A stretch of 64,000 nucleotides of DNA. Origin: Escherichia coli (GTDB lineage: Bacteria; Pseudomonadota; Gammaproteobacteria; Enterobacterales; Enterobacteriaceae). The stretch lies in NCBI RefSeq assembly GCF_003991155.1, contig NZ_CP031293.1; one strand, written 5' to 3'. How positions within the stretch are numbered: position 1 is the stretch's first letter; each line of letters opens with the position of its first letter. This document shows positions 1-64,000 of the stretch, piece after piece. The notes beneath the pieces are model-generated. The model was given only the letters and a program-made list of their open reading frames with translations, was not told the DNA's origin and did not search any database. Both the position numbers and the translations under genes were made by a program.

Positions 1-720
1 ATGATCGCCAGTGAAATTAAGCAAAAACTGCATGTTGATGTTCAGGTCGGAGGCGCAGAAGCAGAAGCCGCCATTCAAGGGGCCTTGACTACCCCTGGAA
101 CCACACGTCCACTGGCAATTCTGGACTTAGGTGCAGGCTCTACCGATGCCTCCATCATCAATCAGAAAGGGGAAATTGTTGCCACTCACCTTGCGGGTGC
201 GGGCGACATGGTAACGATGATTATCGTTCGTGAGCTGGGCTTAAATGATCGTTATCTGGCAGAAGAAATCAAAAAGTACCCGTTGGCAAAAGTAGAAAGC
301 CTGTTCCACTTACGCCATGAAGATGGCAGCGTTCAGTTCTTCCCTACTCCCCTATCCCCCTATGTATTTGCCCGCGTCTGTGTAGTGAAACCCGACGAAC
401 TGGTGCCTATTCCCGGTGATTTGACGCTGGAAAAAGTACGCGCTGTTCGTCGCAGTGCGAAAGAGCGTGTCTTCGTAACCAATGCCCTGCGCGCGCTACG
501 TCAGGTAAGCCCTGCCGGAAATATTCGCGACATTCCGTTCGTCGTTCTGGTGGGCGGTTCTTCGCTGGATTTCGAAGTACCACAGTTAGTCACCGATGCA
601 TTGGCGCATTATCGACTGGTCGCCGGACGGGGGAATATCCGTGGTAGCGAAGGTCCGCGCAACGCGGTAGCTACTGGGCTACTCATCGCCTGGCACAAGG
701 AGTCGATTCATGGAAAGTAA
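1..720 (+). CDS. pduG: Diol dehydratase reactivase large subunit, C-terminal 239 aa (gene continues upstream of window)
   Basis: ORF runs from window edge; DLGAGSTD actin/Hsp70-like ATPase motif; followed by pduH-J-K order. Confidence 0.6.
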   Translation: MIASEIKQKLHVDVQVGGAEAEAAIQGALTTPGTTRPLAILDLGAGSTDASIINQKGEIVATHLAGAGDMVTMIIVRELGLNDRYLAEEIKKYPLAKVESLFHLRHEDGSVQFFPTPLSPYVFARVCVVKPDELVPIPGDLTLEKVRAVRRSAKERVFVTNALRALRQVSPAGNIRDIPFVVLVGGSSLDFEVPQLVTDALAHYRLVAGRGNIRGSEGPRNAVATGLLIAWHKESIHGK

Positions 721-1060
721 AGAGCGTGCACCAGCCATCGTCGTCATGGAGATCGGTAACTGCATCACTATATGGGATGAGGTGCTTCTTGGCATTGAAG
801 AGGAAGGTATTCCCTTTCGCATTCAACACATTCCGTCAGGTGAAGTTATCGATAGCGCCTGGCTGGCTGCTCGTCAATCTCCCCTGTTGGTTGGCATTGC
901 CTGCGATCAGGAAAAACTGATTGTGCATTACAAAAACTTACCACCATCAGCGCCACTGTTTACGCTGATGTATCAACAAGATAACCATGCCCGGCGCAGC
1001 ATCGGCACTAACGCTGCCCGCCTGGTAAAAGGAATTCCCTTCCGGGAATTCCACTCATAA
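710..1060 (+). CDS. pduH: Diol dehydratase reactivase small subunit
   Basis: 116 aa, start overlaps upstream stop; position between pduG and shell genes. Confidence 0.6.
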
Positions 1061-1079
1061 TCCACAGGAGAAACGCAGT

Positions 1080-1355
1080 ATGAACAACGCACTAGGACTG
1101 GTTGAAACAAAAGGGTTAGTTGGCGCAATTGAAGCTGCAGATGCCATGGTTAAATCCGCCAACGTGCAGCTGGTTGGCTATGAAAAGATTGGTTCGGGTC
1201 TGATTACGGTGATGGTCCGCGGTGATGTTGGTGCAGTAAAGGCCGCCGTGGATGCGGGGAGCGCTGCGGCAAGCGCAGTTGGCGAAGTGAAATCCTGCCA
1301 TGTCATCCCGCGCCCACACAGTGATGTTGAGGCTATTTTACCTAAATCGGCATAA
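1080..1355 (+). CDS. pduJ: BMC-H microcompartment shell protein
   Basis: 91 aa, canonical BMC domain ([25 protein letters not shown]). Confidence 0.8.
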
Positions 1356-1378
1356 CCCCATTTGCTAAGGAGCACAGC

Positions 1379-1801
1379 GTGAAGCAATCACTGGGATTAC
1401 TTGAAGTCAGTGGTCTGGCACTCGCCATCAGTTGCGCAGATGCTATGGCAAAAGCCGCGTCCATCACGCTGGTTGGCCTTGAGAAGACCAATGGCTCAGG
1501 CTGGACGCTCATCAAAATCACCGGTGACGTCGCCTCGGTTAATGCGGCGATCGCGACGGGAGCCAGTTTCGCCGGACAGCGAAATGGCCTCGTCGCACAC
1601 AAAGTGATTGCCCGTCCGGGAGACGGCATTCTGCCCCACACAACTAAAGCATTGACTGTGACGGTTGAAACAAGCGAAACACCAGCAACAACCGTCATCT
1701 CAGAGATTATCAGTTGTAATTTGTGTCTTGACCCGGCATGTCAGCGGCAAAAAGGTGAGCCCCGCTCACTTTGCCTGCACGCCAATAAGCGAGGGGAGTA
1801 A
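1379..1801 (+). CDS. pduK: BMC shell protein with Cys-rich C-terminal extension
   Basis: GTG start after AAGGAG RBS; N-terminal BMC domain; C-terminal CNLCLDPAC motif. Confidence 0.7.
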   Translation: MKQSLGLLEVSGLALAISCADAMAKAASITLVGLEKTNGSGWTLIKITGDVASVNAAIATGASFAGQRNGLVAHKVIARPGDGILPHTTKALTVTVETSETPATTVISEIISCNLCLDPACQRQKGEPRSLCLHANKRGE

Positions 1802-1803
1802 CA

Positions 1804-2436
1804 GTGGATAAACAAACCTTGCAGGAAACAGTGAGCCAGATTCTGGATGAGATGCGCGAGCGCCCTATCCCTCTGGGTGTTTCCAGTCGTCATATTCATC
1901 TTTCAACAGCGGATTATTTGCGTCTTTTTCCTGAACAACCGATTAGCGAGAAAAAGCCGTTAATGCAACCTGGCCAATTCGCTGCTGAACAGGTTGTTAC
2001 GCTGGAGGGACCAAAAGGTAAATTGCACAACGTTCGCTTGTTGGGGCCGCTACGCAATGCAAGCCAGGTGGAAATTTCCCGGACGGACGCCAGAACGTTA
2101 GGGATCACCGCCCCGCTACGCATGTCAGGCGATCTCAGCGGCACTCCAGGGATTCGTTTGGTAAGCCCATTTGCGGAACTGGAGATCACATCTGGCGTCA
2201 TTGTCGCGCAACGGCATATTCATATGTCTCCGCTGGATGCCCTGATTTATGGCGTTACGCATGGCGATAAAGTGGCGGTTGCCATTGAAGGTGATGAGCG
2301 ACGACTGATATTCGAAAACGTCGCTGTTCGCGTCTCTCCGGATATGCGTCTTGAAATGCATATTGATACCGATGAAGCCAACGCCGCAGGGGCTGATAGC
2401 CCTGACGTTTTTGCCACACTGGTGTCAGTGCCATGA
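1804..2436 (+). CDS. pduL: Phosphate propanoyltransferase
   Basis: 210 aa, GTG start; PduL-like sequence and operon position. Confidence 0.7.
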   Translation: MDKQTLQETVSQILDEMRERPIPLGVSSRHIHLSTADYLRLFPEQPISEKKPLMQPGQFAAEQVVTLEGPKGKLHNVRLLGPLRNASQVEISRTDARTLGITAPLRMSGDLSGTPGIRLVSPFAELEITSGVIVAQRHIHMSPLDALIYGVTHGDKVAVAIEGDERRLIFENVAVRVSPDMRLEMHIDTDEANAAGADSPDVFATLVSVP

Positions 2437-2924
2437 ATAACATGCTGATGCAACGTATTGTTGACGAAGTGGTTTTTCGCCTTAAACAACGTGCGGGAAA
2501 AACACTCGTGCTGACTGTTTTTCAACTGCGAGACGCCAGCGTTCAAGAGATAGTTCATCAGTATGCATCATTACAAATCCGATATGTCGATCTGCCGTTG
2601 TTACGACAACTTGCGGAGAACAAAACGTCAGATCGAGCAGCAATTCAGATACACGAAGCGTTAGCCTGGGGATTGCACATTCAATTGTCGTTGCAGCGTC
2701 ATTTCCTGAACGCCATTGAATTGAAGACTCTCGCCCGTCTACCGCTAAGCTGGTGCGACGAGCAAGGGCAACCGATCTACCTTCATCGTGATCGACTTTT
2801 AAGTTATGCCGATATTGCACAGTTAAGCTCGGGAATACTGGTGTTACAGCGAAAATGTTGTGTGACCGCACTGGCTCGTGAAGCGGCAATTACCCGAAAT
2901 ATTCAGTTAATCAGGCAGGAGTAA
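2433..2924 (+). CDS. pduM: Microcompartment structural protein PduM
   Basis: 163 aa, overlapping start; operon position. Confidence 0.6.
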   Translation: MNNMLMQRIVDEVVFRLKQRAGKTLVLTVFQLRDASVQEIVHQYASLQIRYVDLPLLRQLAENKTSDRAAIQIHEALAWGLHIQLSLQRHFLNAIELKTLARLPLSWCDEQGQPIYLHRDRLLSYADIAQLSSGILVLQRKCCVTALAREAAITRNIQLIRQE

Positions 2925-2927
2925 CCT

Positions 2928-3203
2928 ATGCATCTGGCTCGAGTCACTGGCGCGGTAGTATCCACGCAAAAATCACCTTCTCTGATCGGGAAAAAACTGC
3001 TGCTGGTTCGCCGGGTCAGTGCTGACGGCGAACTGCCTCTCACGCCATTAACCGGCGACGAAGTTGCCGTTGATTCCGTCGGCGCAGGCGTTGGTGAGTT
3101 GGTACTCCTCAGCAGTGGTTCCAGCGCCAGACATGTGTTTTCCGGCCCTAACGAGGCCATCGACCTGGCAGTGGTCGGCATTGTCGATACGCTTTCGCGC
3201 TAA
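2928..3203 (+). CDS. pduN: BMC vertex (pentamer) protein, EutN/CcmL family
   Basis: 91 aa, [16 protein letters not shown]-terminus typical of EutN/PduN. Confidence 0.75.
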
Positions 3204-3214
3204 GGAGCTGAAAG

Positions 3215-4222
3215 ATGGCAATTTATACCCGAACAGGTGATTCAGGAAGTACGTCTTTATTTACCGGACAGCGCGTCAGCAAAACTCATCTACGTGTCGA
3301 AACCTATGGCACGCTGGATGAACTGAACGCGACACTCAGTCTGTGTTATTGCGCCACCGCCATCGAAAGCCATCGCATCTTACTGGAAGCCATTCAACAA
3401 CAGATATTTTGGTTTAGCGCCGAACTCGCCAGTGAAAGCGAACAGCCGTCAGCGCAGCAGCGTTACATCGGTACGGAAGAAATTGCCGCGCTGGAAAACG
3501 CGATCGATAGCGCAATGAACGCCGTCCCCCCGGTTCACAGCTTCATTCTGCCTGGTCGATGTGAAGCTGCAAGCCGCATGCATTTCGCCCGCACGGTGGC
3601 TCGACGGGCTGAAAGACGTCTGGTTGAACTGACAACAGAAACCACCGTCCGGAATGTTTTGCTGCACTATATCAACCGACTTTCCGATTGCCTGTATGCC
3701 CTCGCCCGCGTGGAAGACAACGTTGCTCATCAAAACCTGATGATTCAGGAAATCACAAAACGTTATCACGAAGCCAACCACACACCAGCATTGAAGGAAC
3801 GCACAATGCCGCTCACTTTTCAGGATCTTCACCAGCTCATTCGTAGTGCGGCAATGCGCGCAGATGAACTGCATATTCCCGTTGTCATCAGCATTGTTGA
3901 TGCCAACGGAACAGAAAGTGTTACCTGGCGGATGCCTGATGCCCTGTTGGTCAGCAGTGAACTGGCACCGAAAAAAGCCTGGACCGCCGTGGCGATGAAA
4001 ACGGCAACCCACAAACTTGCTGATACCGTGCAACCCGGCGCGCCGCTTTACGGGCTCGAAAGCCATATGCAAGGCAAAGTCGTCACTTTTGGTGGCGGCT
4101 TCCCCCTCTGGCGTGACGGAAAATTGCTTGGCGGGCTTGGCATCAGCGGCGGTAGCGTTGAACAAGACATGGATATTGCCCAAAGCGCAATGGCGGCAAT
4201 TAACGTGGGAGTAAACCAATGA
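3215..4222 (+). CDS. pduO: ATP:cob(I)alamin adenosyltransferase with C-terminal DUF336-like domain
   Basis: 335 aa; PduO-type N-terminal domain (MAIYTRTGDSGSTSL) plus C-terminal domain. Confidence 0.75.
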   Translation: MAIYTRTGDSGSTSLFTGQRVSKTHLRVETYGTLDELNATLSLCYCATAIESHRILLEAIQQQIFWFSAELASESEQPSAQQRYIGTEEIAALENAIDSAMNAVPPVHSFILPGRCEAASRMHFARTVARRAERRLVELTTETTVRNVLLHYINRLSDCLYALARVEDNVAHQNLMIQEITKRYHEANHTPALKERTMPLTFQDLHQLIRSAAMRADELHIPVVISIVDANGTESVTWRMPDALLVSSELAPKKAWTAVAMKTATHKLADTVQPGAPLYGLESHMQGKVVTFGGGFPLWRDGKLLGGLGISGGSVEQDMDIAQSAMAAINVGVNQ

Positions 4223-5604
4223 ATAACTCTGAATTAGAAACACTGATCCGCAATATTCTGCGTGAGCAGCTTGCCCCCGCTACGCAACGAGCGCAAAGAA
4301 ACGCTATTTTCCAGACTGTTGATGAAGCGGTCTGCGCAGCGCACCAGGCCTTTTTACGCTTTCAACAGTGCCCGCTTAAAACCCGTAGCGCCATTATCAG
4401 CGCCATTCGCGAAGAATTAATGCCCCGCCTTACCGAACTGGCAGAAGAAAGCGCCAGTGAAACAGGGATGGGAAATAAAGAGGATAAGTATCTAAAGAAC
4501 AAAGCAGCACTCAATAATACGCCAGGAATTGAAGATTTAACCACCACTGCACTAACCGGTGATGGTGGCATGGTTTTGTTTGAATACTCCCCGTTTGGGG
4601 TTATTGGCTCGGTCACGCCAAGCACCAACCCCACGGAAACCATCATTAACAACAGCATCAGCATGCTGGCAGCAGGTAATAGCGTCTACTTCAGTCCACA
4701 CCCGGGAGCCAAATACGTTTCGTTAAAACTGATTACCACAATCGAAGACATCGCGTTTCGCTGTAGTGGCATTCACAACCTGATCGTTACCGTATCTGAA
4801 CCGACCTTTGCCGCCACCGAACAGATGATGGCGCACCCTAAAATCAGCGTTCTGGCGATTACCGGCGGTCCGGGGATCGTCGCCATGGGAATGAAAAGTG
4901 GCAAGAAAGTGATTGGTGCCGGTGCGGGTAACCCTCCGTGCATCGTCGATGAAACGGCGGATATTGTGAAAGCCGCCGAAGATATCATCAACGGCGCTTC
5001 ATTTGATTACAACCTGCCGTGTATCGCTGAAAAAAGCCTGATTGTCGTGGCATCAGTGGCAGAGTATTTAATTCAGCAGATGCAAAGTTTTGGCGCGCTT
5101 CTTCTTAACTATGAGCAAACGGAGAAATTGCGTGCAATTTGCCTGCCAGACGGTAGCGCCAACAAAAAACTGGTTGGGAAAAGCCCATCAGCCTTGCTGG
5201 AAGCGGCAGGCCTCCCTTTGCCCGCAAAAGCGCCGCGCCTACTGATTGCTGTTGTCGACGCCAATGATAGTTGGGTTACTTGTGAACAACTGATGCCAAT
5301 GCTGCCCATTGTGAAGGTCAACGATTTTGATAGCGCTCTCGCCCTGGCGTTGAAAGTGGAAGACGGCTTGCACCACACGGCAATTATGCACTCGCAGAAC
5401 GTCTCACGGCTCAACCTTGCCGCGCGCGTTATGCAAACCTCAATCTTTGTCAAAAACGGCCCCTCTTGGGCGGGTATTGGCGTCGGCGGCGAAGGCTTTA
5501 CGACCTTTACTATTGCAACACCGACCGGAGAAGGGACAACGTCAGCACGGACTTTTGCCCGCTCACGACGCTGTGTGTTAACCAGCGGCTTTTCAATTCG
5601 CTAG
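4219..5604 (+). CDS. pduP: CoA-acylating propionaldehyde dehydrogenase
   Basis: 461 aa aldehyde dehydrogenase family; operon position. Confidence 0.8.
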   Translation: MNNSELETLIRNILREQLAPATQRAQRNAIFQTVDEAVCAAHQAFLRFQQCPLKTRSAIISAIREELMPRLTELAEESASETGMGNKEDKYLKNKAALNNTPGIEDLTTTALTGDGGMVLFEYSPFGVIGSVTPSTNPTETIINNSISMLAAGNSVYFSPHPGAKYVSLKLITTIEDIAFRCSGIHNLIVTVSEPTFAATEQMMAHPKISVLAITGGPGIVAMGMKSGKKVIGAGAGNPPCIVDETADIVKAAEDIINGASFDYNLPCIAEKSLIVVASVAEYLIQQMQSFGALLLNYEQTEKLRAICLPDGSANKKLVGKSPSALLEAAGLPLPAKAPRLLIAVVDANDSWVTCEQLMPMLPIVKVNDFDSALALALKVEDGLHHTAIMHSQNVSRLNLAARVMQTSIFVKNGPSWAGIGVGGEGFTTFTIATPTGEGTTSARTFARSRRCVLTSGFSIR

Positions 5605-5614
5605 AGAAACGGAA

Positions 5615-6727
5615 ATGAATACTTTTTCACTGCAGACGCGTTTATACAGCGGACCAGGAAGTCTCAAGGTACTTAGCCGTTTCTCTCATAGACACATCTG
5701 GATTATTTGCGATGCCTTTCTGGCACACTCACCACTCATTGACACGTTGCATCAGGCGCTGCCAGACAGTAATCGTCTCAGTATTTTTAGCGAAATAACG
5801 CCCGACCCAACTATCCAGACCGTGGTGAAAGGCATTGCGCAAATGCAGACTTTACGCCCGGATGTGGTTATCGGTTTTGGCGGCGGTTCTGCCCTGGACG
5901 CCGCAAAAGCGATTGTCTGGTTTGGTCGCCAGTGTGGCATTGAAATTGAAACCTGCGTAGCCATTCCTACCACCAGCGGTACCGGTTCCGAAGTGACCAG
6001 TGCTTGTGTCATCAGCGATCCTGAGAAAGGGATTAAATATCCCCTTTTCGATAATGCACTTTATCCGGATATCGCGATCCTTGATCCATCTCTGGTCGTC
6101 AGCGTGCCACCGGCGATAACGGCCAATACCGGGATGGATGTTTTAACCCATGCGCTTGAAGCTTATGTTTCTCCTCGCGCCAGCGACTTCACGGATGCAC
6201 TGGTCGAAAAAGCCGTGCAAATTGTTTTTCAATACCTGCCCACTGCAGTGAAGAAAGGCGATTGTCTCGCCACCCGTGGCAAAATGCATAATGCATCGAC
6301 ACTTGCAGGAATGGCCTTTAGCCAGGCTGGACTGGGATTAAACCATGCAATTGCTCATCAACTCGGCGGACAGTTTCATCTGCCACACGGCCTGGCGAAT
6401 GCGCTCCTGCTCACGGCGGTTATCCGCTTTAATGCTGGCGATCCGCGCGCTGCCAAACGCTACGCCCGGCTGGCGAAAACGTGCCATTTATGCCCGGACA
6501 ACGCCAATGACACCGCCAGCCTGAATGCACTTATTCAACATATTGAACAGCTTAAAACAACCTGTACGCTGCCGACTCTTACCAATGCGCTGAAAGAAAA
6601 AAAAGCAGAATGGTCAATACGCATACCAGATATGGTTCAGGCGGCACTGGCGGATGCAACGTTGCGTACCAACCCGCGTGCGGCTGATGCCTCCGCGATT
6701 GCAGAACTGCTCGAGGAGTTGTTATGA
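5615..6727 (+). CDS. pduQ: Propanol dehydrogenase (iron-containing alcohol dehydrogenase)
   Basis: 370 aa, Fe-ADH motifs (GGGSALDAAK). Confidence 0.8.
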   Translation: MNTFSLQTRLYSGPGSLKVLSRFSHRHIWIICDAFLAHSPLIDTLHQALPDSNRLSIFSEITPDPTIQTVVKGIAQMQTLRPDVVIGFGGGSALDAAKAIVWFGRQCGIEIETCVAIPTTSGTGSEVTSACVISDPEKGIKYPLFDNALYPDIAILDPSLVVSVPPAITANTGMDVLTHALEAYVSPRASDFTDALVEKAVQIVFQYLPTAVKKGDCLATRGKMHNASTLAGMAFSQAGLGLNHAIAHQLGGQFHLPHGLANALLLTAVIRFNAGDPRAAKRYARLAKTCHLCPDNANDTASLNALIQHIEQLKTTCTLPTLTNALKEKKAEWSIRIPDMVQAALADATLRTNPRAADASAIAELLEELL

Positions 6728-8067
6728 ACGTCGAGTTAACCTCCTGCGACGACCAGACCATCCGCGAGCGAGTACAGGCAGCAGGTGTCGTGGGTGCTGG
6801 CGGGGCAGGTTTTCCAACCCATATTAAGCTACAAGCGCGTGTTGACACGTTCCTGGTGAATGCGGCGGAATGCGAACCCATGTTGAAAGTGGATCAACAG
6901 TTAATGGTGCAGCAAGCCAGCCGCCTGCTTCGCGGTGTTCACTATGCGATGAAAGCCACCGGGGCCAGTAGCGGAATCATCGCGCTGAAAGAGAAATATC
7001 AACGGGCAATAAACGCACTCACACCACTGTTACCACCGGATATCCGCCTGCATATTTTGCCCGATGTTTACCCCGCAGGAGACGAAGTGCTGACCATCTG
7101 GATGGCAACTGGTCGCCGCGTTCCACCCGCTGCATTACCCGTTAGCGTCGGTGTGGTGGTCAATAATGTTCAAACCGTACTTAATATTGCCAGAGCCGTC
7201 GAGCAACAGTATCCAGTGACGCGCCGCACACTCACTATTAATGGTGCAGTGGCGAAACCAATAACGGTAACCGTCCCCATCGGCATGTCTTTCCGTGAAG
7301 TCCTGGCGCTGGCGGGCGGCGCAACAGTAGATGCTCCTGGTTTTATCAATGGCGGGCCGATGATGGGAAGTTTGATCACATCGCTCGACACACCCGTCAG
7401 CAAAACCACTGGCGGCTTGCTGGTTTTACCCAACTCTCATTCACTGATCCAACGTCGAATGCAGAATGACCGCAGCGTACTTACCGTCGCGAAAACTGTT
7501 TGTGAGCAATGCCGCTTGTGTACCGATCTCTGCCCACGTCATTTAGTCGGTCACGAACTGGCCCCCCATTTATTAGTACGTGCGGTTAACTACCAACAGC
7601 TCGCTACGCCACAACTGTTACTGACGGCGCTCACCTGTTCGGAGTGCAACGTCTGCGCCAGCGTCGCCTGTCCGGTAGGAATTTTACCAATGCGCATAAA
7701 CCGCCTGCTTAAGCAGGAATTACGCGCACAAAATCTCCGCTACGAAGGTGCCTTAAATCCTGCAGATCCCTTGGCAAATTATCGACTGGTTCCCGTAAAA
7801 CGGCTGGTAACCAGACTGGGCTTAACCCCGTGGTATCAGGATGCGCCATTGTCTGAACAGGTGCCTCAGCCCGAAAAAGTGACGTTATTGTTACGCCAGC
7901 ACATCGGTGCCAGCGCAATTGCGTGTGTACAAAAAGGCGATCGCGTCGTTCATGGGCAATGTGTAGGTCAAATTCCACACGGCACATTAGGTGCCCCCAT
8001 TCATGCCAGTATTGATGGCATGGTCAGCGATGTGACAGAAAACGCGATTACGCTTGTGAGAGGTTAA
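6724..8067 (+). CDS. pduS: Cobalamin reductase, RnfC-like Fe-S flavoprotein
   Basis: 447 aa with two Cys clusters ([25 protein letters not shown]). Confidence 0.75.
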
Positions 8068-8069
8068 CG

Positions 8070-8624
8070 ATGTCGAAAGCGGTAGGTATTTTAGAACTTA
8101 GCAGTATCGCGAAAGGGATGGAAACCGGCGACGCCATGCTGAAAAGCGCCAACGTTGAGTTACTGGTCAGCAAAACGCTATGCCCCGGAAAATTTCTGCT
8201 GATGCTCGGTGGCGATGTGGGCGCGGTGCAACAGGCCATCAACAGCGGTGCTTCCCTTGCTGGTGAAATGCTGGTCGACAGTCTTGTCCTGCCGAATATT
8301 CATCCCAGTCTCCTTTCTGCAATCAGCGGACTGAACCAAGTTGAACAGCACCGGGCTGTCGGCGTAGTCGAAACCTGGAGTGTCGCCGCCTGCATTGACG
8401 CTGCCGATTGTGCTGTCAAAGCTGCGAATGTCATTCTTGTTCGCGTGCATATGGCTTTTGGCATTGGCGGTAAATGCTACATGGTGGTTGCTGGCGATAT
8501 TTCAGATGTTAATAACGCGGTCTCTGTCGCCAGCGAGCGTGCGGGAGAAAAAGGTTTGTTGGTCTATCGGTCGGTGATTGCCCGTCCACATGAAGCCATG
8601 TGGCGTCAGATGGTGGAGGGATAA
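8070..8624 (+). CDS. pduT: Tandem BMC-domain shell protein
   Basis: 184 aa, two BMC domains; stop overlaps pduU start. Confidence 0.75.
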
Positions 8625-8974
8625 TGACAACTCAGCACACAACTGAACGGATGATTCAGGAATATGTCCCTGGTAAGCAGGTCACGCTGGCACATGTCAT
8701 CGCCAATCCAGGGAAGGATCTGTTTAAGAAATTGGGTTTACCAGACACCGTTTCTGCTATTGGCATTCTGACGATTACCCCCAGCGAAGCATCTATCATC
8801 GCATGCGATATCGCCACAAAATCAGGCGCTGTAGAGATCGGTTTTCTTGATCGTTTTACCGGTGCCGTAGTGCTGACTGGTGATGTTTCTGCCATTGAAT
8901 ATGCACTTAGCCAGGTTACCCGTACGCTGGGTGAAATGATGCGCTTTACCACCTGCCCCATTACGCGGACCTGA
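8624..8974 (+). CDS. pduU: Permuted BMC shell protein
   Basis: 116 aa from ATG at 8624 (TAATG overlap with pduT). Confidence 0.7.
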
Positions 8975-8978
8975 CGTT

Positions 8979-9422
8979 ATGCAACGTATGATGCTTATCG
9001 GCCCCAGCCAGTGCGGAAAAACGTCACTCACGCAATGTCTGCGTGGCGAAAATATCCATTATCAGAAAACGCAGGCAATCGTCTGGTCCCCGACCACCAT
9101 TGATACACCAGGCGAATACCTCGAAAACCGCAGCCTCTACAGTGCATTGTTGGTCAGTGCCTGCGAAGCAGACATTATCGCGCTGGTACTTAATGCGGAC
9201 GCACCGTGGTCACCTTTTTCGCCAGGCTTTACCTCGTCAATGAATCGCCCGGTCATTGGAGTAGTAACCAAAGCAGATTTAGCCAGTATGGAACAAATAT
9301 CTTTGGTGAAATGTTGGTTACGGGAAGCTGGAGCGCACAACGTGTTAGTAACCAGTGCGGTTAATAACAATGGAGTTACAGAAGTTTTTGCCTTGCTGCA
9401 TACAGAAGAAGGCTGTCGCTAA
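8979..9422 (+). CDS. pduV: EutP/PduV-family GTPase
   Basis: 147 aa, P-loop GPSQCGKTS. Confidence 0.75.
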
Positions 9423-9481
9423 TTTCGATAGGTTCTCAGATGAGAATGATGACGGTGATACACAGATAAGAATCAATGAGC

Positions 9482-9508
9482 AATGAGGGTTGCCGGGCAA
9501 CCCTCATT
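9482..9508. terminator. Perfect 12-bp-stem palindrome between convergent pduV and yeeX
   Basis: AATGAGGGTTGCCGGGCAACCCTCATT; no strong T-run on either side. Confidence 0.45.
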
Positions 9509-9522
9509 GAATAAAACAGGAA

Positions 9523-9852
9523 TTACTTCGCTTCGCCGTTTTTCATTTCGCCCATAGCTTTCAGCTTTTTGGAGATATCGCGGCGTTCTTTGGAGAGCTC
9601 GGCATTTTTGATGATGTAATCGTCAACGCGATCTTCATAGTCACCTTTCATGCTGGCGATGATGCCCTGGATTGCTTCAACGCTCATCCCTGGCTTGATG
9701 TAATCGCTCAGGTTGTCCAGCAACAGGACGCGCTTCTGGTTGTCACGGATCTTTTTCTCAACGTCCTGAATTTCACGTTGCAGTTTGTTCTTACGACGGA
9801 ACAGACGAACAAATTCCAGTACGTCCTGGAATGAAGGCTTGGTAGTTTCCAT
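9523..9852 (-). CDS. yeeX: DUF496 family protein YeeX
   Basis: 109 aa from [11 protein letters not shown]; ORF track extension upstream judged non-coding. Confidence 0.85.
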
Positions 9853-10023
9853 TTTTATACCCCTGATAATGTGAGAGTCGGATTCGTTTAAGCAACCGCT
9901 ATTCGTTAGGGCCAACATTACTCATAGCTGCCGCAGATGACAATGCTTTTATCCCTTTTCACTATCATACCCTTTATCCTTGCTGAATCGAAGCAGCAGC
10001 AAGATGATTCTGAAGTTCAGGAA

Positions 10024-11082
10024 TTATTTGCGCAAGGCCCGGCAAATCAGATTCGATAGCAACTCAAGCTGATGTGCCGTTTCCATGTTCAGCCACACAT
10101 AACCATAGATTGGTGTTTCTACGACTTTCAGGTCATGGTGGTTATCGAGCAACTGACGCAACTCTTCCACAGCATCGTTCAATTTTTCCGTATTGGCAAA
10201 AACCGGCTGCGGATTACCTTCGTACAGCGCATGAACAAGGCTCAGCAGTATTTGCTGCATCATGTGCTGGGTATCACGAAGTTTTTGCGCGTTCAATAAC
10301 ACGAAATGGCTGGGGCGCGTGGCCCAGTATGCATTGATTTGCAACTCCAGCATACAAACCAGATTGCGATTAATGGTCTGGATACCTTCATATATCGATT
10401 TGGGAATACGGGTTTCTTTGCTGGCGGGCGCAATCAGCCCACGCATTTTCACGGCATCGGTCAGCAGTTTTTGTAGATGGCTTTCCAGACGTGGGCGTTC
10501 GAGTAAGTTCGGTGAGAATGCAGATTGATAGACCCGATTATACTCGGTCAGACTTTTCGCCAGTTGAATGCGCCAGTGGATGAACGCCCGTTGTGGCCAG
10601 ATACCGGTAAACAACATTGCCAGTAAAGAGCCGAGGATCACATCGCCGCTTCGCCACAACGCCGTATCAATTTCACCTGTCGGGGAACCCACAACAATTG
10701 CCAGCGTCACCCCAATCAATAATCCTTGATACGGTTTCTTGCCCAGCGCCAGCCAACCGCAAAGAAACATCGCCGCCGCGCACCAGACTAACATCAGCGG
10801 TAACGAAATTAACTCCAGTTGCAGAGCGATAAGACCTAAAATCGAACCCAACACCGTACCGCCAATACGTTCGAAGGCACGAGGGACAACGTTACCCCAG
10901 AACGAGATTGGCCCCATAATCACCACCATGGTGACCAGCGGCCAGGTACTTTCCGGGATAGTAAACAGGCGGATAATGAGAAAAGTGAGCAGGAATGCCA
11001 GCGCGACCCGAGTACCATGCACAATGCGGTAATGGCGGTATACCCGGATTTCAAACGGGCTTAATGACTTATCGGCACGCAC
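10024..11082 (-). CDS. yeeA: Inner membrane protein YeeA (FUSC-like)
   Basis: 352 aa polytopic membrane protein matching YeeA. Confidence 0.85.
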   Translation of the reverse strand: MRADKSLSPFEIRVYRHYRIVHGTRVALAFLLTFLIIRLFTIPESTWPLVTMVVIMGPISFWGNVVPRAFERIGGTVLGSILGLIALQLELISLPLMLVWCAAAMFLCGWLALGKKPYQGLLIGVTLAIVVGSPTGEIDTALWRSGDVILGSLLAMLFTGIWPQRAFIHWRIQLAKSLTEYNRVYQSAFSPNLLERPRLESHLQKLLTDAVKMRGLIAPASKETRIPKSIYEGIQTINRNLVCMLELQINAYWATRPSHFVLLNAQKLRDTQHMMQQILLSLVHALYEGNPQPVFANTEKLNDAVEELRQLLDNHHDLKVVETPIYGYVWLNMETAHQLELLSNLICRALRK

Positions 11083-11279
11083 GCAGAAACTCCGTAATGA
11101 AGATTAAAAGCGCTCATAACTCATCTGTCGGCCAGAAGGCGCGCCTCTGAATTATCCGACGGACATACCGGGAACAGTGTAATTTCCCGGCAGGAGCGAA
11201 AAAATTGAAAGGCGCATCTTACTCTTTTCGCTTTCAAAAAAAGAGTGGTCATCGCGTTAACACACCGCCCTGAGATGAA

Positions 11280-11753
11280 TTAGTGATGTTTTGGCTGCAC
11301 CGCAACATACATTTCGATATCCCAGTACCCATCTTCCGCGCCATTGTTCAAGTAAACCTCGAAGCAGGGCTTTGGTAACATTTCATAGGCACTGTCCTGC
11401 AAGAGGCTATTAAAGAACTGATACCAGGGTTTAGCAAAATCATCACCGACTACACGAGCCACCGCCACCGCATACTGACCACCTGAAATTTCTGTCAGAA
11501 TGACGCCCTCACTGTTTTCGGGGAGCGTAAAGTTATTCGGTACCGTCACGACGGTGTCGCAGCGTAATTTTTCGGCGGGTGTTTCATCTGGATTGTCGTA
11601 ATAGACAGCAACCCACTCCTTCGGCACAATATTTTTGCTATCTATCCACATCATCAACTGCTCAAAACCTTTCTTTACCGTCTGCTCCCACGGGCCAACA
11701 AGATGGAAACCTGCAACGGTACGTTTATCTTCCTGCTTAATCTCGTAGTTCAT
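11280..11753 (-). CDS. sbmC: DNA gyrase inhibitor SbmC (GyrI)
   Basis: 157 aa, [23 protein letters not shown]. Confidence 0.9.
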
Positions 11754-11769
11754 GACGCCTCCATTAACA

Positions 11770-11785
11770 CTGTTTTTATATACAG
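11770..11785. promoter_or_regulatory. LexA (SOS) box upstream of sbmC
   Basis: CTGTTTTTATATACAG fits CTGT-N8-ACAG immediately upstream of sbmC start. Confidence 0.6.
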
Positions 11786-11871
11786 TATAGTTGCAATATT
11801 AAAACCACAAGGAATGAGTGTTGATTATGCGAGCAGACTCGCACTCCTGCCAGTCTGCTGCAAAAGAAAGG

Positions 11872-13044
11872 TCAGGCCTTATGGTGGAAATAATCACTCA
11901 GCCGGGAAAACATGCTGCCTTCCCCGACAGATTCCAGGGTAACCAGCGGCCAGTGCGCCACCTGTTTATCACGGTCGTAAAGTTCAATTTCCCCTACCCG
12001 CTGATGGGCGCTAATTGGCGCGGTGAGTTCTTTACCATCAAGGGTATATTTGGCTTTGATATGTGGAATTTCGGCTTTCGGTAGCACCATCCAGAACTCT
12101 TGTTCCGTTCCCAGGGCGATATTTTCTTTATCGCCATACCAGATGCGTTCCGTACCAACCTTTTTCCCACGGTGCAAAATTTGCACCGTAGTAAAGTTTT
12201 GTTGCCCCCAACGCAGTAATTTTCTTGCCTCTTCCTCACGACCTTTTGCGCTGTCAGCCCCCATTACCACTGCAATGAGACGACGCTGCCCATCTACAGC
12301 CGAAGCAATGAGATTAAACCCGGCACCAGAAGTATGACCCGTTTTCAGGCCGTCAACATTCATGGTTTTATCCCACAATAACCCGTTACGGTTTTGCTGG
12401 GTGATACCGTTCCAGGTGAGGCTTTTCTCACTGTACATATGATAAAACTCGGGCTCGCCGTGGATGATAGCGCGAGAAAGCACAGCTAAATCATAAGCCG
12501 AGCTATGCTGGCCAGGTGCATCCAGACCATGCACTGTTTCAAAATGCGTATCCTTGAGATGCAGCTTCTCGGCATAGTTGTTCATCATTTCAACAAACTG
12601 CCGTTGCCCACCGGCAATATAGTCAGCCAGAGCAACACAAGCGTCATTTCCGGAATCCACAATTAAACCACGGCTTAAATCACGTACCGATACGCGATCG
12701 CCCTCTTTCAGAAACATCAGTGAAGAACCGACAAACACCGGATTATCTTTCGCCCACGCATCGCGCCCCACGGTGACAATATCGTCTGGCGTAATGCGAT
12801 GACTATCGATAGCACGATCCACGACATAGCCCGTCATCAGCTTTGTCAGGCTGGCGGGATTGCGCTGTTGATGCTCATTACCCGCGGTGAGAATCTGACC
12901 GGTGGTGTAATCCATCAATACCCAGGACCCGGCATGAATCTCTGGAGGCTGAGGTGAAAAAGGAATGTTTTCCGCCGCAAAACCAGACGATAAATTAAAA
13001 ACGAACAAAGAAGCAGCAATAATAAGACGGCGTTTCAACAGCAA
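11872..13044 (-). CDS. dacD: D-alanyl-D-alanine carboxypeptidase DacD (PBP6b)
   Basis: 390 aa with signal peptide and SLTK/SGN motifs. Confidence 0.9.
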   Translation of the reverse strand: MLLKRRLIIAASLFVFNLSSGFAAENIPFSPQPPEIHAGSWVLMDYTTGQILTAGNEHQQRNPASLTKLMTGYVVDRAIDSHRITPDDIVTVGRDAWAKDNPVFVGSSLMFLKEGDRVSVRDLSRGLIVDSGNDACVALADYIAGGQRQFVEMMNNYAEKLHLKDTHFETVHGLDAPGQHSSAYDLAVLSRAIIHGEPEFYHMYSEKSLTWNGITQQNRNGLLWDKTMNVDGLKTGHTSGAGFNLIASAVDGQRRLIAVVMGADSAKGREEEARKLLRWGQQNFTTVQILHRGKKVGTERIWYGDKENIALGTEQEFWMVLPKAEIPHIKAKYTLDGKELTAPISAHQRVGEIELYDRDKQVAHWPLVTLESVGEGSMFSRLSDYFHHKA

Positions 13045-13238
13045 ACCCTCAGGTGTTTCAAATAGCTGTTCTTTTTACGGAAATACTTATGAACTGGCTG
13101 GAATAAAGTGCAAGAAAATGTGACTACTATCTCATTTTTATCTGACATGATCTGTTGCCACTCGCTGCCAAATTGTCGCGCTAAAGCTGATTAGCACGGT
13201 GATATTTGATACTCTGGCAGACAGCAGAAACAACGGAT

Positions 13239-13306
13239 TTAACCTAATGATGAATGACGGTAAGCAACAATCTACCTTTTTGTTTCACGATTACGCGCAA
13301 CACCCC
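13239..13306 (+). pseudogene. sbcB: Displaced native 5' end of sbcB (first ~16 codons) left at prophage left junction
   Basis: ATGATGAATGACGGTAAGCAACAATCTACCTTTTTGTTTCACGATTACG encodes MMNDGKQQSTFLFHDY, then diverges into phage DNA and stops. Confidence 0.6.
13275..13287. repeat. attL core (13-bp identity with attR)
   Basis: TTTCACGATTACG identical to 53257-53269; flanks are imperfectly similar. Confidence 0.6.
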
Positions 13307-13348
13307 TGAGAACCGCCATAAACAAGGGTTTCATGATTTGTGATTTTA

Positions 13349-13375
13349 GTTTGGTACGCAATTTGGTACACAACA
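13349..13375. promoter_or_regulatory. Candidate integrase arm-type binding sites (left arm)
   Basis: Tandem TTTGGTACGC / TTTGGTACAC motifs, same motif repeated near the right junction. Confidence 0.4.
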
Positions 13376-13814
13376 CAATTTTCACTTCAGCGGGTAGTCA
13401 TCAAACTCACCATAACGCACTTCGTTGATGATGTACGTGATCACCAAAAATATCGCATCCGGACTAGTTCCATCTTCATGCGCAGGCATATGTTCATGCC
13501 TACCTGTCTGCAAACCAGTAATAAGCCATTACAGGGTGATAGTGATGCATCAACTACGTTAAGCGCAGAGAAATGATGCAGTGGTGGGCGGATTGGCTTG
13601 ATGAAAAGGTGGAGTGATCCACCTTAACCACTATCGAAGAGCACAAAGCCTTGCAATCCAGTGCAAAGCTTTGTGTGTCTCAGTTTTGTTTCATAGGTAA
13701 TCATGCGTTCACTACGATGCAAGAATCCATACCAAATTTTATTTAAAACTCACAAATACACTAGATAAAAACAATCCCGCAGTTTTCATGCGGGATATAC
13801 TGCATTTATTGCAA

Positions 13815-16292
13815 CTACATTGCCATTAATATAAACATAGCCAATTCGTCATAACGAATTCCGTAGCGTCCACCTGCTTTTTTTACAAGAATCATATTTC
13901 CTGTTTTATATTGAGAATAAATTTTCTCACCTGTATCAGGATCTGTGCTCTCTTCAGTTATCACCTCTTCATCCCATACGTCTGGCCATTCATCGTAACA
14001 CCAAAAAGCATATTGCTCAGGATTTAAACCATGCTTTCTAAGAATATCTCCTACGGTTTGAGCGCCAACTCCAAAATGATACCTTGATAACTCCAATCCT
14101 TTAAAATTAATCGACTCATTAAACCTGAACTTGCATATAATTCCCTTTATTTCCAGCGCAGCATCACGCTCTGCCTGAGTAATGTCATATATTGTTTTAA
14201 GTGTTTCATCTGATGTGCTTATAGTCCCGGATGCAGAATAAATCTGAGCCCATCTAAATGATGGTGCACCAAGAGATTTGCTGTTATCAATAATTGGTGA
14301 AAAATTACCTTTAATGGCAATATTTCCAGAGTCGCCGAATATATTAATAACTGTAGAGTCATCACCATGGTTTTTTACGCTTAAGTTTCTTGATAAAATA
14401 TTTATATCTTTGTTATACCCACTAACATTAATCCATCTTTTACCATCAATGTGATACCCGTAAATATTTCCGTTTGATTGTTCGTCAGGTGACTCTCTAA
14501 GAACAATAGCATCTACTCCAGACGACCATTGTATTTTTGTATCTGTAGGCCTCCAGTTCTTTATAATGAACGAACCATCAGTAAACTCCGTTTTTATTTG
14601 TCTATTGTCTACAAATGCGTCTCTTGGTTTAAACTCACTTGTGTTAACGCTGCTCTGAAGATCAGAAGCAAAAAATCTAAGATTTCCTGTATAACCCTGA
14701 GTCTCGGTCAGGTTATACGCAATCATAATTCCATTTTCAAACTCAGATGATGTTATTTTAACATCACGGCAATCACCAAAAATGCAATTTCCTTTATCAA
14801 ATGTTGTTTGAGCTTTGAATTTATCAAACCTTAAATTACGAACAGGGAAACCATCAACCTCTAATGCAAAGGATGCATGAAGGCCAAAGTATTCTGATGG
14901 CTTACCTGATGTATGATCAAGAGTAGTGGCTACTGTATTCTCAAAAACAGTCCCGCTAAAATTATTACCAATTGACGGAAACCTGATTACACTTATTGTA
15001 CCTTGTATTTCAGGAGAAATACCAGATAGTGTGATGTTAGTTCCATCAAATGATGCATCTGAATACGTATATACTGATTCACTGCCAGCAATTTTAAACT
15101 GTTTAACTGAAGTTATTCTCATCGACTTTTTATGTTTAAATGTCACTGAGCTTTCAGTATTACTTACAAGATCAATCTGAGGGCTATTCCTTATCGCGAT
15201 TCCTGACTGGACATAAACGTTATTAAAGTGCGTTTTTTCAGGATTTCCCTTCATTGAAAGGCTCCCGTCATTTTCTGTCAGTAGTAGTCCTTTTACCCTC
15301 CAATAGCCGACAATCTGTACGTTATCAATAACTGAATCACAGCTATCGTATACATGCAACCCTATATCCCAGTTATCACCCAATGAATAAGAATCAGGGT
15401 TATTGTATCCTTCAATACCATTTTTACTTACCATTATTCTCAGATTGCGTAACTGTGATGCCCTGTTGATACTAACAGCTACGCTCATGGCTTTTGGTGT
15501 AGCAGGAGTAACACCTACAGAATCTTCATTCGTAAACTCAGTGAACTTACAAGATATCCCTTCAACAATTTTAACCGGTCTTTCATTAGAGATGTTAAAA
15601 AAATATTTGTTTTTTTCTCCATCACCAGTAAATACAAGATGGGTTCCTTTACTCCAACTTTTTAATAATCTTTCAGGCGCTGGTCTATATGTATCCCAAT
15701 AATCAATGCCAGATCCAACCAGTGAACACCCCTCAGGAATGTTAATATTCTTCTTGATGATGCATATTCCTTCCGGAATTGTTATAACCGACCTTCCAGA
15801 GTTTAAAGCTTTAATAAAAGCATCTGAATCATCTGTTTCCCCATCTATTTTTGCTCCCCACCCTCTAACATCTCCACAATCTCTCCATCGTGCCATCTGC
15901 AACTCAGGATATTTTTTAGCGCCATCTGGATCTTCTAATTGCTGCCGTAGCTGATCGGGGTCATACTTCAGCACATTAGGAAAATAGAACTGCTGCGCAC
16001 CATATGCATCATAAACAGCCATAGAATGGCCTTGCACAGTTACAAACTTGGCTATTTGCCCGTTATATACCGGGTAACCAGCAGCGTTAATGATGATTGG
16101 TTGCGAAACAGGAACGTGAGAGCCATCTTCGTTCTCCACATAAACCTGAATCTGGTTTTCAGGATTTACAGGGTCAGTGTCAATTTTACCGATATAAATT
16201 TTGCCATTGGCAACCGCTTTAAAAGAACGTGCCATAGTGAAGAGTTGAGAAGGCATACTCACTACAACATTGGCATTTATCGAATCTGTCAT
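13815..16292 (-). CDS. Tailspike: P22 gp9-like head-binding N-domain, divergent receptor-binding domain, C-terminal intramolecular-chaperone-like domain
   Basis: 825 aa; N-terminus resembles P22 tailspike; SDETLK motif about 150 aa from C-terminus. Confidence 0.85.
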
Positions 16293-16391
16293 TTAATTTG
16301 CTCCAGATACAAGGAATCGCCGCAGCATGGCTACGGTGAATTTTGGGCATAAAAAACCCAGCCGAAGCTGGGTCGTTGCGTTGGTTATCTG

Positions 16392-17321
16392 TCAGTAGTT
16401 ATGTACTGAAGGAGGTAATTCTTTATTCTTAAGTCTCATCCATGCGGAAAGATTCGTTGGTCCGTCTGGCTCATTGATATCAACATCTCGTGTGTGATTG
16501 ATTAAAACGTCTCTCGCCATTCCGATAACATACGAGAACTCATGACCATAGTCGTAGCATCTGCCGGAATAGTTCGATTGAATTTGTTTTAATGCCGGAT
16601 ACAGTTCGCGGAATAACGCCTGTGAGCGGTTGGCATAATCCCATAACCATACAAGGCTGTTTGCTTCTTTTGCAGAAAGCTCGTTGGTTTTCTTCTCTTG
16701 TTTGCCAATGAACTCACCTTCAAGCGGAACGCGAGCAGCAAGTGACAGTGCTTCGGTAAACTGCTCATCACTGATTTCTTTGTACGAACATCCAAAATGG
16801 GATTTCAGTGACGACCACATGGTGATCATCGCCTTCGCCTGTTTTTCTTTTGGCAGAGACTGACCGCGACTCATGACGAGTTGTTTAATGGCTTCCTGCT
16901 GTTCAGTGGTGATTTTACCCGGCAACGCCTTTTTAGCTTTGCGTGGGTTAACTACATGGCCTTTAGTCCAGTACTCGTAGAGCACATCGTCACACTCTTC
17001 CTGATACTGGATTACCTTGTCGCGGATTTCAGGGCGGACTTTGTTTGGACTGATGGTTTGCAGCCAGCCAGCAAGTTTGCGAAGTGCCAAACAAATAATC
17101 TCACGGCACTGTTCATCACCAGGAAGCTGCATTGTGATTTTCACAATGGAGGTTTTAAACCGTTGCTTTATTTTCGTAAACTGTGAAGCCCAATCCATAC
17201 CCATACCTTCAACGATAGGTTTCATTGGGGTGTACGGCTCACCGTTGTGATTGACGACATAAAGCTCTGCGCCGTGGAATGGCACGTTGATAGTAGATAC
17301 TGCTGTTGCTATACTTTTCAT
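16392..17321 (-). CDS. ant: Antirepressor Ant (P22 immI)
   Basis: 309 aa, [24 protein letters not shown]22 Ant-like. Confidence 0.85.
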
Positions 17322-17386
17322 GTCAGTTTTTCCTCAAAATTTACTGGCGATTTAAGCCCGAGCTACTCGCAATAGCTTGGGCTTTA
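17318..17386 (+). ncRNA. sar: Candidate sar-like antisense RNA across the arc-ant intercistronic region
   Basis: Intercistronic hairpin GCCCGAGCTA..TAGCTTGGGC antisense to ant RBS; analogy to P22 sar; ends approximate. Confidence 0.3.
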
Positions 17387-17387
17387 C

Positions 17388-17534
17388 TCATTCTGGACAA
17401 ACAATTCCATCCTTAGCTACTGACTCCTTTAGTCTCCTCAATACCTCATTACTGAACGACCGATCATCCTTTTTCGCGGACTGCTCCAAAGCCTTTTCCA
17501 GCCATTCTGGCATCCTTAATGTCTTAACTTTCAT
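17388..17534 (-). CDS. arc: Arc-like ribbon-helix-helix repressor
   Basis: 48 aa from MKVKTLRMPEW with AAGGAG RBS; upstream of ant. Confidence 0.7.
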   Translation of the reverse strand: MKVKTLRMPEWLEKALEQSAKKDDRSFSNEVLRRLKESVAKDGIVCPE

Positions 17535-17646
17535 TTTTGCTCCTTTGCTCCTTTGTATGTGGTACGCATACATAGTATTTAGGTACGCATTGATAGTCAA
17601 TAGATACCTACATATCCTGTGGTAAATAATTATTCAGGATGCGCCG

Positions 17647-17898
17647 ATGTCTGATCGTAAGTACAAAAACCCTCAAGTGAATCTGAGGCTTCCTGTAGAG
17701 ATAAAGGAACGTCTTATTGAGCTGGCTGAGGCTAATTCTCGTTCATTAAATGCTGAGATGGTAGCAGCACTTGAGGCATGGACTGAAAAAAATAAACATA
17801 TTCAAGCACTAGATATTGCAACTATAGCATCGCGGTTGATAGAGCTTGAGCATGAGGTTGAGAAGTTAAAATGTATGCATGGCAACGGTGAAAAATGA
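17647..17898 (+). CDS. mnt: Mnt-like ribbon-helix-helix maintenance repressor
   Basis: 83 aa, NLRLPVEIKERLIELAEANSRSLNAEMVAALEAW; divergent from arc-ant. Confidence 0.7.
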   Translation: MSDRKYKNPQVNLRLPVEIKERLIELAEANSRSLNAEMVAALEAWTEKNKHIQALDIATIASRLIELEHEVEKLKCMHGNGEK

Positions 17899-18209
17899 AA
17901 CGCATCGCTATTTTGTTAATATTGTTCTTCTCTACAATAGTTTGCGCCAAACAAAAATCAGATAATGGCGATCTTAAAGGCCTGCAAGAACTCATGATAA
18001 CTTCGAAATTTGCTGGCATGTGCGGCACAATCAAACAAATGGCAACATTTCAAGAATCAACAAAAATGCCTGGCGGAGATGAGTTCTTACAGCGTTTTCT
18101 GACCACAGAGCAAGCAAGACTTGGAATGAATCCACAGGAGTTTCTTGAAGCATGCCAGAAGTCAATTTCAGCTTATACCAATTATTACAATCTAACTTCT
18201 GATAAATAA
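17895..18209 (+). CDS. Small exported protein of unknown function, translationally coupled to mnt
   Basis: 104 aa; ATGA overlap with mnt stop; signal peptide MKRIAILLILFFSTIVCA. Confidence 0.5.
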   Translation: MKRIAILLILFFSTIVCAKQKSDNGDLKGLQELMITSKFAGMCGTIKQMATFQESTKMPGGDEFLQRFLTTEQARLGMNPQEFLEACQKSISAYTNYYNLTSDK

Positions 18210-18234
18210 TAGAAAGGATTTTATAAATAACTTT

Positions 18235-18720
18235 ATGAAAAAATCACTATTAATTATCCCGCTTCTGCTGGCTGGATGCGCAAAAGTAAGTGACTACCAA
18301 GCAAGTTGCGAACAACGCTATCCAAAGCTTAGTGATATGGCTAATTGCCTTGATGCCAGCGTGAAGAACGACTCACGCATGGCATCAGCACCAACACCTA
18401 AGCTGTATGTCCTTGCTGCGAAGATGCTCGGGCAAGGTGTCGATGAAGGCAAGATAAGTGACGCACAGGCAAGACTTGAGCTTCAGAATCTTTATGTTCA
18501 ATTACAAAGCCAAGAACAAGCCCAACAAATAGCGCAAAGCCAAGCATTCCAGCAGGCTTTATTGAATTATCAGGCTGTAAACACAATGCAAGCGATCGAG
18601 CAAAAAGCGCGCCAGCCTGTTATAACTCAACCTTACCCAACACGCGTTGACACATATACAAACTGCAATTCAGGATTTGGAAACACCGTCACATGCAACA
18701 GTAGCAGCAACATTAGATAA
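18235..18720 (+). CDS. Lipoprotein of unknown function (lipobox LLAGC), Gln-rich C-terminal half
   Basis: 161 aa; MKKSLLIIPLLLAGC signal and lipobox; downstream of mnt in same orientation. Confidence 0.5.
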   Translation: MKKSLLIIPLLLAGCAKVSDYQASCEQRYPKLSDMANCLDASVKNDSRMASAPTPKLYVLAAKMLGQGVDEGKISDAQARLELQNLYVQLQSQEQAQQIAQSQAFQQALLNYQAVNTMQAIEQKARQPVITQPYPTRVDTYTNCNSGFGNTVTCNSSSNIR

Positions 18721-18722
18721 AG

Positions 18723-20885
18723 CTATTCATATTCATTCATACCGCTTAACGAGGCGACAATACCAGCTCTCGACAAGCGATTGAATTCATCGCTACCAAT
18801 AGCATCGCGTATTGCTTTTACGGCGGCTTTATTTGCCATAAATCTGCGTTCCGCCGCCGCTAATGCTTCTTTACTTCCGCCAGCTCTTACTGCTTTCGTG
18901 GCTTCCTGAACTGCTTTCTCTATCGCATATCGGCCGCTACGCGTGGTGGCAATTTTAGATACAGCACCTTTTAACCCGGCGCCAACTAAAGCACCTGCGG
19001 CAGCGCCTGCAATGCCCCCTCCTGCTCCACCAACAATGGCACCTGATGTTGAGTTGGCAATTGCATTTAACACTGTTGATGTGACGTTGGATAAACCGGC
19101 ATCCAGATCGCGTAGTACATTGGCAGTTCTCCCTGTTCTTTCAATATACTGCTGAGGCTTCACTGCTGCTCTTGCAAGAGTGCCATATGCATCAGCAATT
19201 CTTCCGAGTTCTGAGGAATATCTGCTAATGGCTTTTACATTTTGTGGGGTAAGTATCCCTGCGATATGGTTAATTCCTGCTGCATCAGCTTTGCCACCAC
19301 GTACACCATGCGAGATAGCATCTTGCAACATTGATGATATAGCAGGAACACGCTCTGATTCTGGCAGCGCGCGGATCATAGAATGGAACCCAGCAGGACC
19401 ATTAAGACCTTTAGCTGACGATGATTGAAGGGATTTTACTCCATTCGTAATCAGTGCATCTGTTGCCAAATCACGCCCGAAAACAGACTCTGCACTCTCT
19501 TGTGCTGATAACCTCGCTTTAGACAGATCATTAGCTTTCTGCCAGTCATCAAGAAATCCGCCGTTTTCCGCCATTGTGCGCATATCATCAGTAATTGCCC
19601 GGCGTATTTCCCCTGCTCTCCTTGCCGCATTTGCCTCTCCGCTACGCTTATATTTTTGCTCCGCATCAGCAAATTTCGCTCTCCATGCTTTCATGCCATC
19701 AAATGTTACCCCACCTTGATTGTTTGCCTGAACAAACTGTTTCATTTCAGGAGTAAGCGGTATGCCAGCAGATCGCTCTGCCTGAATAACGGCATTACCA
19801 TTTAGCATTCTTGCTTTTTGATTTGGCATTGTTGACCGCACGTCATCCCATGCCGCGCGCTCGGCATCCTTCATCTGATCAAGATTTTGAAGAATCCTTT
19901 GTTTTATAGCCGCACTTTTTTCTGATGCCGTTCCAGATGCGGCCCCAAATTCATCAAGGTTTCGACTTAACTTTGATGATATTTCGTTAAATGCTGCCTG
20001 ATGGGCGTCCTGAACAATTCCTGGTGTTGATGCCAATGCGCCTTCGGCTTGTGCAATTCCACGACTTCCAGATCGCATTCCTGGTGTTAATGCGTTTATA
20101 TCAATTCCAGCAGACTCAGCCGCTTTTGCTACATCTTCGGACACATTAGCGGCCTGACTGGCAATTGACTGACGCCCAGCACCTGACTTTGCCATCCTGG
20201 AAACATCATTAGCAGAATTCAGTGCTGCACCACCAAGAGCCTGTGAAACCCTTGGCGCAATAACGCGCCCGACACCTGAAAGAACGCCTTGAGCACCAAT
20301 ATTGATACCACCGTTAATGGCAGCATTTTGTGCAAAGTCGCCCTCCTGATTTGCAGCATCAGCAAGAGAACCTGCAATCATGTTTCCTGCGGAACCGATA
20401 TCTCCAGCGAGCTTTGCTGGCGCTCCAGCAGCTTTTGCCGCTGTGCCAATTGGCAGGAGATACCCACCAATTGTTTCACCGGCTTGCGCATAAGGGTCTG
20501 TCGGTCGATCGACTGGACGATAGACATCATCCAAAACCTTTGGGCCACCAAGCCCCTGGCTGATTGCATTAATCAGACTTGCGCCACCCTGCAATACGTC
20601 AAATGGTATGTTTACCAGACCACGACCAGCCTGTTCTGCAATTTGCCCTGCACTTTGACCACCTGTGAGCCAATCACCAGCTTGTTGCATCAATGATGGT
20701 TCTTCTTTCTGCTGCTGTGGCGGAGGGTATGCTGCATAAAACTGATCTCTTGCTTCAGCCCATTTGTCACCAGCCTTAGGGGCAACAACCTCATCAAAAT
20801 ATTGCGCTTGAGCCTGTGCTTTCTGTTCTTCAGTTAACGCCTGATACTGTGGAGAAGCGATAACATCTTTCCATGCTTTAGCCAT
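18723..20885 (-). CDS. Ejection/DNA-transfer protein (P22 gp16-like), enlarged
   Basis: 720 aa, Ala/Gly-rich; last gene of ejection-protein block. Confidence 0.7.
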
Positions 20886-22225
20886 TAATCACCCCATAAA
20901 GACGAGAAACCGGAATTATTGCTGTCGCTTCCTGATTTTCGCTCACTAACATATGTGTCATAACCTGATGAACTATATCCCATTGATTCAGCCTCCCTTG
21001 CTGCAACCTTTTGAAATACAGAATATTGCGATCGGATTTCAGATAACTGTTTTCTGACGACCTCTTCAGGCTGTGTTATATCGAGTTTCGCGATCAGGTT
21101 TTCCAGTTTTTGGCCTTCAGCATTGGAGAGGCTACCCATACCTCGCATAGTCTGCACGTTCTGGACAAACGCACCCGACTTTAATTCTTCTATCGCATTA
21201 CGGTTTGCAAGCCCTTCAGCACTTGTGAAGCCATCTATATTTCTTCCTTCGAAGCGACCGATACCTTCAAGCTCCTTCTTACCAAGCAAAGAATCAATTT
21301 TCTCTATCCCTCGCTCACCAGTAATCAACGCATTGTTGTAATTATTGTTGCCATCAAGCCATCTCTTAGCCTGAGACATTCTGGCTGACGTTGCAGCTTT
21401 ACCGGTTAGAGGATCAATTCCCGTCGCTGCTATCTGTGAGTTAAGAGACAAAACATCCATATCCTGAAGTTGTCCTGCTCTTTCAAGGGCCGCCTGTGAC
21501 TGCTTAAACACATACTTGTCGTGATTCAGTCTTGCCATTTGAGCCTTATAGGAAAGATCCTGCCCCCTAATAGCCCTCGCATTCGTCATGTCATTATTGC
21601 GAATGGTTTCGTTAATTCTTTGCTGTTCCTGCTGGCGACCAACCATCTTGTCCTGAACATTGAAGTAATCAATCGGACCAAGAGCAGCCATTCCGAGGTG
21701 ATCAACAAACTCACCAAATCCTGAAGGATTCTGCTGATACATCTGAGCAACGTTGTTAGGGTCAACGCCGACGCGCGCCAGTTCCTTGGCGTTGTTTTGC
21801 AGCCATGATTGCATTGCTTCTGGAGACGAGGCCGCAAGGCGTGCGCCAGCTGCTAAGGTGCCGATAGAATTACGCTGCTCTTCATCAATGAATCCCATGC
21901 CTTTACGAACGGATTCAATCTGGTCTGGATATTGAGTAGCCAACTGACGCAAAGCACCGCGATCACCAGACGCATAAGCATTAGCGTATGCCTGCTGAAA
22001 TTCTTTCTGCCGCTGAGCCTGCTTTTCCTGCTGAAACACCCCCGCAATACCTGAAAGTCCTTGCAAAGCAGTCAGCCCAACATTGTTAGCGCCTGAACGC
22101 TCAATATCATTGTTCTGCCTGATAAGCTGAAGCGTATTGCCGATGTCATTTACGCTCGGAGCGTTTGAGTTGACGCCGCCGATACCAGCCAACAATCCGC
22201 CATTTGATCCTTGCCAAGTAGCCAT
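20885..22225 (-). CDS. Ejection protein (P22 gp20-like)
   Basis: 446 aa; gene order and overlap with flanking genes. Confidence 0.65.
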
Positions 22226-22234
22226 GATTACCCC

Positions 22235-22927
22235 TTAAAACAACGAACCAAGCAATCCGATACCAGCACCAATGCCAGCGCCCCAAGGTGTTGATGTTCC
22301 CAAAAGGCTGGCAAGACCTGCACCGGCAATCGCACCGGACGTTCCGCCGCTAATTGCTGTCTGAAGACTTGATGGTTTATTGGCATTAGCAGCGGCAAGT
22401 GCTGCGCTTTGCTGTGCAATGCTGCTCATGTTGTTGGCGTACGTCTGCCCGGCGTTTGCCTGACCTTGCAGAGCACCAAGCCCAACGTTTGCCAGATTGT
22501 TGTAATTGCTCATCTGGTTTGATAACCAAGACTGACCGAGAGTCGGCGCGATCGTAGCCAGTTGATTGCTTGTGGCTGTCGAACCAAGTCCGCCAGTCGC
22601 CTCCGCAGCAGCAAGACTCTGGTAACGAGCCTGACCTGCAAGGTCTTTATACTGCTGAGAATTGTAATACTGATTAAGTGCCTTCCCCTGACCTTCTAAA
22701 CTGGAAAGATTCTGAAGCTGGTTAACATACTGCTCCGCAAGCGGCGTGAACGGAGCAAGGTTTTTCATGATCGTCTGCCACTGCTGATTTTGCAGGTCTG
22801 CGGCATACTTCTGGGCTTCTGCTGCATACTTTGCGCTTTTATCAGAACTGCCACCTTTCCCGCCTTTTTCAGGGCAATAAGGTTCCTCGCCGCGCAGTTT
22901 TCTGCCCAGCTTAAATGCATATAACAT
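22235..22927 (-). CDS. Ejection protein (P22 gp7-like)
   Basis: 230 aa, Gly/Ala-rich C-terminus; gene order. Confidence 0.6.
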   Translation of the reverse strand: MLYAFKLGRKLRGEEPYCPEKGGKGGSSDKSAKYAAEAQKYAADLQNQQWQTIMKNLAPFTPLAEQYVNQLQNLSSLEGQGKALNQYYNSQQYKDLAGQARYQSLAAAEATGGLGSTATSNQLATIAPTLGQSWLSNQMSNYNNLANVGLGALQGQANAGQTYANNMSSIAQQSAALAAANANKPSSLQTAISGGTSGAIAGAGLASLLGTSTPWGAGIGAGIGLLGSLF

Positions 22928-22929
22928 GG

Positions 22930-23385
22930 CTATCTCCCGTGATTCAGGAAGTCGATTAGTTCTTCGCGTGTGGCGCTGTAAAACGTCACGTCATCCACGC
23001 CTTTGAAGTATTTCTTGATGGTTCCTACACGCTTAAGGCCAATCATTGCGCAGTACATCTGACCGTGGCGGAATTTGCGCGCAGCGAACGATGTGACACA
23101 CTGAACAGTGGTGTTAGTCAGAATGTATCGCCAGAACGCCAGCCCGATTTCCTTGCTGAAGCCGCGAACCTCTGGCAGGTACATGGCGTGGCAATCGAAT
23201 GTCAGCGGCTGAATCTCCTGATAGTAAACAATGCCGCCGAACTGCCCGTGCACGTTAACTTCAAAGTAACGGCAATCAGGTTTGTAGCCGTATTCATCAC
23301 CGTTATTGCTCCCGGCGATAATGTCAGGGTGATTTCCGACTGCTTCTATCAGGTCGATGTTTCGCGTTGGTTTGAATGTAATCAT
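22930..23385 (-). CDS. Virion protein (P22 gp14-like)
   Basis: 151 aa; gene order. Confidence 0.6.
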   Translation of the reverse strand: MITFKPTRNIDLIEAVGNHPDIIAGSNNGDEYGYKPDCRYFEVNVHGQFGGIVYYQEIQPLTFDCHAMYLPEVRGFSKEIGLAFWRYILTNTTVQCVTSFAARKFRHGQMYCAMIGLKRVGTIKKYFKGVDDVTFYSATREELIDFLNHGR

Positions 23386-24086
23386 CAGTCAATCAGCCCA
23401 TGTAATCTAAGTGCTGTTTCAAGCGCCAGAATACGCTGCCGCGCCTGCTGCAAACCTGTAGCGAGAGCCGCGACTTCGGATTGCGTGTACGTAGTGCCGA
23501 CAGTGTATGACTGGTTAGCGTTGAATGAGCCAAGAAGTGGCGTACCTGTGGCTGCAGTCCATCCGGTCTGCCTTGCTCCAACGACCTGAATTCCATCAAC
23601 TGAATATGATGTTTTTACATCCAGCGGTGACGCAAGAGACTGCGATTCGGTTACGGTTTTCGATACGTAATCACTCTTAATGCCAGAGACATCGTTTTCT
23701 ACGTCATTCAGTCTTTGGTCAACAGTGACCAGATGCGCCTGAATATCGATAACCTCATCCAGCAAGTAATCAACATCGCTACGCAGTACGACTATCTTCC
23801 CTTCGGCAGTTGTTAACCTGACCTCAAGGAGATTTATCGCTTTTGTGTTTGCGGTGATTCTTGCGTCGTGATCAGCCAGTTCGACATCCTGTTCATCGTT
23901 TTTCACCTGAGCATCGTAAGCGCCCTGACCAGCCTGATTTGCCTTCCCGGCAATTGCGCCGACATCAGCCCCCTGATTAATGACATACAGCAGGTAAGAC
24001 TGGCTGAAGATATTGCGTGGAAGGATTGATGTATCGAGCCGCGTCGCCTGCACAATAACAGGAGTGTTGAGATTCGAATCCGCCAT
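23385..24086 (-). CDS. Tail needle protein (P22 gp26-like)
   Basis: 233 aa; N- and C-terminal sequences match gp26 as remembered. Confidence 0.9.
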
Positions 24087-25504
24087 TACTCAATCCTTAT
24101 CTGAGCGCCAGAAAGAGTTACAGGTGACTTCGTGATAACGCGCAATTTGAAGCCGACATTTTTCCTGATGCGCCCTACTCTCTTCCACAAAACACGCTTG
24201 TCGTAAACGAACGGTTCATTCTGCTCAATCATCTGCTCACGACCGTAATTGATGCCATCAGTGGTTGCCGAGAGGAACAGGCGGTCGGCGTACTGAGCGA
24301 CACCCGTCGATGATTCCACCTCCAGATCAAAGCATCTGGCGTTATCCGCTTTGAACAACGGAGTAAACAGCAGGTGTTCCTGTTGCTTGTCGTACTGGCT
24401 GCTGATATCGAATTGCAATTTCCCGGTCACGGACTCCAGCTTATCGCCGCACGTTATCTGATTGCCTTCGTAAATGAAGTCGATAGCGCGGTACACATCG
24501 TCATACAGGCCTGTTTTCAGTACACACCATTGCGGACCATTGGCGCTTGAAGATGCGTCGTACACGAGAACATGGCGCGGAAGATGGATAATCAGCAGCT
24601 CATGCGCATCAAATCGCAGAGACTCCATCACACCATCAGCCAGTTCATCAGCAGTGTAGGAGCGGAGGATTTTCTCAATGCTCGCGCTGGCGATTGGTGA
24701 TACCTGACCGGAGCCGATGATATATACAGACGGCGCACCTGTTGCCGGATTGCTGATGAACGCATAAGAATCAGCGAATGGCGTTTTGCAGTAAGTCCCG
24801 GCGATGCCTTTTTGCACCATCAGTGATGGCTGTGCGACATACAAAGCGGCACCAACGGTAGTTGATCCTGTCAGGGAGAAATATTCAATAGTCGATGAAC
24901 CAAAGCATACGATGAAGTCTCGCCATGTTCCGATGCCGATGATGCCGTCAGGCTGCGATTCTGCGCGATATTGTGCGCTGTAGCGGTCAGGGTGCGATTC
25001 GTCTTCAAGGTCAGTGATAAACCATGAATCAGTACCGTCTTTTGACCACGCATAACGCCCACGCAAGCGCGTAATGTCGCGAACAGAACCTAACTCATAC
25101 TGCGTGAATCCGCTGTCCGTAGGCCAGTTTGAGACGGTTTTAACCGTGCCATCATAGCGATACTCGACCAGTTGACCATTAACGCCTACCGCCTGTGATG
25201 TCCGACCATGCGCCATTGATACGCGACCACTTCCGGCAACATCACCGACTTCACTTTCGCCTTTGTACAGCTTGCCACCACACACACGATAAACAGCATT
25301 CTGCGCCATGTTGTACTCGACACCGCGAGATACACCGTTCACATCAGAACGTTTTGCAATGCCCGGGAATGAGCGAAGATATCCGCTGCTGTTCAGGATT
25401 TCTTTGGGTGTAGCCAACATATTCACTGGCAGATAGTCGATATAGTCGGCATTTCGGAAGTCTTTGCCGACACCTTTCATAAGCGGAAGTTGCTGAATCG
25501 GCAT
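24086..25504 (-). CDS. Tail accessory factor (P22 gp10-like)
   Basis: 472 aa; gene order. Confidence 0.8.
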
Positions 25505-26005
25505 TTATTCGCCCCCGTTATCGCAAGGTTCCTTCCGGTGGAAGTAATTCCAACCATTCCACTTCGCCAACTGGTTACCGCTACCAACAGGCATACGGTT
25601 TGGATAACCGGACTTACATTTAGCGGCTTTTGCTCTGTCCATTGCAGACAGTTTGACGAGTCGCTCTTTCCCGTATCTGGCAGTGGTTATAAGTTTTGCA
25701 GGCGCTTCCAGCGCATAATCCGGTGCAATGCGGCAGGCAAGGTTGAAAATAACAGCATTGATAGCGTTATTTGATAAACCGTGCTCATCGCCCGGATCCG
25801 GAGCGACATCTGCATCAGCAAAAATGTAGCCAACGTTGATCCCAGGTGACGCATCACCGCCAAGCCATTCAGCCATCATCATTTCAAGGTCGTTGACGCC
25901 GTCTTCCATAGACTGCGGTTCGACATCAGTTAACGTGGCATTTGATGCCACACCGAGCTTACGTAATGCCGCAAGGACTAAATCACCCTTCGTTGTCAGG
26001 TTCAT
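25505..26005 (-). CDS. Tail accessory factor (P22 gp4-like)
   Basis: 166 aa from internal ATG (MNLTTKG), matching gp4 length. Confidence 0.65.
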
Positions 26006-26219
26006 CTGATGCCGCCTTAGGTTTTCGACCAGGCTTTTTACGCTGCTTTTCTTCTGGCTCTGGCTCTTGCTTTGCAACATCCTTCAAAAGGTCATCAGGA
26101 TGTGAAAACCAGCCAGCATCCAGATATTCCTGAAGCTCTTCGGCTTTCACGATTTCAAAGTCGTAGCCAACGCCTTTCCACTTCTTCATGTCGCCATGAC
26201 GAAAGATCATGTGTGTCAT
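25983..26219 (-). CDS. Small hypothetical protein after the coat-gene terminator
   Basis: 78 aa from MTHMIF; GGAGA RBS after hairpin GGGAGCTTCGGCTCCC plus T-run. Confidence 0.3.
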
Positions 26220-26263
26220 GCTTGTCTCCAGATAAAAACGGGAGCCGAAGCTCCCTCTGGTTA

Positions 26264-27559
26264 TCACGCGGTCTGGTTAGGCAGACCAACACCAATTGCC
26301 TCTGGCCGTACAGCACATGCTGAATACCACACAGCAATACGGCACTTACCAGACAGAGTATTGATATCACCCTGCGTTGCGAAGATGCCGTTAACACCAA
26401 TACCAGGAATGCTGAAGGAAGACGTTTTCATGCCAGCAAACAGTTCATGGGTTACCGGAATCGGCTGAGACAGCAGGCGGATTGAGTCATCAGCCCAGAA
26501 CACGTTAGCGGTGGTTGTTGCCACGTTCAGAACGTTTACCGTAGTGGAATCAGCAAGAGAGGTGTTTACGTTAGCGTAAGCCTTCTCTTCTTTTGTCAGT
26601 GACGCGTCATCCAGTGCAATCGGCTTCGGCGTGATTTCGATGTGAGTACTATCGATCACACGGGTGATTGAGAAAGTTGCATCATCAGTCAGCACGTTCT
26701 TCGCCATCTGAGACAGGAATTTCACACCAGTGAAACTGATTTTGTCGCCGCGCTTAAATCCGGTGGTGGAGGATACAGTCACCGTTGCAACACGGTTGTC
26801 GACGTTCTCTTTGTTACCATCGGTATCAAGGGTGTATGCCTGCGGCTTAAACTTCTGCGCGCCAGAAACAGTTACACCAGTAGCGGTTGACTTGGTAACT
26901 GCCGGAAGTTTCGGTGAGCGAAGAATTTCATCAAAGCCAGCAATCTGACGCTGAATAGTACCGTTGTGATACGCATCTTCAGGAACGCGCCCGAAGATGT
27001 CACCATCTACAAGATTGCGGCCTGCTTTGCGGTAATCGTCAGGGTTCAGGAAGTAACTGATACCCATGTCGCGGTTGAGTTCGCGGGAGAACATCAGTCG
27101 CTCTGCATCAGACACAAAATCCCAGCCAGACAGGCCAGTAGATGGACCAATTGCGCGGGTATCGTGAACAACAAGTGAGCCCATTTCGGTTGCCTGTTTG
27201 GCAATTGCTGACTCAATGTTATTCGCCAGTTTTTTGGCGGATGCCTGGATGCGGCGACGGTAAGAACGCTCATCACGCAGGTCATCTGCACGAAGCTCGA
27301 AGAAATCGTTATCCGGATCGCCCATGTTGCACTTCACGGAGAGTTCCAGAATCCCGGTTGCGTTGCCAGTTAAATCCCAGCCAGTCTGGGTTGGCGCTTC
27401 CTGCTCAACAGGCATCCACACGGTGTTGCTTGAACGCTGCATGGATTCTGCCGGAGGGGTGTATTTTGTCACTTTGGACGCCATTGGCGTCAGGTTCTGG
27501 ACGGTTTCGATGATTTCATCCAGAGCATACGTGACCAGTTGACCTTCATTTAATGCCAT
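26264..27559 (-). CDS. Major coat protein (P22 gp5-like)
   Basis: 431 aa, [19 protein letters not shown]. Confidence 0.95.
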
Positions 27560-28470
27560 TATCGAATTCCTTTATTCAGTTGCGCCTTGAGCTTGCGGTA
27601 TGTCTCCACATCACCTTTGTTTGCTGCCGCTTCCATCTGCTTTTCAATCGCAGAGATATTTGCAGCAACAGCGTGTCCCTGAATGGGTTCATCAGGTAAC
27701 GGGGCTTCTGAAACAGGCTTTGCTCGAGGCTTGAGAGTTAAACGTTCTGACAGTCGAGTGAGTTCAATCAGCGCGGATTGCCCGTCCATCGCCAGCAACT
27801 GGCGTGTTTTCTCAGGATTAGCACCAAGGTGATACATGAGAGCGGCGGATTTCTCCGGGAAGAGGCGCATGATGTCGGCACCGACTGCTGGCGGCACCAG
27901 TTGCATGAATGCATCCTCTTTCTCCTGATAGTCAGGGATATTGAGTTTTTCCGCTGCGTCGTAGTGCTTACGGGCTGCCTCGACGTATTGCGCTGATTGC
28001 TGGGTGAACTCCTGAGTTTTGCGCCCCTGCTCGGCGACAGCCCGGCTTCGTGCGTCCATAGCCTTGATCTGCCATTCACTGTTTGCCTGCTGGAAGGCAG
28101 CCAGTGCGCGGCTCTGGTCATAGTCGTACTTAGCCAGTGCATCTTCGGAAAGATAATCGTTAGGGTCTGGTTGTTTTGGTAACTCAGGGTTCACCCGCAG
28201 GTGCTCCGGCAACTCTCCACGCTTAACCGCTTCCATCTGCTGCTCAAGCTCACGCTGGCGTTTGCGTTCGATGCGGCGACGGGCAAATTCAGCATTAGTT
28301 GCCGGGTCTTGTTTTGGTTTCTCATCGTCTTTCAGGACAATCTCGAAGCCTTCTTCCTGACCTGCGTTGTCGTTGGCATTATCGACAACTAAGCCATCAG
28401 CAGATGCCGCTGCATGATTGCCGGGCAGGGTTAATTCTTCAGAAGCCTGAATGTCGGTGGTTTGGTCCAT
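27559..28470 (-). CDS. Scaffolding protein (P22 gp8-like)
   Basis: 303 aa, charged; between portal and coat. Confidence 0.8.
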
Positions 28471-28483
28471 GATTAACTCTCTC

Positions 28484-30649
28484 TTATTGAGGTGTCTCGG
28501 CTACTCCGCCGGAGGGGATTTGAACTTGACGCATAAGATTCGCGAAATCCATGCGTTGTGAATGAGTCTGGTCTGCATCTTTAAGAAGCAGCTCAGCGTT
28601 AGCACGAGCATCTTTGCTGCGCTGTTGCTGGAATTGACCTACGAGCTTGAGGTACTCACGCAGTTCTGCCTGCTTGTCTAGGTCCATATTGTTGAAGATT
28701 TCCGCAATCTTCGCGGCGTTGAGTTGGTTTTGGGCTTCAACCTTGGCGGCTTCAACCTGAATCTGCGCCTGTTGGTTCTCTGCCTTGAGCAATTCAGCCT
28801 GACCTTGCAGAAGGATACCCTGCGCCTGAATTTGCTCTGCTGATGGCTGCTGCGGCTGCTGTTGAGCCTGCTGTACCATCTCCATCTCTTCAGGTGTTTC
28901 TGGTTTCTTCAGCCCCATCATCACCAGTTGCTTGTTCGCGTACTCTCGCATCATCTCGACGCCTTTACCGTCAAGCAGCGTGAAGTATTGCAGCATCAGC
29001 ATCTGGAACTCTGGAGTACCTTGTGGAACCTTGGTGAGTAACTCCTGAATCTCTGCGCGGTTCTGTTCCTTCATACTCTGGAAGGATGGTCCAACGTCTG
29101 TATAGCACTCATAGCGACCGCGAATGTCGTTGAGTGTGACCACATTGCCGGACTGGTAATCTACAACTTGCGCGTAGAGTTGAACGTCTTTCTCGCTTCC
29201 GTCTTCAAGAGTCAGCGTTACATGGCGAGGAACGTCATAAATATCGTTGACCATTGAGGCATAAATCTCGCCATCACGTCGCATTGCGGTAGCCAGGTTA
29301 TCCTGAAACACGTATGTCTCAAGGTCTGCCCGCATGTTCAGTTGATTGACGGTATCGAAAGCGACCTGACCATTTGCCGCCTGCGCATCAACGCCAAGAC
29401 TAGCCACCTCTTTCACTGCGTTGGTGGCTGCCTCAAGCATGTAAGCGTTGGCTTGCGGCACTTCAGGGTTTTCCATGTAGGAGATTGGACCAATCGGCAG
29501 GTCGTTACCGTTTTCATCGGTCCTGTTCTGCAGATAGTACGGATAGTCATCATTTCCACCGTACATGTATTCGTAGCCTTCGATTTGCTCAGGGAAGAAG
29601 GTCGGTTTCTTCTTCGGTGAACGAGCAACAATATCGGCGTTGAATGACATGATCATGTTACGAAGGCGCTGACCGTCTTTCGTCAGCCTTACCACTCCTT
29701 CGTAGCACTCCTTGTCACCAGCGAATGACCATTCGCCATACACTGGAACGATTGGAATATGCTCTCCGGCTATCTTCTCGCGGTCTTTCAGTATCTGCGT
29801 GCAGGTGATGATCGACTTATACACACGCCGACGCTTGACCTTACGCTCTGCCACCTTAATGAATCCACGATTAGCCAGGTCGTCGATGACGTCTTTGATA
29901 TCCTGCTGGTAATAGCTGACCGGCTCACCTGTCAGCGGGTCGCGGTAGATGAAGACTTTCTCTTTCTTCTCTTCGACCTCGTAATACTCAGCGACGTAGA
30001 CGACATCATTCGATACCCACGGAAACAGCCATGTATCGTTCGGATTCTGGAAAGATGGCAAGGTGTCAGGATCAATACCGTAATCCTCTGCGAACTCTTT
30101 CCAGCCATTGCGTGACAAAGCGTTAATCACCGTGCAGTGCTTAGCGTCGCTCTTATCCATCTGCTTGCTATTGGCGTCCCATATGACGTGTGAGCAGGCT
30201 TCATGGATTGGAAGGCGTCGGATTACCTGATTGTTGCTTGTTGGATCGTTGTCTTCGTACTGCGTGACCAGACGCCATGCACCAACGCCGGACTCTATCT
30301 GCTCACGAACGCCAACGTTAACGGCAATTTTTGCCGTGTTATGGCGCATATCAGTACGATACATCCCCATCAACACATCGGCTGCATCAGGATTAGCACC
30401 GTCTTTTGGTCGGAAGAGAACGTCGATAGGGTTCCGGCGCATCTCTGCGACCAACTTCCTGACCACCGGGCGGACAACATCGAATTGTCCGCGATATTGC
30501 AGGGTGGTGTAGTTTGATAGCCAGTCATCCCATTGCGACACTCGGCTAAAATACAGGTCATTTGTCGCCTCGGTTCTGGCTTCATCGCTCGCCATCCAGT
30601 CTGCGTCAAACTTACACAGAATGGAATTGAGTCTGTTTTCGTCGGCCAT
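28484..30649 (-). CDS. Portal protein (P22 gp1-like)
   Basis: 721 aa; Gln-rich C-terminal barrel region. Confidence 0.9.
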
Positions 30650-32149
30650 TTAAGTTCTCCGTGCGATGGGCCTGATTGGGGCTGGTATCTTTTTCTCTTT
30701 TGGCTTTTTGATGTCGCGCATCATTTTTGCGAAGCGGCGCATCATGTATGCATAGCGAACGGCGGATAGCACGTCGTCGTTAAGCTTGACGATTTTCCCG
30801 TTTTCATCACGGTGATAGAGGCGGAACTCCTCAAAGAATGGCTCACAGGTGTTGAATACTTTGAAGCGACCGTCGAGCATCATGTCTCGCAATTCAGTGA
30901 TGCCAGGCTCAACAGCGTTACCGCCATCAGGCCATGTCGCATGCTCCTGCAACATCATAAATCCAGCGTCTGCATACTGCCCTTTGAGCTGCTCACCGCC
31001 GCCCTTCTCATGCTGGTTTCCGTCATGAGGCCATGCGGTTGGCACTTTATGCGCCCATGATTTAACAGCTCCCCATGCCTGAACCGCTGTTTTTTCTTTC
31101 GCCTTCCACACGCGTGAAACGTAGATTGTGTCTGCGTCCTTATCCCACCAAAGCTGAACCTGCGCCTGTGGGTGATCCCATCCGAAATCCATCCCACCAA
31201 TTACGTAGAAGTGATCAGGACACTCGAACGGCTGACACTTAATTGTCTCTTCCGGTATCTGGAAGATTCGACCACTACCCATCGTAGGAATACCGCGAGC
31301 ACGCGCCTCTCTCTCATGCTCTGGATAGGATGCGATGATTTGCTCTTTCTGCTCGTCGGTATAGTGCTCAGCGTCATAGATGGTCATGTTGACCACTTTC
31401 TGCGACTTGCTTGGATTCTTCAGGAACTTGGTAACAACGTCAGACATCCCCATCAGCGGGGTAAACGTCAGAATTGAGAATTGACCGTATTTGTTGGTAC
31501 GGGTAAGACCTTCGCCATAAATGCTGTATGGTGGCTCTTCGTCAAACCACACGCCGTGGATTGTGTCACCCTGCCAGCGAGCACGGCCTTGCGAGTATGG
31601 TTTGAAGTAGCAGATTGAAATGCCATCTTCAACGCCATCAGCCGTGTGATGCTTAACCAGAAGATGATCAACAAGGTTCGGAAAGAAAGGAGACTTCTTC
31701 CAGCTAATGATGTCTTCTTTCGGTATGGAACCGTAGCCAGGCTCATCATTCTCTTCGATACGACCGCACAGGATGCGTTGAGTCGTTTTGGTTACAGTCT
31801 CGTTTGTCTCGCCACCAATCCAGAAGACAACGGGCTCATAGAAACGCTTACCTTTCCACTCACCGCCATATTTACCATCAGCAGGATAGCCTTTTGTGCC
31901 CGGATAACGCCCTGTAAGGTGAAACGCGACTTCAGCAGCACCAGTAAATGACTTACCAAGCTGGTTACCAGCCATAAAACATCGCTCTGGATAGTCATGC
32001 CCGGCGTCGATGAACTCACGCTGTTTGCTGTATGGCGTAAATTCATATAGCAGGTGTGTGTTCCGGTAGTTCTCTTCTTCTTCGAGTAGCTCGAGCAATT
32101 CGATTTGCTCTTCGTCGCTCAGGTTATCAAGAATCGCGTCCAGTTCCAC
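30650..32149 (-). CDS. Terminase large subunit (P22 gp2-like)
   Basis: 499 aa; gene order. Confidence 0.9.
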
Positions 32150-32621
32150 GGTTGAATAGCTCCTTGATACGAGAGCGTCGCTTATCGCGATCTCCCTTAT
32201 CAGGTGTCACGTCTTCAACTTGCGACTGCTCTTTGAGGCCCAAATCACGGGCGATGATGTTAGCGTTGAGAAGGTCAGCGGCTGCGCCAGAGAATTTCTG
32301 GTCGTAGATGACCTGCTCTGCTCGCGTAACGACTTCAGATAAATCTTCTCGCAGGCGATATGTGCGCCATGTTTCAAGCGTCACATCAATGAACAGAGTG
32401 AGTCCGGTAATAGTCATCGCTCGCATCTTGGCGATAGGCTCTTGTATCACTTCACCCTGATACGAGAACGCCTTCATCTCCCATAGCGGGTTAGCTTCTA
32501 CCCACTCGAAGTATTCACAACAAGCAGCCCACAGCGCCTCAGGCGATTCGAATTTCGGGTTTCGCCCATGACTACTGCGGGCCTCCCAAAATCGGTTGCC
32601 CTTTGGTGCCGCCATATTCAT
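32127..32621 (-). CDS. Terminase small subunit (P22 gp3-like)
   Basis: 164 aa; [23 protein letters not shown]. Confidence 0.75.
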
Positions 32622-32819
32622 CTCACTTATTTGTTATTTCAGGCTGATGACTCTTTCGCGCTTTCAATCAGTGACTGCTTCAGCAGTTCGAGTGTGCCAA
32701 TCGCCTCGCATAAACTGATTTCACCATCGTAATCATGGATGACGCTTTCAAGCCGCTCGTATAGCTCTTGAGTAATTGGGAATTTCTTCTCCTTGCCCAA
32801 ATTGATTACGCGGCTCACA

Positions 32820-33062
32820 TCATGCTCCGGTAGTGAACAGGTCTAACGCTTCCTTCGATTTACGCACCGCTTCGATAGTGCGGGTCGTGATATCTGAATT
32901 AGCGCCACCTGACTGGAAGTGAATTTTGAATAGCTCAAGCTTCAGTTCGTCAGTGCCAATGAACTGAAATGCTTCCTCTGCGGCTGCGTTCTGGTTCATG
33001 ACCAGTTTGTAAATCTCTAACTGGAATTTCTGTTCTTCAGTCATGGGAATAATCTCTGCCAT
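32820..33062 (-). CDS. Hypothetical late-region protein
   Basis: 80 aa ORF between lysis genes and terminase; a possible 59-aa GTG ORF follows at about 32641-32818. Confidence 0.35.
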   Translation of the reverse strand: MAEIIPMTEEQKFQLEIYKLVMNQNAAAEEAFQFIGTDELKLELFKIHFQSGGANSDITTRTIEAVRKSKEALDLFTTGA

Positions 33063-33365
33063 TGTTGGCTCCGTTTATCCGTTAAAAGGGATATCAGTTA
33101 AGTTATCCCGTGTAGGGTATAAGCCATTGTCGAGACCACTCATTGAATGGCCTCTGCAATAACCGATGTCTTTCCATCAGTCCGCCACCACAAAGAATCT
33201 TTTTTGCCATAAGGCTGGAGGTTCATCTTTCAGTGGCTGCCAGTGTTATTTCCCCACTTACTGGCTTGGGTTGTTTCGCTGTACTGCCGTTAATTGGTGA
33301 CCAGAAATTAACTCCGGTTTCATTATCAAGCCCACCCGTAGATGGGCTTTGTAATGACTACATGG

Positions 33366-33803
33366 TTAAATGATTTGCCAGTCTTCAGCCATCAGGTCGC
33401 CAATGGATGGAACCCATGTAGCAAGGCGGTTCTGTGAGTTTTTCAATACAAGCGTGTCATTGAAAGTTGGCTCGCCAACATATTCGCCAAAGCCATAACC
33501 CAACGCAGACGCTAATTTTTCCCCTTTCACGAGATAAACAAACTGGTCTTTCCCATTCCATCCTGCCCGCTGCAAACTTTTGCCCTGTTTTAACGCTTCC
33601 ATGGCAAGGCCGAAACTTAGCCCTGATACCGGACGATAAGCCTTCTCGAATACTTCTTTTGGACTCCAGCTAACGTAGCCATCAAAGCGATCGGTGTTAG
33701 GTTTTCCGCCATCCAGATATTCAACCAGATAGCCTTCGTCCTCGCCGTTTTCTCCGGCAGGAAGCTGCCAGCCACGAAAATCGTTATATGCCTGTCTCGT
33801 CAT
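33366..33803 (-). CDS. DUF2829-like phage protein downstream of lysis cassette
   Basis: Start taken at internal MTRQAYNDF (coordinate approximate); ORF track extends to 33968 but N-extension looks non-coding. Confidence 0.4.
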   Translation of the reverse strand: MTRQAYNDFRGWQLPAGENGEDEGYLVEYLDGGKPNTDRFDGYVSWSPKEVFEKAYRPVSGLSFGLAMEALKQGKSLQRAGWNGKDQFVYLVKGEKLASALGYGFGEYVGEPTFNDTLVLKNSQNRLATWVPSIGDLMAEDWQII

Positions 33804-34067
33804 CGGAAAGGCGTTAATCAGTTTTACGCCAATATGCTGGGTCATAAAATTACCTATGCAGTTGGGAATAAAAAGCCCCGCAAATGCGAGGCTAAATCCT
33901 GGTATTTGTAATGAACTGGCTCTTATCTCAACGCAGCCCCTTGCCGCGCGCCATATGCTTAACTTCAAGCATCAGCAATGAGATGTTTAATCTGGATTCA
34001 CTCCAGAAGTGATCACCACCCTGCCTACAGAGCCAGATGTGAAGGATGATGAGTAGAATTATCGCTA

Positions 34068-34535
34068 TCATCGAAGGCATTGCGTCCTGATGTATTCCTG
34101 AAGCGTTCTCAGTGCTGTTTGGTCGCGGATAATTCCGTCCCGGATACCGAGAACGTTTCGTCCAGCAACTGGAGAGAGTTCGACGGTGGCATCATTGCCC
34201 ATGCCGGAGGCGCTGGAGGTTTCGGCTGAGGATGGCACAGGGCATTTTCCTTTGACGAGCACCCTGCCACCATTATCAAGCTTGCGCCGAAGAGCATCAT
34301 TTTCAGCTTTCGCATCAGCTAACTCCTTCGTGTATTTAGCATCAAGTGCATCAGCAGTACGCTGGCGCTGCTGCATGTCAGTAATGGTGGCAGTCGCCTG
34401 CTTCAGCTCACTGACTTTTTTATCACGCTGTTCTTTGTAGGCGATGGCGTTATCACGGTAATGATTAACAGCCCATGACAGGCAAACGATGATGCAGATA
34501 ACCAGAGCGGAGATAATCGCGGTTACTTTGCTCAT
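34068..34535 (-). CDS. Rz: i-spanin Rz
   Basis: 155 aa, N-terminal TM and coiled coil; follows endolysin. Confidence 0.8.
34109..34315 (-). CDS. Rz1: o-spanin Rz1, embedded in Rz in alternate frame
   Basis: 68 aa, lipobox MVAGC and Pro-rich [11 protein letters not shown]. Confidence 0.6.
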
Positions 34536-35008
34536 ACCTCAATCTCTCTGACCGTTCCGCCTGCTTCTTTGAATTTTGCAATCAGGCTGTCAGCCTTATG
34601 CTCGAACTGACCATAGCCAGCGCCCGGCAGTGAAGCCCAGATATTGCTGCAACGGTCAATTGCCTGACGAATATCACCGCGATCAATCATCGGTAAAGCG
34701 CCACGTTCTTTAATCTGTTGCAATGCCACAGCGTCCTGGCTTTTCGGAGAGAAGTCTTTCAGGCCAAGCTGCTTACGATAGGCATCCCACCAACGGGAAA
34801 GAAGCTGGTAACGTCCGGCTGCTGTTGATTTGAGTTTTGGGTTTAGCGTGACAAGTTTGCGAGGGTGATCGGAGTAATCAGTAAATAGCTCTCCGCCAAC
34901 AATGACGTCATAACCATGATTCCTGGTTTTCTGTCGTCCGTTATCAGTTCCCTCTGACCACGCCAGCATATCGAGGAACGCCTTACGTTGATTATTGATT
35001 TCCACCAT
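34532..35008 (-). CDS. R: Endolysin (lambda R-like lytic transglycosylase)
   Basis: 158 aa, [24 protein letters not shown]. Confidence 0.95.
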
Positions 35009-35315
35009 CTTCTACTCCGGCTTTTTTAGCAGCGAAGCGTTTGATAAGCGAACCAATCGAGTCAGTACCGATGTAGCCGATGAACACGCTCGTTATATAA
35101 GCGAGATTGCTACTTAGTCCGGCGAAGTCGAGAAGGTCACGAATGAACCAGGCGATAATGGCGCACATCGTTGCGTCGATTACTGTTTTTGTAAACGCAC
35201 CGCCATTATATCTGCCGCGAAGGTACGCCATTGCAAACGCAAGGATTGCCCCGATGCCTTGTTCCTTTGCCGCGAGAATGGCAGCTAACAGGTCATGTTT
35301 TTCTGGCATCTTCAT
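34992..35315 (-). CDS. S: Holin/antiholin (lambda S-like, dual start Met1/Met3)
   Basis: 107 aa, [20 protein letters not shown]. Confidence 0.95.
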
Positions 35316-35605
35316 GTCTTACCCCCAATAAGGGGATTTGCTCTATTTAATTAGGAATAAGGTCGATTTCTGATAGAACAAATCCAGGCTACTGTGTTTA
35401 GTAATCAGATTTGTTCGTGACCGATATGCACGGGCAAAACGGCAGGAGGTTGTTAGCGCAGCCTCTTGCCACCCGCTTTCACGAAGCCAGCCATTGCGCT
35501 GGTTTTCTTTTATGCAAAGCACACCGCACCGTAGCCACAGCGGATAAGGTGATTATTTTGGTCTGTCTGGTATTTGGTTTGATGCGCTTTCAGAAAGGTC
35601 GTGCT

Positions 35606-35645
35606 TAAAACGCAAAAAGCCCCGAGCTATTAACTCAGGGCTTTA
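35606..35645 (-). terminator. Intrinsic terminator just downstream of late promoter (tR'-like)
   Basis: Minus-strand hairpin GCCCTGAGTTAATAGCTCGGGGC followed by TTTTTGCGTTTT. Confidence 0.45.
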
Positions 35646-35664
35646 TTTAACGAGTGCATTTATC

Positions 35665-35710
35665 CATCGTTGAGTCAAATTTACCCAACTTTATTCAAAA
35701 AGTCAATATT
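35665..35710 (-). promoter_or_regulatory. Late promoter pR' with qut-like region
   Basis: Minus strand TTGACT-N17-TAAATT followed by TTGACTCAACGATGG, closely resembling lambda pR' as remembered. Confidence 0.6.
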
Positions 35711-35748
35711 ATGCCGTTAATATGTTGCCATCCGTGGCAATCATGCTG

Positions 35749-36372
35749 CTAACGTGTGACCGCATTCAAGATATTGTCTGCGATTGACTCTTCCTTGTGG
35801 CATTGCACCACCAGAGCGTCATACAGCGGCTTAACAGTGCGTGACCAGGTGGGTTGAGTAAGGTTTGGGATTAGCATCGTTACAGCGCGATATGCGGCGC
35901 TTGCTGGCATTCTTGAATAGCCGACACCTTTGCATCTTCCGCATTCTTTCTCAACAACTCTCCCCCACAACTCTGTTTTGGCAATATCAACCGCACGGCC
36001 TGTACCGTGGCAATCTCTGCATCTTGCGCCCGGCGTCGCGGCACTACGGCAATAATCCGCATAAGCGAATGTTGCGAGCACTTGCAGTACCTTTGCCTTA
36101 GTATTTCCTTCGAGCTTTGCCACACCACGGTATTTCCCCGATACCTTGTGTGCAAATTGCATCAGATAGTTGATAGCCTTTTGTTTGTCGTTCTGGCTGA
36201 GTTCGTGCTTACCGCAGAATGCAGCCATACCGAATCCGGCTTGTGATTGCGCCATCCCCATAGCAGCCATCACATCAGTACCGGAAAGGGAGTCAGAAGC
36301 CGTGGCCCGTGGTGAGTCGCTCATCATCGGGCTTTTTGGCGAATGAAATTTAGCTACGCTTTCGAGTCTCAT
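35749..36372 (-). CDS. Q: Late antiterminator Q (lambda-like)
   Basis: 207 aa, [21 protein letters not shown]; Cys-rich zinc region. Confidence 0.95.
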
Positions 36373-37034
36373 GCGCCTTCTCCCTGTACCTTAATCAATG
36401 TGAGGTTTCCGCAGAACACTGCTCCGGTATCGATATACATTTGGTTGGCAAACTTGAGTGGTTTCACTGCTGGCGTATGACCAAAGATGAACGTGTCCGC
36501 TCCCTTGATTTCTTTTACGATCCCGTCTTGTGAGTTGCTGATTCGTTCGCGGTTCCAGATTACCTGCTGATGAACAACTGGCTTTCCAAACTCGTATTCG
36601 TCACAAGGATAATCGGCGTGGCAGATAACATATTTTTTACCTTTGCTCACCAGTTCAATGATTAACGAAAGTTCATCTGCTTTATGGGCAAGAGCTTTAG
36701 CCAGAATTTCTTTGTCGTAATCGAGATTAAAGAACCAGCCACCGCCATTAAACAGCCAGTGATTGACGTTTCCACGCTCTGATAAGCCATCAATCATCAT
36801 TTGCTCATGGTTTCCACGTACAGCTCTGAACCAGGGGAATGTGATTAATTCCAGGCATTCGACGTTCTCTGTACCGCGATCGACCAAATCGCCAACCGAG
36901 ATAAGCAGGTCTTTTTTGATGTCGAATCCTATCGTCTCCAGTTTTTTCATCAGGTTCGTGTAGCATCCGTGCAGATCGCCAACTACCCAAATATTCCGGT
37001 ATTTGCTGCCATCAATTCTTTCGTAATAGCGCAT
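36369..37034 (-). CDS. ninI: Ser/Thr protein phosphatase (lambda NinI-like)
   Basis: 221 aa from MRYYERIDG; GDLHG and GNHE motifs. Confidence 0.9.
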
Positions 37035-37218
37035 CTCTTTCACTCCATCCGCGATGAACCATGAGAACGTCGTTGACGATGGCGTGCATTTTCCCGTCTT
37101 TATCATCAACGTATTTTCTTACCGTGCCGCGACTACATTTCAGTCTGCGTGCCACTTCTGTCTGGTTTCCGTATGCTTCAACGAGCATGTCTGGAATGGT
37201 TTTTACTGAGAACGTCAT
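37012..37218 (-). CDS. ninH: NinH-like small DNA-binding protein
   Basis: 68 aa, matches lambda NinH pattern. Confidence 0.8.
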
Positions 37219-37826
37219 GCGGCCTCACTTCTGCTATTTCGCAGGTCTTTGAGTTTCTGTTGGTACTCTGCCTTGATCGCCTTGCACTCTTCGACAGTCC
37301 AGCGATGGCGGTTATGGTTTGATTCGATTTCGTCTACTGCTTCCTGCCCGATGCGATTAATCAGTTCGACGCGATACGGAACGAGATTTCCGCTTTTGTG
37401 CTGGTTGCACACCACGCATTGCTTGTGAATATTGCGTTCATCAAATCGGAGTTGAGGTGCCGCAGCAGTTGTCCGGTAATGTCCGGCATCCCACTGAGCA
37501 GACGTGAGCGTTCCGCACGAGATACATGGTAAGTCGCGGTCTCTTTCTCTGATGAAGGCGTTTACGGCTTGTTGGGCTTGTTTAATCCAGTAACTGCGGG
37601 GCTTTAAGGCGAGTTTTCGAATCTTCAGTTTATCTTTCTGTTTCTGCTCCTCTCGTCGTCGTTTCTTCTCTGCTGCTTTTTCCGCTTTTTCGCGTTCTTT
37701 ACTTCGTCGTTCGAGTGCTATCTTGGTTCCACACTCTGGAGAGCACCACCACTGATTAGCGAATGCAGGGTGAAACCATTCCCGACATTCATCGTTTTTA
37801 CATCGTCTTCGCGCTGGTTTAGCCAT
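37215..37826 (-). CDS. ninG: NinG/Rap-like recombination endonuclease
   Basis: 203 aa, Cys-rich N-terminus. Confidence 0.9.
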
Positions 37827-37995
37827 CGTCTTCTTCCTCGTACATTGAGCTATTCGGATCGCTCATCAGTTCTGCGCAGCAGTGCTCACACACGTGAACT
37901 TCCAGCACATGCAGCTTCTGACCGCAGTTAGCGCACGTTAAAGCTCGCTCGACGCTTTCTTTCTGGTATTGAAGAGATTGGGATGGACTAAGCAT
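37819..37995 (-). CDS. ninF: NinF-like small protein
   Basis: 58 aa ([27 protein letters not shown]), not in ORF track because <60 aa; overlaps ninG start. Confidence 0.65.
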
Positions 37996-38360
37996 TATTG
38001 GATTCTCTGCATCATGAGAAAGACAATCATGGCGGCGCGAAGGGGATTTTCATGTATAGCTCGCTTAGATTTACAGTAGGCCACACCGCGTGCACCCCAC
38101 TCGTCTTCATCGAGATTGATAATGCTAATCCTGTATTTTTCAATAATCGGCCATGAGTCTGCTGGGTTTGCGCATGGGTTAAAGGATCCGCGCTCAACTT
38201 CTACTTCAACTGCGTCTCCGTTTACAATGTCTCCCTCAAATGAGACAAACACCATATCGCCATTCTCACCTTCTTTGTAATCCGGTGATCCGTTATGAAT
38301 GGCTTCGAATACCGCCACGTTAATTTCAAAATCACTTAACTGTGAATAATCCATTGTCAT
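37995..38360 (-). CDS. Nin-region protein (NinX/DUF2591-like)
   Basis: 121 aa from ATG in ATGA overlap with ninE stop. Confidence 0.45.
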
Positions 38361-38533
38361 TTCCTCGCACGATGTCTTAGCCACCGGATATCCCACAGGT
38401 GAGCCGTGTAGTTGAAGGTTTTTACGTCAGATTCTTTTGGGATTGGCTTGCGTTTATTTCTGGAGCGTTTCGTTGGAAGGTATTTGCAGTTTTCGCAGAT
38501 GATGTCGGTGATGCTTCGTCGCTGTCGTCTCAT
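38357..38533 (-). CDS. ninE: NinE-like protein
   Basis: 58 aa from [20 protein letters not shown]; ATGA overlap with upstream gene. Confidence 0.8.
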
Positions 38534-39057
38534 GCCGCCCTCCTGACGCCCTGCCCGATCGCCATCAATGCCGCTTTGGATACGGTAGTAAACATCCGTC
38601 GAGGATTGATGAACGGTCGCCAAATCAGCAGCATGGAACCTTTGCTGTTTCCCTTCTTCTCCAGCCCTGTCGATGGTTCGATAAAATTAATCCGTCCATC
38701 AGTGATGATGCGAACTTCGTCAATACTCTCCAGAGCCTTGCTGAACCATCCGACAGACATATCCTCTGGCACAAGCATCACTACCGTCTGTCGCTGTTGT
38801 ATGCACTGCTCAGCGGCTTTTTCCACCCACGGCCTGATATTGCTGTACGGTGGGTTATTCCAGATTGCACCGTGGCTTACCCACTCAGAATTGAGCGCGT
38901 CGTCGGCCTCAGTTAGCCAGTGAGCACACAGAGCATTTTTGTCGCTCGCTGCCGAATCCAGCCAGAATCCAAACTCAATATCCAGTGCATCAAAAAGCCA
39001 AAGCGGCGTTTGCCAGCAGTCCTTGTCGTGTGCTGGCGTATTTGATTTGATAGTCAT
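38530..39057 (-). CDS. Orphan DNA N6-adenine methyltransferase (phage Dam-like)
   Basis: 175 aa from MTIKSN; NPPY motif (AIWNNPPYS); no adjacent restriction endonuclease. Confidence 0.7.
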
Positions 39058-39497
39058 GCAGCCCGATCTCCCCATCTCGCTTTCCACTCCAGAGCCAGTC
39101 TCGCTTCGTCTGACCACTTAACGCCACGCTCTGTACCGAATGCCTGTATAAGCTCTAATAGCTCCGCAAATTCGCCTACACGCATCCTGCTGGTTGACTG
39201 GCCTATTACCACAAAGCCATTCCCGGCAAGGTTAGGAACAACATCCTGCTGCTTTAATGCTGCGGTAAACACACACTTCCAGCTTTCTGCATCCAGCCAA
39301 CGCCCATGCCATTCAACCTGACGAGAGACGTCACCTAAGCAGGCCCATAGCTTCCTGTTTTGGTCTAAGCTGCGGTTGCGTTCCTGAATGGTTACTACGA
39401 TTGGTTTGGTTGGGTCTGGAAGAATTTTCTGGATAGCTTGAATGGCGTTCTGCTGATGGATGGGGCTTCTTAGTTCAAACGTTAGTTTCCTCACCAT
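39054..39497 (-). CDS. ninB: NinB/Orf-like recombination mediator
   Basis: 147 aa, MVRKLTFELRSPIHQQNAIQ. Confidence 0.85.
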   Translation of the reverse strand: MVRKLTFELRSPIHQQNAIQAIQKILPDPTKPIVVTIQERNRSLDQNRKLWACLGDVSRQVEWHGRWLDAESWKCVFTAALKQQDVVPNLAGNGFVVIGQSTSRMRVGEFAELLELIQAFGTERGVKWSDEARLALEWKARWGDRAA

Positions 39498-39641
39498 TTA
39501 CGCTCCTGTAATCGTCAAGTGCAGCTGCAATAGTCCCTATCGGGTCATGGTCTTGCCCGATAATCTCATTTACGTTTTCATCTTCTTCCACACCGAAAAA
39601 GAATCGCAGGGCTAACATGATTTCTTCGTATGCGCTCATAC

Positions 39642-39956
39642 TCACTCCTTCACTTTGACTCCAGCAGTGCGGATGGCCTCTACATCGCTTTCGTATTGTG
39701 ATTCTGCACCTGAGTCATAGCCAATGTGATAATCACCGGGAAGTGGGCCTTTCTTTGGCTTTTGCAGCTCAATTTCAATAGCTGCTCTCGATGCCTGCCA
39801 CGTTTGCCAGTGGCCTTGAACATCGTCCATCACGTATTGACCACCAATATTACCGCTGCCAATTTCATGGTGATTTTCAGGGTAACGGATAAGGTCTGAA
39901 GATTCGCCCCCACGTCGCAACCAACTTTCTTCAAACTGCTTTCTTGATTCGTCCAT
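39642..39956 (-). CDS. Hypothetical protein
   Basis: 104 aa ORF between helicase gene and ninB; no recognised motif. Confidence 0.4.
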   Translation of the reverse strand: MDESRKQFEESWLRRGGESSDLIRYPENHHEIGSGNIGGQYVMDDVQGHWQTWQASRAAIEIELQKPKKGPLPGDYHIGYDSGAESQYESDVEAIRTAGVKVKE

Positions 39957-39973
39957 TGATACTTACCCTCAGT

Positions 39974-40180
39974 TCAACTCACAAAACGCCACGCCATTTT
40001 TGCTACGACAACAGGCATAACACCGATAATCACCCAGACAAATGCAGCGCCAAACAACGTATACCATGGGTCTTTACCGTCATTCACAAGACGAATGTAG
40101 CTATGCAGAACAATAAAAAACGTCAGAAGAATCCATCCAACGCCAACGCATTTGAATGCGACGAGCATAAACTCAGCCAC
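39974..40180 (-). CDS. Small two-helix membrane protein, unknown function
   Basis: 68 aa, two hydrophobic segments. Confidence 0.35.
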   Translation of the reverse strand: MAEFMLVAFKCVGVGWILLTFFIVLHSYIRLVNDGKDPWYTLFGAAFVWVIIGVMPVVVAKMAWRFVS

Positions 40181-40252
40181 GATTTACCCTCCCCCAAATA
40201 AAAAGGCCTGCGATTACCAGCAGGCCTGTTATTAGCTCAGTGATGTAGATGG

Positions 40253-41629
40253 TCATACGTCCGCCCCTTGTGCATATCGTCTGCCACGCGCAGCAGGCGC
40301 ATTTGATGCTGTGCAAATCTGTCTGGCTTCATCCTGGTCACATGCAACAAAGTGTCCGTTACAGAACCGCTGGTAAACCGTACCAAGTGAGCCAAAACGG
40401 TTTTTCGTCACGATGATTTCAGCAAATGGCGCGGCGCTACTGTTCTCGTCATATACCGCTTCCCGATAGAGCATGATGATTGAGTCTGCGTCCTGCTCAA
40501 TGCTTCCTGAATCACGCAAATCTGCGTTTGTCGGGCGTTTGTTTGGTCGCTTCTCAACATCGCGCGAAAGCTGACTCAGGGAGATAACAGGCGTTTTCAG
40601 GTCTTTCGCCATCGCCTTCAGGCTTCCGGAGATGTGAGCAATTGCGAGGTCGTTGCGGTCTGCTTTCGGCTTCTCAATCAGGCCAAGATAATCCGCCATG
40701 ATTAGAGACAGGTTTGGATTTTCCTGTTTATGCCGTTCTGCGATTGAGCGTATTTCTTCGACCGATAACCGCGAGGCATCGACTACCCATACATCCAAAT
40801 CTGCAAGCTGACTCATGCCGTTAGCAACACGCGCCCAGCCTTCGTCATCCATCGATGCAGGATTTCGCAGTACGCTAACCGACATCCTCCCGGCGTTGGC
40901 AATGCTTCGCTCTGCAATCTGCAATGCGCTCATTTCCATCGAGAAAATCAACACTCCGCGCCGGACGTCAGAACCGGGAATAACGCGGCTTGCAACGCCT
41001 TCAGCAATCTTCAGCGCCAGCTCGGTTTTCCCCATACCAGGACGAGCGGCGATAATCACCAGGTCTTCCGCGTTCATCCCTCCGGTGATGGCGTCAAGTT
41101 CTTCGATTCCGGTCTTCAGGGTATCTGACTCTTCTCCGTTCCTCAGACGCCTGTCAAGCGTGTCAGTGTAGTCAGTGATGATTTCCCCTAACCGTACAGG
41201 TTTAACCTCGTCACGGGGCTTTCTGATGGCTGAAAGACGCTTTACAAGCTCGTCCATCGCCTGACTCGATGTATCGATGGTTCCGCTCTGAATTGGTTCA
41301 CGCATTTCATCCATGATTTCCAGCACCAGACGGCGGTGATAGTTATCCGCGACCATTCCGGCATATCCTTTCAGGTTTGCGGCACTCGGGCAGTTTTTGC
41401 TGGTCATCAGGATTGACGTGAAATGCTCCTCTCCGCACGCCTCGGCAACCATCAGCGCGTCGATTAGGTTTCTGTTTCTCGCCTGCTTGCGGATAACCTC
41501 GAAGGCTTTCCGGTAGAGCGGAATTGAAAACGCTTCCGGCTCCAGTGTTGCCAGAACGTCGCTGGCGGTTGGAGTTAATCCACCAATCAGCAGACCGCCG
41601 ATAACGCTCGCTTCGATATCCTGTCTCAT
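40253..41629 (-). CDS. Replicative DnaB-like helicase (P22 gene 12-like)
   Basis: 458 aa, Walker A GMGKT and DnaB C-terminal motifs. Confidence 0.9.
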
Positions 41630-42573
41630 GCAATCCCCCTGTCTGCAAACTTCCCTTCCCGTACTCCCGTTAACGAATCTTCCCTCAGCAGGTAATCAAA
41701 ATCTGCCGTCCATCCCGTGTCGTTGTCTCCGAAGTAAAACGGCTTGGCCTGATGCACAAACGCCCTGACATACGCTCTGAAACCGTCCACGTTTGGCGTT
41801 TTCAGTTGCGGGATGATTTTCTTCAGGCGGCGTTTGCGTTTCTCGTTGACCGCAACAGCGTGTGGCAGTCTGTCACCGACTTCGGTGTTGTAAGCGTTCA
41901 GGAAGGATTCGTAGTCGATTCGTTCTGCCTTGCGACGTTCAGGTTTAACCTGCCCATCGCCTCCCCCATTGGGGGGTAGGGGGGTATTATTTATATTCTT
42001 GTTAATACCTTCTTGTTCATGATGTGCGGTTGTTTGTGCGGCTTCATGTGCGCTTTCATGTGCGGCATGTACGCTGAATGCCGCGCCATTACTGGCTTCA
42101 TCATGTGCGGCATCATGTGCGGTTGTTTGTGCGGCTTCATGTGCGGGTGAACTGTCCATTTTTTGAGCATATTCATGGTAATTTGTGATGGTTATCACAC
42201 GACCTTTTTGCTTCTCCCCATCAATGGAGATCATCCCCTCTTTCACAAAAACCTGAAGCATCCGCTCAACCTGATCACGGCTTGCCGGCTTGCCATGCCT
42301 GTCGCATAACTGAAGACCTAAATCAGCTGCTGTCACAACCAGTTGACCGGGTTGCAGATGCCATTCATGACCTTTGAAATTCGCTTTGTATGGCTTTCTG
42401 GCGGCATTCAGGAGAAGGTTTTCCCACAGGGTGCGAAGATAAACATCTTTCGCCCATGACTGTTTCAGAATGCTCCGGTACAACGGAATGTAACCAGTTT
42501 TCTGGTTCTCCATCCTGTTGCTCCTGCGCTCGTGTGCGGCGCTGAAATCGTAGATTTTTGCTGTATTGCTCAT
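41626..42573 (-). CDS. Replication initiator (P22 gene 18 / O-like) containing ori iterons
   Basis: 315 aa; repeat-encoded His/Ala-rich tract; overlaps helicase start. Confidence 0.8.
42018..42150. repeat. Replication-origin iterons inside the initiator gene
   Basis: Repeated (T)CATGTGCGG units; ~30-bp block ATGTGCGGTTGTTTGTGCGGCTTCATGTGCG present twice. Confidence 0.6.
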
Positions 42574-42575
42574 AA

Positions 42576-42848
42576 CTACCTGCCTTGACGAAAGACCTTA
42601 AGAACATCGTTAAACTGACTTACGGATATGTCTTCTTTGAGAAGCTTTTCCAGAAATGCGTTTGGAATGAACGTATATCCCTCCTCTTTTGGTAGAGACG
42701 AGAGCAACGCCCTCGCCTCAGCCTTCAGAAGCTCAGTTCTGGCAACTTTCACAAAAGAGATTTGAGTTCTTTCATCAATGGAACGAAGGAAGCGCAAACG
42801 CTTAGCTTCTTTGTGTGTATCAGGTGGATTAAAGCCTTTGTTTCGCAT
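42576..42848 (-). CDS. Hypothetical protein between cII-like gene and initiator
   Basis: 90 aa from internal ATG with GAGGT RBS; long ORF-track N-extension overlaps cII in another frame. Confidence 0.4.
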   Translation of the reverse strand: MRNKGFNPPDTHKEAKRLRFLRSIDERTQISFVKVARTELLKAEARALLSSLPKEEGYTFIPNAFLEKLLKEDISVSQFNDVLKVFRQGR

Positions 42849-42870
42849 ATAATTACCTCGCTGGATGTTG

Positions 42871-43164
42871 TTAAAATTCCATTTGTATTTGATCAGAACG
42901 CTCGGTTGCCGCCGGGCGTTTTTTATTGGTGAGAATCGAAGCAACTTGTCGTGCCAATCGAGCCATATCGTCGTCAACGACGCCCCATTCAAGAACAGCA
43001 AGCAGCATTGAGAACTTTGGAATCCAGTCCCTCTTCCACCTGCTGATCTGCGACTTATCAACTCCCACAGCTTCCGCTGTCTTCTCAGTTCCAAGCATTG
43101 CGATTTTGTTAAGCAACGCACTCTCGATTCGTAGAGCCTCGTTGCGTTTGTTTGCACGAACCAT
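42871..43164 (-). CDS. cII: CII-like lysogeny establishment regulator
   Basis: 97 aa from MVRANKRNEALRIESALLNKIAMLG, lambda CII-like. Confidence 0.9.
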   Translation of the reverse strand: MVRANKRNEALRIESALLNKIAMLGTEKTAEAVGVDKSQISRWKRDWIPKFSMLLAVLEWGVVDDDMARLARQVASILTNKKRPAATERSDQIQMEF

Positions 43165-43221
43165 ATGTAAGTATTTCCTTAACAAATAAGAAGTTATGCG
43201 CATCAACTTATGCGCGTTGTA

Positions 43222-43266
43222 TTCCCGCATTTCGGCGGGAATGAGGACCATGACTGTTAAAGAGCA
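43222..43266 (-). promoter_or_regulatory. nutR (boxA + boxB hairpin)
   Basis: Minus strand TGCTCTTTAACA then hairpin TCCCGCCGAAATGCGGGA; same elements downstream of PL. Confidence 0.55.
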
Positions 43267-43272
43267 ATTTGC

Positions 43273-43458
43273 TTATGCCGCTTTGCGGTAAGCGCTTTCT
43301 TGATACTTCAGGGCGCCAGCTGTAACGACTTCCAGTCGATAGGCGTCTTTCTCTGGGATGACTTCCTTCCACTGAGAGACTGCTGCGTCGCTAATGCCTA
43401 ACGCTTTAGCTACAGCACGCTGGGTTCCGAAGTGGTCGATAACATCTTTCTTGTACAT
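43273..43458 (-). CDS. cro: Cro (P22-type)
   Basis: 61 aa, MYKKDVIDHFGTQRAVAKALGISDAAVSQW. Confidence 0.9.
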   Translation of the reverse strand: MYKKDVIDHFGTQRAVAKALGISDAAVSQWKEVIPEKDAYRLEVVTAGALKYQESAYRKAA

Positions 43459-43472
43459 AGACTCGCTCCGAA

Positions 43473-43538
43473 ATTAAAGAACACTTAAATTATCCACTAA
43501 AGGAATCTTAAGTCAAGTTTATTTAAGATGTCTTAACT
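43473..43538. promoter_or_regulatory. OR operator cluster with PR/PRM (three 18-bp P22-type operators)
   Basis: ATTAAAGAACACTTAAAT, ACTAAAGGAATCTTAAGT, ATTTAAGATGTCTTAACT between divergent cro and c2. Confidence 0.7.
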
Positions 43539-44189
43539 ATGAAAACTCAATTGATGGGAGAGCGCATTCGCGCTCGGAGAAAAGAACTCAAGATCAGGCA
43601 GGCCGCACTTGGAAAGATGGTCGGCGTGTCTAATGTTGCCATATCTCAGTGGGAACGCTCTGAGACAGAGCCAAATGGAGAGAATCTTCTCGCCCTGGCT
43701 AATGCGTTGAAGTGTTCCCCTGACTATCTGATGAAAGGAGAGGAAAGTCTTTCAAACATTGCCTATCACAGTAGGCATGATCCAAGAGGGTCATACCCTC
43801 TGATTAGCTGGGTGAGCGCAGGATGCTGGATGGAAGCTGTAGAACCATATCATAAGCGTGCAATAGATAACTGGTACGATACAACCGTAGACTGTTCAGA
43901 AGATTCGTTTTGGTTGGATGTGAAGGGAGACTCAATGACGGCTCCGGCCGGTCTCAGTATCCCTGAAGGAATGATAATACTCGTCGATCCTGAAGTAGAG
44001 CCGCGTAACGGGAAACTGGTAGTTGCAAAGCTCGAAGGAGAAAACGAGGCAACTTTCAAGAAGTTAGTTATTGATGCAGGCAGGAAGTTTCTAAAACCAC
44101 TTAACCCACAATATCCGATGATCGAGATCAACGGAAACTGCAAAATCATCGGCGTAGTTGTCGATGCAAAACTAGCAAACCTTCCATAA
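43539..44189 (+). CDS. c2: C2 repressor (P22-type, LexA-like autocleaving)
   Basis: 216 aa, HTH N-domain and S24 peptidase C-domain. Confidence 0.95.
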   Translation: MKTQLMGERIRARRKELKIRQAALGKMVGVSNVAISQWERSETEPNGENLLALANALKCSPDYLMKGEESLSNIAYHSRHDPRGSYPLISWVSAGCWMEAVEPYHKRAIDNWYDTTVDCSEDSFWLDVKGDSMTAPAGLSIPEGMIILVDPEVEPRNGKLVVAKLEGENEATFKKLVIDAGRKFLKPLNPQYPMIEINGNCKIIGVVVDAKLANLP

Positions 44190-44214
44190 GGGGGCATTCG
44201 CCCCTTTTTTTTAT
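44190..44214 (+). terminator. Intrinsic terminator after c2
   Basis: GGGGCATTCGCCCC followed by TTTTTTTT. Confidence 0.55.
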
Positions 44215-44254
44215 TTCCTTTAAAAATCAAAGCCAAACTTAAGTTACGAAAGAA

Positions 44255-44310
44255 AATTTAAGTTTTCTTCAAAAATACTCTTGACCATTAATTAAAGAGA
44301 TCTTAAATTT
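44255..44310 (+). promoter_or_regulatory. OL operators and PL promoter
   Basis: Operator-like palindrome ATTAAAGAGATCTTAAAT and TTTAAG-containing site; TTGACC -35 at 44281. Confidence 0.5.
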
Positions 44311-44355
44311 AAGCCATCAGCAGGACGCTGGAAGCCAAACGGAACAGATTGGCAG

Positions 44356-44396
44356 GCTCTTTAACATTGATGGGATTGTCCCGCCGAAATGCGGGA
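44356..44396 (+). promoter_or_regulatory. nutL (boxA + boxB hairpin)
   Basis: GCTCTTTAACA then TCCCGCCGAAATGCGGGA, inverted copy of nutR. Confidence 0.55.
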
Positions 44397-44795
44397 ACCA
44401 AAGAGTAGTTGGCTTTGGGATTGGATGAATGAGCAGGCTGATGCTCGACCAATGTATAAACAGCGCTCATGGCAAGCAGTAACCAATCTGCGCCTCAAGA
44501 CAGCGTCACTGGTAGTGCGGGCGCTCTAACCAGTAAGCCGGAGTTCAGCACCGGCCATCCAATCGCCAAAGTCAATTCCATAGGCGTTATGCAGCCGCCA
44601 CCTATTCAAGAAAGCTGCACAAGAGGTAGGAGGATTTATGTGAATACTTACATTCAATTGAGAGATTAATTAAATAGAACTGATCGAGCAGAGTCCATAA
44701 AGGCTCATAAATGCTCTTCCATCCCCGTCTAATTGGCGGGGAAGGAAACCACTTTGTAATAAAAAAATTCCAAAGTTGTTTCATCGGAGGTCAAC

Positions 44796-45095
44796 ATGAC
44801 AGTAGTCATTACATATCTAGCTGACGATAACGCCAGAAATCGCCGCAGAGCACGCAGGCAGGCTCAACGTGAACAGGCAATGCAAGAACAGCGACTGGCG
44901 CGAAAGATTGCGCTAAAGCTCTCTGGTTGCGTCAGAGCAGACAAAGCAGCATCACTCGGAAGCCTTCGCTGCAAGAAGGCAGAAGAAGTCGAGAGTAAAC
45001 AGAACCGTATTTACTACCGCAAGCCACGCAGTGAAATGGGTGTGACTTGTGTTGGTCGCCAGAAAATGAAATTAGGCAGCAAACCACTTATTTGA
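44796..45095 (+). CDS. N-like antitermination protein (P22 gene 24-like)
   Basis: 99 aa, arginine-rich motif NARNRRRARRQAQREQ. Confidence 0.7.
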   Translation: MTVVITYLADDNARNRRRARRQAQREQAMQEQRLARKIALKLSGCVRADKAASLGSLRCKKAEEVESKQNRIYYRKPRSEMGVTCVGRQKMKLGSKPLI

Positions 45096-45106
45096 GAGGA
45101 ATTAAT

Positions 45107-45730
45107 ATGTCATCAATCCGCTTAACTACGAGAATGAAAGAGAAAATCGCTCGTAACGCTTTAATTAAGTCTGGGGTTTTCACTGAACTTGAAGAAGTAA
45201 CAAAGTTAAAGAACCAGCTTGCACTTGACGCCAGAGTTATTGCGTTTGGCGGTAAAAAGAAAACTGAGGAAGTGGATCAGTTATCATCCAGGTTAGTAGC
45301 TATAAGTGAAGAACTTGAAAAGATGGGATGTTCATTTTACTCATACGATGTTCGTTCTACTTCAATTTATCTGACTGTATCTGGCAGAAGGGTTGGATGG
45401 CATTCATATGGGAAAGACGGCAACGGCGAAGATATATTGCTCCCTACTCCAACCAAAGATAAATGCATGTTTGATGCAGAACACGAAATAACAAAAAGGT
45501 TTGATGAAATCTGCGCATTGCAACAAAAACTTGAAGCCAAGAAAAAGGATATCGAATCAAATGTATGGGCTGCTTTGAACTCAGTCACAACAGTTAAGCG
45601 ACTTATTGAAGTTTGGCCTGAAAGCAAAGAATTGCTACCAAAAGAAGCAGACAAAGCAAGTACAGCACTTCCTGCTTTACGGGTAGAAGATTTGAATAAG
45701 ATGATTGGACTTCCTTCCGAGTCCGCATAG
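45107..45730 (+). CDS. Hypothetical early-left protein
   Basis: 207 aa from ATG with GAGAGGA RBS; soluble, no recognised motif. Confidence 0.45.
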   Translation: MSSIRLTTRMKEKIARNALIKSGVFTELEEVTKLKNQLALDARVIAFGGKKKTEEVDQLSSRLVAISEELEKMGCSFYSYDVRSTSIYLTVSGRRVGWHSYGKDGNGEDILLPTPTKDKCMFDAEHEITKRFDEICALQQKLEAKKKDIESNVWAALNSVTTVKRLIEVWPESKELLPKEADKASTALPALRVEDLNKMIGLPSESA

Positions 45731-45903
45731 TCGGCCTTTATTTTTGGCACTAACAACAGAATAAACACTGCACTGTGTATTCATTCCAACGAGTGAATAC
45801 ACGGAGCAATGTCGCTCTTAACTAAACAGGAGCCGACTTGTTCTGATTATTGGAAATCTTCTTTGCCCTCCAGTGTGAGGGCGATTTTTTTGATGGAGGA
45901 TAT

Positions 45904-46872
45904 ATGAGTGAAGTAACAGATTTAGTTGTTATTGAAAAAGCAAATGCAATGACTGTATTTCAGTCTGCCGACCAGATTGAAGAAATCCTTCAAAGGGTTG
46001 AACGTGAAGTTATGTCCTTTGTGCCTGATATCACAACGGCAAAGGGCAGAAAGGAGATCGCTTCTCTGGCGTATAAAGTTGCGCAGACGAAAACATATCT
46101 CGATGGTCTTGGCAAAGACCTTGTTGCTGAACTGAAGGAAATTCCAAAGCTAATTGATGCCAACCGCAAGACAGTGCGCGATCGCCTTGATGAGCTGAAA
46201 GCCAAGGCACGCCAGCCTCTTACTGATTATGAGGAAGAACAGGCGCGGATTAAAGCCGAAGAAGAAGCTAAGGCAGCAGCTGAAGCTCTCGCAAAGCAAA
46301 TTGAGTCTGACCATGAAATAGCTATTTTGATGGATCGCGAATTTGACCGCCAAAGAGAAGAGGCAAGACTCAAAGCGGAGCAGGAAAAGCGAGAGCATGA
46401 AGAACGCTTAAAAAGAGAAGCTGAAGAGAAAGCCAGAGCAGAAGCCGAAGCAAAGGCAAAAGCCGAAATTGAAGCAGCAGCAAGGCGAGAAGCAGAAGCT
46501 AAGGCCGCAGCGGAACGTGCAGAGCGTGAACGCATTGAAGCCGAGCAACGAGCACAGCGCGAAGCAAAAGAGGCAGCAGAACGAGCTGAAAGAGAAAAGC
46601 AGGCGGCAATTGAAGCAGAACGCCGAAAAGCACAGGAGGAGGCTGAACGAATCCGGCGCGAGGCTGAAGCAAAAGAGCAAGCCAGAATAGCAGAAGAAAA
46701 AAGAATCAAGGACGAAGAAGAGCGTAGAGCAAAGGATAAAGCTCACCGGAAAGAAGTAAATAACAAAATACTTGCTGACCTTATCAAGGTTGGCGCATCA
46801 GAAGATGTTGCTAAAAATATCATAACAGCCATCGTAAAAGGCGAAGTATTCGCAACAAAAATAACCTACTAA
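45904..46872 (+). CDS. Coiled-coil protein with TolA domain-II-like Ala/Glu/Lys/Arg repeats
   Basis: 322 aa from ATG with GGAGGA RBS; ~180-aa low-complexity tract. Confidence 0.5.
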   Translation: MSEVTDLVVIEKANAMTVFQSADQIEEILQRVEREVMSFVPDITTAKGRKEIASLAYKVAQTKTYLDGLGKDLVAELKEIPKLIDANRKTVRDRLDELKAKARQPLTDYEEEQARIKAEEEAKAAAEALAKQIESDHEIAILMDREFDRQREEARLKAEQEKREHEERLKREAEEKARAEAEAKAKAEIEAAARREAEAKAAAERAERERIEAEQRAQREAKEAAERAEREKQAAIEAERRKAQEEAERIRREAEAKEQARIAEEKRIKDEEERRAKDKAHRKEVNNKILADLIKVGASEDVAKNIITAIVKGEVFATKITY

Positions 46873-46895
46873 TAAACCAACATAAGGAACCACCC

Positions 46896-47027
46896 ATGAT
46901 TTACGCAATCGCGGGAGGCGCTCGCATGGGTGCCTTCCAACTAAATGAATCTTTACTTGAACGAATCACCCGTAAATTACGTGACGGATGGAAAAGAGTT
47001 GAGGTCTTATTATGCGCAATGAAATAG
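46896..47027 (+). CDS. cIII: CIII-like protease inhibitor
   Basis: 43 aa, ESLLERITRKLRDGWKR core like lambda CIII. Confidence 0.65.
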   Translation: MIYAIAGGARMGAFQLNESLLERITRKLRDGWKRVEVLLCAMK

Positions 47028-47164
47028 CCATCAATCACCAGATGCTTCGTGCTGCACAGAACAAAGCAGTAATAGCCAGATTTATTGGTGATTCAAAAAT
47101 GTGGCTTGAAGCAAATAAAGCAATGAAATCAGCTATCAACCTTCCGTGGTATCGCAGGAAATGA
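47012..47164 (+). CDS. kil: Kil-like host division inhibitor
   Basis: 50 aa, ARFIGDSKMWLEA resembles lambda Kil motif. Confidence 0.55.
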   Translation: MRNEIAINHQMLRAAQNKAVIARFIGDSKMWLEANKAMKSAINLPWYRRK

Positions 47165-47331
47165 GTTTTACAGATAACTGGTCAGACGAAGAATTCATTC
47201 GTCAGATGAAAGAATTAGTCGGTAACGAAGGAGATATGCATGTCACTTGCAACCACAGTGAAGGAGAGCAAGTTACAGAGACGCATGTACACGCAGCAGG
47301 CGTTAATGTATCGCCAGAAGGGAGATCGTGA
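47161..47331 (+). CDS. Small hypothetical protein, ATGA-coupled to kil
   Basis: 56 aa from MSFTDNW; overlaps alternative ORF 47240-47410 in another frame. Confidence 0.3.
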   Translation: MSFTDNWSDEEFIRQMKELVGNEGDMHVTCNHSEGEQVTETHVHAAGVNVSPEGRS

Positions 47332-47410
47332 AGGTGTTCGCGTATTTTTAAATGCGGCAAAGACTGAAGTATTAAATCAGCGTTATTTCCTTGGGCCGTG
47401 TCCATTCTGA
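47240..47410 (+). CDS. Small hypothetical protein immediately upstream of annealing protein gene
   Basis: 56 aa from MSLATTVKES, AAGGAG RBS, stop 9 nt before next ATG. Confidence 0.3.
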   Translation: MSLATTVKESKLQRRMYTQQALMYRQKGDREGVRVFLNAAKTEVLNQRYFLGPCPF

Positions 47411-47418
47411 GGTGAATT

Positions 47419-48126
47419 ATGGATTTGAACAAATTCGATGAACCATTCAGCCCTGAAGATATCGAATGGCGAATACAGCAAAGCGGTAAAACACGCGATG
47501 GCAAGGTGTGGGCTATGGTGCTGGCTTATGTCACGAACCGGGCAATCATGAAACGCCTGGACGATGTTTGCGGCAAAGCAGGATGGCGCAATGAATACCG
47601 CGATATTCCCAACAACGGCGGAGTTGAATGCGGCATATCAATCAAGATTGATTCCGAATGGGTAACCAAATGGGATGCTGCTGAAAACACGCAGGTAGAA
47701 GCCGTCAAAGGTGGTCGTTCCGGTGCAATGAAGCGTGCTGCCGTTCAATGGGGAATCGGTCGGTATCTGTATAACCTTGAGGAAGGTTTCGCACAAACAT
47801 CTCTCGATAAAAAGCAGGGATGGCACAGGGCAAAACTGAAGGATGGAACAGGATTTTACTGGCTCCCTCCATCGCTGCCGGGATGGGCAATCCCAGCATC
47901 AGATAACAAACCATCACCAGAAAATACCAACCAGAAATCTCCATCGGTTGACTGCGAACAAATCCTGAAAGACTTCAGCGATTATGCATCAACAGAAACT
48001 GACAAGAAAAAACTCATCGAGCGTTATCAGCGTGACTGGCAATTAATGGCTGGCAACGAGGAGGCGCAGGCTAAATGCGTTCAGGTAATGAACATCAGAG
48101 TTAACGAACTAAAACAGGCGGCATAA
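47419..48126 (+). CDS. Rad52-family single-strand annealing protein
   Basis: 235 aa; AAVQWGIGRYLY motif. Confidence 0.65.
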   Translation: MDLNKFDEPFSPEDIEWRIQQSGKTRDGKVWAMVLAYVTNRAIMKRLDDVCGKAGWRNEYRDIPNNGGVECGISIKIDSEWVTKWDAAENTQVEAVKGGRSGAMKRAAVQWGIGRYLYNLEEGFAQTSLDKKQGWHRAKLKDGTGFYWLPPSLPGWAIPASDNKPSPENTNQKSPSVDCEQILKDFSDYASTETDKKKLIERYQRDWQLMAGNEEAQAKCVQVMNIRVNELKQAA

Positions 48127-48633
48127 ATGGCAAGCAGAGGCGTAAATAAGGTGATTATCCTTGGTCGGGTAGGACAAGACCCGGAAGTTCGATACTCACC
48201 ATCAGGAACAGCGTTCGCTAACCTGACAATAGCCACGTCAGAACAATGGCGAGATAAAAATACTGGCGAGCAAAAGGAATTAACTGAATGGCATCGTGTT
48301 GCTGTATCCGGGAAACTGGCTGAGGTCGTGGGGCAGTATGTGAAAAAAGGTGATCAGATTTATTTCGAGGGAATGCTGAGAACCAGAAAGTGGAAAGACC
48401 AGTCAGGGCAAGACCGTTACACAACCGAGGTTCATGTCGGAATTAATGGCGTGATGCAAATGCTTGGCGGCATTGGCGACAGCAAACAACAAGCAGCCAG
48501 CAGGCAATCACAGAAGCCACAGCAGCAATCATCACCAGCACAACACAACGAACCTCCGATGGATTTTGACGACGATATACCCTTTGCACCAGTAACTCTC
48601 CCCTTCCCTCGTCACGCTATTCACGCAATTTAA
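48127..48633 (+). CDS. ssb: Single-stranded DNA-binding protein
   Basis: 168 aa; OB-fold N-domain, Gln-rich linker, acidic DFDDDIPF tail. Confidence 0.9.
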
Positions 48634-48646
48634 TCAGGAGAAAATC

Positions 48647-48940
48647 ATGCCAGCGCCTCTGTATGGTGCGGATGACCCGCGCCGCTGTTCCGGCAATTCC
48701 GTATCGGAGGTGCTGGATAAATTCAGGAAAAACTACGACCTGATAATGTCGCTACCGCAGGAAACGAAAGAGGAAAAGGAATTTCGCCATTGTATATGGC
48801 TTGCAGAGAAAGAAGAACGCGAGCGAATTTACCAGACATCAATCCGACCATTCCGCAAAGCCACATATACCCACTTCCCTGAAATTGACCCGCGCCTGCG
48901 TAATTACCGCTCACGCTATGGCGCTATCAGTAATGACTGA
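48647..48940 (+). CDS. Hypothetical protein
   Basis: 97 aa ORF in early-left operon. Confidence 0.4.
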
Positions 48941-49114
48941 GGAATTTACCATGAGAGGACTTGCATACAATCCCGGCATTCTTCCGGCAGAAATGATTAT
49001 TCGCCAACGTGTAAAGCCAATGCCATCGAGAGAGGAATTGCTTAAGAGAAATTCTTTTCCATCAGTAAATCAAAACAAATATCTGAATGCGATGTGGCGT
49101 AAAGGAGGTAAGCA

Positions 49115-49741
49115 GTGAGCAAGATTGATTATCAAAAGCTTCGTGAAATCGCTGAAAAAACAAAAATTGCTGGTGAAACACCCGTAATGCCTTTCGATCA
49201 GCGAATTAATGCGCTTAACGATTTTATGAAGCACTTTTCGCCAGATATCGCGCTGGCATTGTTGGATGAACGGGAAAGAAACCTGCAATACATCAAACGC
49301 CGCGACCAGGAGAACGAGGAAATTGCGCTAACGGTAGGGAAGCTGAGAGTTGAGCTGGAAGGCAAAGACAGCAAAATAGCCAATCTTACCGCCGAACGCG
49401 ATGCTCTTCGTGAAGGTGAGATGGGCGACGCTAGGCATAGCAACACACGGGCCGCAGCTGATATCTACTTCCAACTGGTCGAGGAGTGCGAAATTCCTGC
49501 TGGCGGATCTCTGGTCGAGTACGTTGACGATATGCGCGAGAAGCTGGAAGCCGCAGAGAAGCGCATTGCTGAGCTGGAGTTGCTGGAGGTTGTGCTTCCG
49601 CAATGCTATAGCATGTTGCATCGCGTCGATTTTGACGAGCCTTACCACACTGAAATGGTTTACAGGCAGCATCAGGTTCTTGAGGCACTGCACAACGCTG
49701 GAATAAACGTCACCGAAGCAGGTAAAGGAGAGGCATCATGA
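49115..49741 (+). CDS. Ead/Ea22-like protein
   Basis: 208 aa, central coiled coil. Confidence 0.5.
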
Positions 49742-50241
49742 GCACTATCACAAGAGAATGGCTGCAGCAGGCTATCAACGATTATGAAAGCGTTCGTGAT
49801 GAGCTTCCTTTCGGGCTTGATGATTACCAGGGGAATATCCTGGCTGCCCTGCGTATCGCACTGGCATCGCTGGAAGCAGAGCCGGTGGCGTGGAAGGTAA
49901 CATTCACGCAAATTGACCGTGAATATAACACGTTCACTGGTATGTATTCTGACAAAGCAGAAGTCGAACGGTGGGTGCGGCTGCATAAAGCATGTAATTT
50001 TCGGGCAGATATAACACCGCTTTATACCGCCAAGCCAGTGCCGGTAACTCCGGATGGTTGGATAAGCTGTAGTGAGCGAATGCCGAACGACGCGCAGTGG
50101 TGCGTAGTGAACACAGAATACGGGTATTACGTGCAATGCTGGTCTGAAGGTCAAGGGTGGCTTGGTGATGATATCAGCATCCCTGAATGCGATGTAATCA
50201 ATTGGATGCCGCTACCAGAACCACCGCAGGAGATGAAGTAA
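49738..50241 (+). CDS. DUF551-domain protein
   Basis: 167 aa; C-terminal WISCSERMP...NWMPLPEPP. Confidence 0.5.
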   Translation: MSTITREWLQQAINDYESVRDELPFGLDDYQGNILAALRIALASLEAEPVAWKVTFTQIDREYNTFTGMYSDKAEVERWVRLHKACNFRADITPLYTAKPVPVTPDGWISCSERMPNDAQWCVVNTEYGYYVQCWSEGQGWLGDDISIPECDVINWMPLPEPPQEMK

Positions 50242-50525
50242 TGGACTCCTTCGCGAAATATACGATTATTGACTGGATTGCCTTCCTTCAGGTTTTGCTC
50301 ATCTGGTTTTATATGGCTTACAGGAGTGGACAGTGGATTGTCAGTGTAGCCTGTAGCAGGGGATGGCGTTGGTGGAACCGAAAGAATAAAAAAGCACTGG
50401 CCTTGGATTCGTTTTACGAAGCATTCAATCTTAACAGCCTTCAGCCTGGTTCTGTCATTGTAGTCACCACTCAAAGCGGCATGACGATACAAATTCACAA
50501 GCCAAAGGAGGAAGGTCGTGGCTAA
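50241..50525 (+). CDS. Hypothetical small membrane-associated protein
   Basis: 94 aa from ATG overlapping upstream stop (TAATG). Confidence 0.35.
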   Translation: MDSFAKYTIIDWIAFLQVLLIWFYMAYRSGQWIVSVACSRGWRWWNRKNKKALALDSFYEAFNLNSLQPGSVIVVTTQSGMTIQIHKPKEEGRG

Positions 50526-50799
50526 CCTGCAACTTGCCGTCAAAGGTGAATACTTCGACGCCATGATTCGCGGGGAGAAAACGGAAGAGTATCGCCTGTG
50601 CAATGACTACTGGAATAAACGCCTCGTTAATCGTAAGTATGACCGCCTGATTATCACAAAGGGATATCCGAAGCGCGACGATTCCAGCCGCAGAATTGAC
50701 GTCCCGTATGACGGATATGAAATCAAGACAATCACACATCCGCACTTCGGCGATAAACCGGTAACGGTATTCGCGATAAAGGTGAATATCAATTGCTAA
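50518..50799 (+). CDS. DUF3850/ASCH-like protein
   Basis: 93 aa, EYRLCNDYWNKRL pattern. Confidence 0.45.
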   Translation: MANLQLAVKGEYFDAMIRGEKTEEYRLCNDYWNKRLVNRKYDRLIITKGYPKRDDSSRRIDVPYDGYEIKTITHPHFGDKPVTVFAIKVNINC

Positions 50800-50912
50800 A
50801 TTAGTAGCATAGCATAAAGATGCTTGCATTAATGAAGTGTGTATAATAATGCCTCATCAATAGTAAACTACTGAAATAGCAAAAAAAATGCATATTAAAG
50901 AGGATTCGAAAA

Positions 50913-51104
50913 TTGAAAATGTTCATGCAAATAGACAGACGCATAGATATTAATGGCAATTCATACTTAGTTAGATGCGAAGAGAGGCCTAACGGTGAGT
51001 GGCGTGTATATGATATTGACCGTAAGATCAATATCAGCACCATGAACAAAGACACTGCCTTTGATGAATGGAAAGCTGAAGCTAAAAAACAACATAATTC
51101 GTAA
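50913..51104 (+). CDS. Hypothetical protein
   Basis: 63 aa ORF in AT-rich stretch. Confidence 0.3.
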   Translation: MKMFMQIDRRIDINGNSYLVRCEERPNGEWRVYDIDRKINISTMNKDTAFDEWKAEAKKQHNS

Positions 51105-51183
51105 AATTACAAAAACCCTAACCAATTGATGGATTTCTTTTATCTGAACTCGCTACGGCGAGTTTTGTTTTATGGAGATGATA

Positions 51184-51352
51184 AATGCACTTCCGAGTCA
51201 CAGGAGAATGGAATGGAGAGCCATTCAACAGAGTTATCGAAGCGGAGAACATCAACGACTGCTACGACCACTGGATGATATGGGCGCAGATAGCACATGC
51301 AGACGTAACCAATATTCGAATTGAAGAACTGAAAGAACACCAAGCCGCCTGA
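51184..51352 (+). CDS. Small hypothetical protein followed by terminator
   Basis: ~55 aa (MHFRVTGEWNGEPF); hairpin CCGCCTGATGGCGG plus T-run after stop; coordinates +/-1. Confidence 0.3.
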
Positions 51353-51375
51353 TGGCGGTTTTTTGGGGGTAGTAG

Positions 51376-51567
51376 ATGGCTGCAATTCACATTGTATCAA
51401 TAACATGCAATGCAATTCAGATAGTTGCTTGCATTATCTTTGTTTTCTCAATCATTCGCTCCAGACGATATTCTCCAGCAATTAACCGACATCCTGCACA
51501 AGTTGAAGCCGTCAGGATGGCTATAGAGTTACGAAATGAGATGAATAAGGCATTAATGGAGATGTAG
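51376..51567 (+). CDS. Small hydrophobic hypothetical protein
   Basis: 63 aa ORF with N-terminal hydrophobic stretch. Confidence 0.25.
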   Translation: MAAIHIVSITCNAIQIVACIIFVFSIIRSRRYSPAINRHPAQVEAVRMAIELRNEMNKALMEM

Positions 51568-51691
51568 AAACCATTCACTGACAAACATTAAGAGTGGAAA
51601 TAAAGAAATCACACCGCCTCACACTCGATGAGGCCTGTTCATATCTGATAGAGCCGCTATATGGCGGTTTCTTTTTGCCTGGAGAATTAAG

Positions 51692-51883
51692 ATGACCGAT
51701 ACCAGCCTGATTCCTGAGAAAGAAGTGATGAACAAGCTCGGTGTTTCATCACGTCAGACAATCTGGAACTATACCAAACGGCACGGATTTCCGAAGCCAG
51801 TCAGAACCCACCCCAAATCATACCTTCGTGAAGCTGTTGAAGGGTGGATTCTTAACGGTGGCGTTAATCAGAAATGCTCCTGA
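51692..51883 (+). CDS. xis: AlpA-family excisionase / DNA-binding regulator
   Basis: 63 aa with HTH (LGVSSRQTIWNYTKRHGFPKP); adjacent to integrase. Confidence 0.7.
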   Translation: MTDTSLIPEKEVMNKLGVSSRQTIWNYTKRHGFPKPVRTHPKSYLREAVEGWILNGGVNQKCS

Positions 51884-53042
51884 TGTGCCAGAACAATTTA
51901 TCAGCGTGAAGCTCATACGCTTTGCGCTGAGCCTCTATCCAGTCGTGTTTATTGTATACGGACATTATCCCGCCAAGTTCATGACCGAGCATTCGCTCAG
52001 TAACATGAGGCTCGACATTCATCTCGGACAGACGTGTAACAAGCGTTCTTCTGAAATCGTGTGTTCGCCAGTAACCTAGATCCATCCCTCCCCTTATTCT
52101 ATTTACGAATCGGTTGGCTGCAGCGATGCTGATCGGTTTGTTTATGTCTTCTCCAGGGAAAAGAACATCATTGTACGTTGTCATGGCCTTTTCGAGGAAA
52201 GGCTTAATTTGTTCGAAGATTGGACGGCGGATAGCATTACCCATCTTGCTATGCTCTTTCGGTACGGTCCATACGTTTTCCAGCAGGTCAAATTCTGTCT
52301 TTTTTGCCAGCCTAAGCTCTGAGAGCCTCGCCCCCCACAGCATAAGCATCTGATGAAGTAGCTTATTTGACGTAGACGCACGGCTTCTTTCAATAGCAAG
52401 CCAAATCTTAGCCAGTTCGTGATACGACAGTACACGATCCCCTACCTCAGCGCGGGAGCCGAAGTCCCTTGGTTGGATGCTCATAATTGCGCAACTATCT
52501 ATCAACTGACGCCGCATGCACCAACTTATTGCTGATCTTAGTTGACTTAGCACCTGCCTTGCTCGGCGTGGATTATCTCTTTCTTCTTCGGTAAGCAGGT
52601 CAACCCATTGCTTAACCGTGATAGAAGATGCCGGACGATTAGGGAAGGCGTCATGCATGCGCTTCATAACCGTTGATCGGTAAAGTGCCTGGGTCTTTTC
52701 TCTGAGAGTTGTAGAGACGTAGTTGTCGAACCAGTAGTCGAGACACTGGGCGACCGTCATGGAGTTCTCCACCTTCTCTTCAAAATAAGTGCGTGGATCC
52801 GTTCCTGAGAAATAGAGCTTTCGCAAGTCAGCAGTGATCTGTCTGGCATCCTTCAAAGACATGGATGGGTATCGACCAAGCCCAAGTCGATTAGGCTTGC
52901 CATGCCAGCGATAGCGGTACTGGAACTGGATGACCCCCTTCGGTGAAATTCGTACGCTGAGGCCATCGGCATCAGCCACTTCTTGTGGGCCCGAATATGG
53001 TTTACCATAAATAGTACGAAGTTTTGTGTCGCTTATAGCCAT
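51864..53042 (-). CDS. int: Tyrosine site-specific integrase
   Basis: 392 aa; C-terminal HDFRRT...LGH catalytic region; next to right junction. Confidence 0.9.
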   Translation of the reverse strand: MAISDTKLRTIYGKPYSGPQEVADADGLSVRISPKGVIQFQYRYRWHGKPNRLGLGRYPSMSLKDARQITADLRKLYFSGTDPRTYFEEKVENSMTVAQCLDYWFDNYVSTTLREKTQALYRSTVMKRMHDAFPNRPASSITVKQWVDLLTEEERDNPRRARQVLSQLRSAISWCMRRQLIDSCAIMSIQPRDFGSRAEVGDRVLSYHELAKIWLAIERSRASTSNKLLHQMLMLWGARLSELRLAKKTEFDLLENVWTVPKEHSKMGNAIRRPIFEQIKPFLEKAMTTYNDVLFPGEDINKPISIAAANRFVNRIRGGMDLGYWRTHDFRRTLVTRLSEMNVEPHVTERMLGHELGGIMSVYNKHDWIEAQRKAYELHADKLFWHIRSISD

Positions 53043-53050
53043 AAATAATA

Positions 53051-53097
53051 TTTGGTACGCTCAGAAATAATGGTTTGGTACACATCTGGTACACAAT
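53051..53097. promoter_or_regulatory. Candidate integrase arm-type binding sites (right arm)
   Basis: Repeated TTTGGTACGC / TTTGGTACAC / TGGTACACAA motifs between int and core. Confidence 0.4.
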
Positions 53098-53223
53098 ATC
53101 ACATGGACAACAGCGCACAGTAAACAACTATATTTGACGTTCGTAGACATACTCAGGTGAAAAAATGGTTGTTTTTCGAGTTATAACAGACAGTTAATTA
53201 ACTACAGTGGACAATGCTAGACA

Positions 53224-54648
53224 ATGACAGACACAGATAAACAACCTACCTTCCTCTTTCACGATTACGAAACCTTTGGAACGCACCCCGCGTTAGATCG
53301 CCCTGCACAGTTCGCAGCCATTCGCACTGATAACGAATTCAATGTCATCGGCGAACCCGAAGTCTTTTACTGCAAGCCCGCGGATGACTATTTACCCCAG
53401 CCTGGAGCAGTATTAATTACCGGTATTACCCCGCAGGAGGCACGGGCGAAAGGAGAAAACGAAGCCGCGTTTGCCGCCCGTATTCACTCGCTTTTTACCG
53501 TACCGAAGACCTGTATTCTGGGCTACAACAATGTGCGTTTCGACGACGAAGTCACACGCAACGTTTTTTATCGTAATTTCTACGATCCTTACGCCTGGAG
53601 CTGGCAGCATGATAACTCGCGCTGGGATTTACTGGATGTTATGCGTGCCTGTTATGCCCTGCGCCCGGAAGGAATAAACTGGCCTGAAAATGATGACGGT
53701 CTACCGAGCTTTCGCCTTGAGCATTTAACCAAAGCGAATGGTATTGAACATAGCAACGCCCACGATGCGATGGCTGATGTGTACGCCACTATTGCGATGG
53801 CGAAACTGGTAAAAACGCGTCAGCCACGCCTGTTTGATTATCTCTTTACCCATCGTAATAAACACAAACTGATGGCGTTGATTGATGTTCCGCAGATGAA
53901 ACCCCTGGTTCACGTTTCCGGAATGTTTGGGGCATGGCGTGGCAATACCAGCTGGGTGGCACCGCTGGCGTGGCATCCTGAAAATCGCAATGCCGTAATT
54001 ATGGTGGATTTGGCAGGAGACATTTCGCCATTACTGGAGCTGGATAGCGACACATTGCGCGAGCGTTTATATACCGCAAAAGCCGATCTTGGCGATAACG
54101 CCGCCGTTCCGGTTAAGCTGGTGCATATCAATAAATGTCCGGTACTGGCCCAGGCGAATACGCTACGCCCGGAAGATGCCGACCGACTGGGAATTAATCG
54201 TCAGCATTGCCTCGATAACCTAAAAATTCTGCGTGAAAATCCGCAAGTGCGTGAAAAAGTGGTGGCGATATTCGCGGAAGCCGAACCGTTTACGCCTTCA
54301 GATAACGTGGATGCACAGCTTTATAATGGCTTTTTCAGTGACGCCGATCGTGCAGCAATGAAAATTGTGCTGGAAACCGAGCCGCGTAATTTACCGGCAC
54401 TGGATATCACTTTTGTTGATAAACGAATTGAAAAACTGTTGTTCAATTATCGAGCGCGCAACTTCCCGGGGACGCTGGATTATGCCGAGCAGCAACGCTG
54501 GCTTGAGCACCGCCGCCAGGTCTTCACGCCAGAGTTTTTGCAGGGCTACGCTGATGAATTGCAGATGCTGGCACAACAGTATGCCGATGACAAAGAGAAA
54601 GTGGCGCTGTTAAAAGCGCTTTGGCAGTACGCGGAAGAGATTGTCTAA
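53224..54648 (+). CDS. sbcB: Exodeoxyribonuclease I; first ~11 codons supplied by the prophage
   Basis: 474 aa; N-terminus MTDTDKQPTFLFHDYETFG differs from the remnant MMNDGKQQSTFLFHDY at attL. Confidence 0.9.
   Translation: MTDTDKQPTFLFHDYETFGTHPALDRPAQFAAIRTDNEFNVIGEPEVFYCKPADDYLPQPGAVLITGITPQEARAKGENEAAFAARIHSLFTVPKTCILGYNNVRFDDEVTRNVFYRNFYDPYAWSWQHDNSRWDLLDVMRACYALRPEGINWPENDDGLPSFRLEHLTKANGIEHSNAHDAMADVYATIAMAKLVKTRQPRLFDYLFTHRNKHKLMALIDVPQMKPLVHVSGMFGAWRGNTSWVAPLAWHPENRNAVIMVDLAGDISPLLELDSDTLRERLYTAKADLGDNAAVPVKLVHINKCPVLAQANTLRPEDADRLGINRQHCLDNLKILRENPQVREKVVAIFAEAEPFTPSDNVDAQLYNGFFSDADRAAMKIVLETEPRNLPALDITFVDKRIEKLLFNYRARNFPGTLDYAEQQRWLEHRRQVFTPEFLQGYADELQMLAQQYADDKEKVALLKALWQYAEEIV
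53257..53269. repeat. attR core (13-bp identity with attL)
   Basis: TTTCACGATTACG inside sbcB codons 12-16. Confidence 0.6.
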
Positions 54649-54655
54649 TGTGAAG

Positions 54656-54681
54656 CCTCCGCCGCTGGTACGGCGGAGGAC
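54656..54681. terminator. Bidirectional hairpin between convergent sbcB and yeeD
   Basis: CCTCCGCCGCTGGTACGGCGGAGG. Confidence 0.5.
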
Positions 54682-54690
54682 AATTTTGAG

Positions 54691-54918
54691 TCAGGCTTTT
54701 TGAACGGTGATGCTCCACGTAGCATCACCAATCTGCTGATAATCGGTGATGGCATGTCCTTCTTCTGCCGCCCACTGTGGGATTGCTTCAGTTGCCTGGG
54801 TGCAATCAAACTCAATTACCAACTCATCGCCGCTGGCCATTTCTGCCAGTGCTGCTTTTGCTTCTATGAGTGGAAACGGACAGACCTGCGTCACCACATC
54901 CAGCTTTTTAATCGCCAT
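54691..54918 (-). CDS. yeeD: TusA-family sulfur carrier protein YeeD
   Basis: 75 aa with CPFP motif. Confidence 0.85.
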   Translation of the reverse strand: MAIKKLDVVTQVCPFPLIEAKAALAEMASGDELVIEFDCTQATEAIPQWAAEEGHAITDYQQIGDATWSITVQKA

Positions 54919-54931
54919 CTTTACACCTTAC

Positions 54932-55990
54932 TTAATTTGCCGCAGCAGTTGCCAGTCGCGCCTTACGCTGCGGTCGAACATACACAAGCCAGGACGCAGT
55001 CCAGACTCCGAGAATCATAAATACAAGGCCAATCCAGCCCTGCCAGGTCATCATTGCAGTCATTACCAGTCCATTACCGATAGAGCAACCACCTGCAATG
55101 CTGGCACCGAAGCCCATCAGTACACCACCTAACCCGCTACGTAATGTTGTTTGTGCATCAGCAGCGCGAACGCGGAACTCACGGCTCGCTTTGGCGGCAA
55201 TAAATGACCCCACGAAGATCCCTAACACCAGGAAAACGCCCCAGTTAATGTATTTCACGTCACCCGCGACCAGAAATTGCAGAATATTGGCCGTTGGGGA
55301 AGTGATGCCTAACCCAAACATACGTCCGGTTGCTTCACTCAGGGGCCAGGCTAAAAGCGCAATCAAACCGATGAGTACAGCTGTGACAAAGGGATGCCAG
55401 CGTTTTTCAAACATAATATGAGCGATCCCAGTTCGGCGCGGCGGTAAGGTCGCGACTTTGAGTTTTGGCTTCTTCAACTCTTTCATCACCACCCAGAGCG
55501 TTATCACCAGCAAAACGGCAACCAACGGCCACACAGACAAATTAAAAGTCTCAGCAATAGAGTTATGTTCAGTACTGTAGTGCTGCAAGGTTTGATTTAA
55601 ACCACTGGCATGTGGAGAACGCATCACCGCACTCATCACCATATAAGTGAAAAGCGCGATCCAACTGCCGATCAATCCCTCACCCGCGCGATACCAGGTC
55701 CCGGTAGCACATCCACCCGCCAGAACAATTCCCAGCCCGAAGATATACCCACCGATAACAGTGCCAAGCCACGGGAACGCCCCGGCTTCGTAAGTCAGTA
55801 GACCCGCCTGAATTAACGCAAAAACCCCCACGCTTTGTACCGAAATTGCAATCAGCAGGGCGTAAAACATGCGATTATTTTTCGCGATATACATATCGCG
55901 AAAACCACCTGTCAGGCAAAAACGCCCACGCTGCATGACAAATCCCAGCAGAGCACCACAAATTAGCCCGCTTAATATCATTGAAAACAT
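54932..55990 (-). CDS. yeeE: Thiosulfate transporter YeeE
   Basis: 352 aa polytopic membrane protein. Confidence 0.85.
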   Translation of the reverse strand: MFSMILSGLICGALLGFVMQRGRFCLTGGFRDMYIAKNNRMFYALLIAISVQSVGVFALIQAGLLTYEAGAFPWLGTVIGGYIFGLGIVLAGGCATGTWYRAGEGLIGSWIALFTYMVMSAVMRSPHASGLNQTLQHYSTEHNSIAETFNLSVWPLVAVLLVITLWVVMKELKKPKLKVATLPPRRTGIAHIMFEKRWHPFVTAVLIGLIALLAWPLSEATGRMFGLGITSPTANILQFLVAGDVKYINWGVFLVLGIFVGSFIAAKASREFRVRAADAQTTLRSGLGGVLMGFGASIAGGCSIGNGLVMTAMMTWQGWIGLVFMILGVWTASWLVYVRPQRKARLATAAAN

Positions 55991-56118
55991 AAATTAATTA
56001 ACCAGATGAATGTTAATGAGGAAATTATTCATGACTGGTGGAATGCAGACCAATAACCAAATTCTCTAAATTAGAACAAATGGTTATTAATGAGGATTTC
56101 GATAAAAAAGAATAAAAA

Positions 56119-56155
56119 AACCGGAGCCAAATATTCATTCGACTCCGGTTGATTA
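56119..56155 (-). terminator. Intrinsic terminator after plaP
   Basis: Minus-strand hairpin AACCGGAGTCGAATGAATATTTGGCTCCGGTT then T-run. Confidence 0.6.
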
Positions 56156-56168
56156 TTAGAAAAGATGA

Positions 56169-57527
56169 TTATGCTACGTCTTCGTACTGCGGAACCGGGT
56201 TACGGAAGCTCTTGGTGACGCAAGCCAGGTAAATCAGACCGATAGCAGCCCAGATCAGACCCAGAACCATTGAGCTTTCTTCCAGGTTAACCCACAGCGC
56301 ACCAACGGTCAGCGCACCACACATCGGCAGGAACAGATACTGGAAGTGATCTTTCAGCGTCTTGTTACGCTTCTCACGGATCCAGAACTGCGAGATAACC
56401 GACAGGTTAACGAAGGTGAACGCCACCAACGCACCAAAGTTAATCAGCGCCGTAGCCATTACCAGGTCGAAGTTGATTGCCAGCAGGGCAATCGCGCCAA
56501 CCAGGATGATGTTCATCGCCGGAGTACGCCATTTCGGGTGTACATAACCGAAGAAGCTTTTCGGGAATACGCCGTCACGACCCATTACGTACATCAGACG
56601 CGCTACGCCTGCGTGCGCCGCCATACCGGACGCCAGTACGGTAATGGTGGAGAAGATCAGCGCGCCAACCTGGAACGCTTTACCCGCAACGTACAGCATG
56701 ATTTCAGGCTGTGACGCATCCGGATCTTTAAAACGAGAGATATCCGGGAAGTACAGCTGCAGGAAGTAAGTTGCAAAGATGAAGATCATGCCGCCGATCA
56801 GCGCGGTCAGGAAAATCGCACGCGGGATCACGCGCTCTGCATCTTTGGTTTCTTCCGACAGGTTGCTGATGCCGTCAAAGCCGGTAAAGGAGAAGCACAG
56901 GATTGTCGCCCCGGTAATCATCGGGATAACATGCGCATCGCCAGACCAGAACGGACGAGTGCTCGCCAGCGTACCCGCGCCTTCACCTTCAAATACGCCA
57001 TAAACAACCATGCCCAGGATCACCGCGATCAGCACTACCTGCAACACGACGATTACAGTGTTGAAGTTCGCTACGGATTTCAGACTACGCAGGTTAAAGG
57101 CGGTCATAAAGGCCACCAGCGCCACCACAAACATCCACGATGGAATGGAAGGCACCAGAGCTTCAAAATAGATTTTCGCCAGCAGAATGTTGATCATCGG
57201 CGCGAACAGATAGTCGAGCAGAGAAGACCAACCCACCATAAAGCCGACGGTCGGGCTAATGGATTTCTGGGCGTAAGTGTATGCAGAGCCAGCAGAAGGA
57301 TAGCGGCGGACCAGCTTCCCGTAGCTCAGAGCCGTAAACAGGATCGCAATCAATGCGAACGCATAGGCTGTCGGCACATGACCATCCGTGAGGCCTGAAA
57401 CGATACCAAATGTATCAAACAGCGTCATCGGCTGCATATAGGCAAGACCCATCATTACAACCGGAACTAACGTAAGCGTTTTACGCAATTCCACGCGAGA
57501 GGTGTTTGGAGTAACGTTATGCGACAT
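56169..57527 (-). CDS. plaP: Putrescine importer PlaP (YeeF)
   Basis: 452 aa APC-family permease from [14 protein letters not shown]. Confidence 0.85.
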
Positions 57528-57793
57528 GGTCATTCTCCTTTACGGTGATAACCGTCGCGTAAGCAAAAAATTGCCCCATTTTTTTGGATTCCTCAGCGAC
57601 AACAACTGTCGATTTTTAGTAAATATCTATCCGGTACGAAGCCCGGCCTCTTGGTATGAATGATTGGTTTGAAGCAAAAAATAACCGACGCTAATTAAAC
57701 GTCGGTTTTTAGTCATTTTTTGACAGCGGCGCATTGTGCCTAAATGGGGGGGAAATGACAAGAGAATGAGAGGCTTGTCATAATAATTTTTCT

Positions 57794-58723
57794 TTAAATG
57801 GCTGATTTTCCGTCATCAGATTTTGCATAAACACCGGCGATCGCACTATTTGCTAAAATCTCGTCTCGCCACCAGGCGCTGGCAAGTCCTGCGGTCTGTT
57901 CGTTCCAGCCAATCCAGACAGGTTCAAAGAGAGTTTGGGCGACCACTTTCTTCTCGATTAACGCGCCACTATCGAGAAAACGTTGCGCCAGATAACGGGG
58001 TAAATAGCCGCAGCCGAGGCCGCTAATTTGCAGCTCCAGCTTGGTTTTAAAATCGAAAACGGTAATGGCTTCTTGTTCGTCGAGAAGTTGCGAGGCCGTA
58101 GAAGCGCCGGCCTGCGCAGTATCCCCTACCACAATCGCCCTATATTGCTTAATGATACGACGGTTTAACGGTTCTTCTTCCTGGGCTAACGGATGATGGG
58201 GCGCGACCGCAAAGACTTGTTCAAGATCGCCCAACCGCGAGAAACCAAACTCACTGGAAGATGGTGGCTCATGCATCGCGCCAACAATAATATCCGCTCG
58301 TCCCTGAGTCAGGGCATCCCAGGAACCACCGAGCACGCCATTGATAAACTTCAGGCGCGTCACACTATGATGTTGATAAAAAGCTTCAATAAGTGGCGCG
58401 AGAAGAGAAAAAGGGAAGGTATCGTCCACGCCAATCACCAGCTCGTTTTCCCAGCCTTCATGCAGTTTGATCGCCTGCTTTTCCAGTTCTCGCACGGTAT
58501 GCAGAACTTCCCTCCCTTTCTCTAATAACATTTTTCCGGTGCGGGTGAATTTAGCGCGGTGTCCGCTACGATCAAGCAATTGAATATTAAGGTCGCTTTC
58601 CAGCTTGTGAACGGTGTAACTCAGAGCGGACGGCGTCTTGTAGAGTTTGGCCGACGCCGCCGCAAAACTGCCCTCTTTTTCTAAGGCATCGAGGATCATC
58701 AACACATCCAGCAGTGGTTTCAT
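57794..58723 (-). CDS. yeeY: LysR-family transcriptional regulator YeeY
   Basis: 309 aa from MKPLLDVLMILDALEKEGSF, HTH N-terminus. Confidence 0.85.
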   Translation of the reverse strand: MKPLLDVLMILDALEKEGSFAAASAKLYKTPSALSYTVHKLESDLNIQLLDRSGHRAKFTRTGKMLLEKGREVLHTVRELEKQAIKLHEGWENELVIGVDDTFPFSLLAPLIEAFYQHHSVTRLKFINGVLGGSWDALTQGRADIIVGAMHEPPSSSEFGFSRLGDLEQVFAVAPHHPLAQEEEPLNRRIIKQYRAIVVGDTAQAGASTASQLLDEQEAITVFDFKTKLELQISGLGCGYLPRYLAQRFLDSGALIEKKVVAQTLFEPVWIGWNEQTAGLASAWWRDEILANSAIAGVYAKSDDGKSAI

Positions 58724-58768
58724 ACACGCCCCCTTGCAGTGCATGCGGCGTCCTGCTGGCGTGATCGT

Positions 58769-59593
58769 TTACTCCAGCGGCATTACCAGCGGATCGGGAT
58801 ACTGGTATTCAAATCCCAGTTCATTACAAATCCGACTGCCATCAATAATCTTACCTTTTCCGCTGTCCAGACTATTTCTGAACTGCGGAGGCTCCAGCCC
58901 CAGTAAACGGGCCATCTGCGGATAGAAAACATTACGCGCAGGGTGAGCTGGCGCACATATATTATAGATGTGTCCGCCTTTAGGTGCCTGTAACAACAGG
59001 GTGATAGCGCCAATAACATCTTCTAAATGGACTAAATTGACACCATGTTCACCATCAGGGGCGGTTTTTCCGGCAAAGAAGCGTCCCGGATGACGTCCCG
59101 GTCCGACCAGGCCCGCAAGACGCAGAATATCGACCGAAGTACCGGGTAAATTGTGCAGCCAGTCTTCGAGTTCTTCTAATACTCGTCCACTGTTGGTTAC
59201 CGGATTACGCGGGGTGGTTTCTTTCACCGTGCCTTGCGCGTCGCCATAGACAGATGTTGAGCTGGTAAAAATAATGCGGGGAATACGATGGGCCAGCGCG
59301 CTATCTACTAACTCTTGTACCGCTTGTAAATAGAACTCATCGCCGGGGCCGCTACGACGTGCCGGAAGCGTAATGACCAGCGCATCGGCATCCATCAGGG
59401 CATCCAGATCGTCAGAATCGCAAACTAACTCAGGCTCCATGCGAAGCAGATAGCTATCAATCCCACTCATTCGGGCCGCTTCGACACCATCTTGTGTGGT
59501 TTTACTCCCGGTGACTTGCCAGCCTCGCGCTGAAAGTGACATCGCCAGCGGCATGCCTAACCACCCTAACCCGACAATTGCGACCTTTTTCAT
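58769..59593 (-). CDS. yeeZ: NAD-dependent epimerase/dehydratase family protein YeeZ
   Basis: 274 aa, Rossmann GxxGxxG N-terminus. Confidence 0.85.
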   Translation of the reverse strand: MKKVAIVGLGWLGMPLAMSLSARGWQVTGSKTTQDGVEAARMSGIDSYLLRMEPELVCDSDDLDALMDADALVITLPARRSGPGDEFYLQAVQELVDSALAHRIPRIIFTSSTSVYGDAQGTVKETTPRNPVTNSGRVLEELEDWLHNLPGTSVDILRLAGLVGPGRHPGRFFAGKTAPDGEHGVNLVHLEDVIGAITLLLQAPKGGHIYNICAPAHPARNVFYPQMARLLGLEPPQFRNSLDSGKGKIIDGSRICNELGFEYQYPDPLVMPLE

Positions 59594-59697
59594 CCGTTAT
59601 CTCCTGATACACCTTAGATCTATAAGGCTACGCTAGCGTATCAAAACTGACAATTCATTCTATGAATGAAATCGAAACTGTTAGCAAATATACAATT

Positions 59698-59796
59698 GCC
59701 TGATGTGCTCCGCTTATCAGTCCTACAAAAACATCAATACATTGAATTTAGGCAATATTTGTAGACCTGATAAGGCATTCACGCCGCATCCGGCAG
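59698..59796. repeat. REP/BIME elements in yeeZ-hisL intergenic region
   Basis: GCCTGATG..CGCTTATCAG..CCTAC and inverted GTAGACCTGATAAGGCATTCACGCCGCATCCGGCAG. Confidence 0.5.
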
Positions 59797-60019
59797 GAAC
59801 AAAGCCCACTTTAGTTACAGAACACAATGTTCTTGAGGGTTTTAAAGACATATTTTCACGATTACTTTTTTAACGTAGCCACTCCTGGCCCCCTCCTTTC
59901 CCCGCTCATTCATTAAACAAATCCATCGCCATAAAATATATAAAAAAGCCCTTGCTTTCTAACGTGAAAGTGGGTTAGGTTAAAAGACATCAGTTGAATA
60001 AACATTCACAGAGACTTTT

Positions 60020-60070
60020 ATGACACGCGTTCAATTTAAACACCACCATCATCACCATCATCCTGACTAG
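60020..60070 (+). CDS. hisL: his operon leader peptide
   Basis: MTRVQFKHHHHHHHPD with seven consecutive His codons. Confidence 0.9.
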   Translation: MTRVQFKHHHHHHHPD

Positions 60071-60170
60071 TCTTTCAGGCGATGTGTGCTGGAAGACATT
60101 CAGATCTTCCAGTGGTGCATGAACGCATGAAAAAGCCCCCGGAAGATCACCTTCCGGGGGCTTTTTTATT
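60071..60170 (+). promoter_or_regulatory. his attenuator including terminator hairpin
   Basis: Hairpin AAAGCCCCCGGAAGATCACCTTCCGGGGGCTTTTTT at 60132-60170. Confidence 0.8.
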
Positions 60171-60215
60171 GCGCGGTTGATAACGGTTCAGACAGGTTTA
60201 AAGAGGAATAAGAAA

Positions 60216-61115
60216 ATGACAGACAACTCTCGTTTACGCATAGCTATGCAGAAATCCGGCCGTTTAAGTGATGACTCACGCGAATTACTGGCGCGCTGCG
60301 GCATTAAAATTAATCTTCACACCCAGCGCCTGATCGCGATGGCAGAAAACATGCCGATTGATATTCTGCGCGTGCGTGACGACGACATTCCCGGTCTGGT
60401 AATGGACGGCGTGGTTGACCTTGGGATTATCGGCGAAAACGTGCTGGAAGAAGAGCTGCTTAACCGCCGCGCCCAGGGTGAAGATCCGCGCTACTTTACC
60501 CTGCGTCGTCTGGATTTCGGCGGCTGCCGCCTTTCGCTGGCAACGCCGGTTGATGAAGCCTGGGACGGCCCGCTCTCCTTAAACGGTAAACGTATCGCCA
60601 CCTCTTATCCTCACCTGCTCAAGCGTTATCTCGACCAGAAAGGCATCTCTTTTAAATCCTGCTTACTGAACGGTTCTGTTGAAGTCGCCCCGCGTGCCGG
60701 ACTGGCGGATGCGATTTGCGATCTGGTTTCCACCGGTGCCACGCTTGAAGCTAACGGCCTGCGCGAAGTCGAAGTTATCTACCGCTCGAAAGCCTGCCTG
60801 ATCCAACGCGATGGCGAAATGGAAGAATCCAAACAGCAACTGATCGACAAACTGCTGACGCGTATTCAGGGCGTGATCCAGGCGCGCGAATCAAAATACA
60901 TCATGATGCACGCACCGACCGAACGTCTGGATGAAGTCATCGCCCTGCTGCCAGGTGCCGAACGCCCAACCATTCTACCGCTGGCAGGTGACCAACAGCG
61001 CGTAGCGATGCACATGGTCAGCAGCGAAACCCTGTTCTGGGAAACGATGGAAAAACTGAAAGCGCTGGGTGCCAGTTCAATTCTGGTCCTGCCGATTGAG
61101 AAGATGATGGAGTGA
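60216..61115 (+). CDS. hisG: ATP phosphoribosyltransferase
   Basis: 299 aa from [17 protein letters not shown]. Confidence 0.95.
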
Positions 61116-61120
61116 TCGCC

Positions 61121-63491
<2,371 letters not shown>

Positions 63492-63492
<1 letters not shown>

Positions 63493-64000
63493 TGAGTCAG
63501 AAGTATCTTTTTATCGATCGCGATGGAACCCTGATTAGCGAACCGCCGAGTGATTTTCAGGTGGACCGTTTTGACAAACTCGCCTTTGAACCTGGCGTGA
63601 TCCCGGAGCTGCTGAGGCTGCAAAAAGCGGGCTACAAGCTGGTGATGATCACTAATCAGGATGGTCTTGGAACACAAAGTTTCCCGCAGGCGGATTTTGA
63701 TGGCCCGCACAACCTGATGATGCAGATCTTCACCTCGCAAGGCGTACAGTTTGATGAAGTGCTGATTTGTCCGCACCTGCCCGCCGATGAGTGCGACTGC
63801 CGTAAGCCGAAAGTAAAACTTGTGGAGCGTTATCTGGCTGAGCAAGCGATGGATCGTGCCAACAGTTATGTCATTGGCGATCGCACGACCGACATTCAAC
63901 TGGCGGAAAACATGGGCATTAATGGTTTACGCTACGACCGCGAAACACTGAACTGGCCGATGATTGGCGAGCAACTCACTAAACGAGACCGTTACGCCCA
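63492..64000 (+). CDS. hisB: Bifunctional histidinol-phosphatase / imidazoleglycerol-phosphate dehydratase, N-terminal part (runs off window)
   Basis: [17 protein letters not shown]-type phosphatase N-terminus; TGATG overlap with hisC. Confidence 0.9.

Follow-up and report, generated by a model that had tools for sequence, protein, structure and literature searches.

A putative replication origin of bipartite 12-bp direct repeats inside the initiator gene of a P22-like Escherichia coli prophage

Introduction

The replication origin of a lambdoid phage is made up of iterons and an AT-rich tract in the central part of gene O, and in lambda the iterons are bound by O as dimers (PMC7466680). Lambda carries four iterons of about 20 bp in O and P22 four repeats of about 20 bp in gene 18; gene 18 of phage L carries six imprecise 11-bp direct repeats (TGTCCAACGGA), an origin that was proposed from sequence alone, and encodes a protein 25% identical to P22 gp18 (PMC8022706). 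The origins of the Stx phages 933W and P27 have six lambda-type iterons of 18-19 bp, with lambda-like O dimers and a P loader (PMC7466680). For P22 a rep_origin feature is annotated at 32840-32984 of NC_002371, inside gene 18.

Here we analyse a repeat tract in the middle of an O-like gene within a 64-kb stretch of Escherichia coli DNA (64,000 nucleotides, referred to below as the window). The original prediction for this tract was an iteron array inside the initiator gene, in the arrangement of lambda and P22 and with a distinct iteron sequence. The array itself is borne out, as there are eight in-register units, Pfam and PHROG identify the gene as that of an initiator and the predictions made at the level of sequence hold. 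With regard to the arrangement, the layout with a putative ori inside the initiator gene stands, but the N-terminal DNA-binding domain (N-domain) and the iterons are not those of P22 and no dyad symmetry is present in the units, which are direct repeats. The iteron sequence is indeed a distinct one, differing from the iterons of both lambda and P22 and co-varying with the N-domain of the protein.

Results

The prophage locus and its relatives

The region around 42 kb of the window is the early right region of a P22-like prophage, with an operon transcribed on the minus strand. The closest relatives of the prophage in the phage collection are IME10, HZ41, HK544, CUS-3 and Sf101. A cI-like repressor gene lies on the plus strand (43539-44189) and is followed on the minus strand by cro (43273-43458), cII (42871-43251), a 91-aa ORF (42576-42851), the gene for an O-like replication initiator of 315 aa (41626-42573, assigned from the ORF, Pfam and PHROG) and the gene for a DnaB-type replicative helicase of 458 aa (40253-41629). 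The helicase gene is directly downstream of the initiator gene and overlaps its stop codon; the protein matches Pfam DnaB_C (E 9e-78), the DnaB N-terminal domain (E 4.5e-13) and PHROG 19, and is the presumed partner of the initiator C-terminal domain (C-domain). A pR-like promoter upstream of cro (43489-43516, minus strand; TTGACT, 16-nt spacer, GATAAT; 10 of 12 matches) is the sole sigma-70-like match in 41500-43600, and transcription from it would cross cro, cII, the 91-aa ORF, O and the origin.

At 98-99% identity the O genes of CUS-3, Gally, JEP4 and HF4s match the initiator gene, as do those of many Stx2a phages at about 98-99%. The replicon of the window is also present in at least 48 records of Stx2a-converting phages, and the replicon type is widespread in P22-like coliphages and prophages (CUS-3, Gally, JEP4, HF4s and Kapi1). 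None of the matching phage records among those listed has an origin feature under the match, and the literature searched, in which subscription-journal papers were few, contained no description of this iteron type and no binding or replication evidence for it.

Eight direct repeats in two clusters

The array at 42018-42146 consists of eight 12-bp direct repeats, in frame with the gene; a 33-bp spacer divides them into two clusters of four. The consensus of the 12-bp repeat on the coding strand is CCGCACATGAAG, with a 7-bp core CCGCACA. Cluster 1 (42099-42146, minus strand) is promoter-proximal and reads, on the coding strand, CCGCACATGAAG, CCGCACAAACAA, CCGCACATGATG and CCGCACATGATG; on the plus strand these are unit 1 (42135-42146, CTTCATGTGCGG), unit 2 (42123-42134, TTGTTTGTGCGG), unit 3 (42111-42122, CATCATGTGCGG) and unit 4 (42099-42110, CATCATGTGCGG). 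Cluster 2 (42018-42065, minus strand) adjoins the A+T-rich tract described below and has the coding-strand sequences CCGCACATGAAA, GCGCACATGAAG, CCGCACAAACAA and CCGCACATCATG, corresponding on the plus strand to unit 5 (42054-42065, TTTCATGTGCGG), unit 6 (42042-42053, CTTCATGTGCGC), unit 7 (42030-42041, TTGTTTGTGCGG) and unit 8 (42018-42029, CATGATGTGCGG). Spacing is exactly 12 bp inside each cluster and the clusters are offset by 45 bp (unit 4 start to unit 5). The inter-cluster spacer (42066-42098, minus strand) encodes (E) plus 10 residues; it also contains a near-palindrome, AATGCCGCGCCATT at 42077-42090, in which 12 of 14 positions are symmetric.

The array has four exact copies of CATGTGCGG, two further copies with one mismatch and two units reading TTTGTGCGG. 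The heptamer TGTGCGG occurs in seven exact copies in 124 bp, all on one strand, with eight others in the rest of the 64 kb; the expectation for 124 bp is about 0.02 (Poisson P ~3e-16). Tandem Repeats Finder, the kind of analysis that the original prediction had called for, reported period-12 arrays at 42035-42066 and 42099-42146. The prediction had counted at least five copies, and although the repeats are real the number is eight 12-bp units, divided four and four. Its duplicated block of about 30 bp is also present, 42023-42053 and 42116-42146 being identical at 30 of 31 positions, and so is its His/Ala-rich tract: translation of the minus-strand ORF reads the repeats as a His/Ala-rich peptide, at about residues 143-186, between the N- and C-domains.

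All of the units are in one orientation and have no internal dyad symmetry. The reverse complement of the core was not found in the array and a search across the 64-kb window yielded no second CCGCACA cluster. A ninth CCGCACA stands alone at 42533-42539, close to the gene's 5' end; as it is absent from all lineages examined outside the window's own allele family, it is probably a chance occurrence rather than an extra site. The same ninth copy is seen in the near-identical CUS-3. No match to the DnaA box TTATNCACA, even with one mismatch, was found in 41900-42250; with Phage_rep_O as the sole Pfam family match and DnaA boxes absent, an iteron origin of plasmid type (Rep_3/RepA-pi, with direct repeats of 17-22 bp) was rejected. 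An Rfam scan of 39000-46000 gave nothing credible, the single match being ToxT_thermometer at 26 bits against a gathering score of 81 bits.

The A+T-rich tract and the C/G palindrome

A 33-bp A+T-rich tract (41985-42017, minus strand; coding strand AACAAGAAGGTATTAACAAGAATATAAATAATA, encoding 11 residues) begins right after the last repeat on the promoter-distal side and is predicted to be a DNA-unwinding element. It has 18% G+C, is A-rich on the coding strand and forms part of the gene's least stable 40-mer (41984-42023). The nearest-neighbour dG of this 40-mer, -42.1 kcal/mol, compares with -55.0 +/- 4.0 on average over the window and places it in the lowest 0.15% of the window. An A+T-rich region had been expected just downstream of the repeats, and this is where it is found. 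The position and strand bias of the tract are the same as in the lambda and P22 ori, and the last repeat abuts it in 9 of 9 lineages with a readable junction. Among 69 alleles (described below) only 1 of 45 sites in the A-rich tract is polymorphic, making it the most conserved stretch of the gene.

Beyond the tract lies a C6/G5 palindrome (about 41960-41985, minus strand; coding strand ACCCCCCTACCCCCCAATGGGGGAGG), translated as TPLPPNGGG, with which the C-domain module begins. Its homologue in P22, ACCCCCTTACCCCCTAAAGGGGG, stands at the end of the rep_origin feature of the RefSeq entry, and the segment is 83-88% identical in ST104, HK446, mEp213, Nil2 and others, whose iterons differ. As a single strand the palindrome folds weakly better than shuffled sequences (z = -1.8), a marginal hairpin potential.

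The initiator protein

The initiator consists of an N-terminal DNA-binding domain, the repeat/linker tract and a C-terminal domain like that of P22 gp18. Pfam PF04492 (Phage_rep_O) matches aa 20-132 (E 3.4e-15; score 56.8 bits, cutoff 28.7) and the protein matches PHROG 345, 'replication initiation O-like' (E 1.4e-99). An AlphaFold2 model predicts a winged-helix origin-binding domain at about aa 21-136 (42166-42513, minus strand), with pLDDT 73-93 over aa 31-130: helices at 82-88 and 99-111 are followed by a beta hairpin at 115-129, which is the winged-helix layout, and the recognition helix is predicted to start at Ser98-Arg99-Asp100. When the model was compared with the PDB by Foldseek the matches were weak (E >= 0.017) and mostly to winged-helix proteins (MarR, CodY, CRP, ArsR), the remaining top matches being small ribosomal proteins, so that they would support the fold class only. 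A PDB sequence search with the initiator gave no match at E <= 1. The pLDDT falls below 50 over aa 138-225, that is, the tract and the following linker, and is about 25-35 through the repeat tract, which is accordingly predicted to be disordered.

The two ends of the protein have different affinities. The C-domain shares 58% identity with its counterpart in P22 gp18, and the N-domain has no similarity to P22 gp18 by BLASTP and is barely alignable with lambda O (32% identity over 69 aa, E 0.004). A search for protein homologues of the N-domain returned mostly truncated 'partial' proteins, which makes it useful for linker peptides and poor as a broad survey.

The repeat core is constrained at the DNA level

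For a set of close alleles we took 80 IMG/VR loci, yielding 69 distinct alleles with N-domains 98-100% identical to that of the window. The gene is most polymorphic in the repeat tract, where 38.6% of sites vary, compared with 8% in the N-domain, but the variation is unevenly placed: core positions 1-7 have 0.32 variants per site and positions 8-12 have 1.78 (P = 3e-13). The tract has one fixed length in 75 of 76 intact (non-frameshifted) alleles and phase variation by change of repeat number was therefore rejected. One allele (P0044) seemed to offer an alternative coding of the tract, as PRIT repeats in another frame; because it has an apparent 1-nt deletion in an A-run and another frameshift, we regard it as damaged or mis-assembled instead.

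Distant relatives keep Ala-His/Gln at every fourth residue and the two residues between vary freely. Their frequent change of His to Gln (CAT to CAA) preserves GCACA of the core, and the core's four-fold-degenerate positions stay fixed even as the residues between cores change. When window, Klebsiella and Yersinia sequences were compared in three pairs, codon identity at conserved residues reached 71-85% in the repeat tract and 55-61% in the N-domain (Fisher P per pair 0.002, 0.014 and 0.07), whereas amino-acid identity in the same pairs was 47-60% in the tract against 72-84% in the N-domain. In two lineages (L091 and L092) the Ala-His peptide is kept and every recognisable unit has GCG, not GCA, giving the core CCGCGCA. 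That a synonymous site is uniform across units while non-core positions differ argues for selection on the DNA, although core homogeneity among the units could partly owe to gene conversion between repeats. At the point where the recognition helix is predicted to begin, the N-domains of these two lineages read Ser-Arg-His and that of the window Ser-Arg-Asp. It was predicted beforehand that CGCGCA would accompany SRH and that CGCACA would accompany SRD; this held in 4 of 4 further lineages, but the covariation may reflect two clades and hence one evolutionary event.

Repeats are inherited with the N-domain

The Klebsiella phages 2 LV-2017 and Mulock and the Yersinia phage vB_YenM_29.18 have the N-domain (75-86% identical) and the repeats in common with the window, joined to a lambda-type C-domain (SSENSGESSD...), and the next gene is annotated as replication protein P (Mulock and the Yersinia phage) or just as replication protein (2 LV-2017). 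Conversely, ST104 gp18 shares the C-domain and the helicase and has a different N-domain and no CCGCACA repeats. In a third combination, the IMG/VR allele L088, a window-type N-domain and repeats are joined to a third type of C-domain; its array has three units, the same in sequence as units 1 and 2 joined to unit 8, and is then followed by the A-rich tract. The same core therefore occurs with a lambda-type C-domain, with a P22-type C-domain (and its DnaB-type helicase) and with the third type. The mosaic junctions map to the A-rich tract and the palindrome, from which it follows that the repeats are inherited with the DNA-binding domain and not with the partner-binding domain.

More distant N-domains come with other cores at the same geometry. 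In Salmonella phage S.Inf 5-2 and Enterobacter phage ENT1 the N-domains are 46-47% identical to that of the window and the cores, spaced by 12 bp, are SCGATRA and G[T/A]CGAR. As judged by eye from the printed sequences, these cores lie at the offsets of the window family (25/37/49 and 94/106/118); there are again two clusters, with 45 bp between the flanking units and the A-rich tract directly after, and the peptides encoded by the tracts are unrelated (PDEPCDKPSD and VEGSDEPPVE). The 45-bp distance is kept wherever both flanking units are recognisable, in seven lineages by pattern search and two by eye. Three N-domain subfamilies thus correspond to three repeat cores with the same 12-bp/45-bp geometry.

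Discussion

Taken together, the features of the sequence make it very probable that this site is the replication origin of a lambdoid (P22-like) prophage, lying in the linker-coding part of its own initiator gene. By analogy with lambda O and ori-lambda (PMC7466680; PMC8022706), the N-terminal winged-helix domain would recognise the CCGCACA core, presented every 12 bp in two clusters of four, and the resulting nucleoprotein complex would distort the DNA and melt the adjoining 33-bp A+T-rich tract. The P22-gp18-like C-domain would then bring in the phage's own DnaB-type helicase, the product of the next gene. Transcription of the rightward operon from the pR-like promoter would cross the site and, if lambda is a guide, probably aids its activation. 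The His/Ala-rich peptide is best seen as a by-product, a tolerant and probably disordered linker dictated by the DNA sites.

The converse, that the tract is a low-complexity His/Ala-rich protein linker produced by slippage or duplication, with its function in the peptide (metal binding or flexibility) and the origin elsewhere, draws on the facts that it is in frame, predicted to be disordered and highly polymorphic, that His-rich peptides can be functional in themselves, and that the duplicated 31-bp blocks imply duplication or recombination acting at the tract. We consider it improbable. Unrelated peptides (AHEA, PDEPCDKPSD and VEGSDEPPVE) are encoded at identical DNA geometry, the degenerate positions of the core stay fixed while the residues between cores change, His gives way to Gln often in a manner that preserves GCACA, and the synonymous GCA-to-GCG change is fixed across all recognisable units of one clade; in addition, the least stable DNA of the gene flanks the tract, as it does in lambda and P22. 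According to another reading, the repeats are indeed initiator-binding sites but serve mainly in control (titration, handcuffing, autoregulation at the level of O translation or transcription, or the exclusion of related phages) and not as the place of unwinding. Plasmid iterons serve both initiation and copy control, which counts for such a role, and the three-unit array of L088 suggests that initiation may do without the full four plus four. Cloned ori-lambda iterons inhibit rep-lambda phages (PMC3349717), and two extra iterons of Stx phages, weakly bound in vitro, are needed for plasmid transformation (PMC7466680). Against control as the main function, the last unit abuts the A+T-rich tract in every lineage with a readable junction, no stretch of the gene is more conserved than the A-rich tract, and the window has no other CCGCACA cluster; a mainly regulatory array therefore seems unlikely to us, and the idea in any case overlaps the origin explanation and is compatible with origin function.

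It would also be possible to see the region as a recombination hotspot that provides microhomology for the exchange of N- and C-domain modules and has no role in replication, the mosaic junctions being at the A-rich tract and palindrome that adjoin the array. This we think very improbable indeed: the junctions are outside the repeats, so the idea fits only the A-rich tract and palindrome, the core keeps its sequence even at synonymous sites, and the repeats are specific to each N-domain type and so cannot supply homology between types.

If the site is the origin, as we favour, its binding mode must differ from that of lambda, since lambda O binds as a dimer and the units here lack a dyad. Two adjacent units make 24 bp, about one lambda iteron period, and it is conceivable that four dimers occupy eight half-sites; one monomer per 12-bp unit is also conceivable. 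Core position 5, which is A or G, might be read by a single residue of the recognition helix, the one that is Asp100 or His. Whether the four-plus-four array with its fixed 45-bp distance amounts to a distinct origin architecture of the O family, together with an Asp100/His switch for position 5, is a more doubtful proposition, which we put forward tentatively. If it were true, winged-helix monomers would line up head-to-tail at about one per helical turn in two arrays flanking a conserved spacer, monomers on direct repeats thereby replacing dimers on palindromic iterons, and the Asp100/His pair would be a naturally occurring, minimal switch of specificity with which orthogonal phage replicons might be engineered.

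The pairing of iterons and N-domain presumably sets which phages share or compete for replication functions and in this way defines the replicon type. Knowledge of the origin and its core would aid the annotation of genomes, the design of miniplasmids or of replication-blocking decoys and the reading of mosaic exchange in lambdoid phages. A concerted synonymous change that tracks a recognition-helix residue is, moreover, a testable case of initiator-origin co-evolution inside a coding sequence.

Comparison with known origins

As in lambda, the putative origin sits centrally in an O-family gene, in the part coding for the linker, and its repeats are in frame, an A-rich tract follows directly on the promoter-distal side (G+C 22% for the lambda 40-mer and 18% here), and N-domain and iterons form one specificity module while the C-domain pairs with the product of the next gene. 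The iterons of lambda, however, are four sites of 18 bp with inverted symmetry (ATCCCTC...GAGGGA), 20-24 bp apart in a single array, whereas here there are eight 12-bp direct repeats with no dyad in two clusters 45 bp apart, and the partner is a DnaB-type helicase where that of lambda is the P loader. The resemblance to P22 lies in the C-domain, the helicase length of 458 aa, the A-rich tract followed by a C/G palindrome and the gene order (cro, c1/cII, small ORF, initiator, helicase). The P22 repeats are about 20-24 bp with inverted elements of the TCGGTAAA...TTTACCGA type; as the N-domain is dissimilar and repeats of the TCGGTAAA type are absent here, the possibility that the two have the same origin specificity was rejected.

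The Stx phages 933W and P27 likewise have more than four repeats within O and are the same kind of prophages, but their iterons are lambda-type, dimer-bound and paired with a P loader. By its published description, phage L has short direct repeats at about one helical turn inside the O-like gene of a P22-like phage, and differs in repeat sequence, repeat number and type of initiator. A homologue in the Lactobacillus phage phiAT3 has four copies of CAATCAA at 11-bp spacing before a Lys/Glu-rich, A-rich tract. From the short direct repeats of phage L and phiAT3 the kind of origin is thus already known; what is new here is its own core sequence and the bipartite direct-repeat layout, and the textbook picture is unchanged.

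The three-unit allele and the spacer of the repeat array

The IMG/VR allele L088 (IMGVR_UViG_2896595138_000005, 1860–1930) carries, in place of the eight 12-bp units of the window, one array of three (CCGCACATGAAG, CCGCACAAACAA and CCGCACATCATG), which is followed by the same A-rich tract as in the window and then by a third type of C-domain. This looks like the product of a deletion between the duplicated 31-bp blocks (42023–42053 and 42116–42146 in the window), and as a natural allele it hints at the minimal form of the predicted origin. The spacer between the two clusters of units contains a near-palindrome, AATGCCGCGCCATT (42077–42090, symmetric at 12 of 14 positions), which codes for SNGAA, and the spacer motif AGY AAY GGC GCG GCN is largely retained even in subfamilies with other iteron cores. 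A second stretch of low G+C content (42150–42200, 30%) flanks the repeats promoter-proximally; its composition may be incidental, since the conserved end of the N-domain is encoded there. A lone ninth CCGCACA (42533–42539), in the same orientation as those of the array, occurs within the initiator gene, 35 nt from its start. Among the lineages examined, none apart from the window's own allele family has it, so its occurrence is probably due to chance.

The start of the initiator gene and the region upstream

A Shine–Dalgarno-like AGGAG followed by ATG (AGGAGCAAC[A/C]GGATGGA, about 42510–42530, minus strand) precedes the internal Met21 (MENQK...) of the initiator. It is kept in seven of the eight lineages that are readable at this point, including ones with a different 20-aa leader, and some records place the start of the gene here. 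Translation may have a second, or alternative, start at Met21. A 91-aa ORF (42576–42851, minus strand) separates cII from the initiator gene, with its stop adjoining the initiator start. It matches PHROG 2519 at E = 7.8e-57, a family of unknown function, and gives no Pfam match; the corresponding interval of the CUS-3 record is without annotation. A strong hairpin resembling an intrinsic terminator (42895–42922, plus strand), with a 12-bp GC-rich stem followed by TTTTTTATT, lies in antisense orientation at the 3′ end of cII. Its sequence, CAGAACGCTCGGTTGCCGCCGGGCGTTTTTTATT, matches the 3′ terminus of lambda oop RNA, and the hairpin is probably the terminator of an oop antisense RNA.

Broken homologues and a distant relative

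Many of the database homologues (among P0001–P0073) are ‘partial’ proteins of about 146–211 aa that end in or just past the repeat tract, and several loci (among L009, L056, L091, L093 and L094) have frameshifts or decayed units within it. The tract seems to be a place where assemblies or prophage decay break. A distant homologue is ORF30 of Lactobacillus phage phiAT3 (L007), whose N-domain is 31% identical. It has four copies of CAATCAA at 11-bp spacing (gene positions 363–396), followed by an A-rich tract encoding KKEEKEKKEKKE; the layout of repeats and then an A-rich tract, here in a Firmicutes phage, is the same as in the window.

What the first reader, a model, noticed from the sequence alone, without database searches (positions are those of the whole stretch)
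43222..44396. Matched nutR/nutL sites flanking the immunity region, with an Arg-rich N-like protein 400 bp downstream of nutL
Identical boxA-like (GCTCTTTAACA) and boxB hairpin (TCCCGCCGAAATGCGGGA) elements occur in inverted orientation downstream of cro and downstream of PL. The N-like gene starts about 400 bp after nutL, further than in lambda, leaving an interval (44397-44795) with only a weak 66-aa ORF lacking an RBS and a short hairpin near 44715. That interval may hold a terminator, a small RNA or a leader regulating N translation.
Basis: partly seen in the sequence, partly recalled or inferred. Interest (0 to 1): 0.35.

Follow-up and report, generated by a model that had tools for sequence, protein, structure and literature searches.

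The report
Phage N-gene leader with inserted cassette
This is the ordinary lambda-style N/nut antitermination switch of a CUS-3/HK620-type prophage; its unusually long gap before the N gene is an untranslated mRNA leader made of the lambda-type large hairpin plus a 205-base structured insert with a conserved "start-stop" mini reading frame that has not, as far as I could find, been described.

Summary
Identical boxA (GCTCTTTAACA) and boxB (TCCCGCCGAAATGCGGGA) elements lie just after cro (nutR, minus strand) and 40 nt into the PL transcript (nutL). A 99-aa Arg-rich protein starts 399 nt after nutL. It is 100% identical to phage CUS-3 N. Its N-terminal 64 residues match HK620 N and its C-terminal part matches phage 21 N. 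This nutL is already annotated in HK620, so that part is known.

The 400-nt interval holds no conserved gene and no intrinsic terminator. It is an N mRNA leader in two parts:
- **Hairpin, 44411-44573.** Its base (GGCUUUGGG…CCAAAG) is homologous to the large hairpin of the lambda N leader, which is RNase III-sensitive by published knowledge. Its arms covary among lambdoid phages.
- **Optional 205-nt cassette "M3", 44577-44781.** It sits immediately 5' of the N ribosome site. It is present in 158 of 5426 E. coli genomes and in 23 of 78 N-keyed phage contigs, and is precisely absent from HK620, Gally and ENT47670. It occurs upstream of N genes of three different specificities. It has five hairpins, four with compensatory changes, and an invariant AGGAGGAUUUAUGUGA (strong ribosome site, AUG, then stop).

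M3 most likely acts in cis on N expression; the mechanism is inferred, not shown. Interest is modest.

The parts
43223..43240 (-). nutR boxB hairpin (stem extends to 43221-43242; loop CGAAAU)
   Evidence: Exact 18-mer, 0 expected by chance. Folds as an 8-bp stem with a 6-nt loop.
43255..43265 (-). nutR boxA (GCTCTTTAACA, the rrn-consensus type), 8 nt after the cro stop codon and 14 nt 5' of boxB
43273..43458 (-). cro (P22-type), first gene of the PR transcript
   Evidence: Pfam P22_Cro E=8.7e-28
43539..44189 (+). cI/C2-type repressor (HTH_3 plus Peptidase_S24), followed by an intrinsic terminator at 44188-44215
44281..44309 (+). PL promoter (TTGACC, 17 nt, TAAATT). The transcript start is inferred at about 44316 from identity with the lambda pL start motif CATCAGCAGGACGC.
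   Evidence: the start site is inferred by homology, not mapped
44356..44366 (+). nutL boxA
   Evidence: The same sequence is annotated within nutL of HK620.
44379..44396 (+). nutL boxB hairpin
   Evidence: It co-occurs with the HK620-type Arg-rich motif in 76 of 76 loci.
44411..44573 (+). Large N-leader hairpin (163 nt, -68.7 kcal/mol, z=-4.9). Its base GGCUUUGGG / C-GCCAAAGUC is homologous to the lambda N-leader hairpin, so it is the presumed RNase III site.
   Evidence: The arms covary among lambda, P22, phage 21, HK620, an Stx2a phage and IMG/VR contigs.
44577..44781 (+). M3, an optional 205-nt non-coding leader cassette. It is flanked by the imperfect direct repeat CCAAAGTCAAT / CCAAAGTTGTTT.
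   Evidence: Presence/absence alignments. Found in 158 of 5426 E. coli genomes and 23 of 78 N-keyed contigs.
44590..44619 (+). M3 hairpin S1 (UGCAGC/GCUGCA; invariant stem, variable C/A-rich loop)
44628..44645 (+). Invariant AGGAGGATTTATGTGAAT: Shine-Dalgarno 44628-44633, AUG 44638-44640, UGA 44641-44643 (a start-stop minimal ORF). An overlapping GUG frame would give 3-9 codons, with the length varying by allele.
   Evidence: The exact 18-mer is present in 57 of 57 and 16 of 16 M3 copies found with an independent key and in 23 of 23 M3 copies in the N-keyed sample. It is the longest invariant run in the cassette.
44666..44675 (+). Invariant AU-rich block UUAAUUAAAU, predicted unpaired or only weakly paired
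44686..44716 (+). M3 hairpin S2 (two stacked helices, 4 pairs with compensatory changes)
44722..44742 (+). M3 hairpin S3 (CCCCGUC…GGCGGGG; the closing pair switches U-A to G-C). No U-tract follows, so it is not an intrinsic terminator.
44745..44782 (+). M3 hairpin S4. Its 3' arm CCAAAGUUGUUUC copies the 3' arm of the large hairpin and abuts the N ribosome site.
   Evidence: C-G to U-A change at one pair; repeat structure
44786..45095 (+). N ribosome site (GGAGG 44786-44790) and N gene (44796-45095, 99 aa). The Arg-rich motif is at residues ~12-27.
   Evidence: phrog_271 E=1e-36. 100% identical to CUS-3 N. 98% identical to HK620 N over residues 1-64 and 63/66 identical to phage 21 N over 34-99 (70% overall).

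Best explanation
The locus is the N/nut transcription-antitermination module of a CUS-3/HK620-type lambdoid (P22-like) prophage.

**Core mechanism (established for lambda, inferred here).** PL and PR transcripts each carry a nut site made of a consensus boxA and an HK620-type boxB. The N protein's Arg-rich N-terminus binds boxB RNA. With host Nus factors it then makes RNA polymerase resistant to downstream terminators.

**The 400-nt interval.** It is the untranslated leader of the N mRNA, about 480 nt from the inferred start against about 220 nt in lambda. It has two parts.
1. Positions 44411-44573 are a homologue of the large hairpin of the lambda N leader. In lambda that hairpin is cut by RNase III, and cutting uncouples N translation from repression by N bound at nutL.
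2. Positions 44577-44781 are M3, a 205-nt cassette inserted exactly between that hairpin and the N ribosome site.

**M3.** It is RNA-level and plus-strand. It has five conserved hairpins, an invariant strong ribosome site followed by AUG-UGA, and a last hairpin that rebuilds the original sequence context in front of the N ribosome site.

**Proposed role of M3 (inferred).** I think M3 acts in cis on N expression. The start-stop would load a ribosome on the long leader. The hairpins would keep the leader compact and poor in single-stranded RNA. Together these would let the first, N-free transcripts reach N without Rho termination or decay, and would change how strongly N translation is coupled to nutL-bound N and to RNase III.

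**How M3 spreads (inferred).** Recombination at the conserved CCAAAG hairpin-base repeats, not transposition.
For: **Shown**
- Exact paired nut elements in the canonical positions.
- N family assignment and identity to CUS-3, HK620 and phage 21 N.
- The same nutL is annotated in HK620.
- boxB type and Arg-rich motif type co-occur without exception.
- The lambda leader reads …GGCTTTGGGGTGTGTG…CACACACCACCAAAGC…AGGAGA…ATG. It has the same start motif and the same hairpin base as the window.
- The hairpin arms differ but stay complementary in lambda, P22, phage 21, HK620, an Stx2a phage and several contigs. The window hairpin has z=-4.9.
- M3 is a discrete indel. HK620, Gally and 611R6 lack it with the same nutL and N. 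ENT47670 is the empty-site form of L022, where the 206-nt insert is bounded by a 14-nt direct repeat.
- M3 precedes HK620-type, P22-type and 933W-like N genes.
- On 35 distinct M3 sequences, 99.4% of cells pair, against 39-46% for slid controls. Six pairs have double-sided changes. G-U pairs fit only the plus strand.
- The 18-nt ribosome-site/AUG/UGA block is invariant while the alleles are 61-69% identical overall. It is present in every M3 found by independent keys or through N.
- No ORF is conserved on either strand. No protein-family hits for the interval ORFs.

**From the literature**
- N autoregulates its translation through nutL about 200 nt upstream, across a 'highly structured' spacer (PMC5725501, citing Wilson 1997 and 2002).
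- Functional start-stops exist in E. coli (bioRxiv 10.1101/520783).

**Supporting pattern**
- A second optional leader cassette, M1, also carries a strong ribosome site plus a 3-codon ORF.
Against: - No experiment or transcript data were available. RNase III cleavage, ribosome occupancy of the start-stop, and any effect of M3 on N are all untested.
- Predicted accessibility of the M3 ribosome site differs between alleles.
- M3 diversity is really about four or five lineages plus recombinants, so each compensatory change is only one or a few events.
- All M3 copies were retrieved from Enterobacteriaceae phages. None was found in 100,044 species-representative genomes.
- Most phages with the same N and nutL do without M3 (55 of 78), so it is dispensable.
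- The same site also accepts an unrelated small-gene insert. That fits a simple insertion hot spot whose inserts only need to be harmless.
- Pfam N_peptide scores below its gathering threshold (18 against 27.9 bits).
Confidence: 0.7

Rival explanations
1. M3 is a functionless passenger. It would be a recombination scar or 'boundary sequence' at an insertion hot spot. Its hairpins and start-stop would be kept only because an insert at this spot must not disturb N expression, or because a former small gene has decayed there.
For: - The CUS-3 record labels the whole cI-N gap 'bsq5; boundary sequence'.
- M3 is dispensable (55 of 78 leaders lack it).
- It is bounded by direct repeats of the hairpin base, which would allow both gain and precise loss by recombination.
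- The same site holds an unrelated 39-aa small-gene cassette in 9 of 78 leaders and a 66-aa ORF in L049. The ribosome site plus ATG could therefore be a gene remnant.
Against: - Alleles as low as 61-69% identical keep full length, with only indels of 1-6 nt.
- They keep five helices through compensatory and G-U changes.
- They keep an 18-nt ribosome-site/AUG/UGA block unchanged (column shuffle P about 0.001).
- A decaying remnant would be expected to lose exactly these features.
Confidence: 0.22
2. The interval yields a stable small RNA that acts in trans on host or phage mRNAs. It would be cut out of the PL leader by RNase III or RNase E, for example as the S2-S4 hairpins or the C/A-rich S1 loop.
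For: - The structure is strong and conserved.
- An invariant AU-rich single-stranded block lies next to hairpins, which is the usual context for RNase E cleavage or Hfq binding.
- Prophage-encoded regulatory RNAs are common in E. coli (PMC4104026; bioRxiv 10.64898/2026.05.13.724894).
Against: - No Rfam family matches.
- The known phage anti-sRNAs and Pas sRNAs map to the late PR' region, not the N leader.
- There is no terminator to define a 3' end.
- The loops, where a seed would lie, are the most variable parts.
Confidence: 0.1
3. The interval holds a conditional transcription stop upstream of N, so that N synthesis is gated. The stop would be Rho-dependent or an attenuator controlled by the mini-ORF.
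For: - The leader is long and untranslated (about 480 nt).
- A C-rich, G-poor stretch lies at 44590-44625.
- A mini-ORF next to hairpins is the anatomy of many attenuators.
Against: - No hairpin with a U-tract occurs anywhere in 44397-44795.
- The leader is mostly base-paired, which disfavours Rho loading.
- A consensus boxA lies upstream.
- A start-stop has no codons at which translation speed could be sensed.
Confidence: 0.08
4. The interval encodes a protein: the 66-aa plus-strand ORF (44469-44669), the 60-aa minus-strand ORF (44602-44784), or a 3-9 residue peptide from the GUG that overlaps the AUG.
For: The ORFs exist. PGAP and some phage records call hypothetical proteins here, in different frames and on different strands.
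Against: - Neither long ORF is found in any other of 35 distinct M3 alleles. A 1-nt indel and A-run length changes break the frames.
- The 66-aa ORF has no ribosome site.
- No Pfam, PHROG or NCBIfam hits.
- The GUG-frame peptide varies: MNTYIQLRD, MNAYIQF or MNA.
Confidence: 0.02

Closest known systems
Phage lambda pL leader: nutL, RNase III-sensitive hairpin, N ribosome site, with N autoregulation (Steege 1987; Wilson 1997 and 2002; cited in PMC5725501 and PMC5371410; the content is from my own knowledge because those papers were not held)
   Same: - Same order of elements.
- Same transcript-start motif (CATCAGCAGGACGC).
- boxA then boxB.
- Hairpin with the same base sequence GGCUUUGGG…CCAAAG.
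- N is the first gene of the operon.
   Different: - boxB has a 6-nt loop CGAAAU on a CCCGC stem instead of GAAGA/GAAAA on GCCCU.
- boxA is the full rrn consensus.
- The hairpin is 163 nt.
- A 205-nt cassette separates the hairpin from the N ribosome site, so nutL lies 390 nt from that site rather than about 150 nt.
Phage HK620 nutL/N (AF335538) and phage CUS-3 N with 'bsq5 boundary sequence' (CP000711)
   Same: - nutL boxA and boxB are identical to HK620.
- N is 100% identical to CUS-3 N.
- M3 is 99.5% identical to the copy in CUS-3.
   Different: - HK620 has the minimal leader (boxA to the N ribosome site 138 nt), with no M3 and the small hairpin.
- CUS-3 has M3 but the small hairpin.
- The window combines the large hairpin variant with M3, an architecture seen in 37 of 5426 E. 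coli genomes.
- Neither record annotates anything functional in M3.
Start-stop minimal ORFs in E. coli (yecJ, hslR; Meydan et al., bioRxiv 10.1101/520783)
   Same: [quoted passage not shown] This arrangement was shown to bind ribosomes and to modestly tune a neighbouring ORF.
   Different: The published cases lie inside genes. This one lies in a 5' leader about 150 nt upstream of the regulated gene. It has a near-perfect ribosome site and is embedded in a recombining cassette. Ribosome binding was not tested here.
suhB boxA / Nus-factor translational autoregulation (Baniulyte et al., PMC5725501)
   Same: A boxA-nucleated complex on the elongating polymerase represses a downstream ribosome site through an RNA loop. 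The authors point to the structured lambda spacer as a way to keep the loop compact.
   Different: That is a host gene with a short spacer and no N or boxB. Its relevance to M3 is only an inference about why inserted leader RNA might need to be tightly folded.

Membership tests
Lambda-type N/nut antitermination system | Small basic protein with an N-terminal arginine-rich motif, recognised by N-family profiles | tested here: met
   NARNRRRARRQAQREQ at residues 12-27. phrog_271 'anti-termination protein N-like' E=1e-36. 63/66 identical to phage 21 N over residues 34-99, 70% overall.
Lambda-type N/nut antitermination system | Pfam PF25694 N_peptide at or above the gathering score | tested here: not met
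   18 bits against a cut-off of 27.9, E=0.004. The model is lambda-centred. The PHROG profile and direct identity to named N proteins are the stronger evidence.
Lambda-type N/nut antitermination system | Two nut sites (boxA plus a boxB hairpin) on the PL and PR transcripts, with nutR directly after cro and nutL before N | tested here: met
   Gene identities, promoters.
Lambda-type N/nut antitermination system | Specific binding of the Arg-rich motif to the cognate boxB RNA, and Nus-dependent terminator read-through | not testable with these tools
   Only indirect evidence: boxB type and motif type co-occur 76/76, 7/7, 2/2 and 1/1 with no mixed pairs.
Lambda N-leader RNase III hairpin | Long hairpin between nutL and the N ribosome site, homologous in sequence at its base and conserved as a structure | tested here: met
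   Shared GGCUUUGGG / CCAAAG base with lambda. Covarying arms in about ten leader types. z=-4.9.
Lambda N-leader RNase III hairpin | Cleavage by RNase III and relief of N autorepression | not testable with these tools
   Requires in vitro cleavage, or rnc mutant reporters.
Start-stop minimal ORF | Shine-Dalgarno at proper spacing, with the start codon directly followed by a stop codon | tested here: met
   AGGAGG, 4 nt, AUG, UGA at 44628-44643. Invariant in all M3 copies.
Start-stop minimal ORF | Ribosome occupancy and an effect on the neighbouring gene | not testable with these tools
   Needs Ribo-RET, toeprinting or reporter fusions.
Intrinsic (Rho-independent) terminator | G+C-rich hairpin followed by a U-tract, within 44397-44795 | tested here: not met
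   The scan found none in the interval. The only nearby site is the cI terminator at 44188-44215. Hairpin S3 is followed by AAGGAAACC.
Known RNA families (Rfam 15) | Match at or near the gathering score | tested here: not met
   The best hits in 43100-45200 score 12-18 bits against thresholds of 43-105. No gathering-level hit in the region.
Transposon-like miniature element (MITE/IS-derived) | Terminal inverted repeats plus a target-site duplication | tested here: not met
   Direct repeats flank M3 (14 nt in L022), but they are copies of the hairpin base. No inverted repeat joins the M3 ends. In L057 the cassette came with a fragment of a neighbouring N start, which points to recombination.

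The most novel reading that the evidence does not exclude
M3, and the analogous M1 cassette seen in related phages, would belong to an undescribed class of recombining non-coding leader cassettes. These would be self-folding RNA modules, each carrying a strong ribosome site and a minimal ORF. They would slot in at the boundaries of the conserved N-leader hairpin in lambdoid phages of different N specificities. By resetting N translation, stability or autoregulation, they would shift the timing of the lysis-lysogeny decision.
Probability: 0.3. Interest if true: 0.55.

Novelty: new variant of a known kind. Interest (0 to 1): 0.3.

Why it matters
The nut sites and N add nothing new. They are another copy of the HK620/CUS-3-type antitermination module.

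The part worth a second look is the leader. N dosage sets the pace of early lambdoid development. In lambda it is controlled through exactly this stretch of RNA, by RNase III and by N bound at nutL.

Nature provides matched alleles here. With the same nutL and the same N, the distance from boxB to N is 108, 195, about 312, about 400 or about 565 nt, depending on which of several cassettes are present.

If the invariant start-stop and the covarying hairpins of M3 alter N expression, this would be:
- a clean natural system for studying how 5'-leader start-stops and structured spacers act in bacteria;
- a possible explanation for differences in induction or lysogeny behaviour among prophages of uropathogenic and K1 E. 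coli (UTI89, NU14, RS218 and IHE3034 carry M3).

If it does nothing, it documents an insertion hot spot only.

Tried and rejected
- **Rfam.** Permissive search of 43100-45200 and gathering-level search of the whole window: nothing in the interval.
- **Known prophage sRNAs.** AgvB/EcOnc anti-sRNAs and Pas sRNAs lie near PR', Q and the late region, not in N leaders.
- **M3 elsewhere in phages.** A 'distant' BLAST of M3 against 50,697 phage records finds only CUS-3 and HK140. P22 itself lacks M3.
- **Host range.**
  - A scan of 100,044 species-representative genomes with an M3 key gave only chance matches, including Kosakonia.
  - A metagenome scan gave 16 true copies, all of the E. coli alleles already seen.
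  - So there was no further diversity for covariation analysis.
- **Coding hypotheses.** No family hits and no ORF conserved across alleles.
- **Internal promoter on either strand.** None beyond PL and PR in the scan.
- **Accessibility of the M3 and N ribosome sites.** Partition-function folding gave inconsistent results between alleles, so it is not used as evidence.
- **Primary lambda papers.** Wilson 1997 and 2002 are not held in the library. Their content is cited from memory and through PMC5725501.
- **Transposon-like origin.** No terminal inverted repeats.
Full report
**1. The observation**

The region is a lambdoid immunity region.
- cII is at 42874-43164 (minus strand; Phage_CII E=5e-48).
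- cro is at 43273-43458 (minus strand; P22_Cro E=9e-28).
- The cI/C2-type repressor is at 43539-44189 (plus strand; HTH_3 and Peptidase_S24).
- The consensus scan finds PR at 43516-43489 (minus strand) and PL at 44281-44309 (plus strand).

The boxB 18-mer TCCCGCCGAAATGCGGGA occurs exactly twice in 64 kb, at 43223-43240 (minus) and 44379-44396 (plus). Shuffles expect no matches. The boxA 11-mer GCTCTTTAACA also occurs exactly twice, at 43255-43265 (minus) and 44356-44366 (plus). By itself it is no rarer than chance, with 1.19 matches expected at up to one mismatch. Each copy does, however, sit 14 or 12 nt upstream of a boxB on the transcribed strand.

Both boxB copies fold as a stem of 6-8 bp with loop CGAAAU. 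nutR starts 8 nt after the cro stop codon. N (44796-45095) starts 399 nt after nutL.

**2. Identity of the nut sites and N**

- The 99-aa protein hits phrog_271 'anti-termination protein N-like' at E=1e-36.
- Pfam N_peptide is below its threshold, at 18 bits against 27.9.
- The protein is 100% identical to N of phage CUS-3.
- It is a mosaic. Residues 1-64 are 98% identical to HK620 N. Residues 34-99 differ from phage 21 N at only 3 positions; overall identity to phage 21 N is 70%.
- The HK620 GenBank record annotates the identical sequence as nutL.
- In all fetched loci, boxB type and Arg-rich-motif type co-occur strictly: 76 HK620/HK620, 7 P22/P22, 2 phage 21/phage 21 and 1 lambda/lambda, with no mixed pairs. 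The sample is biased, but this is what cognate specificity predicts.

Binding itself cannot be tested here. This part of the finding is a known kind of system in a known allele.

**3. The interval is a modular leader**

Phages and prophages with the same nutL and the same N differ widely in the distance between the two.
- From boxA to the N ribosome site the distance is 138 nt (HK620), 225 nt (Gally, 611R6), 342-346 nt (CUS-3, HK140), 430-432 nt (window), 475 nt (an Stx2c phage) and 680 nt (E. coli M172-1).
- In a sample collected through the N protein, and so not selected for any leader feature, boxB end to N ATG is 108 nt in 29 loci and 195 nt in 6. It is 309-315 nt in 16, 332 nt in 8, 359 nt in 5, 399-402 nt in 4 and 562-565 nt in 3.
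- The alignment shows discrete blocks that are either present or absent.

**4. First block: the lambda-type N-leader hairpin (44411-44573)**

The lambda pL leader reads CATCAGCAGGACGC…boxA…boxB…GGCTTTGGGGTGTGTG…CACACACCACCAAAGCTAACTGACAGGAGAATCCAGATG. The window has the same start motif at 44315-44328 and GGCTTTGGGATTGGATG…CATCCAATCGCCAAAGTC.

Across leaders the basal GGNUUUGGG / C-NCCAAAG is kept. This holds for lambda, P22, phage 21 and mEp235, HK620, an Stx2a phage and several IMG/VR contigs. The next 7-10 pairs differ but remain complementary. Examples are GUGACGUG/CGCGUCAC, AUUGGAUG/CAUCCAAU, ACUGGCG/CGCCAGU and AUGCGGUG/CACCGCAU.

The window hairpin folds at -68.7 kcal/mol (z=-4.9). The whole leader has z=-5.7.

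From established knowledge, the lambda N leader contains, in order, NUTL, an RNase III-sensitive hairpin and the N ribosome site. N bound at NUTL represses N translation unless RNase III cuts the hairpin. The sources are Steege 1987 and Wilson 1997 and 2002. I could not read them here. They are cited in PMC5371410 and PMC5725501, which also notes that the spacer is 'highly structured'. The homology is shown. RNase III cleavage in this phage is inferred.

**5. Second block: cassette M3 (44577-44781)**

Distribution.
- Relative to HK620, Gally and 611R6, the window, CUS-3 and HK140 carry 205 nt between …CCAAAGTCAAT and CATCGGAGGTCAACATG.
- Cronobacter phage ENT47670 is 98.7% identical to contig L022 except for a clean 206-nt gap. 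In L022 the insert is bounded by a 14-nt direct repeat, CAAAGCCATTTCAC. In the window the repeat is CCAAAGTCAAT / CCAAAGTTGTTT.
- M3 is found in 158 of 5426 complete E. coli genomes, always full length, in identity bands of 96% or more, 78.6% and 71-72%. The 78.6% band is a recombinant of the other two.
- It is also found in 57 IMG/VR contigs and 16 metagenome contigs, and in 23 of 78 N-keyed leaders.
- Among isolated phages only CUS-3 and HK140 have it.
- It precedes HK620-type N, P22-type N with P22 boxB (L022, L054, L065, L066), and a 933W-like N (L057). In L057 it arrived together with the ribosome site and first codons of an HK620-type N. It also precedes an extra 66-aa ORF in L049.

These junctions, and the lack of terminal inverted repeats, point to recombination at the conserved CCAAAG hairpin base rather than transposition.

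Anatomy.
- On 35 distinct sequences whose main alleles are 61-69% identical to the window, RNAalifold predicts hairpins S1 to S4.
- For the five helices, 99.4% of cells form standard pairs, against 39-46% when partners are slid by 1-3 columns.
- Six pairs show changes on both sides. The covariation score is 0.129 against 0.056 in shuffles, with 0 of 500 shuffles reaching it.
- G-U pairs (UG:15, GU:16) would be C-A on the other strand, so the constraint is on the plus-strand RNA, which is the PL transcript.
- The diversity amounts to a handful of lineages, so this is moderate evidence, not overwhelming.
- The last hairpin, S4 (44745-44782), uses the right-hand repeat as its 3' arm. The N ribosome site is therefore again preceded by the 3' arm of a helix, as it is in leaders without M3.

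The start-stop.
- The longest invariant run in M3 is AGGAGGATTTATGTGAAT (44628-44645). It consists of AGGAGG, a 4-nt spacer, AUG, then UGA.
- A key placed elsewhere in M3 (ATGCAGCCGCCA…GCTGCACA) retrieved 57 true copies from IMG/VR and 16 from metagenomes, and all 73 carry the exact 18-mer.
- All 23 M3 copies reached through N carry it too.
- In a column shuffle of six representative alleles, P is about 0.001 for so long an invariant run.
- The overlapping GUG frame gives 9, 7 or 3 codons depending on the allele, so a peptide is unlikely to be what is conserved.
- Ribosome-binding start-stops have been demonstrated in E. coli genes, with a small effect on the host ORF (bioRxiv 10.1101/520783).

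**6. No gene and no terminator**

- The 66-aa plus-strand ORF and the 60-aa minus-strand ORF occur only in the window allele. A 1-nt indel at 44602 and changes in A-run length break them in the other 34 alleles.
- Database annotations in this gap disagree in frame and strand.
- No Pfam, PHROG or NCBIfam hit was found.
- No intrinsic terminator-like site lies in 44397-44795. The S3 hairpin is followed by AAGGAAACC.
- No Rfam match was found.

**7. How it most likely works**

The nut/N mechanism is that of lambda, with high confidence. For the leader I propose the following, marked as inference.
- The first PL transcripts, made before any N exists, must cross about 480 nt of untranslated RNA.
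- The large hairpin is the RNase III-controlled switch inherited from the common lambdoid leader.
- M3 adds tightly folded RNA plus one strong ribosome-loading site. This would protect the lengthened leader from Rho and from decay.
- M3 also moves nutL to 390 nt from the N ribosome site. That would be expected to alter N autorepression.
- S4 preserves the local context of the ribosome site.

A related pattern supports selection for ribosome loading on long leaders. The other optional cassette, M1, lies right after boxB in 11 fetched loci and is not in the window. It also carries a strong ribosome site and a 3-codon ORF, CAGGAGGTGCCGTAATGGTGCACTAA.

The main counter-reading is that the site is merely an insertion hot spot. 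An unrelated 39-aa hydrophobic small gene occupies it in 9 of 78 leaders. On this view M3 is only constrained to be harmless. I rate a positive cis-regulatory role at roughly 0.5-0.6 and the specific mechanism at about 0.25.

**8. Novelty and verdict**

- The nut sites and N are already known (HK620, CUS-3).
- The large hairpin is a new member of the lambda N-leader hairpin.
- The M3 sequence has been public since the CUS-3 genome, where it is labelled only as part of a 'boundary sequence'. I found no description of it as a structured start-stop cassette.
- Overall this is a new variant of a known kind, of modest interest.

Noticed in passing
L006:1590-1840 (Stx2c phage EH1904); also L013, L031, L037, L042, L052, L061, L069, L136, L153, L158: A second optional leader cassette, 'M1' (about 250 nt), sits directly after boxB and before the large hairpin. 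It has two alleles with a diverged middle part. It carries a strong Shine-Dalgarno and a 3-codon ORF (CAGGAGGTGCCGTAATGGTGCACTAA). It is not present in the window.
   Followed up: partly
L169:1168-1500 and L233 (IMG/VR contigs; leaders of 332 and 428 nt): At the same insertion point as M3, between the hairpin 3' arm and the N ribosome site, 9 of 78 N-keyed leaders carry an unrelated cassette. It has its own ribosome site and a 39-aa hydrophobic ORF (MLDIMTNPILGGLVTTFAICFGFTIWSEVDDWMWERKNK). This is a possible small membrane protein expressed ahead of N.
   Followed up: no
L057:2733-3323 (-) and L049:3247-3837 (-): In L057 (933W-like N), M3 is followed by a remnant of the HK620-type N ribosome site and first codons. 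This opens a 33-codon out-of-frame ORF that overlaps the real N start. In L049 a 66-aa ORF (MSSRISNEQKDRLCRLL…) lies between M3 and N.
   Followed up: no
window 45107-45730 (+) and 45850-46872 (+): The gene right after N encodes an Nmad5 protein ('nucleotide modification associated domain 5', Pfam E=4e-72). Most relatives have ral or other small genes at this position. It is followed by a 340-aa Glu/Ala/Lys-rich ORF; the corresponding gene in a related prophage (L008) is annotated 'cell envelope biogenesis protein TolA'.
   Followed up: no
window 44411-44571: The interior of this large hairpin variant matches at 98% on its own, without the HK620-type nutL or N flanks, in many E. coli genomes, next to other N genes (hits H43-H48). 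The hairpin therefore recombines as a separate module.
   Followed up: no
window 44379-44396 and 43223-43240: The boxB loop is CGAAAU. It could be a GAAA tetraloop closed by a C·U mismatch, which would differ from the lambda pentaloop and the P22 loop. I found no experimental work on this boxB type in the held literature.
   Followed up: partly
window 60046-60169 (+) and 57674-57748 (-): Rfam gathering-level hits to the histidine operon leader and the enterobacterial sRNA STnc240 show chromosomal host DNA flanking the prophage. The integrase-like ORF at 51864-53042 is near the prophage end.
   Followed up: no
window 43191-43215: A short direct repeat (AAGTTATGCGC / AACTTATGCGC, 14 nt apart) lies between nutR boxB and the cII start, where lambda has tR1. 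It was not examined.
   Followed up: no

What the first reader, a model, noticed from the sequence alone, without database searches (positions are those of the whole stretch)
47161..47410. Two overlapping candidate small genes between kil and the annealing-protein gene
One 56-aa ORF is ATGA-coupled to the kil stop. A second 56-aa ORF in another frame has a strong AAGGAG RBS and ends 9 nt before the Rad52-like gene's ATG. They overlap by about 90 nt. Either one is spurious or this is a genuine overlapping-gene pair, and sequence alone cannot decide.
Basis: seen in the sequence. Interest (0 to 1): 0.35.

Follow-up and report, generated by a model that had tools for sequence, protein, structure and literature searches.

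The report
Two small overlapping lambdoid prophage genes
Both small reading frames between kil and the Rad52-like recombinase gene are real, already annotated phage genes, but the part where they overlap is shaped only by the second gene, so this is an ordinary feature of lambdoid prophages.

Summary
ORF1 (47161-47331, 56 aa) starts on the kil stop (ATGA). ORF2 (47240-47410, 56 aa) has an AAGGAG site 6 nt upstream and ends 8 nt before the Rad52-like gene. They overlap by 92 nt.

Both ORFs are already annotated in phages: Sf6 genes 30 and 29, HK97 gp42.1 and gp42, PHROGs 2123 and 1723.

ORF2 is a conserved 56-aa basic helical hairpin under strong purifying selection (dN/dS about 0.06-0.3). It occurs with or without ORF1. 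It always sits 7-10 nt upstream of the first gene of a recombination module (Erf, Rad52-like or Sak4-like).

ORF1 is also coding, but only its first 20-26 residues are conserved (M-S-x-x-D-x-W-S/T-D-E/D-x-F-I-R, an acidic helix). Between the two most diverged copies there are 11 synonymous and 3 nonsynonymous differences. The start overlaps the upstream stop behind four different upstream genes.

Inside the overlap, 8 of 9 polymorphisms are silent in ORF2 but change or truncate ORF1, and the ORF1-frame dN/dS is 1.4-6. The ORF1 tail is therefore unconstrained read-through.

ORF1 resembles P22 Arf in position, charge and a short motif, but homology is not demonstrable. The functions of both proteins remain unknown.

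The parts
46896..47027 (+). cIII (FtsH-inhibitor) gene; context, the first gene of the run of coupled small genes
   Evidence: Pfam Lambda_CIII E=4e-15. PGAP and phage annotations agree.
47012..47164 (+). kil (cell-division inhibitor) gene. Its TGA stop (47162-47164) overlaps the ORF1 ATG.
   Evidence: Pfam Lambda_Kil E=1.7e-20 and phrog_2055. Sequence read.
47161..47331 (+). ORF1, 56 aa, acidic (11 D/E, 3 K/R). It belongs to phrog_2123 and corresponds to Sf6 gene 30 and the N-terminus of HK97 gp42.1.
   Evidence: phrog_2123 E=4e-39. Annotated in Sf6 and mEp235. The stop-start overlap (ATGA/GTGA) is conserved behind 4 different upstream genes.
47161..47239 (+). ORF1-only segment (codons 1-26). 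This is the conserved, selected part, MSFTDNWSDEEFIRQMKELV..., with a predicted helix at residues 9-20.
   Evidence: 9 of 21 polymorphic sites are synonymous against 19% expected (p=0.011). L315 vs L314 differ by 11 synonymous and 3 nonsynonymous changes, pN/pS 0.07, whereas the other two frames give >1. AF2 predicts a helix at 9-20 and disorder elsewhere.
47228..47233 (+). AAGGAG Shine-Dalgarno site for ORF2, lying inside ORF1 codons 23-25
   Evidence: Read directly from the sequence. 6-nt spacer to the ATG at 47240.
47240..47331 (+). The 92-nt overlap. It is constrained in the ORF2 frame only; the ORF1 tail (residues 27-56) is unconstrained.
   Evidence: 8 of 9 polymorphisms are ORF2-synonymous (p=5e-5). 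In ORF1 they are 7 missense, 1 nonsense (Q37*) and 1 silent. pN/pS is 0.19-0.5 in the ORF2 frame and 1.4-6 in the ORF1 frame.
47240..47410 (+). ORF2, 56 aa, basic (10 K/R, 4 D/E), predicted helical hairpin. It belongs to phrog_1723 and corresponds to Sf6 gene 29, HK97 gp42 and WP_000050554.1.
   Evidence: phrog_1723 E=4.5e-34. The PGAP annotation includes it. 56-aa homologues at 48-70% identity occur without ORF1. dN/dS is 0.06-0.3. AF2 pLDDT 89.6 with helices 7-27 and 30-51.
47419..48126 (+). Rad52/Rad22-family single-strand annealing protein gene, the first gene of the recombination module; followed by ssb (48127..48633) and abc2 (48647..48940)
   Evidence: Pfam Rad52_Rad22 E=5e-26, SSB E=1.6e-36, Anti-RecBCD_p2 E=6e-65.

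Best explanation
These are two separate, genuine small accessory genes of the lambdoid early-left (PL) operon, sitting at the junction between cIII-kil and the recombination module.

ORF2 is a self-contained 56-aa basic helical-hairpin protein with its own strong ribosome-binding site. Across phages it always lies immediately upstream of whichever recombinase gene heads the module.

ORF1 is an optional mosaic insert. Its functional part is an acidic N-terminal peptide of about 20-26 residues containing one amphipathic helix. It has no usable Shine-Dalgarno site, so it is most likely translated by termination-reinitiation from the upstream gene (inferred). Its ribosomes then read on, out of frame, into ORF2 until the first stop. 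That stop is created by the conserved ORF2 turn motif (xxT GAx), so the 30-residue tail and the 92-nt overlap are by-products rather than a dual-coding design.

The coding status, the selection pattern and the synteny are shown here. The coupling mechanism is inferred, as is any role in recombination (ORF1 acting like P22 Arf, ORF2 as a partner of the recombinase or SSB).
For: ORF2 is real:
- Homologues of exactly 56 aa at 48-82% identity occur in Sf6, Salmonella phage S9-5, Erwinia phage 59 and metagenomic contigs.
- Synonymous sites are saturated (pS 0.8-0.95) while pN is 0.12-0.45.
- 11 of 15 polymorphisms in the ORF2-only part are synonymous (p=2e-4).

ORF2 is independent of ORF1:
- S9-5, Erwinia 59, L012, L013-L015 and most of the 58 SPN9CC-type loci have ORF2 with no ORF1.

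ORF1 N-terminus is coding:
- Polymorphisms show third-codon-position periodicity in the ORF1 frame.
- The L315/L314 pair has 11 synonymous vs 3 nonsynonymous differences in codons 2-20, with pN/pS >1 in the other two frames.
- The start overlaps the upstream stop behind kil, a cIII-like gene and two other upstream contexts; in L314 the GTG of the GTGA overlap is the only possible start.
- The same N-terminus heads a 35-aa ORF in SEN22/HK140-type phages, upstream of an unrelated gene.

ORF1 tail is unconstrained:
- The tail gives ORF1 lengths of 35, 52, 53, 54, 56 or 60 aa, and AF2 predicts it as disordered.

Synteny:
- The ORF2 stop lies 7-10 nt before Erf-type, Rad52-type, Sak4/AAA_24-type or other first genes in 221 of 223 scored loci; the 2 loci scored at 1 nt used an upstream GTG.
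Against: There is no direct expression evidence (Ribo-seq, proteomics or tagging) for either product.

The polymorphism test for the ORF1-only part is only moderately significant (p about 0.01-0.03, depending on the transition/transversion weighting). The strongest divergence test rests on a few short pairs of 19 codons.

The first 30 nt of ORF1 are nearly identical at the DNA level in many phages. This could partly reflect recent recombination at a mosaic boundary rather than protein-level selection.

PGAP often does not call ORF1.

The link to recombination is purely positional. Fold searches gave nothing, and homology to Arf is not significant.
Confidence: 0.8

Rival explanations
1. Only ORF2 is a gene. 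ORF1 is a chance open frame, and its conserved 5' end is a nucleotide-level mosaic boundary sequence rather than a coding sequence.
For: The ORF1 frame is open by chance in ORF2-only loci. PGAP omits ORF1. The first 30 nt are identical in many lineages. A nonsense variant exists. Mosaic breakpoints fall at and inside ORF1.
Against: Synonymous changes are enriched and show three-base periodicity in the ORF1 frame only. Diverged copies (L314, L315, L280) keep W-S/T-D-E/D-x-F-I-R while synonymous sites are saturated. The start-stop overlap is preserved behind four different upstream genes.
Confidence: 0.1
2. This is a true dual-coding overlap: both proteins need their full 56 residues, and both frames are selected within the 92 nt.
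For: ORF1 is 52-60 aa in five diverged ORF2-linked lineages, and its stop always falls near ORF2 codons 26-31.
Against: In the overlap the ORF1 frame has pN/pS of 1.4-6, and 8 of 9 polymorphisms are missense or nonsense. The position of the stop is explained by the conserved ORF2 G-D-R-E/N turn, which creates T-GA. A 35-aa form exists. AF2 predicts the tail as disordered.
Confidence: 0.05
3. ORF1 and ORF2 are two parts of one gene, joined by programmed +1 frameshifting or split by a mutation. The real product would be an 82-83-aa fusion such as HK97 gp42.1.
For: In HK97, gp42.1 (83 aa) is ORF1(1-43) fused in frame to ORF2(19-56). 82-aa fusions are present in databases, one of them on 36 contigs.
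Against: The fusion junctions differ from case to case and arise from 1-2-nt indels. Most are singletons. 160 of 161 full-length IMG/VR and phage loci keep the two frames separate. ORF2 has its own strong SD and ATG and exists alone in other phages. No conserved slippery motif was seen among window, Sf6, L314 and L315.
Confidence: 0.03
4. ORF1 acts in cis. Its translation is a coupling device that carries ribosomes from kil across the ORF2 start and tunes expression of ORF2 and the recombinase. The peptide itself would be irrelevant.
For: There is ATGA coupling and no SD for ORF1. The ORF2 SD lies inside ORF1. The tail is unconstrained.
Against: The amino-acid sequence of residues 1-20 is under purifying selection, which a purely cis-acting role does not require. 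Many phages couple kil directly to ORF2 without ORF1. There is no unusual RNA structure (z = -0.57).
Confidence: 0.1

Closest known systems
Shigella phage Sf6 genes 30 and 29; HK97 gp42.1 and gp42 (PHROGs phrog_2123 and phrog_1723)
   Same: These are the same genes. The position between kil and the SSAP gene is identical, the overlap geometry is the same, and amino-acid identity is 82-100%. Both window ORFs match the PHROG profiles over their full length.
   Different: The Sf6 ORF1 ends 4 codons earlier (52 aa). In HK97 a 2-nt insertion fuses the two frames. None of these has an experimentally defined function. The PHROG label 'recombinase' carried by RefSeq records is not credible for 52-58-aa proteins.
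Phage P22 Arf (accessory recombination function; Pfam PF17585, phrog_2445)
   Same: Arf occupies the same slot: immediately after kil with an overlapping start, and upstream of the annealing-protein gene. It is small and strongly acidic, like ORF1. It shares a [FW]SDEEFI motif at residues 5-13. Arf aids Erf recombination by an unknown mechanism and has been suggested to be a DNA mimic (PMC12315714, PMC9836394).
   Different: Homology is not statistically supported. There is no Pfam hit. phrog_2445 gives E=0.04-0.1. hhalign gives probability 4% over 16 columns. An exhaustive profile search of 1.84 billion proteins retrieved no Arf. The conserved part of Arf is its C-terminal half, which has no counterpart in ORF1, and P22 has no ORF2.
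Short stop-start coupled gene strings of lambdoid PL operons (cIII-kil and similar)
   Same: The small ORFs are linked by ATGA or short overlaps and exchanged as mosaic modules with junctions at gene boundaries.
   Different: Here the overlap is 92 nt rather than 1-16 nt, because ORF1 lacks a stop before the ORF2 start.

Membership tests
phrog_2123 (Sf6 gp30 / HK97 gp42.1 N-terminal family) | Full-length profile match | tested here: met
   hmmscan E=4.3e-39, residues 1-52 against profile positions 1-52 of 52. 88-96% identity to annotated phage proteins.
phrog_1723 (Sf6 gp29 / HK97 gp42 family) | Full-length profile match, with the conserved C-terminal motif LNQRYFLGxxPF | tested here: met
   hmmscan E=4.5e-34, residues 1-56. 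The motif is invariant or nearly so in the A2 alignment. The SPN9CC 62-aa and Erwinia homologues hit the same PHROG.
P22 Arf (Pfam PF17585 Phage_Arf / phrog_2445) | Significant sequence match to the family profile | tested here: not met
   No Pfam hit at E<=0.1. phrog_2445 E=0.099, 0.062 and 0.04 for three ORF1 variants. hhalign probability 4.4%. No Arf among the 28 hits of the exhaustive HMMER profile search.
P22 Arf (Pfam PF17585 Phage_Arf / phrog_2445) | Genomic position: directly downstream of kil with an overlapping start, upstream of the annealing-protein gene | tested here: met
   In P22 the arf coordinates overlap the end of kil and the start of erf. ORF1 overlaps the kil stop and lies upstream of the Rad52-like gene, although ORF2 intervenes.
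P22 Arf (Pfam PF17585 Phage_Arf / phrog_2445) | Stimulates phage annealing-protein-dependent recombination | not testable with these tools
   This needs genetics: recombination frequency or growth phenotype of an ORF1 knockout.
Dual-coding (both frames selected) overlapping gene pair | Purifying selection in both reading frames within the overlap | tested here: not met
   In the overlap the ORF2 frame gives pN/pS 0.19-0.5 and the ORF1 frame 1.4-6. 8 of 9 polymorphisms are ORF2-silent and alter ORF1, including one nonsense change.
Programmed ribosomal frameshift gene | Conserved slippery site, and a fusion as the normal product | tested here: not met
   No shift motif is shared among window, Sf6, L314 and L315. 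The fusion junctions in databases are heterogeneous indels. No product data are available.

The most novel reading that the evidence does not exclude
ORF1 (an acidic WSDEEFI helix, an Arf-like analogue) and ORF2 (a basic helical hairpin) could form a portable two-part accessory unit. It would work with unrelated recombinases (Erf, Rad52-like, Sak4), for example by acting on a shared partner such as SSB, RecBCD or ssDNA. That would explain why ORF2 is always fixed 7-10 nt upstream of whichever recombinase heads the module. It would also explain why in-frame ORF1-ORF2 fusions such as HK97 gp42.1 are tolerated.
Probability: 0.15. Interest if true: 0.5.

Novelty: already known. Interest (0 to 1): 0.2.

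Why it matters
The practical value is for annotation. ORF2 should always be called. ORF1 should be called as a short gene whose meaningful part is the N-terminal 20-26 residues. The inherited label 'recombinase' for both families should be dropped. The case is also a clean example of a long same-strand overlap that is not dual-coding, which is a useful caution when open overlapping frames are taken as evidence of overlapping genes. If the positional link to recombination modules reflects function, these two tiny proteins, together with the still-unexplained P22 Arf, would be candidates for general cofactors of phage single-strand annealing systems. That could matter for recombineering tools.

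Tried and rejected
- Frame openness as evidence for ORF1: rejected. Three of five ORF2-only loci have the same frame open for 44-50 codons with no start, and the tail frame stays open in SPN9CC-type loci that lack ORF1.
- Apparent conservation of ORF1 length and stop position: explained by the ORF2 conserved turn (GDR[EN]) generating T-GA, not by selection on ORF1.
- Homology of ORF1 to P22 Arf: tested by Pfam, PHROG, hhalign and an exhaustive HMMER profile search. Only a sub-significant 16-column motif match was found.
- Homology of ORF2 to Arf: none.
- Fold searches with the confident ORF2 model against PDB and BFVD: only generic helical hairpins, all with E>0.5. NCBIfam gave nothing meaningful.
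- RNA element: no Rfam hit at E<=1 and no unusual folding (z = -0.57). The single promoter-like and terminator-like matches are at chance level.
- prfB-like +1 shift at the ORF1 stop (AAGGGAG A TCG TGA A): considered, but the motif is absent in Sf6, L314 and L315, so it was rejected.
- Literature searches for gp42.1, hkaM and Arf found no functional study of either family.

Full report
**Observation.**
The region was read directly. The kil-like ORF runs 47012..47164. The ATG at 47161 overlaps its TGA as ATGA and opens a 56-aa frame ending at 47331 (ORF1). A second 56-aa frame (ORF2, 47240..47410) lies in the +1 frame. It is preceded by AAGGAG (47228-47233) with a 6-nt spacer and ends 8 nt before the ATG (47419) of the next gene. 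The overlap is 92 nt. Pfam confirms the neighbours: Lambda_CIII, Lambda_Kil, Rad52_Rad22, SSB and Anti-RecBCD_p2. This is the early-left operon of a lambdoid (Sf6/P22-like) prophage.

**Already annotated.**
The 541-bp stretch is 94-99% identical to many E. coli and Shigella phages and to prophages in about 2,200 complete E. coli genome records.
- Sf6 annotates both ORFs as gene 30 (52 aa) and gene 29 (56 aa), described as 'similar to HK97 gene 42.1 / 42'.
- mEp235 and others also annotate both.
- PGAP annotates only ORF2 in the closest E. coli chromosome.
- Both match PHROG profiles over their full length: phrog_2123 (E=4e-39) and phrog_1723 (E=4.5e-34).
- Mosaic breakpoints among E. coli prophages fall exactly at the ORF1 start (47161) and one base after the ORF2 stop (47411).

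**ORF2 is a real, independent gene.**
- Homologues of exactly 56 aa occur without any ORF1. In Salmonella phage S9-5 (70% identity) ORF2 is preceded by non-coding DNA. In Erwinia phage vB_EhrS_59 (48%) it is preceded by an unrelated gene. Three metagenomic lineages (63%) also lack ORF1.
- A 62-aa branch of the same PHROG exists in P22-like Salmonella phages (E=1.4e-31). In most of its 58 loci, kil is ATGA-coupled directly to it with no ORF1.
- Nei-Gojobori counts give saturated synonymous divergence (pS 0.8-0.95) with pN of 0.12-0.45, and dN/dS of 0.06-0.3 where it can be estimated.
- AlphaFold2 predicts a confident helical hairpin (pLDDT 89.6; helices 7-27 and 30-51). The protein is basic (10 K/R, 4 D/E).
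- Fold searches found only generic hairpins.
- In 221 of 223 scored loci, the ORF2-family stop lies 7-10 nt before the first gene of the recombination module; in the other 2 the scan picked an upstream GTG at 1 nt. That gene is Erf-type, Rad52-type, Sak4/AAA_24-type or another type.

**ORF1 is coding, but only its N-terminus is conserved.**
- Among 53 close haplotypes from IMG/VR, the ORF1-only segment (47161-47239) has 21 polymorphic sites. Twelve are at ORF1 third codon positions and 9 are synonymous, against 19% expected (p=0.011). The common variants are silent or conservative, and the rare ones are missense.
- Diverged copies give a stronger signal. In codons 2-20, L315 and L314 differ by 11 synonymous and 3 nonsynonymous changes (pN/pS 0.07). 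The same nucleotides read in the other two frames give pN/pS above 1. Window vs L314 gives 0.22.
- The conserved core is M-S-x-x-D-x-W-S/T-D-E/D-x-F-I-R-x-M, followed by hydrophobic residues at positions 19 and 20. AlphaFold2 predicts a single helix (residues 9-20) and a disordered remainder.
- The start overlaps the stop of the upstream gene (ATGA or GTGA) behind four different upstream contexts. In L314 that GTG is the only available start.
- There is no usable Shine-Dalgarno site: AGGA lies 1 nt from the ATG in the window, and nothing comparable is present in the other contexts. Translation by termination-reinitiation is therefore inferred.
- The same N-terminus heads a 35-36-aa ORF in SEN22/HK140-type phages, where it runs into an unrelated 103-aa gene upstream of a RecE-like nuclease.

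**The overlap is not dual-coding.**
- Nine sites are polymorphic within 47240-47331. Eight are ORF2 third-position silent changes (p=5e-5). In ORF1 the nine are seven missense, one nonsense (Q37*) and one silent.
- Between ORF1-bearing lineages, the overlap has pN/pS of 0.19-0.5 in the ORF2 frame and 1.4-6 in the ORF1 frame.
- The ORF1 tail differs between lineages, giving ORF1 lengths of 35, 52, 53, 54, 56 or 60 aa.
- Its stop always falls in the conserved ORF2 inter-helix turn (G-D-R-E/N), where an xxT GAx codon pair creates a TGA in the ORF1 frame.
- The frame is also open by chance in several ORF2-only loci. Openness and similar length are therefore not evidence of selection.

**Fusions.**
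- HK97 gp42.1 (83 aa) is ORF1(1-43) joined in frame to ORF2(19-56) by a 2-nt insertion.
- Databases hold several 82-aa fusions with different junctions. Most are singletons; one is on 36 contigs.
- Of 161 full-length loci collected here, only HK97 is fused.
- These look like indel mutations or sequencing errors, not programmed frameshifting.

**Function.**
Nothing is known experimentally for either family; literature searches were negative. P22 Arf sits in the same slot and is small and acidic like ORF1. It shares a [FW]SDEEFI motif. Arf aids Erf recombination by an unknown mechanism (PMC12315714) and has been suggested to be a DNA mimic (PMC9836394). Homology is not supported:
- Pfam PF17585 gives no hit.
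- phrog_2445 gives E=0.04-0.1.
- hhalign gives probability 4%.
- An exhaustive profile search returned 28 ORF1-family proteins and no Arf.

ORF1 may work like Arf, but it cannot be filed as a member of the Arf family. The invariant placement of ORF2 in front of unrelated recombinases suggests a recombination-related or operon-positional role, which remains untested.

**Other checks.**
No Rfam family matched, RNA folding was not unusual, and there were no above-chance promoter or terminator signals.

**Verdict.**
The feature is already annotated in well-known phages and is of low novelty.

Noticed in passing
L004 (HK97) 1201-1452; proteins P0031, P0014, P0022, P0043, P0047, P0051, P0065: In-frame ORF1-ORF2 fusion proteins of 76-83 aa, with different junctions. 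HK97 gp42.1 arises from a 2-nt insertion. P0031 is found on 36 contigs, so at least one fused allele circulates in E. coli.
   Followed up: partly
proteins P0004 and P0011 (ORF1 homologues in E. coli and Salmonella): The 21-nt segment encoding EFIRQMK is tandemly duplicated (x2) or triplicated (x3) inside the conserved ORF1 helix. The triplicated allele is on 7 Salmonella contigs.
   Followed up: no
RefSeq phage records such as NC_019719, NC_019720 and NC_005344: Both small ORFs carry the product name 'recombinase', inherited from PHROG labels for phrog_2123 and phrog_1723. Nothing supports this name for 52-58-aa proteins; it looks like annotation carried over from the neighbouring gene.
   Followed up: partly
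window 45047-45730 (+): A 227-aa protein with a full-length Pfam Nmad5 domain (nucleotide modification associated domain 5, E=5e-72). It lies in the early-left operon just downstream of an N-like antiterminator ORF (44796-45095), which it overlaps.
   Followed up: no
window 45850-46872 (+): A 340-aa ORF with a long, highly charged E/A/K/R-rich central region that looks like a coiled coil. It has no Pfam match and corresponds to Sf6 gene 33 ('similar to phage D3 Orf53').
   Followed up: no
proteins P0006, P0009, P0030, P0034, P0001: ORF1 homologues whose first 5-6 residues are replaced by unrelated N-terminal extensions. One is fused to the N-terminus of an N-antiterminator. This indicates recurrent deletion or recombination junctions at about ORF1 codon 6 (around window position 47176-47180), just upstream of the conserved WSDEEF core.
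   Followed up: no
L190/L182 about 880-1190; L006 (SEN22) 1286-1597: In SEN22/HK140-type phages the short ORF1 (35-36 aa) is followed by a 103-aa protein of phrog_3486 (unknown function) and then a RecE-like exonuclease. This is another small gene fixed at the head of a different recombination module.
   Followed up: no

Follow-up and report, generated by a model that had tools for sequence, protein, structure and literature searches.

A mosaic of small-gene cassettes beginning with an Abc2 homologue lies between ssb and xis of a lambdoid prophage in Escherichia coli

Results

Genes and features between ssb and xis

The stretch analyzed here (the window) covers 64,000 nucleotides of Escherichia coli contig NZ_CP031293.1. 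Nine open reading frames, g1 to g9, tile positions 48647-51567 on the plus strand and would encode proteins of 97, 55, 208, 167, 94, 93, 63, 55, and 63 aa. A previous sequence-only reading had described a run of nine short genes between ssb and xis, and all nine were recovered in that place with both flanks. The features are listed below.

48127-48633, left flank: SSB gene (Pfam PF00436, E 2e-36)
48647-48940, plus: g1, Abc2, P22-type anti-RecBCD protein 2 by sequence, 97 aa, ATG start (PF11043, phrog_656, PDB 8b1t)
48951-49118, plus: g2, DUF2737 small protein, 55 aa, ATG start (Pfam PF10930, E 1.3e-30; phrog_1117)
49115-49741, plus: g3, Ead/Ea22-family protein, 208 aa, GTG start (Pfam PF13935, E 4.5e-16; phrog_250, phrog_368, and phrog_1667)
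49738-50241, plus: g4, DUF551-domain protein, 167 aa (Pfam PF04448, E 3.4e-11; phrog_60)
50241-50525, plus: g5, DUF4752 protein, 94 aa, hydrophobic N-terminal segment (Pfam PF15944, E 1.7e-35; phrog_667)
50518-50799, plus: g6, small protein, probably ASCH/PUA-like (DUF3850-type), 93 aa, GTG start (phrog_625, E 2e-50)
50800-50912, no strand: spacer rich in A+T (28% G+C), with which the rare g7 cassette begins (composition and DNA depth)
50913-51104, plus: g7, member of a small and narrow family, 63 aa, TTG start, 37% G+C (phrog_16329, E 8.5e-49)
51146-51165, plus: hairpin with T-run, left linker of the orf55 block, GAACTCGCTACGGCGAGTTT then TGTTTTATGG
51185-51352, plus: g8, lambda Orf55 (lambdap35), 55 aa (phrog_676; 55/55 identical)
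51345-51364, plus: rho-independent terminator-like hairpin overlapping the end of g8, CCGCC-TGAT-GGCGG then T6 (sequence)
51376-51567, plus: g9, ORF of doubtful status, 63 aa, hydrophobic at the N-terminus (phrog_15342, E 1.7e-43)
51634-51616, minus, and 51651-51670, plus with a T-run: back-to-back hairpins shortly before xis, forming the linker to the right of the g9 slot
51692-51883, plus: AlpA-type excisionase/regulator (xis), 63 aa, bounding the cluster on the right

Based on PHROG and Pfam matches, the gene order is repressor, N-like antiterminator, CIII, Kil, Rad52-type annealase, SSB, cluster, and xis, with the cluster on the strand of the PL operon. This agrees with the earlier placement of the cluster in the distal early-left operon of a lambdoid phage. 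Abc1 is absent, and the recombinase partner of Abc2 here is the Rad52-type annealase with SSB, not P22 Erf. The xis product matched phrog_66, "excisionase and transcriptional regulator" (E 1.9e-8), and Pfam Phage_AlpA (E 3.5e-3). It was 100% identical to its homologues in Sf101 (by tblastn) and HK140, both annotated as "AlpA family regulatory protein"; a PADLOC match of xis to mad1 (E 4e-4) was at noise level. At its 3' end, xis shares 20 nt with the integrase gene, which converges on it from the minus strand (51864-53042).

Plus-strand ORFs of at least 50 aa covered 94.6% of the interval, compared to 24.5% +/- 11%, with a maximum of 62%, in 500 shuffles. Each of the nine ORFs is preceded by a Shine-Dalgarno sequence of the AGGAG/GGAG type 6-9 nt upstream. 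Four junctions have the overlapping stop and start codons noted previously: g2/g3 (GTGA), g3/g4 (ATGA), g4/g5 (TAATG), and g5/g6 (8 nt). The reported AT-rich spacer was also found, at 28% G+C compared to 47% for the prophage. Neither an Rfam search of the interval nor an NCBIfam search of the cluster gave a match.

Coding constraint was calculated as pN/pS against homologues in 84 related, Abc2-anchored loci. The values were 0.13 for g1 (64 distinct homologues), 0.20 for g2, 0.33-0.36 for g3, 0.06 for g5, 0.16 for g6, and 0.13 for g8. Antisense ORFs gave 0.45-3.4 and had in-frame stops among the homologues. Purifying selection in the range of 0.06-0.36, together with the Shine-Dalgarno sites and the ORF coverage, supports coding by g1-g3, g5, g6, and g8.

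g1 is an Abc2 protein

By sequence, g1 is a P22-type Abc2, an anti-RecBCD protein that has been characterized both experimentally and structurally. It matched PF11043 over residues 1-97 of 97 (E 6.9e-65) and phrog_656, "abc2 anti-RecBCD" (E 4e-55), and 90 of its 97 residues are identical to chain A of PDB 8b1t (E 2.8e-59). P22 Abc2, solved with RecBCD and PpiB (PDB 8b1t/8b1u), has the same length and the same RecC-binding part, residues 1-64, over which g1 and the 8b1t chain do not differ. g1 also keeps Pro68, the residue inserted into the active site of PpiB; the roles of the RecC-binding helices and of Pro68 as the PpiB site are taken from the structural study (PMC9836394). All seven substitutions are at residue 65 or beyond, in a C-terminal tail that the cryo-EM structures resolve only in part: P22 Abc2 is ordered to residue 52, and with PpiB the model extends to residue 66. 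The surroundings of g1 also differ from those of P22 Abc2, since the neighboring recombinase belongs to another family and there is no abc1.

Families of g2 to g6

In HK140, g2 follows a RecT/Mu-Gam-like module and Abc2 is absent; the note in the HK140 record cites HK97 Gp38 as similar.

g3 is built of an Ead/Ea22 N-terminus and a central coiled coil, followed by a C-terminal domain of its own. Its matches to phrog_250, phrog_368, and phrog_1667 cover residues 1-202, 1-100, and 133-200, respectively. No PDB chain matched g3 at E <= 0.1, and hence it has no match to the solved C-terminal domain of lambda Ea22, to which its own is unrelated in sequence. C-terminal domains vary among Ea22 variants (PMC10834534) and, therefore, a lambda-like one is not needed for membership in the family. 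Ea22 proteins are reported to be pro-lysogenic in lambda and Stx phages, where the C-terminal domains of the proteins assayed differ from that of g3 (PMC10834534). At the DNA level, an internal piece of g3 (49250-49360) is common to about 33 loci and the remainder to 7-14.

g4 consists of a variable N-terminal part (phrog_5117/660) and a C-terminal DUF551 domain, with phrog_924/7704 matching residues 100-165. Only a motif piece of about 45 bp in its DNA (50040-50080) is widely common among the loci. g5 aligned with phrog_667 over residues 1-93 to 1-92 of 94. A longer start for g5 at 50187, which gives the longest ORF of the frame, was set aside because the family profiles fit the 94-aa form.

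Homologues of g6 form 647 protein clusters, whose source names are "ASCH domain-containing protein" or DUF3850 (PF12961). Characterized proteins of the ASCH/PUA-like superfamily include YqfB, an ac4C amidohydrolase, and the nuclease ZmASCH. The match of g6 to Pfam ASCH (PF04266) was weak (E 0.057). An AlphaFold2 model (pLDDT 87) was compared with the PDB using Foldseek, and the top matches were nearly all ASCH or YTH proteins (3iuw, 2z0t, 1xne, 5gus, and YqfB 9kyh), a consistent ranking with weak scores (E 0.009-0.5, TM 0.48-0.58). Together these data lend modest support to an ASCH/PUA-like fold for g6.

g7, g8, and the doubtful g9

At the start of the g7 cassette, the number of loci with matching DNA falls from 11-12 to 2 at 50790-50800. 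A sigma-70 consensus scan found no site in the spacer; by eye, TTGCAT and TATAAT are present, separated by 12 nt, which is too short. The g7 family has only 7 clusters among 5.8 billion proteins. A full HMMER scan added two relatives of 60-62 aa with 49% and 36% identity, both located in early regions of other prophages and both sharing the start M-x-x-F-M-Q-I-D-R. An AlphaFold2 model made from only 6 sequences predicts four strands and a C-terminal helix (pLDDT 88.9), and a fold search with this model gave no significant match.

g8 is lambda Orf55. The protein is also 100% identical to lambda imm21 CPT_lambdaimm21_032, and a 234-bp block (51131-51364) that includes the terminator-like hairpin is 99.1% identical in DNA to lambda 29106-29339. 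As in lambda, the gene lies directly upstream of the xis region with a terminator hairpin. Homologues with 89-100% protein identity were found in 37 of the 84 loci, from P22-like and other lambdoid phages. Orf55 has been modelled as a modulator of RNA polymerase, a model that its own authors consider speculative (PMC8614690). The hairpin to the left of g8 had an RNA fold z of -2.7, and the starts of alignment segments (HSPs) clustered beside it at 51130 in 54 loci. The hairpin at the end of g8 had a z of -2.1, with HSP ends clustered at 51360 in 46 loci, and its counterpart in HK140 is annotated as "rho-independent terminator".

The count of nine may be too high. g9 and, with less likelihood, g7 could be chance ORFs in AT-rich DNA that serves the int-xis module as a linker or in regulation, which would leave seven or eight genes; we rate this as a real possibility, at somewhat below even odds. 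Homologues of g9 fall into only 3 protein clusters (71-77 aa), all of them automatic Logan gene calls and none in NCBI. The ORF is unannotated in RefSeq Sf101, whose authors called the stretch holding it, the gap between orf19 and orf20, non-coding (PMC4159516). The copy in the window has TAG where Sf101 has GAG and is cut relative to the 71-aa form; longer homologues, such as P0008, run on past this site. Its hydrophobicity is what would be expected of a T-rich chance ORF at 39% G+C, and its pN/pS was 0.43 on 25 differences only. For g7, PGAP made no call in E. coli YY76-1 despite 99% DNA identity. On the other hand, the g9 frame was intact in 5 of 5 homologous loci and appeared far more constrained than its antisense ORF (pN/pS 3.4), GGGGG, which is Shine-Dalgarno-like, lies 6 nt upstream, and the slot holds a clear gene in other phages. 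The g7 relatives, at 36-49% identity, share its length and start, and its predicted structure is a confident one. g9 has weak support as a gene and may not be one.

The g9 slot contains nothing in HK140, and in Stx2_16002 and E. coli YY76-1 it is occupied by a 114-aa phrog_1229 gene, so that two conserved hairpins bracket g9, another gene, or nothing. The right linker (51616-51670) showed two substitutions only among the window, Sf101, and Stx2_16002, though the cassette on its left differs in Stx2_16002.

The interval is a mosaic of one-gene cassettes

Searches of 50,697 phage records and 5,426 complete E. coli genomes found no place with at least 80% of the interval, yet pieces of it were present in 3,807 genomes. 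The best coverage by a phage record was 67%, in HF4s. Among the 84 loci, g2 was present in 82, g8 in 37, g5 in 16, g3 and g4 in 13 each, g6 in 12, g9 in 5, and g7 in 2. g5 was often found without g6, and g6 without g5 also occurred. Breakpoints clustered at 48640, 49090-49130, 50210, 50510, 50790, 51130, and 51360. The interval therefore consists of independently exchangeable one-gene cassettes, some of them exchanged at the level of domains, with joints at gene boundaries and at short conserved linkers containing hairpins and T-runs. The earlier description of a hypervariable accessory region was borne out by this pan-prophage comparison, and earlier studies portray equivalent regions as mosaics in which most functions are unknown (PMC8022706, PMC2629481, PMC4159516).

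Discussion

The cluster is genuine but of an ordinary, familiar type, composed of catalogued families. We consider it very probable (about 0.85) that a P22-like prophage of about 40 kb (Lederbergvirus, Sf101/HK620/HF4s-like) lies in the 5' end of sbcB and that its PL operon ends distally in this interval, a non-essential "ea/hka-type" accessory segment carrying Abc2 and dispensable modulators that act singly. The "ea" genes of P22 and the "hka" genes of HK620, which run from abc2 to xis in the early-left region, as do those of HF4s, CUS-3, ST104, Sf6, and Sf101, have the same operon position and orientation. They have Abc2, DUF2737, Ead/Ea22, DUF551 ("EaA" in HF4s), DUF4752, and putative ASCH families in common with the cluster, with 87-97% DNA identity over the common pieces, and they show similar mosaic behavior (PMC8022706, PMC2629481). 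The cluster differs from them in its exact combination of genes, in the rare g7 cassette (2/84 loci), and in its neighbors, a Rad52-type annealase with SSB in place of Erf/Abc1 on one side and an sbcB-specific convergent int/AlpA module on the other.

The sequence-only reading held that none of these genes could be given a function from sequence. This was wrong, because g1 is the characterized Abc2, g8 is lambda Orf55, which has a published though speculative model, g3 belongs to the Ea22 family, with its published pro-lysogenic phenotype, and g6 has, with modest support, an ASCH/PUA-like fold. The family labels in that reading, Ead/Ea22, DUF551, and DUF3850 (here g3, g4, and the ASCH-like g6), held up in profile matches and in the names of homologues.

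In the model that we favor, which draws on analogy with lambda and P22 for expression, N-dependent read-through, and dispensability, N-modified transcription from PL would pass the internal hairpin terminators on infection or induction, and the whole string would be expressed early. Abc2 would bind the Chi-recognition domains of the host RecC, with PpiB engaging Pro68, as in the mechanism described for P22 (PMC9836394). RecBCD, once bound, might then no longer destroy the ends of phage DNA but provide single-stranded DNA for the annealase/SSB pair encoded just upstream. This hand-off is extrapolated, since the partner is a Rad52-type protein with SSB, not Erf, and Abc1 is absent. The other eight ORFs would be dispensable modulators, each acting singly rather than as one machine, because the cassettes assort independently; pairs of them may still cooperate in this phage. 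Among these, g3 may be an Ea22-type coiled-coil protein that biases the phage toward lysogeny, g8, as Orf55, possibly binds RNA polymerase, and g6 could be a small ASCH/PUA-like binder of nucleic acid or nucleoside. g2, g4, g5, and g7 would be small proteins for which no target is named, and g9 may be no gene.

Two more specific roles for the cluster were weighed against this model. One is that of a dedicated anti-defence island, in which several of g2-g9 inhibit host immunity (restriction, abortive infection, or nucleotide signalling) and are expressed first. This overlaps with our preferred explanation and appears unlikely, even with the cluster genes early in the operon and adjoining Abc2, a proven counter-defence gene, whose neighborhood with abc1 has already been treated as an accessory region for counter-defence (10.1101/2023.04.06.535777). 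Hypervariability, independently assorting cassettes, and small proteins under strong constraint in some cases, such as g5 and g8, would also fit such an island. However, sequence and fold searches tied none of g2-g9 to a characterized anti-defence protein. PADLOC, whose models represent defence systems and not anti-defence proteins, gave a single sub-threshold match in the cluster, of g3 to PbeC (E 0.0083). The anti-defence enrichment named in the sequence-only reading gained no support for g2-g9 from the PADLOC and NCBIfam searches. The only published phenotypes among relatives are an effect of Ea22 on the choice between lysis and lysogeny and a speculative one of Orf55 on RNA polymerase. The 100% identity of g8 to the lambda protein, with homologues at 89-100% in 37 of the 84 loci, is unlike the fast diversification typical of arms-race genes.

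[quoted passage not shown] Both are N-antiterminated PL segments running from the recombination genes to xis, and they have two members in common, namely Orf55, which is identical, and the Ea22 family, represented by the N-terminus and coiled coil of g3. Ea22 favors lysogeny, and the whole exo-xis region impairs lysogenization and boosts induction (PMC7093339, PMC3824215, PMC10834534). These phenotypes come mostly from multicopy plasmids and are modest in lambda, and the C-terminal domain of g3 is a different one. Furthermore, the cluster lacks ea8.5 and the orf60a-orf63-orf61-orf73 cassette conserved in lambda and Stx phages, is joined to Abc2-based recombination instead of Gam/Red, and has in g2, g4-g7, and g9 six ORFs without any tie to development.

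The right-hand part of the cluster also resembles the morons. Morons are linker-flanked cassettes of lambdoid phages (Juhala et al. 2000; Hendrix), and the classical ones have autonomous expression in the lysogen. Similarly, g7, g8, and g9 are single small genes between conserved short sequences with terminator-like hairpins (51146-51165, 51345-51364, and 51651-51670). Base composition deviates as well, at 28-37% G+C for the g7 cassette, or 28-39% when g9 is included, compared to 47% for the prophage. A consensus scan of the plus strand found no promoter 5' of g7, g8, or g9. The sole promoter-like site on that strand in this part is internal to g7 (TGGAAA-18-CATAAT, 51069-51098, 9/12), and shuffled sequences gave more sites overall. 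For these three ORFs, none of which has a convincing promoter of its own, transcription from PL is therefore more probable than the autonomous expression of classical morons.

Genomic context of the cluster

The nine small ORFs at 48647-51567 (g1-g9) are flanked by an SSB gene and by an AlpA-type excisionase/regulator gene (xis), as the sequence-only reading had proposed. The genes surrounding the cluster are listed below.

Genes flanking the cluster
43539-44189, plus strand: CI/LexA-type repressor, upstream of the cluster
44796-45095, plus strand: N-like antiterminator, upstream
46896-47027, plus strand: CIII, upstream
47012-47164, plus strand: Kil, upstream
Between Kil and the annealase, plus strand: two small recombination-associated ORFs
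47419-48126, plus strand: Rad52-family annealase (Rad52/Rad22, PF04098, E 4e-25)
48127-48633, plus strand: full-length bacterial-type SSB (PF00436, E 2e-36)
51692-51883, plus strand: AlpA-like xis, right boundary of the cluster
51864-53042, minus strand: tyrosine integrase, followed by sbcB

A 13-bp core, TTTCACGATTACG, is found at 13283-13295 and 53257-53269 and bounds a prophage at about 13296-53256. Its reverse complement is the published attP of Sf101 and phage 2851, two phages that insert at the 5' end of sbcB (PMC4159516). The prophage in the window is likewise inserted at the 5' end of sbcB (53224-54648). The phage end gives sbcB a new N-terminus, MTDTDKQPTFLFHDYETFG, which makes the gene intact again; its former start, MMNDGKQQSTFLFHDY, is stranded at the opposite junction, near 13247-13295. 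Gene order, the flanking genes and the sbcB core therefore identify the interval as the distal end of the early-left (PL) operon of a P22-like (Lederbergvirus-type) prophage.

The recombination module (47419-48633) contains neither Erf nor Abc1; in contrast to P22, Abc2 is partnered here with an annealase of a different family. The xis and int genes converge, and their 3' ends share 20 nt. This is the layout of Sf101 and HK140, whereas int and xis are co-directional in lambda and P22. A terminator-like hairpin on the minus strand (51634-51616) would end the int transcript after an antisense run through xis.

Several other features of the neighborhood were observed. The same operon encodes a 340-aa protein (45850-46872, plus strand; phrog_1376/21365, function unknown) that is repetitive, coiled-coil-like and extremely rich in E, A, K and R; its counterpart in phage HF4s is labeled "antitoxin protein; similar to phage phi80 Agt". 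In a related prophage, that of E. coli A2 (L002), the early-left operon contains an InsQ/TnpB RNA-guided endonuclease gene (1631-2722), which separates the N region from the Erf gene. In the host flank, a histidine operon leader (60046-60169; RF00514, 132.9 bits) and the sRNA STnc240 (57674-57748; RF02074, 69.3 bits) agree with the sbcB-his neighborhood of E. coli/Shigella.

Coding evidence

The number, strand and lengths of the ORFs suggested by the sequence-only reading were borne out, as were the overlapping stop and start codons, which occur at four junctions (GTGA, ATGA, TAATG and an 8-nt overlap), and the AT-rich spacer at 50800-50912 (28% G+C vs 47% for the prophage). A scan of this spacer found no promoter consensus.

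ORFs of the interval. Sense-frame pN/pS is from 80 IMG/VR loci anchored on the g1 protein plus four annotated records. Presence among these 84 loci means at least 80% protein coverage; contig ends truncate many of the loci, and the counts are therefore lower bounds.
g1: 48647-48940, plus strand, 97 aa, ATG start; Abc2; pN/pS 0.13
g2: 48951-49118, plus strand, 55 aa, ATG start; DUF2737; pN/pS 0.20; at least 82/84 loci
g3: 49115-49741, plus strand, 208 aa, GTG start; Ead/Ea22; pN/pS 0.33-0.36; at least 13/84 loci
g4: 49738-50241, plus strand, 167 aa, ATG start; DUF551; at least 13/84 loci
g5: 50241-50525, plus strand, 94 aa, ATG start; DUF4752; pN/pS 0.06; at least 16/84 loci
g6: 50518-50799, plus strand, 93 aa, GTG start; ASCH/DUF3850-like; pN/pS 0.16; at least 12/84 loci
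g7: 50913-51104, plus strand, 63 aa, TTG start; at least 2/84 loci
g8: 51185-51352, plus strand, 55 aa, ATG start; lambda Orf55; pN/pS 0.13; at least 37/84 loci
g9: 51376-51567, plus strand, 63 aa, ATG start; doubtful; at least 5/84 loci
Antisense to g3: 49198-49446, minus strand; phrog_13760, E 1e-17; pN/pS 0.61 (sense 0.33)
Antisense to g6: 50464-50829, minus strand; phrog_20945, E 1e-52; pN/pS 2.7 (sense 0.16)

Every one of the nine ORFs has an AGGAG/GGAG-type ribosome-binding site 6-9 nt upstream. ORFs of 50 aa or more on the plus strand take up 94.6% of the interval, compared to 24.5% +/- 11% in 500 shuffles. Minus-strand ORFs cover 85% of it; the long antisense ORFs have pN/pS values of 0.45-3.4, and their homologues contain in-frame stops. 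Antisense genes opposite g3 and g6 were rejected on both grounds, with pN/pS of 0.61 and 2.7. Because of these high values and the interrupted homologues, phrog_13760 and phrog_20945 are probably wrong-strand mis-annotations.

A known sRNA in the interval was also rejected; the PL-operon sRNA of lambda, PreS/LPR1, maps elsewhere, to tL2a, with ea10 and ral on either side. There was no Rfam match in 48000-53300, even at E <= 1, and no tRNA in the interval.

Identities of g1-g6

The g1 protein matches Pfam PF11043 from end to end (E 6.9e-65) and also phrog_656 ("abc2 anti-RecBCD"). It is identical at 90/97 positions to the P22 Abc2 chain of PDB 8b1t/8b1u, including all of residues 1-64. Pro68, the Abc2 residue that goes into the PpiB active site (PMC9836394), is conserved. 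These matches identify g1 as Abc2.

Pfam assigns g2 to DUF2737 (E 1.3e-30), g3 to Ead/Ea22 (E 4.5e-16), the C-terminal part of g4 to DUF551 (E 3.4e-11) and g5, which has a hydrophobic N-terminus, to DUF4752 (E 1.7e-35). The N-terminus and coiled coil of g3 are those of its family and the C-terminal domain is different. The g6 family comprises 647 clusters whose source names are "ASCH domain-containing" or DUF3850; its match to Pfam ASCH reached an E of 0.057 only. The AlphaFold2 model of g6 (pLDDT 87) has PDB fold matches that are almost all ASCH/YTH-type PUA-like, among them 3iuw, 2z0t, 1xne, 5gus and YqfB (9kyh), with weak scores (E >= 0.009, TM about 0.5). No sequence relatives of g2, g3, g4, g5, g7 or g8 were found in the PDB.

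Two functional pairings were considered. The presence of DUF2737 in 82/84 loci, which were chosen by the presence of Abc2, raised the idea that it is an obligate Abc2 partner. This was rejected, since HK140 has DUF2737 without Abc2, downstream of a RecT/Mu-Gam-like module; the HK140 annotation itself names HK97 Gp38 as similar. The 8-nt overlap of g5 and g6 pointed to a coupled pair, which was rejected because many loci have g5 but not g6, or g6 but not g5.

The distal ORFs g7-g9

The only family match of g7 is phrog_16329, which has no known function, apart from weak repeat-like matches to large proteins. Its relatives form 7 clusters among 5.8 billion proteins, and a full HMMER scan added two proteins of 60-62 aa (49% and 36% identity). 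These two and g7 share an M-x-x-F-M-Q-I-D-R start and conserved R21, P26, G28, W30, D34, F50 and W53. An AlphaFold2 model from six sequences (pLDDT 88.9) has four strands plus a helix, with no significant fold match in the PDB or BFVD. We accept g7 as a gene. The distant relatives (36-49% identity) are in early regions of unrelated prophages, L085 (Logan SRR25078842) and L086 (Logan SRR5240315). One is surrounded by YfdP, DUF2303, ParB-like, MT-A70 methylase and antirepressor genes with a convergent integrase near; the other directly follows a DNA polymerase III theta (HOT-like) gene and precedes the small terminase.

The g8 protein is 100% identical to lambda Orf55/lambdap35, and by this identity g8 is lambda orf55. 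It belongs to a 234-bp block (51131-51364; hairpin, orf55, terminator hairpin) that is 99.1% identical to lambda 29106-29339. The counterpart of the final hairpin in HK140 is annotated as a rho-independent terminator. A modeling paper put forward the speculative idea that Orf55 folds like T7 Gp2 and binds RNA polymerase (PMC8614690).

g9 is doubtful as a gene. Its only family match is phrog_15342, a PHROG without known function, and it has three protein clusters only, all automatic Logan calls of 71-77 aa. Near-identical copies in Sf101 and IME10 are unannotated, including in the RefSeq record of Sf101, whose authors placed the orf19-20 gap among the stretches that apparently do not code for protein (PMC4159516). 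At a site that reads GAG in Sf101, the window copy has TAG, and longer homologous proteins run past that site. Its pN/pS of 0.43, on only 25 differences, compares with 3.4 in the antisense frame.

Possible functions

Gene identity, gene order and the mosaic cassette structure were observed, and g1 is, by sequence, near-identical to a protein with a solved RecBCD complex. By analogy with lambda and P22, the cluster would be expressed early, when PL transcripts modified by the N-like protein run through internal terminators after infection or induction. With PpiB, Abc2 would then bind RecC, and RecBCD would stop degrading phage ends and instead supply the phage annealase and SSB; that it supplies an annealase of the Rad52 type, not Erf, is an extrapolation. 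The remaining cassettes would be modulators, each dispensable.

Three other explanations are compatible with this picture. Several of g2-g9 may be anti-defense proteins. Among defense and curated families, NCBIfam gave no match and PADLOC matched only g3 within the cluster, to PbeC (E 0.0083, sub-threshold), which we treated as noise. Alternatively, g2-g9 may tune lysis-lysogeny or host physiology like the lambda exo-xis region. Finally, g9 and, less likely, g7 may not be genes; the stop codon and sparse homologues of g9 agree with this, and the start that g7 shares with its relatives and its confident model argue for a protein. We consider it rather unlikely that at least one of DUF2737, DUF4752, the ASCH-like protein, g7 and Orf55 is a host-takeover or counter-defense factor with an undescribed mechanism. 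For example, DUF2737, which lies at the recombination-module boundary in Abc2- and RecT/Gam-based modules alike, could target the machinery by which the host processes DNA ends, and ASCH-like g6 could read or remove a nucleic-acid modification.

Mosaicism and cassette exchange

The closest known counterparts are the "ea" genes of P22, the "hka" genes of HK620 and the lambda exo-xis region. Such early-left operons are highly mosaic, with most genes lacking a known function (PMC8022706, PMC2629481), and the surroundings of abc1/abc2 are an "accessory region" that earlier work has mined (10.1101/2023.04.06.535777). Eight of the nine ORFs have a Pfam family or a near-identical annotated copy in named phages (P22, HK620, HF4s, lambda). 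The region type is thus textbook knowledge; only the particular combination of ORFs is new, as expected for such regions, and it carries little weight as a discovery. Its use lies in a corrected annotation (g1 as Abc2, g8 as lambda Orf55, g9 doubtful, two antisense PHROGs as probable mis-annotations), a map of cassette-swap sites, and a shortlist of widespread, strongly constrained small proteins without a target (DUF2737, DUF4752, ASCH-like, Orf55) that would be cheap to add to systematic accessory-gene screens.

Of 5,426 complete E. coli genomes, 3,807 carry pieces of the interval, as do 608 phage records; at least 80% of it in one place was found in none of the phage records or genomes searched. 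The best whole-interval match was phage HF4s (67%), where these families carry the labels anti-RecBCD, EaE, EaD, EaA and an ASCH "RNA-binding protein". The pan-prophage comparison suggested by the sequence-only reading revealed mosaic content, with cassettes present in 2 to 82 of 84 loci. DNA breakpoints cluster at 47410, 48640, 49090-49130, 50210, 50510, 50790, 51130 and 51360, and cassettes are swapped at gene boundaries and conserved hairpin linkers. Short, widely shared DNA islands inside g3 (49250-49360) and g4 (50040-50080) indicate, from the alignments, domain-level exchange within these two genes.

The orf55 block recurs in 38-49 of the 84 P22-like loci. Some loci keep both of its hairpin flanks around a different middle, which would suit flanks that act as linkers for recombination. 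Compared with shuffled sequences, the hairpins fold more stably (z -2.1 to -2.7). A cassette slot (51365-51615) separates the Orf55 terminator (51345-51364) from the hairpins at 51616-51670 and has at least three states: empty in HK140, a g9-type ORF in Sf101, IME10 and the window, and an unrelated 114-aa phrog_1229 gene in Stx2a phage Stx2_16002 and E. coli YY76-1 (4080-4424 in comparison locus L089; about 3590-3935 in L004).

Follow-up and report, generated by a model that had tools for sequence, protein, structure and literature searches.

The DNA upstream of sbcB in this Escherichia coli chromosome is very probably the integrase-proximal end of a prophage that combines the type 2851 attachment module with a P22/Sf6-like body, with sbcB rebuilt from phage codons and the phage arm serving mainly as recombination machinery. 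The window, by which we mean the whole 64,000-nt stretch analysed, is an E. coli/Shigella chromosome segment as judged by gene order and matches, and holds yeeA, sbmC, dacD, the prophage, sbcB, yeeD, yeeE, plaP, yeeY, yeeZ and the his operon, in that order. The prophage is P22-like, ~40 kb in length (about 13296–53256) and inserted at the 5' end of sbcB (Table 1). In this prophage, a P4-family tyrosine integrase has recombined the attP core TTTCACGATTACG with an identical 13 bp at codons 13–17 of native sbcB, with the phage carrying an ATG and ten in-frame codons just upstream of its core, and the native promoter and first 16 codons have been stranded at the other junction. Since the ATG and in-frame codons are phage-borne, integration rebuilds an intact 474-aa exonuclease I (ExoI) rather than truncating it.

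The 13-mer core occurs exactly twice in the window, at 13283 and 53257. By an arithmetic estimate ~30 repeated 13-mer pairs are expected by chance in 64 kb, so the repeat alone is not significant and the junction context decides. Both junctions were aligned to the attP of free phage mEp234 and, as attB, to the unoccupied site of E. coli isolate FELIX_MS78. The int-side junction was composed of attP-left (2 mismatches in 240 nt against mEp234), core and attB-right, and the far junction of attB-left, core and attP-right, with its core copy lying 36 nt inside the native sbcB 5' fragment, whose ATG is at 13247. The identical 13 bp is annotated as an insertion/att duplication in phage 1717 (FJ188381) and, at the same position, as 'attachment site (type 2851)' in mEp234 (JQ182732). 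An earlier note on this DNA had put the core at sbcB codons 12–16, which is exact in the rebuilt frame, with codon 12 opening at 53257 and codon 16 at 53269, and the span that it marked, 53224–53271, is precisely codons 1–16. It had also called this junction the right one, or attR, which suits the orientation of the window but not the lambda convention, by which the int-proximal junction is attL. The Sf101 paper likewise names this junction attL, and prints the 13-bp attP core of phages 2851 and Sf101 as CGTAATCGTGAAA (PMC4159516).

Two further observations concern the sites themselves. The FELIX_MS78 attB (L003, about 690–700) has a 2-bp insertion just left of the core (TCTGAACC vs TCTACC), and sbcB of this isolate is annotated as frameshifted. 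Inverted core-type integrase sites were also looked for by eye; attB has GTTTC-N8-GAAAC and attP lacks the right half, and no conclusion was drawn.

In the window, sbcB (53224..54648, + strand) is an intact ORF of 474 aa that corresponds to E. coli exonuclease I (PF00929 and PF08411) and matches solved ExoI structures over its full length, with differences mainly in the first eight residues. The first codons had been taken in the earlier note to be phage-derived, and codons 1–11 are indeed carried in the attP of free mEp234, where 53224..53256 is identical; the reading frame is thus kept open across the junction by codons carried in a free phage genome, as in a gene-restoring attP. PGAP places the sbcB start at the same codon in a lysogen and annotates the gene as intact, and the peptide predicted from this phage-encoded start in lysogens would be TDTDKQPTFLFHDYETFGTHPALDR. 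Over the 17 nt that adjoin the core on its coding side, phage and native sbcB (native 13266–13282) agree at 13, with Phe and Leu retained by synonymous changes in the phage-borne codons, and in the junction alignment the two sequences showed no resemblance across the core or ahead of the ATG. This one-sided similarity fits coding constraint or descent from an sbcB gene, and not a symmetric core-site requirement. By what is known of ExoI, its catalytic Asp and Glu in the first exonuclease motif come from the core and the first codon of host origin, and are therefore left untouched by integration. Judged by its sequence, the occupied sbcB is rebuilt, not disrupted. The native promoter region (13045–13246) lies stranded 40 kb away at the far junction, and with its 16 codons (13045–13309) now reads into the phage arm, towards the convergent tailspike gene.

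Table 1. Features of the prophage and its two junctions (positions are those of the 64,000-nt window)
Feature	Position	Strand	Remarks
Companion junction: start and first 16 codons of native sbcB joined to phage DNA	13247..13309	+	20-aa ORF, MMNDGKQQSTFLFHDYAQHP followed by a stop
att core, int-distal copy	13283..13295	+	
Two tandem arm-type repeats, TTTGGTACGC and TTTGGTACAC, int-distal arm	13350..13371	+	55–76 nt past core
Tailspike with P22 head-binding domain	13815..16292		Int-distal prophage end; Pfam
P22-type antirepressor	16392..17321		Int-distal prophage end; Pfam
CI-like repressor	43539..44189		
Excisionase-like HTH gene	51692..51883	+	Annotation of identical mEp234_026 and ORF list
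Integrase, tyrosine recombinase, 392 aa	51864..53042	-	PF13356 and PF00589; divergent from sbcB
Int-proximal attP arm (divergent int-sbcB spacer), 181 bp	53043..53223	.	99.5% identical to mEp234 attP
Arm-type repeats TTTGGTACGC (53051), TTTGGTACAC (53074) and TCTGGTACAC (53085)	53051..53094	+	Predicted integrase sites
Candidate fourth, degenerate arm-like site TGGACA	53104..53109	+	TGAACA or TGTACA in relatives
IHF-like conserved block a.CA....AGTTAa (WATCAANNNNTTR)	53182..53198	+	Putative, from arm alignment
Phage-borne surrogate sbcB 5' end, ATG and codons 2–11 (MTDTDKQPTFL)	53224..53256	+	Replaces native MMNDGKQQSTFL
att core, int-proximal copy, TTTCACGATTACG	53257..53269	+	Encodes F-H-D-Y-(E), part of conserved exonuclease motif
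Host-derived sbcB body (exodeoxyribonuclease I)	53270..54648	+	Equals attB-side sequence

The integrase of this prophage has an N-terminal PF13356 domain (Arm-DNA-bind_3; E = 4e-18) and a C-terminal PF00589 catalytic domain (E = 3e-17), and these domain-level matches place it with the heterobivalent tyrosine integrases (P4/lambda type), which combine catalytic and arm-binding domains. Using tblastn it was 98–99.5% identical over 392 aa to the Int proteins of mEp234, Sf101 and HK544, and both the int and xis ORFs are intact in the window prophage. As the earlier note had proposed, the DNA upstream of sbcB is all phage, since the whole 181-bp spacer is carried in the free-phage attP. Within the 64-kb window the 10-mer TTTGGTACRC has four exact matches against 0.18 expected, a count reached by none of 100 shuffles, and all four copies lie beside the two cores, two per arm. 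The short motif KGTACRC alone is not enriched in the window (20 vs 18.6 expected), and the enrichment is therefore confined to the 10-mer and its clustering. The copies at 53051 and 53074 precede the core by 197–206 and 174–183 nt, and a third one, degenerate (TCTGGTACAC), lies at 53085–53094; a placement of the repeats 160–210 bp upstream, as given before, is correct if measured from the core. The three int-proximal repeats are 9–18, 32–41 and 44–53 nt upstream of the int start codon and 130–173 nt upstream of the sbcB ATG. On the other arm the repeats start at 13350 and 13362, and are present in the mEp234 attP as well, so that five copies in all, distinct from the core, flank the cores over both attP arms.

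When the arms of 14 diverged sbcB loci (described below) were aligned, the GTAC cores of the three repeats were invariant and at fixed offsets. From this and the arm-binding domain of the integrase we infer that the TTTGGTACRC repeats are integrase arm-type sites; the earlier reading of them as integrase-binding sites is strengthened to that extent, with binding itself a prediction. The putative IHF-like block is matched perfectly in a Pantoea locus, and the rest of the spacer is poorly conserved across the 14 arms. Integration by the related Phi24B integrase does not need IHF, and the binding sites of that integrase are unmapped (PMC7581858). On this evidence the 181-bp arm would be primarily recombination machinery, with three arm-type sites, possibly a fourth, and possibly an IHF site.

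We assessed how common this junction is and found the arm fused to sbcB in 581 of 5426 complete E. coli genomes and present in 28 phage records at 97.3–100% identity. In one of these genomes, E. coli GPEC1292 (L028, 2454–2543), only the first 30 int codons are left, abutted by IS911 and IS150 fragments, with the full arm and an intact sbcB retained, and this locus is a fixed prophage remnant. A scan with the integrase over one genome per species gave 21 loci, and in 14 of these int is divergent from, and adjoins, a full-length sbcB, with Int 40–72% identical to that of the window. These 14 loci come from about ten other genera (Pantoea, Serratia, Rosenbergiella, Tatumella, Chimaeribacter, Rahnella, Klebsiella sp., Orbus, Gilliamella and Parendozoicomonas). 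In the 11 distant loci measured, 203–258 nt separate the int ATG from the conserved core motif, and an in-frame ATG, GTG or TTG stands 5–12 codons before the motif in all 14, although these codons may be phage- or host-derived. The insertion habit is thus old and widespread, and the frame is kept in all 14 diverged loci.

Other features of these distant loci were also observed. The int-sbcB spacer of Klebsiella sp. BIGb0407 (L018, 2390–2466) holds 11 perfect tandem 7-mers, GTGAACA on the sbcB strand, which is close to the degenerate arm-like motif TGAACA. Pseudo-starts that resemble sbcB stand before a GATTA(C/T) core in two integrase relatives located away from sbcB (L008 and L011, about 2170–2500), as an ATG ORF broken by a stop in L008 and as 'KTFYIGDY' in L011, and these may be attP-like or secondary-site junctions.

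Relatives whose Int is 52–56% identical adjoin the 5' end of tRNA-Arg(CCU), the argW target, and not sbcB; they include Stx2 phage F039, Phi24B, an Erwinia locus and a Proteus locus. In two of these (L014, 497–571, and L021, 2233–2307) int was measured to lie about 194 nt from the 5' end of the tRNA gene. The argW-type arms carry, in phage DNA, a position-conserved outward promoter, TTGAT(T/G)-18-TAnnAT (L014, L021 and L029, 1–235), and the phage thus appears to supply the promoter of tRNA-Arg(CCU). The three GTAC repeats are common to the sbcB-type and argW-type relatives, Phi24B included; the repeats therefore go with the integrase and not with the target gene, which supports their reading as arm-type sites. 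Taken together, these arrangements point to an integrase clade that inserts at 5' ends and replaces the upstream region of its target. A wider reading, which we consider unlikely, is that the clade uniting the 2851 and Phi24B types captures the promoter region of its target as a rule, so that in sbcB lysogens, about one in ten E. coli genomes, phage DNA would fix the amount of ExoI, perhaps through integrase at the junction or through prophage induction, with effects on host recombination and repair.

As all DNA upstream of sbcB is phage DNA, sbcB can only be transcribed from phage DNA in the lysogen. Consensus scans detected no sigma-70-like sbcB promoter in 52800–53400 and no promoter in the native sbcB upstream region. 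Likewise, position-weight-matrix scans of both strands at both junctions gave nothing above shuffled sequence, with TGGACA-19-TATATT the best + strand candidate (-35 at 53104..53109; p about 0.24 against shuffled sequence). Phylogenetic footprinting across the 14 loci found no + strand candidate that was positionally conserved upstream of the start codon, and the only recurrent + strand matches lay inside the coding sequence or overlapped the start codon. A TTGA(T/A) box stands at the argW-type -35 position in Rosenbergiella, Tatumella, Orbus and Gilliamella, without a credible -10, and is absent from the window arm. sbcB does not appear among the TSS published for Shigella M90T, and the searchable literature yielded neither binding nor expression data on the type 2851 module and nothing that joins sbcB with a promoter or TSS. 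The native sbcB promoter escapes the same scans, and their failure to find one in the arm therefore argues neither way. The likeliest source of sbcB transcription in the lysogen would be a weak promoter within the ~120 bp of the arm nearest to sbcB.

A different explanation, which we regard as quite improbable, is that integration silences sbcB, with the rebuilt frame a by-product of an attP derived from sbcB or constrained to resemble it; ExoI-poor lysogens might favour phage recombination. This would agree with the lack of a recognisable phage-side promoter and of an obvious Shine-Dalgarno sequence before 53224, and sbcB is a dispensable gene. The literature, too, speaks of sbcB 'disruption' (PMC8309913). 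However, the native sbcB promoter is equally invisible to the scans, and an in-frame start without a stop has been kept in 14 of 14 diverged loci, when the chance of a kept frame is estimated at ~0.3 per independent lineage and such retention is unlikely over about eight lineages. Silencing also sits poorly with similarity that is restricted to the coding side and includes synonymous changes, with an intact sbcB where the prophage has decayed to a remnant, and with argW-type relatives that clearly supply a promoter to their target.

The arm would also have to contain the promoter of the inverted int gene. Two candidates were seen on the int strand, one with -35 TTTACT, an extended TG and -10 GATATT at 53100–53095, found in the same columns in 7 of the 14 loci, and a second with -10 CATTAT at 53072–53067; neither lines up with the mapped Phi24B TSS (position derived from PMC3064807). 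With either candidate the int promoter would be overlapped, or closely followed, by the three repeats, so that autoregulation of int is the likeliest side effect of the repeats.

The earlier note had proposed that integrase or host factors bound at the junction could modulate sbcB transcription. In its full form this explanation has integrase, with or without IHF or Xis, acting on the arm sites and core to modulate sbcB, so that ExoI levels track the recombination state. All DNA upstream of sbcB is attP arm, the arm repeats are real and conserved, and an intasome joining arm and core would cover 53050–53270, including the sbcB translation start. The int gene of Phi24B, likewise inverted, is transcribed in lysogens from a mapped promoter of its own and without dependence on CI (PMC3064807). 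On that analogy lysogens may contain integrase, and its occupancy of the sbcB junction in them is plausible. Against this, int is the nearer target, as the repeats lie directly at its start and well away from the sbcB ATG; neither the scans nor the footprinting located an sbcB promoter overlapping the repeats; and recombination accounts for all the conserved elements of the arm. Regulation of sbcB by integrase is thus a plausible hypothesis with modest prior support, and one that we consider unlikely beside a role of the arm mainly in recombination.

A third possibility is that sbcB is driven mainly by read-through from the early-left operon via xis, antisense to int, with expression low in lysogeny and raised on induction. 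The genes on the + strand from about 45047 to 51883 point towards sbcB, with only the opposite-strand int between, and lambdoid N-type antitermination would override terminators. int (- strand) and the excisionase-like gene (+ strand) are convergent and overlap at their 3' ends by 20 nt (51864–51883), so early-left transcription through xis would run antisense to int. We nevertheless judge this very unlikely as the main source of sbcB transcripts, as there are terminator-like sites on the + strand at 51651–51670 and 52185–52204, and remnant strains without the operon keep sbcB intact. Furthermore, pL is repressed in lysogens, and read-through can therefore not supply basal sbcB expression.

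Further observations concern gene content away from the sbcB junction. The ORF at 11872..13044 had been considered as a second integrase, and this was rejected since gene order and the annotated empty site identify it as dacD. Neither stx nor oacB was found among the prophage ORFs examined; at the far prophage end, three ORFs gave no match with PADLOC, and the ORF at 18235..18720 gave none with Pfam. The tailspike gene (13815–16292) has a markedly low G+C content of 0.36–0.40 against about 0.50, and its product joins the P22 head-binding domain to weak, below-cutoff Pfam matches with catalytic and chaperone domains of endosialidases, as would be expected if the receptor-binding module had been swapped. 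Within the ORF 41626..42573, at 42018–42145, a motif (CATGTGCGG-like) with a period of 12 nt is present in five overlapping copies, which look like replication-origin iterons. Glu/Ala-rich repeats (GAAGCAGAAGC...) are encoded at 46258–46702, within the early-left ORF 45850..46872.

The sbcB junction is already known as the type 2851 module. In the searchable literature the core and the '5' end of sbcB' are described, and no account was found there of the rebuilt codons, the arm repeats or the replacement of the promoter; among the papers listed, searches with the core and repeat sequences returned only unrelated primer matches. What is new is the set of 14 loci outside E. coli in which int is divergent from and adjoins sbcB, with conserved arm sites and always an in-frame start. 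We see this comparative finding as useful and incremental, in that it delineates a clade of integrases that replace the 5' end of their target, and whose argW branch has a clear promoter supplied by the phage. sbcB is one of the standard insertion sites for typing Shiga-toxin prophages and is usually called 'disrupted' when occupied. Roughly 10% of complete E. coli genomes have an sbcB whose start codon, N-terminus and entire upstream DNA come from the phage. If ExoI expression differs in lysogens, the recombination and repair phenotypes of many pathogenic strains would be affected. In addition, the comparative loci are a ready sequence set for mapping the binding sites of Phi24B-type integrases.

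Comparison with known systems places the junction most closely with the type 2851 module of the Stx2c phages 2851 and 1717, mEp234, HK544, HK140 and Sf101. These share an identical core, the same insertion point in sbcB, an int-proximal arm that is 98.4–99.5% identical and an Int that is 98–99.5% identical. Every defining feature of type 2851 that can be read from sequence was found in the window, namely the core at both ends, the integrase and the composition of the junctions. The junction itself is no different from those of the type 2851 phages, while the body differs, with the tailspike and antirepressor at the far end; it is P22/Sf6-like, as in Sf101.

Gene-restoring insertion is known from phage 21 and e14, which use the 3' end of icd, and from many phages at the 3' ends of tRNA genes. 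There, as here, a diverged version of the gene end that is displaced comes in with the phage, and the target stays intact. However, in those cases it is the 3' end that is replaced, with promoter and start untouched, whereas here the start codon, N-terminus and promoter region are all phage DNA. Lambda attP has the arm-type sites P1, P2 and P'1-3 as well as IHF sites, and shares with the present attP a heterobivalent integrase, three tandem int-proximal sites plus two on the opposite arm, and a short core identity. Unlike lambda, the int-proximal arm is longer here (about 215 bp) and has another repeat motif, int points the other way and would be driven by a promoter of its own within the arm, and insertion is inside a coding sequence.

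Phi24B (vB_EcoP_24B), with an Int that is 56% identical overall and more so in the N-terminal arm-binding domain, is alike in that int is inverted, with transcription directed away from the early-left operon, and converges with a Phi24B-like xis, in that three TGTAC repeats lie beside the int start, and in that insertion at the target 5' end gives the target a phage upstream region. It differs in its target, the 5' end of the tRNA gene argW with a 24-bp crossover, where the present phage uses sbcB. The mapped pInt sequence is not conserved in the window, and lysogenic int expression is known for Phi24B only. Furthermore, Phi24B has a clear outward TTGATT-18-TATTAT promoter, which the window arm lacks.
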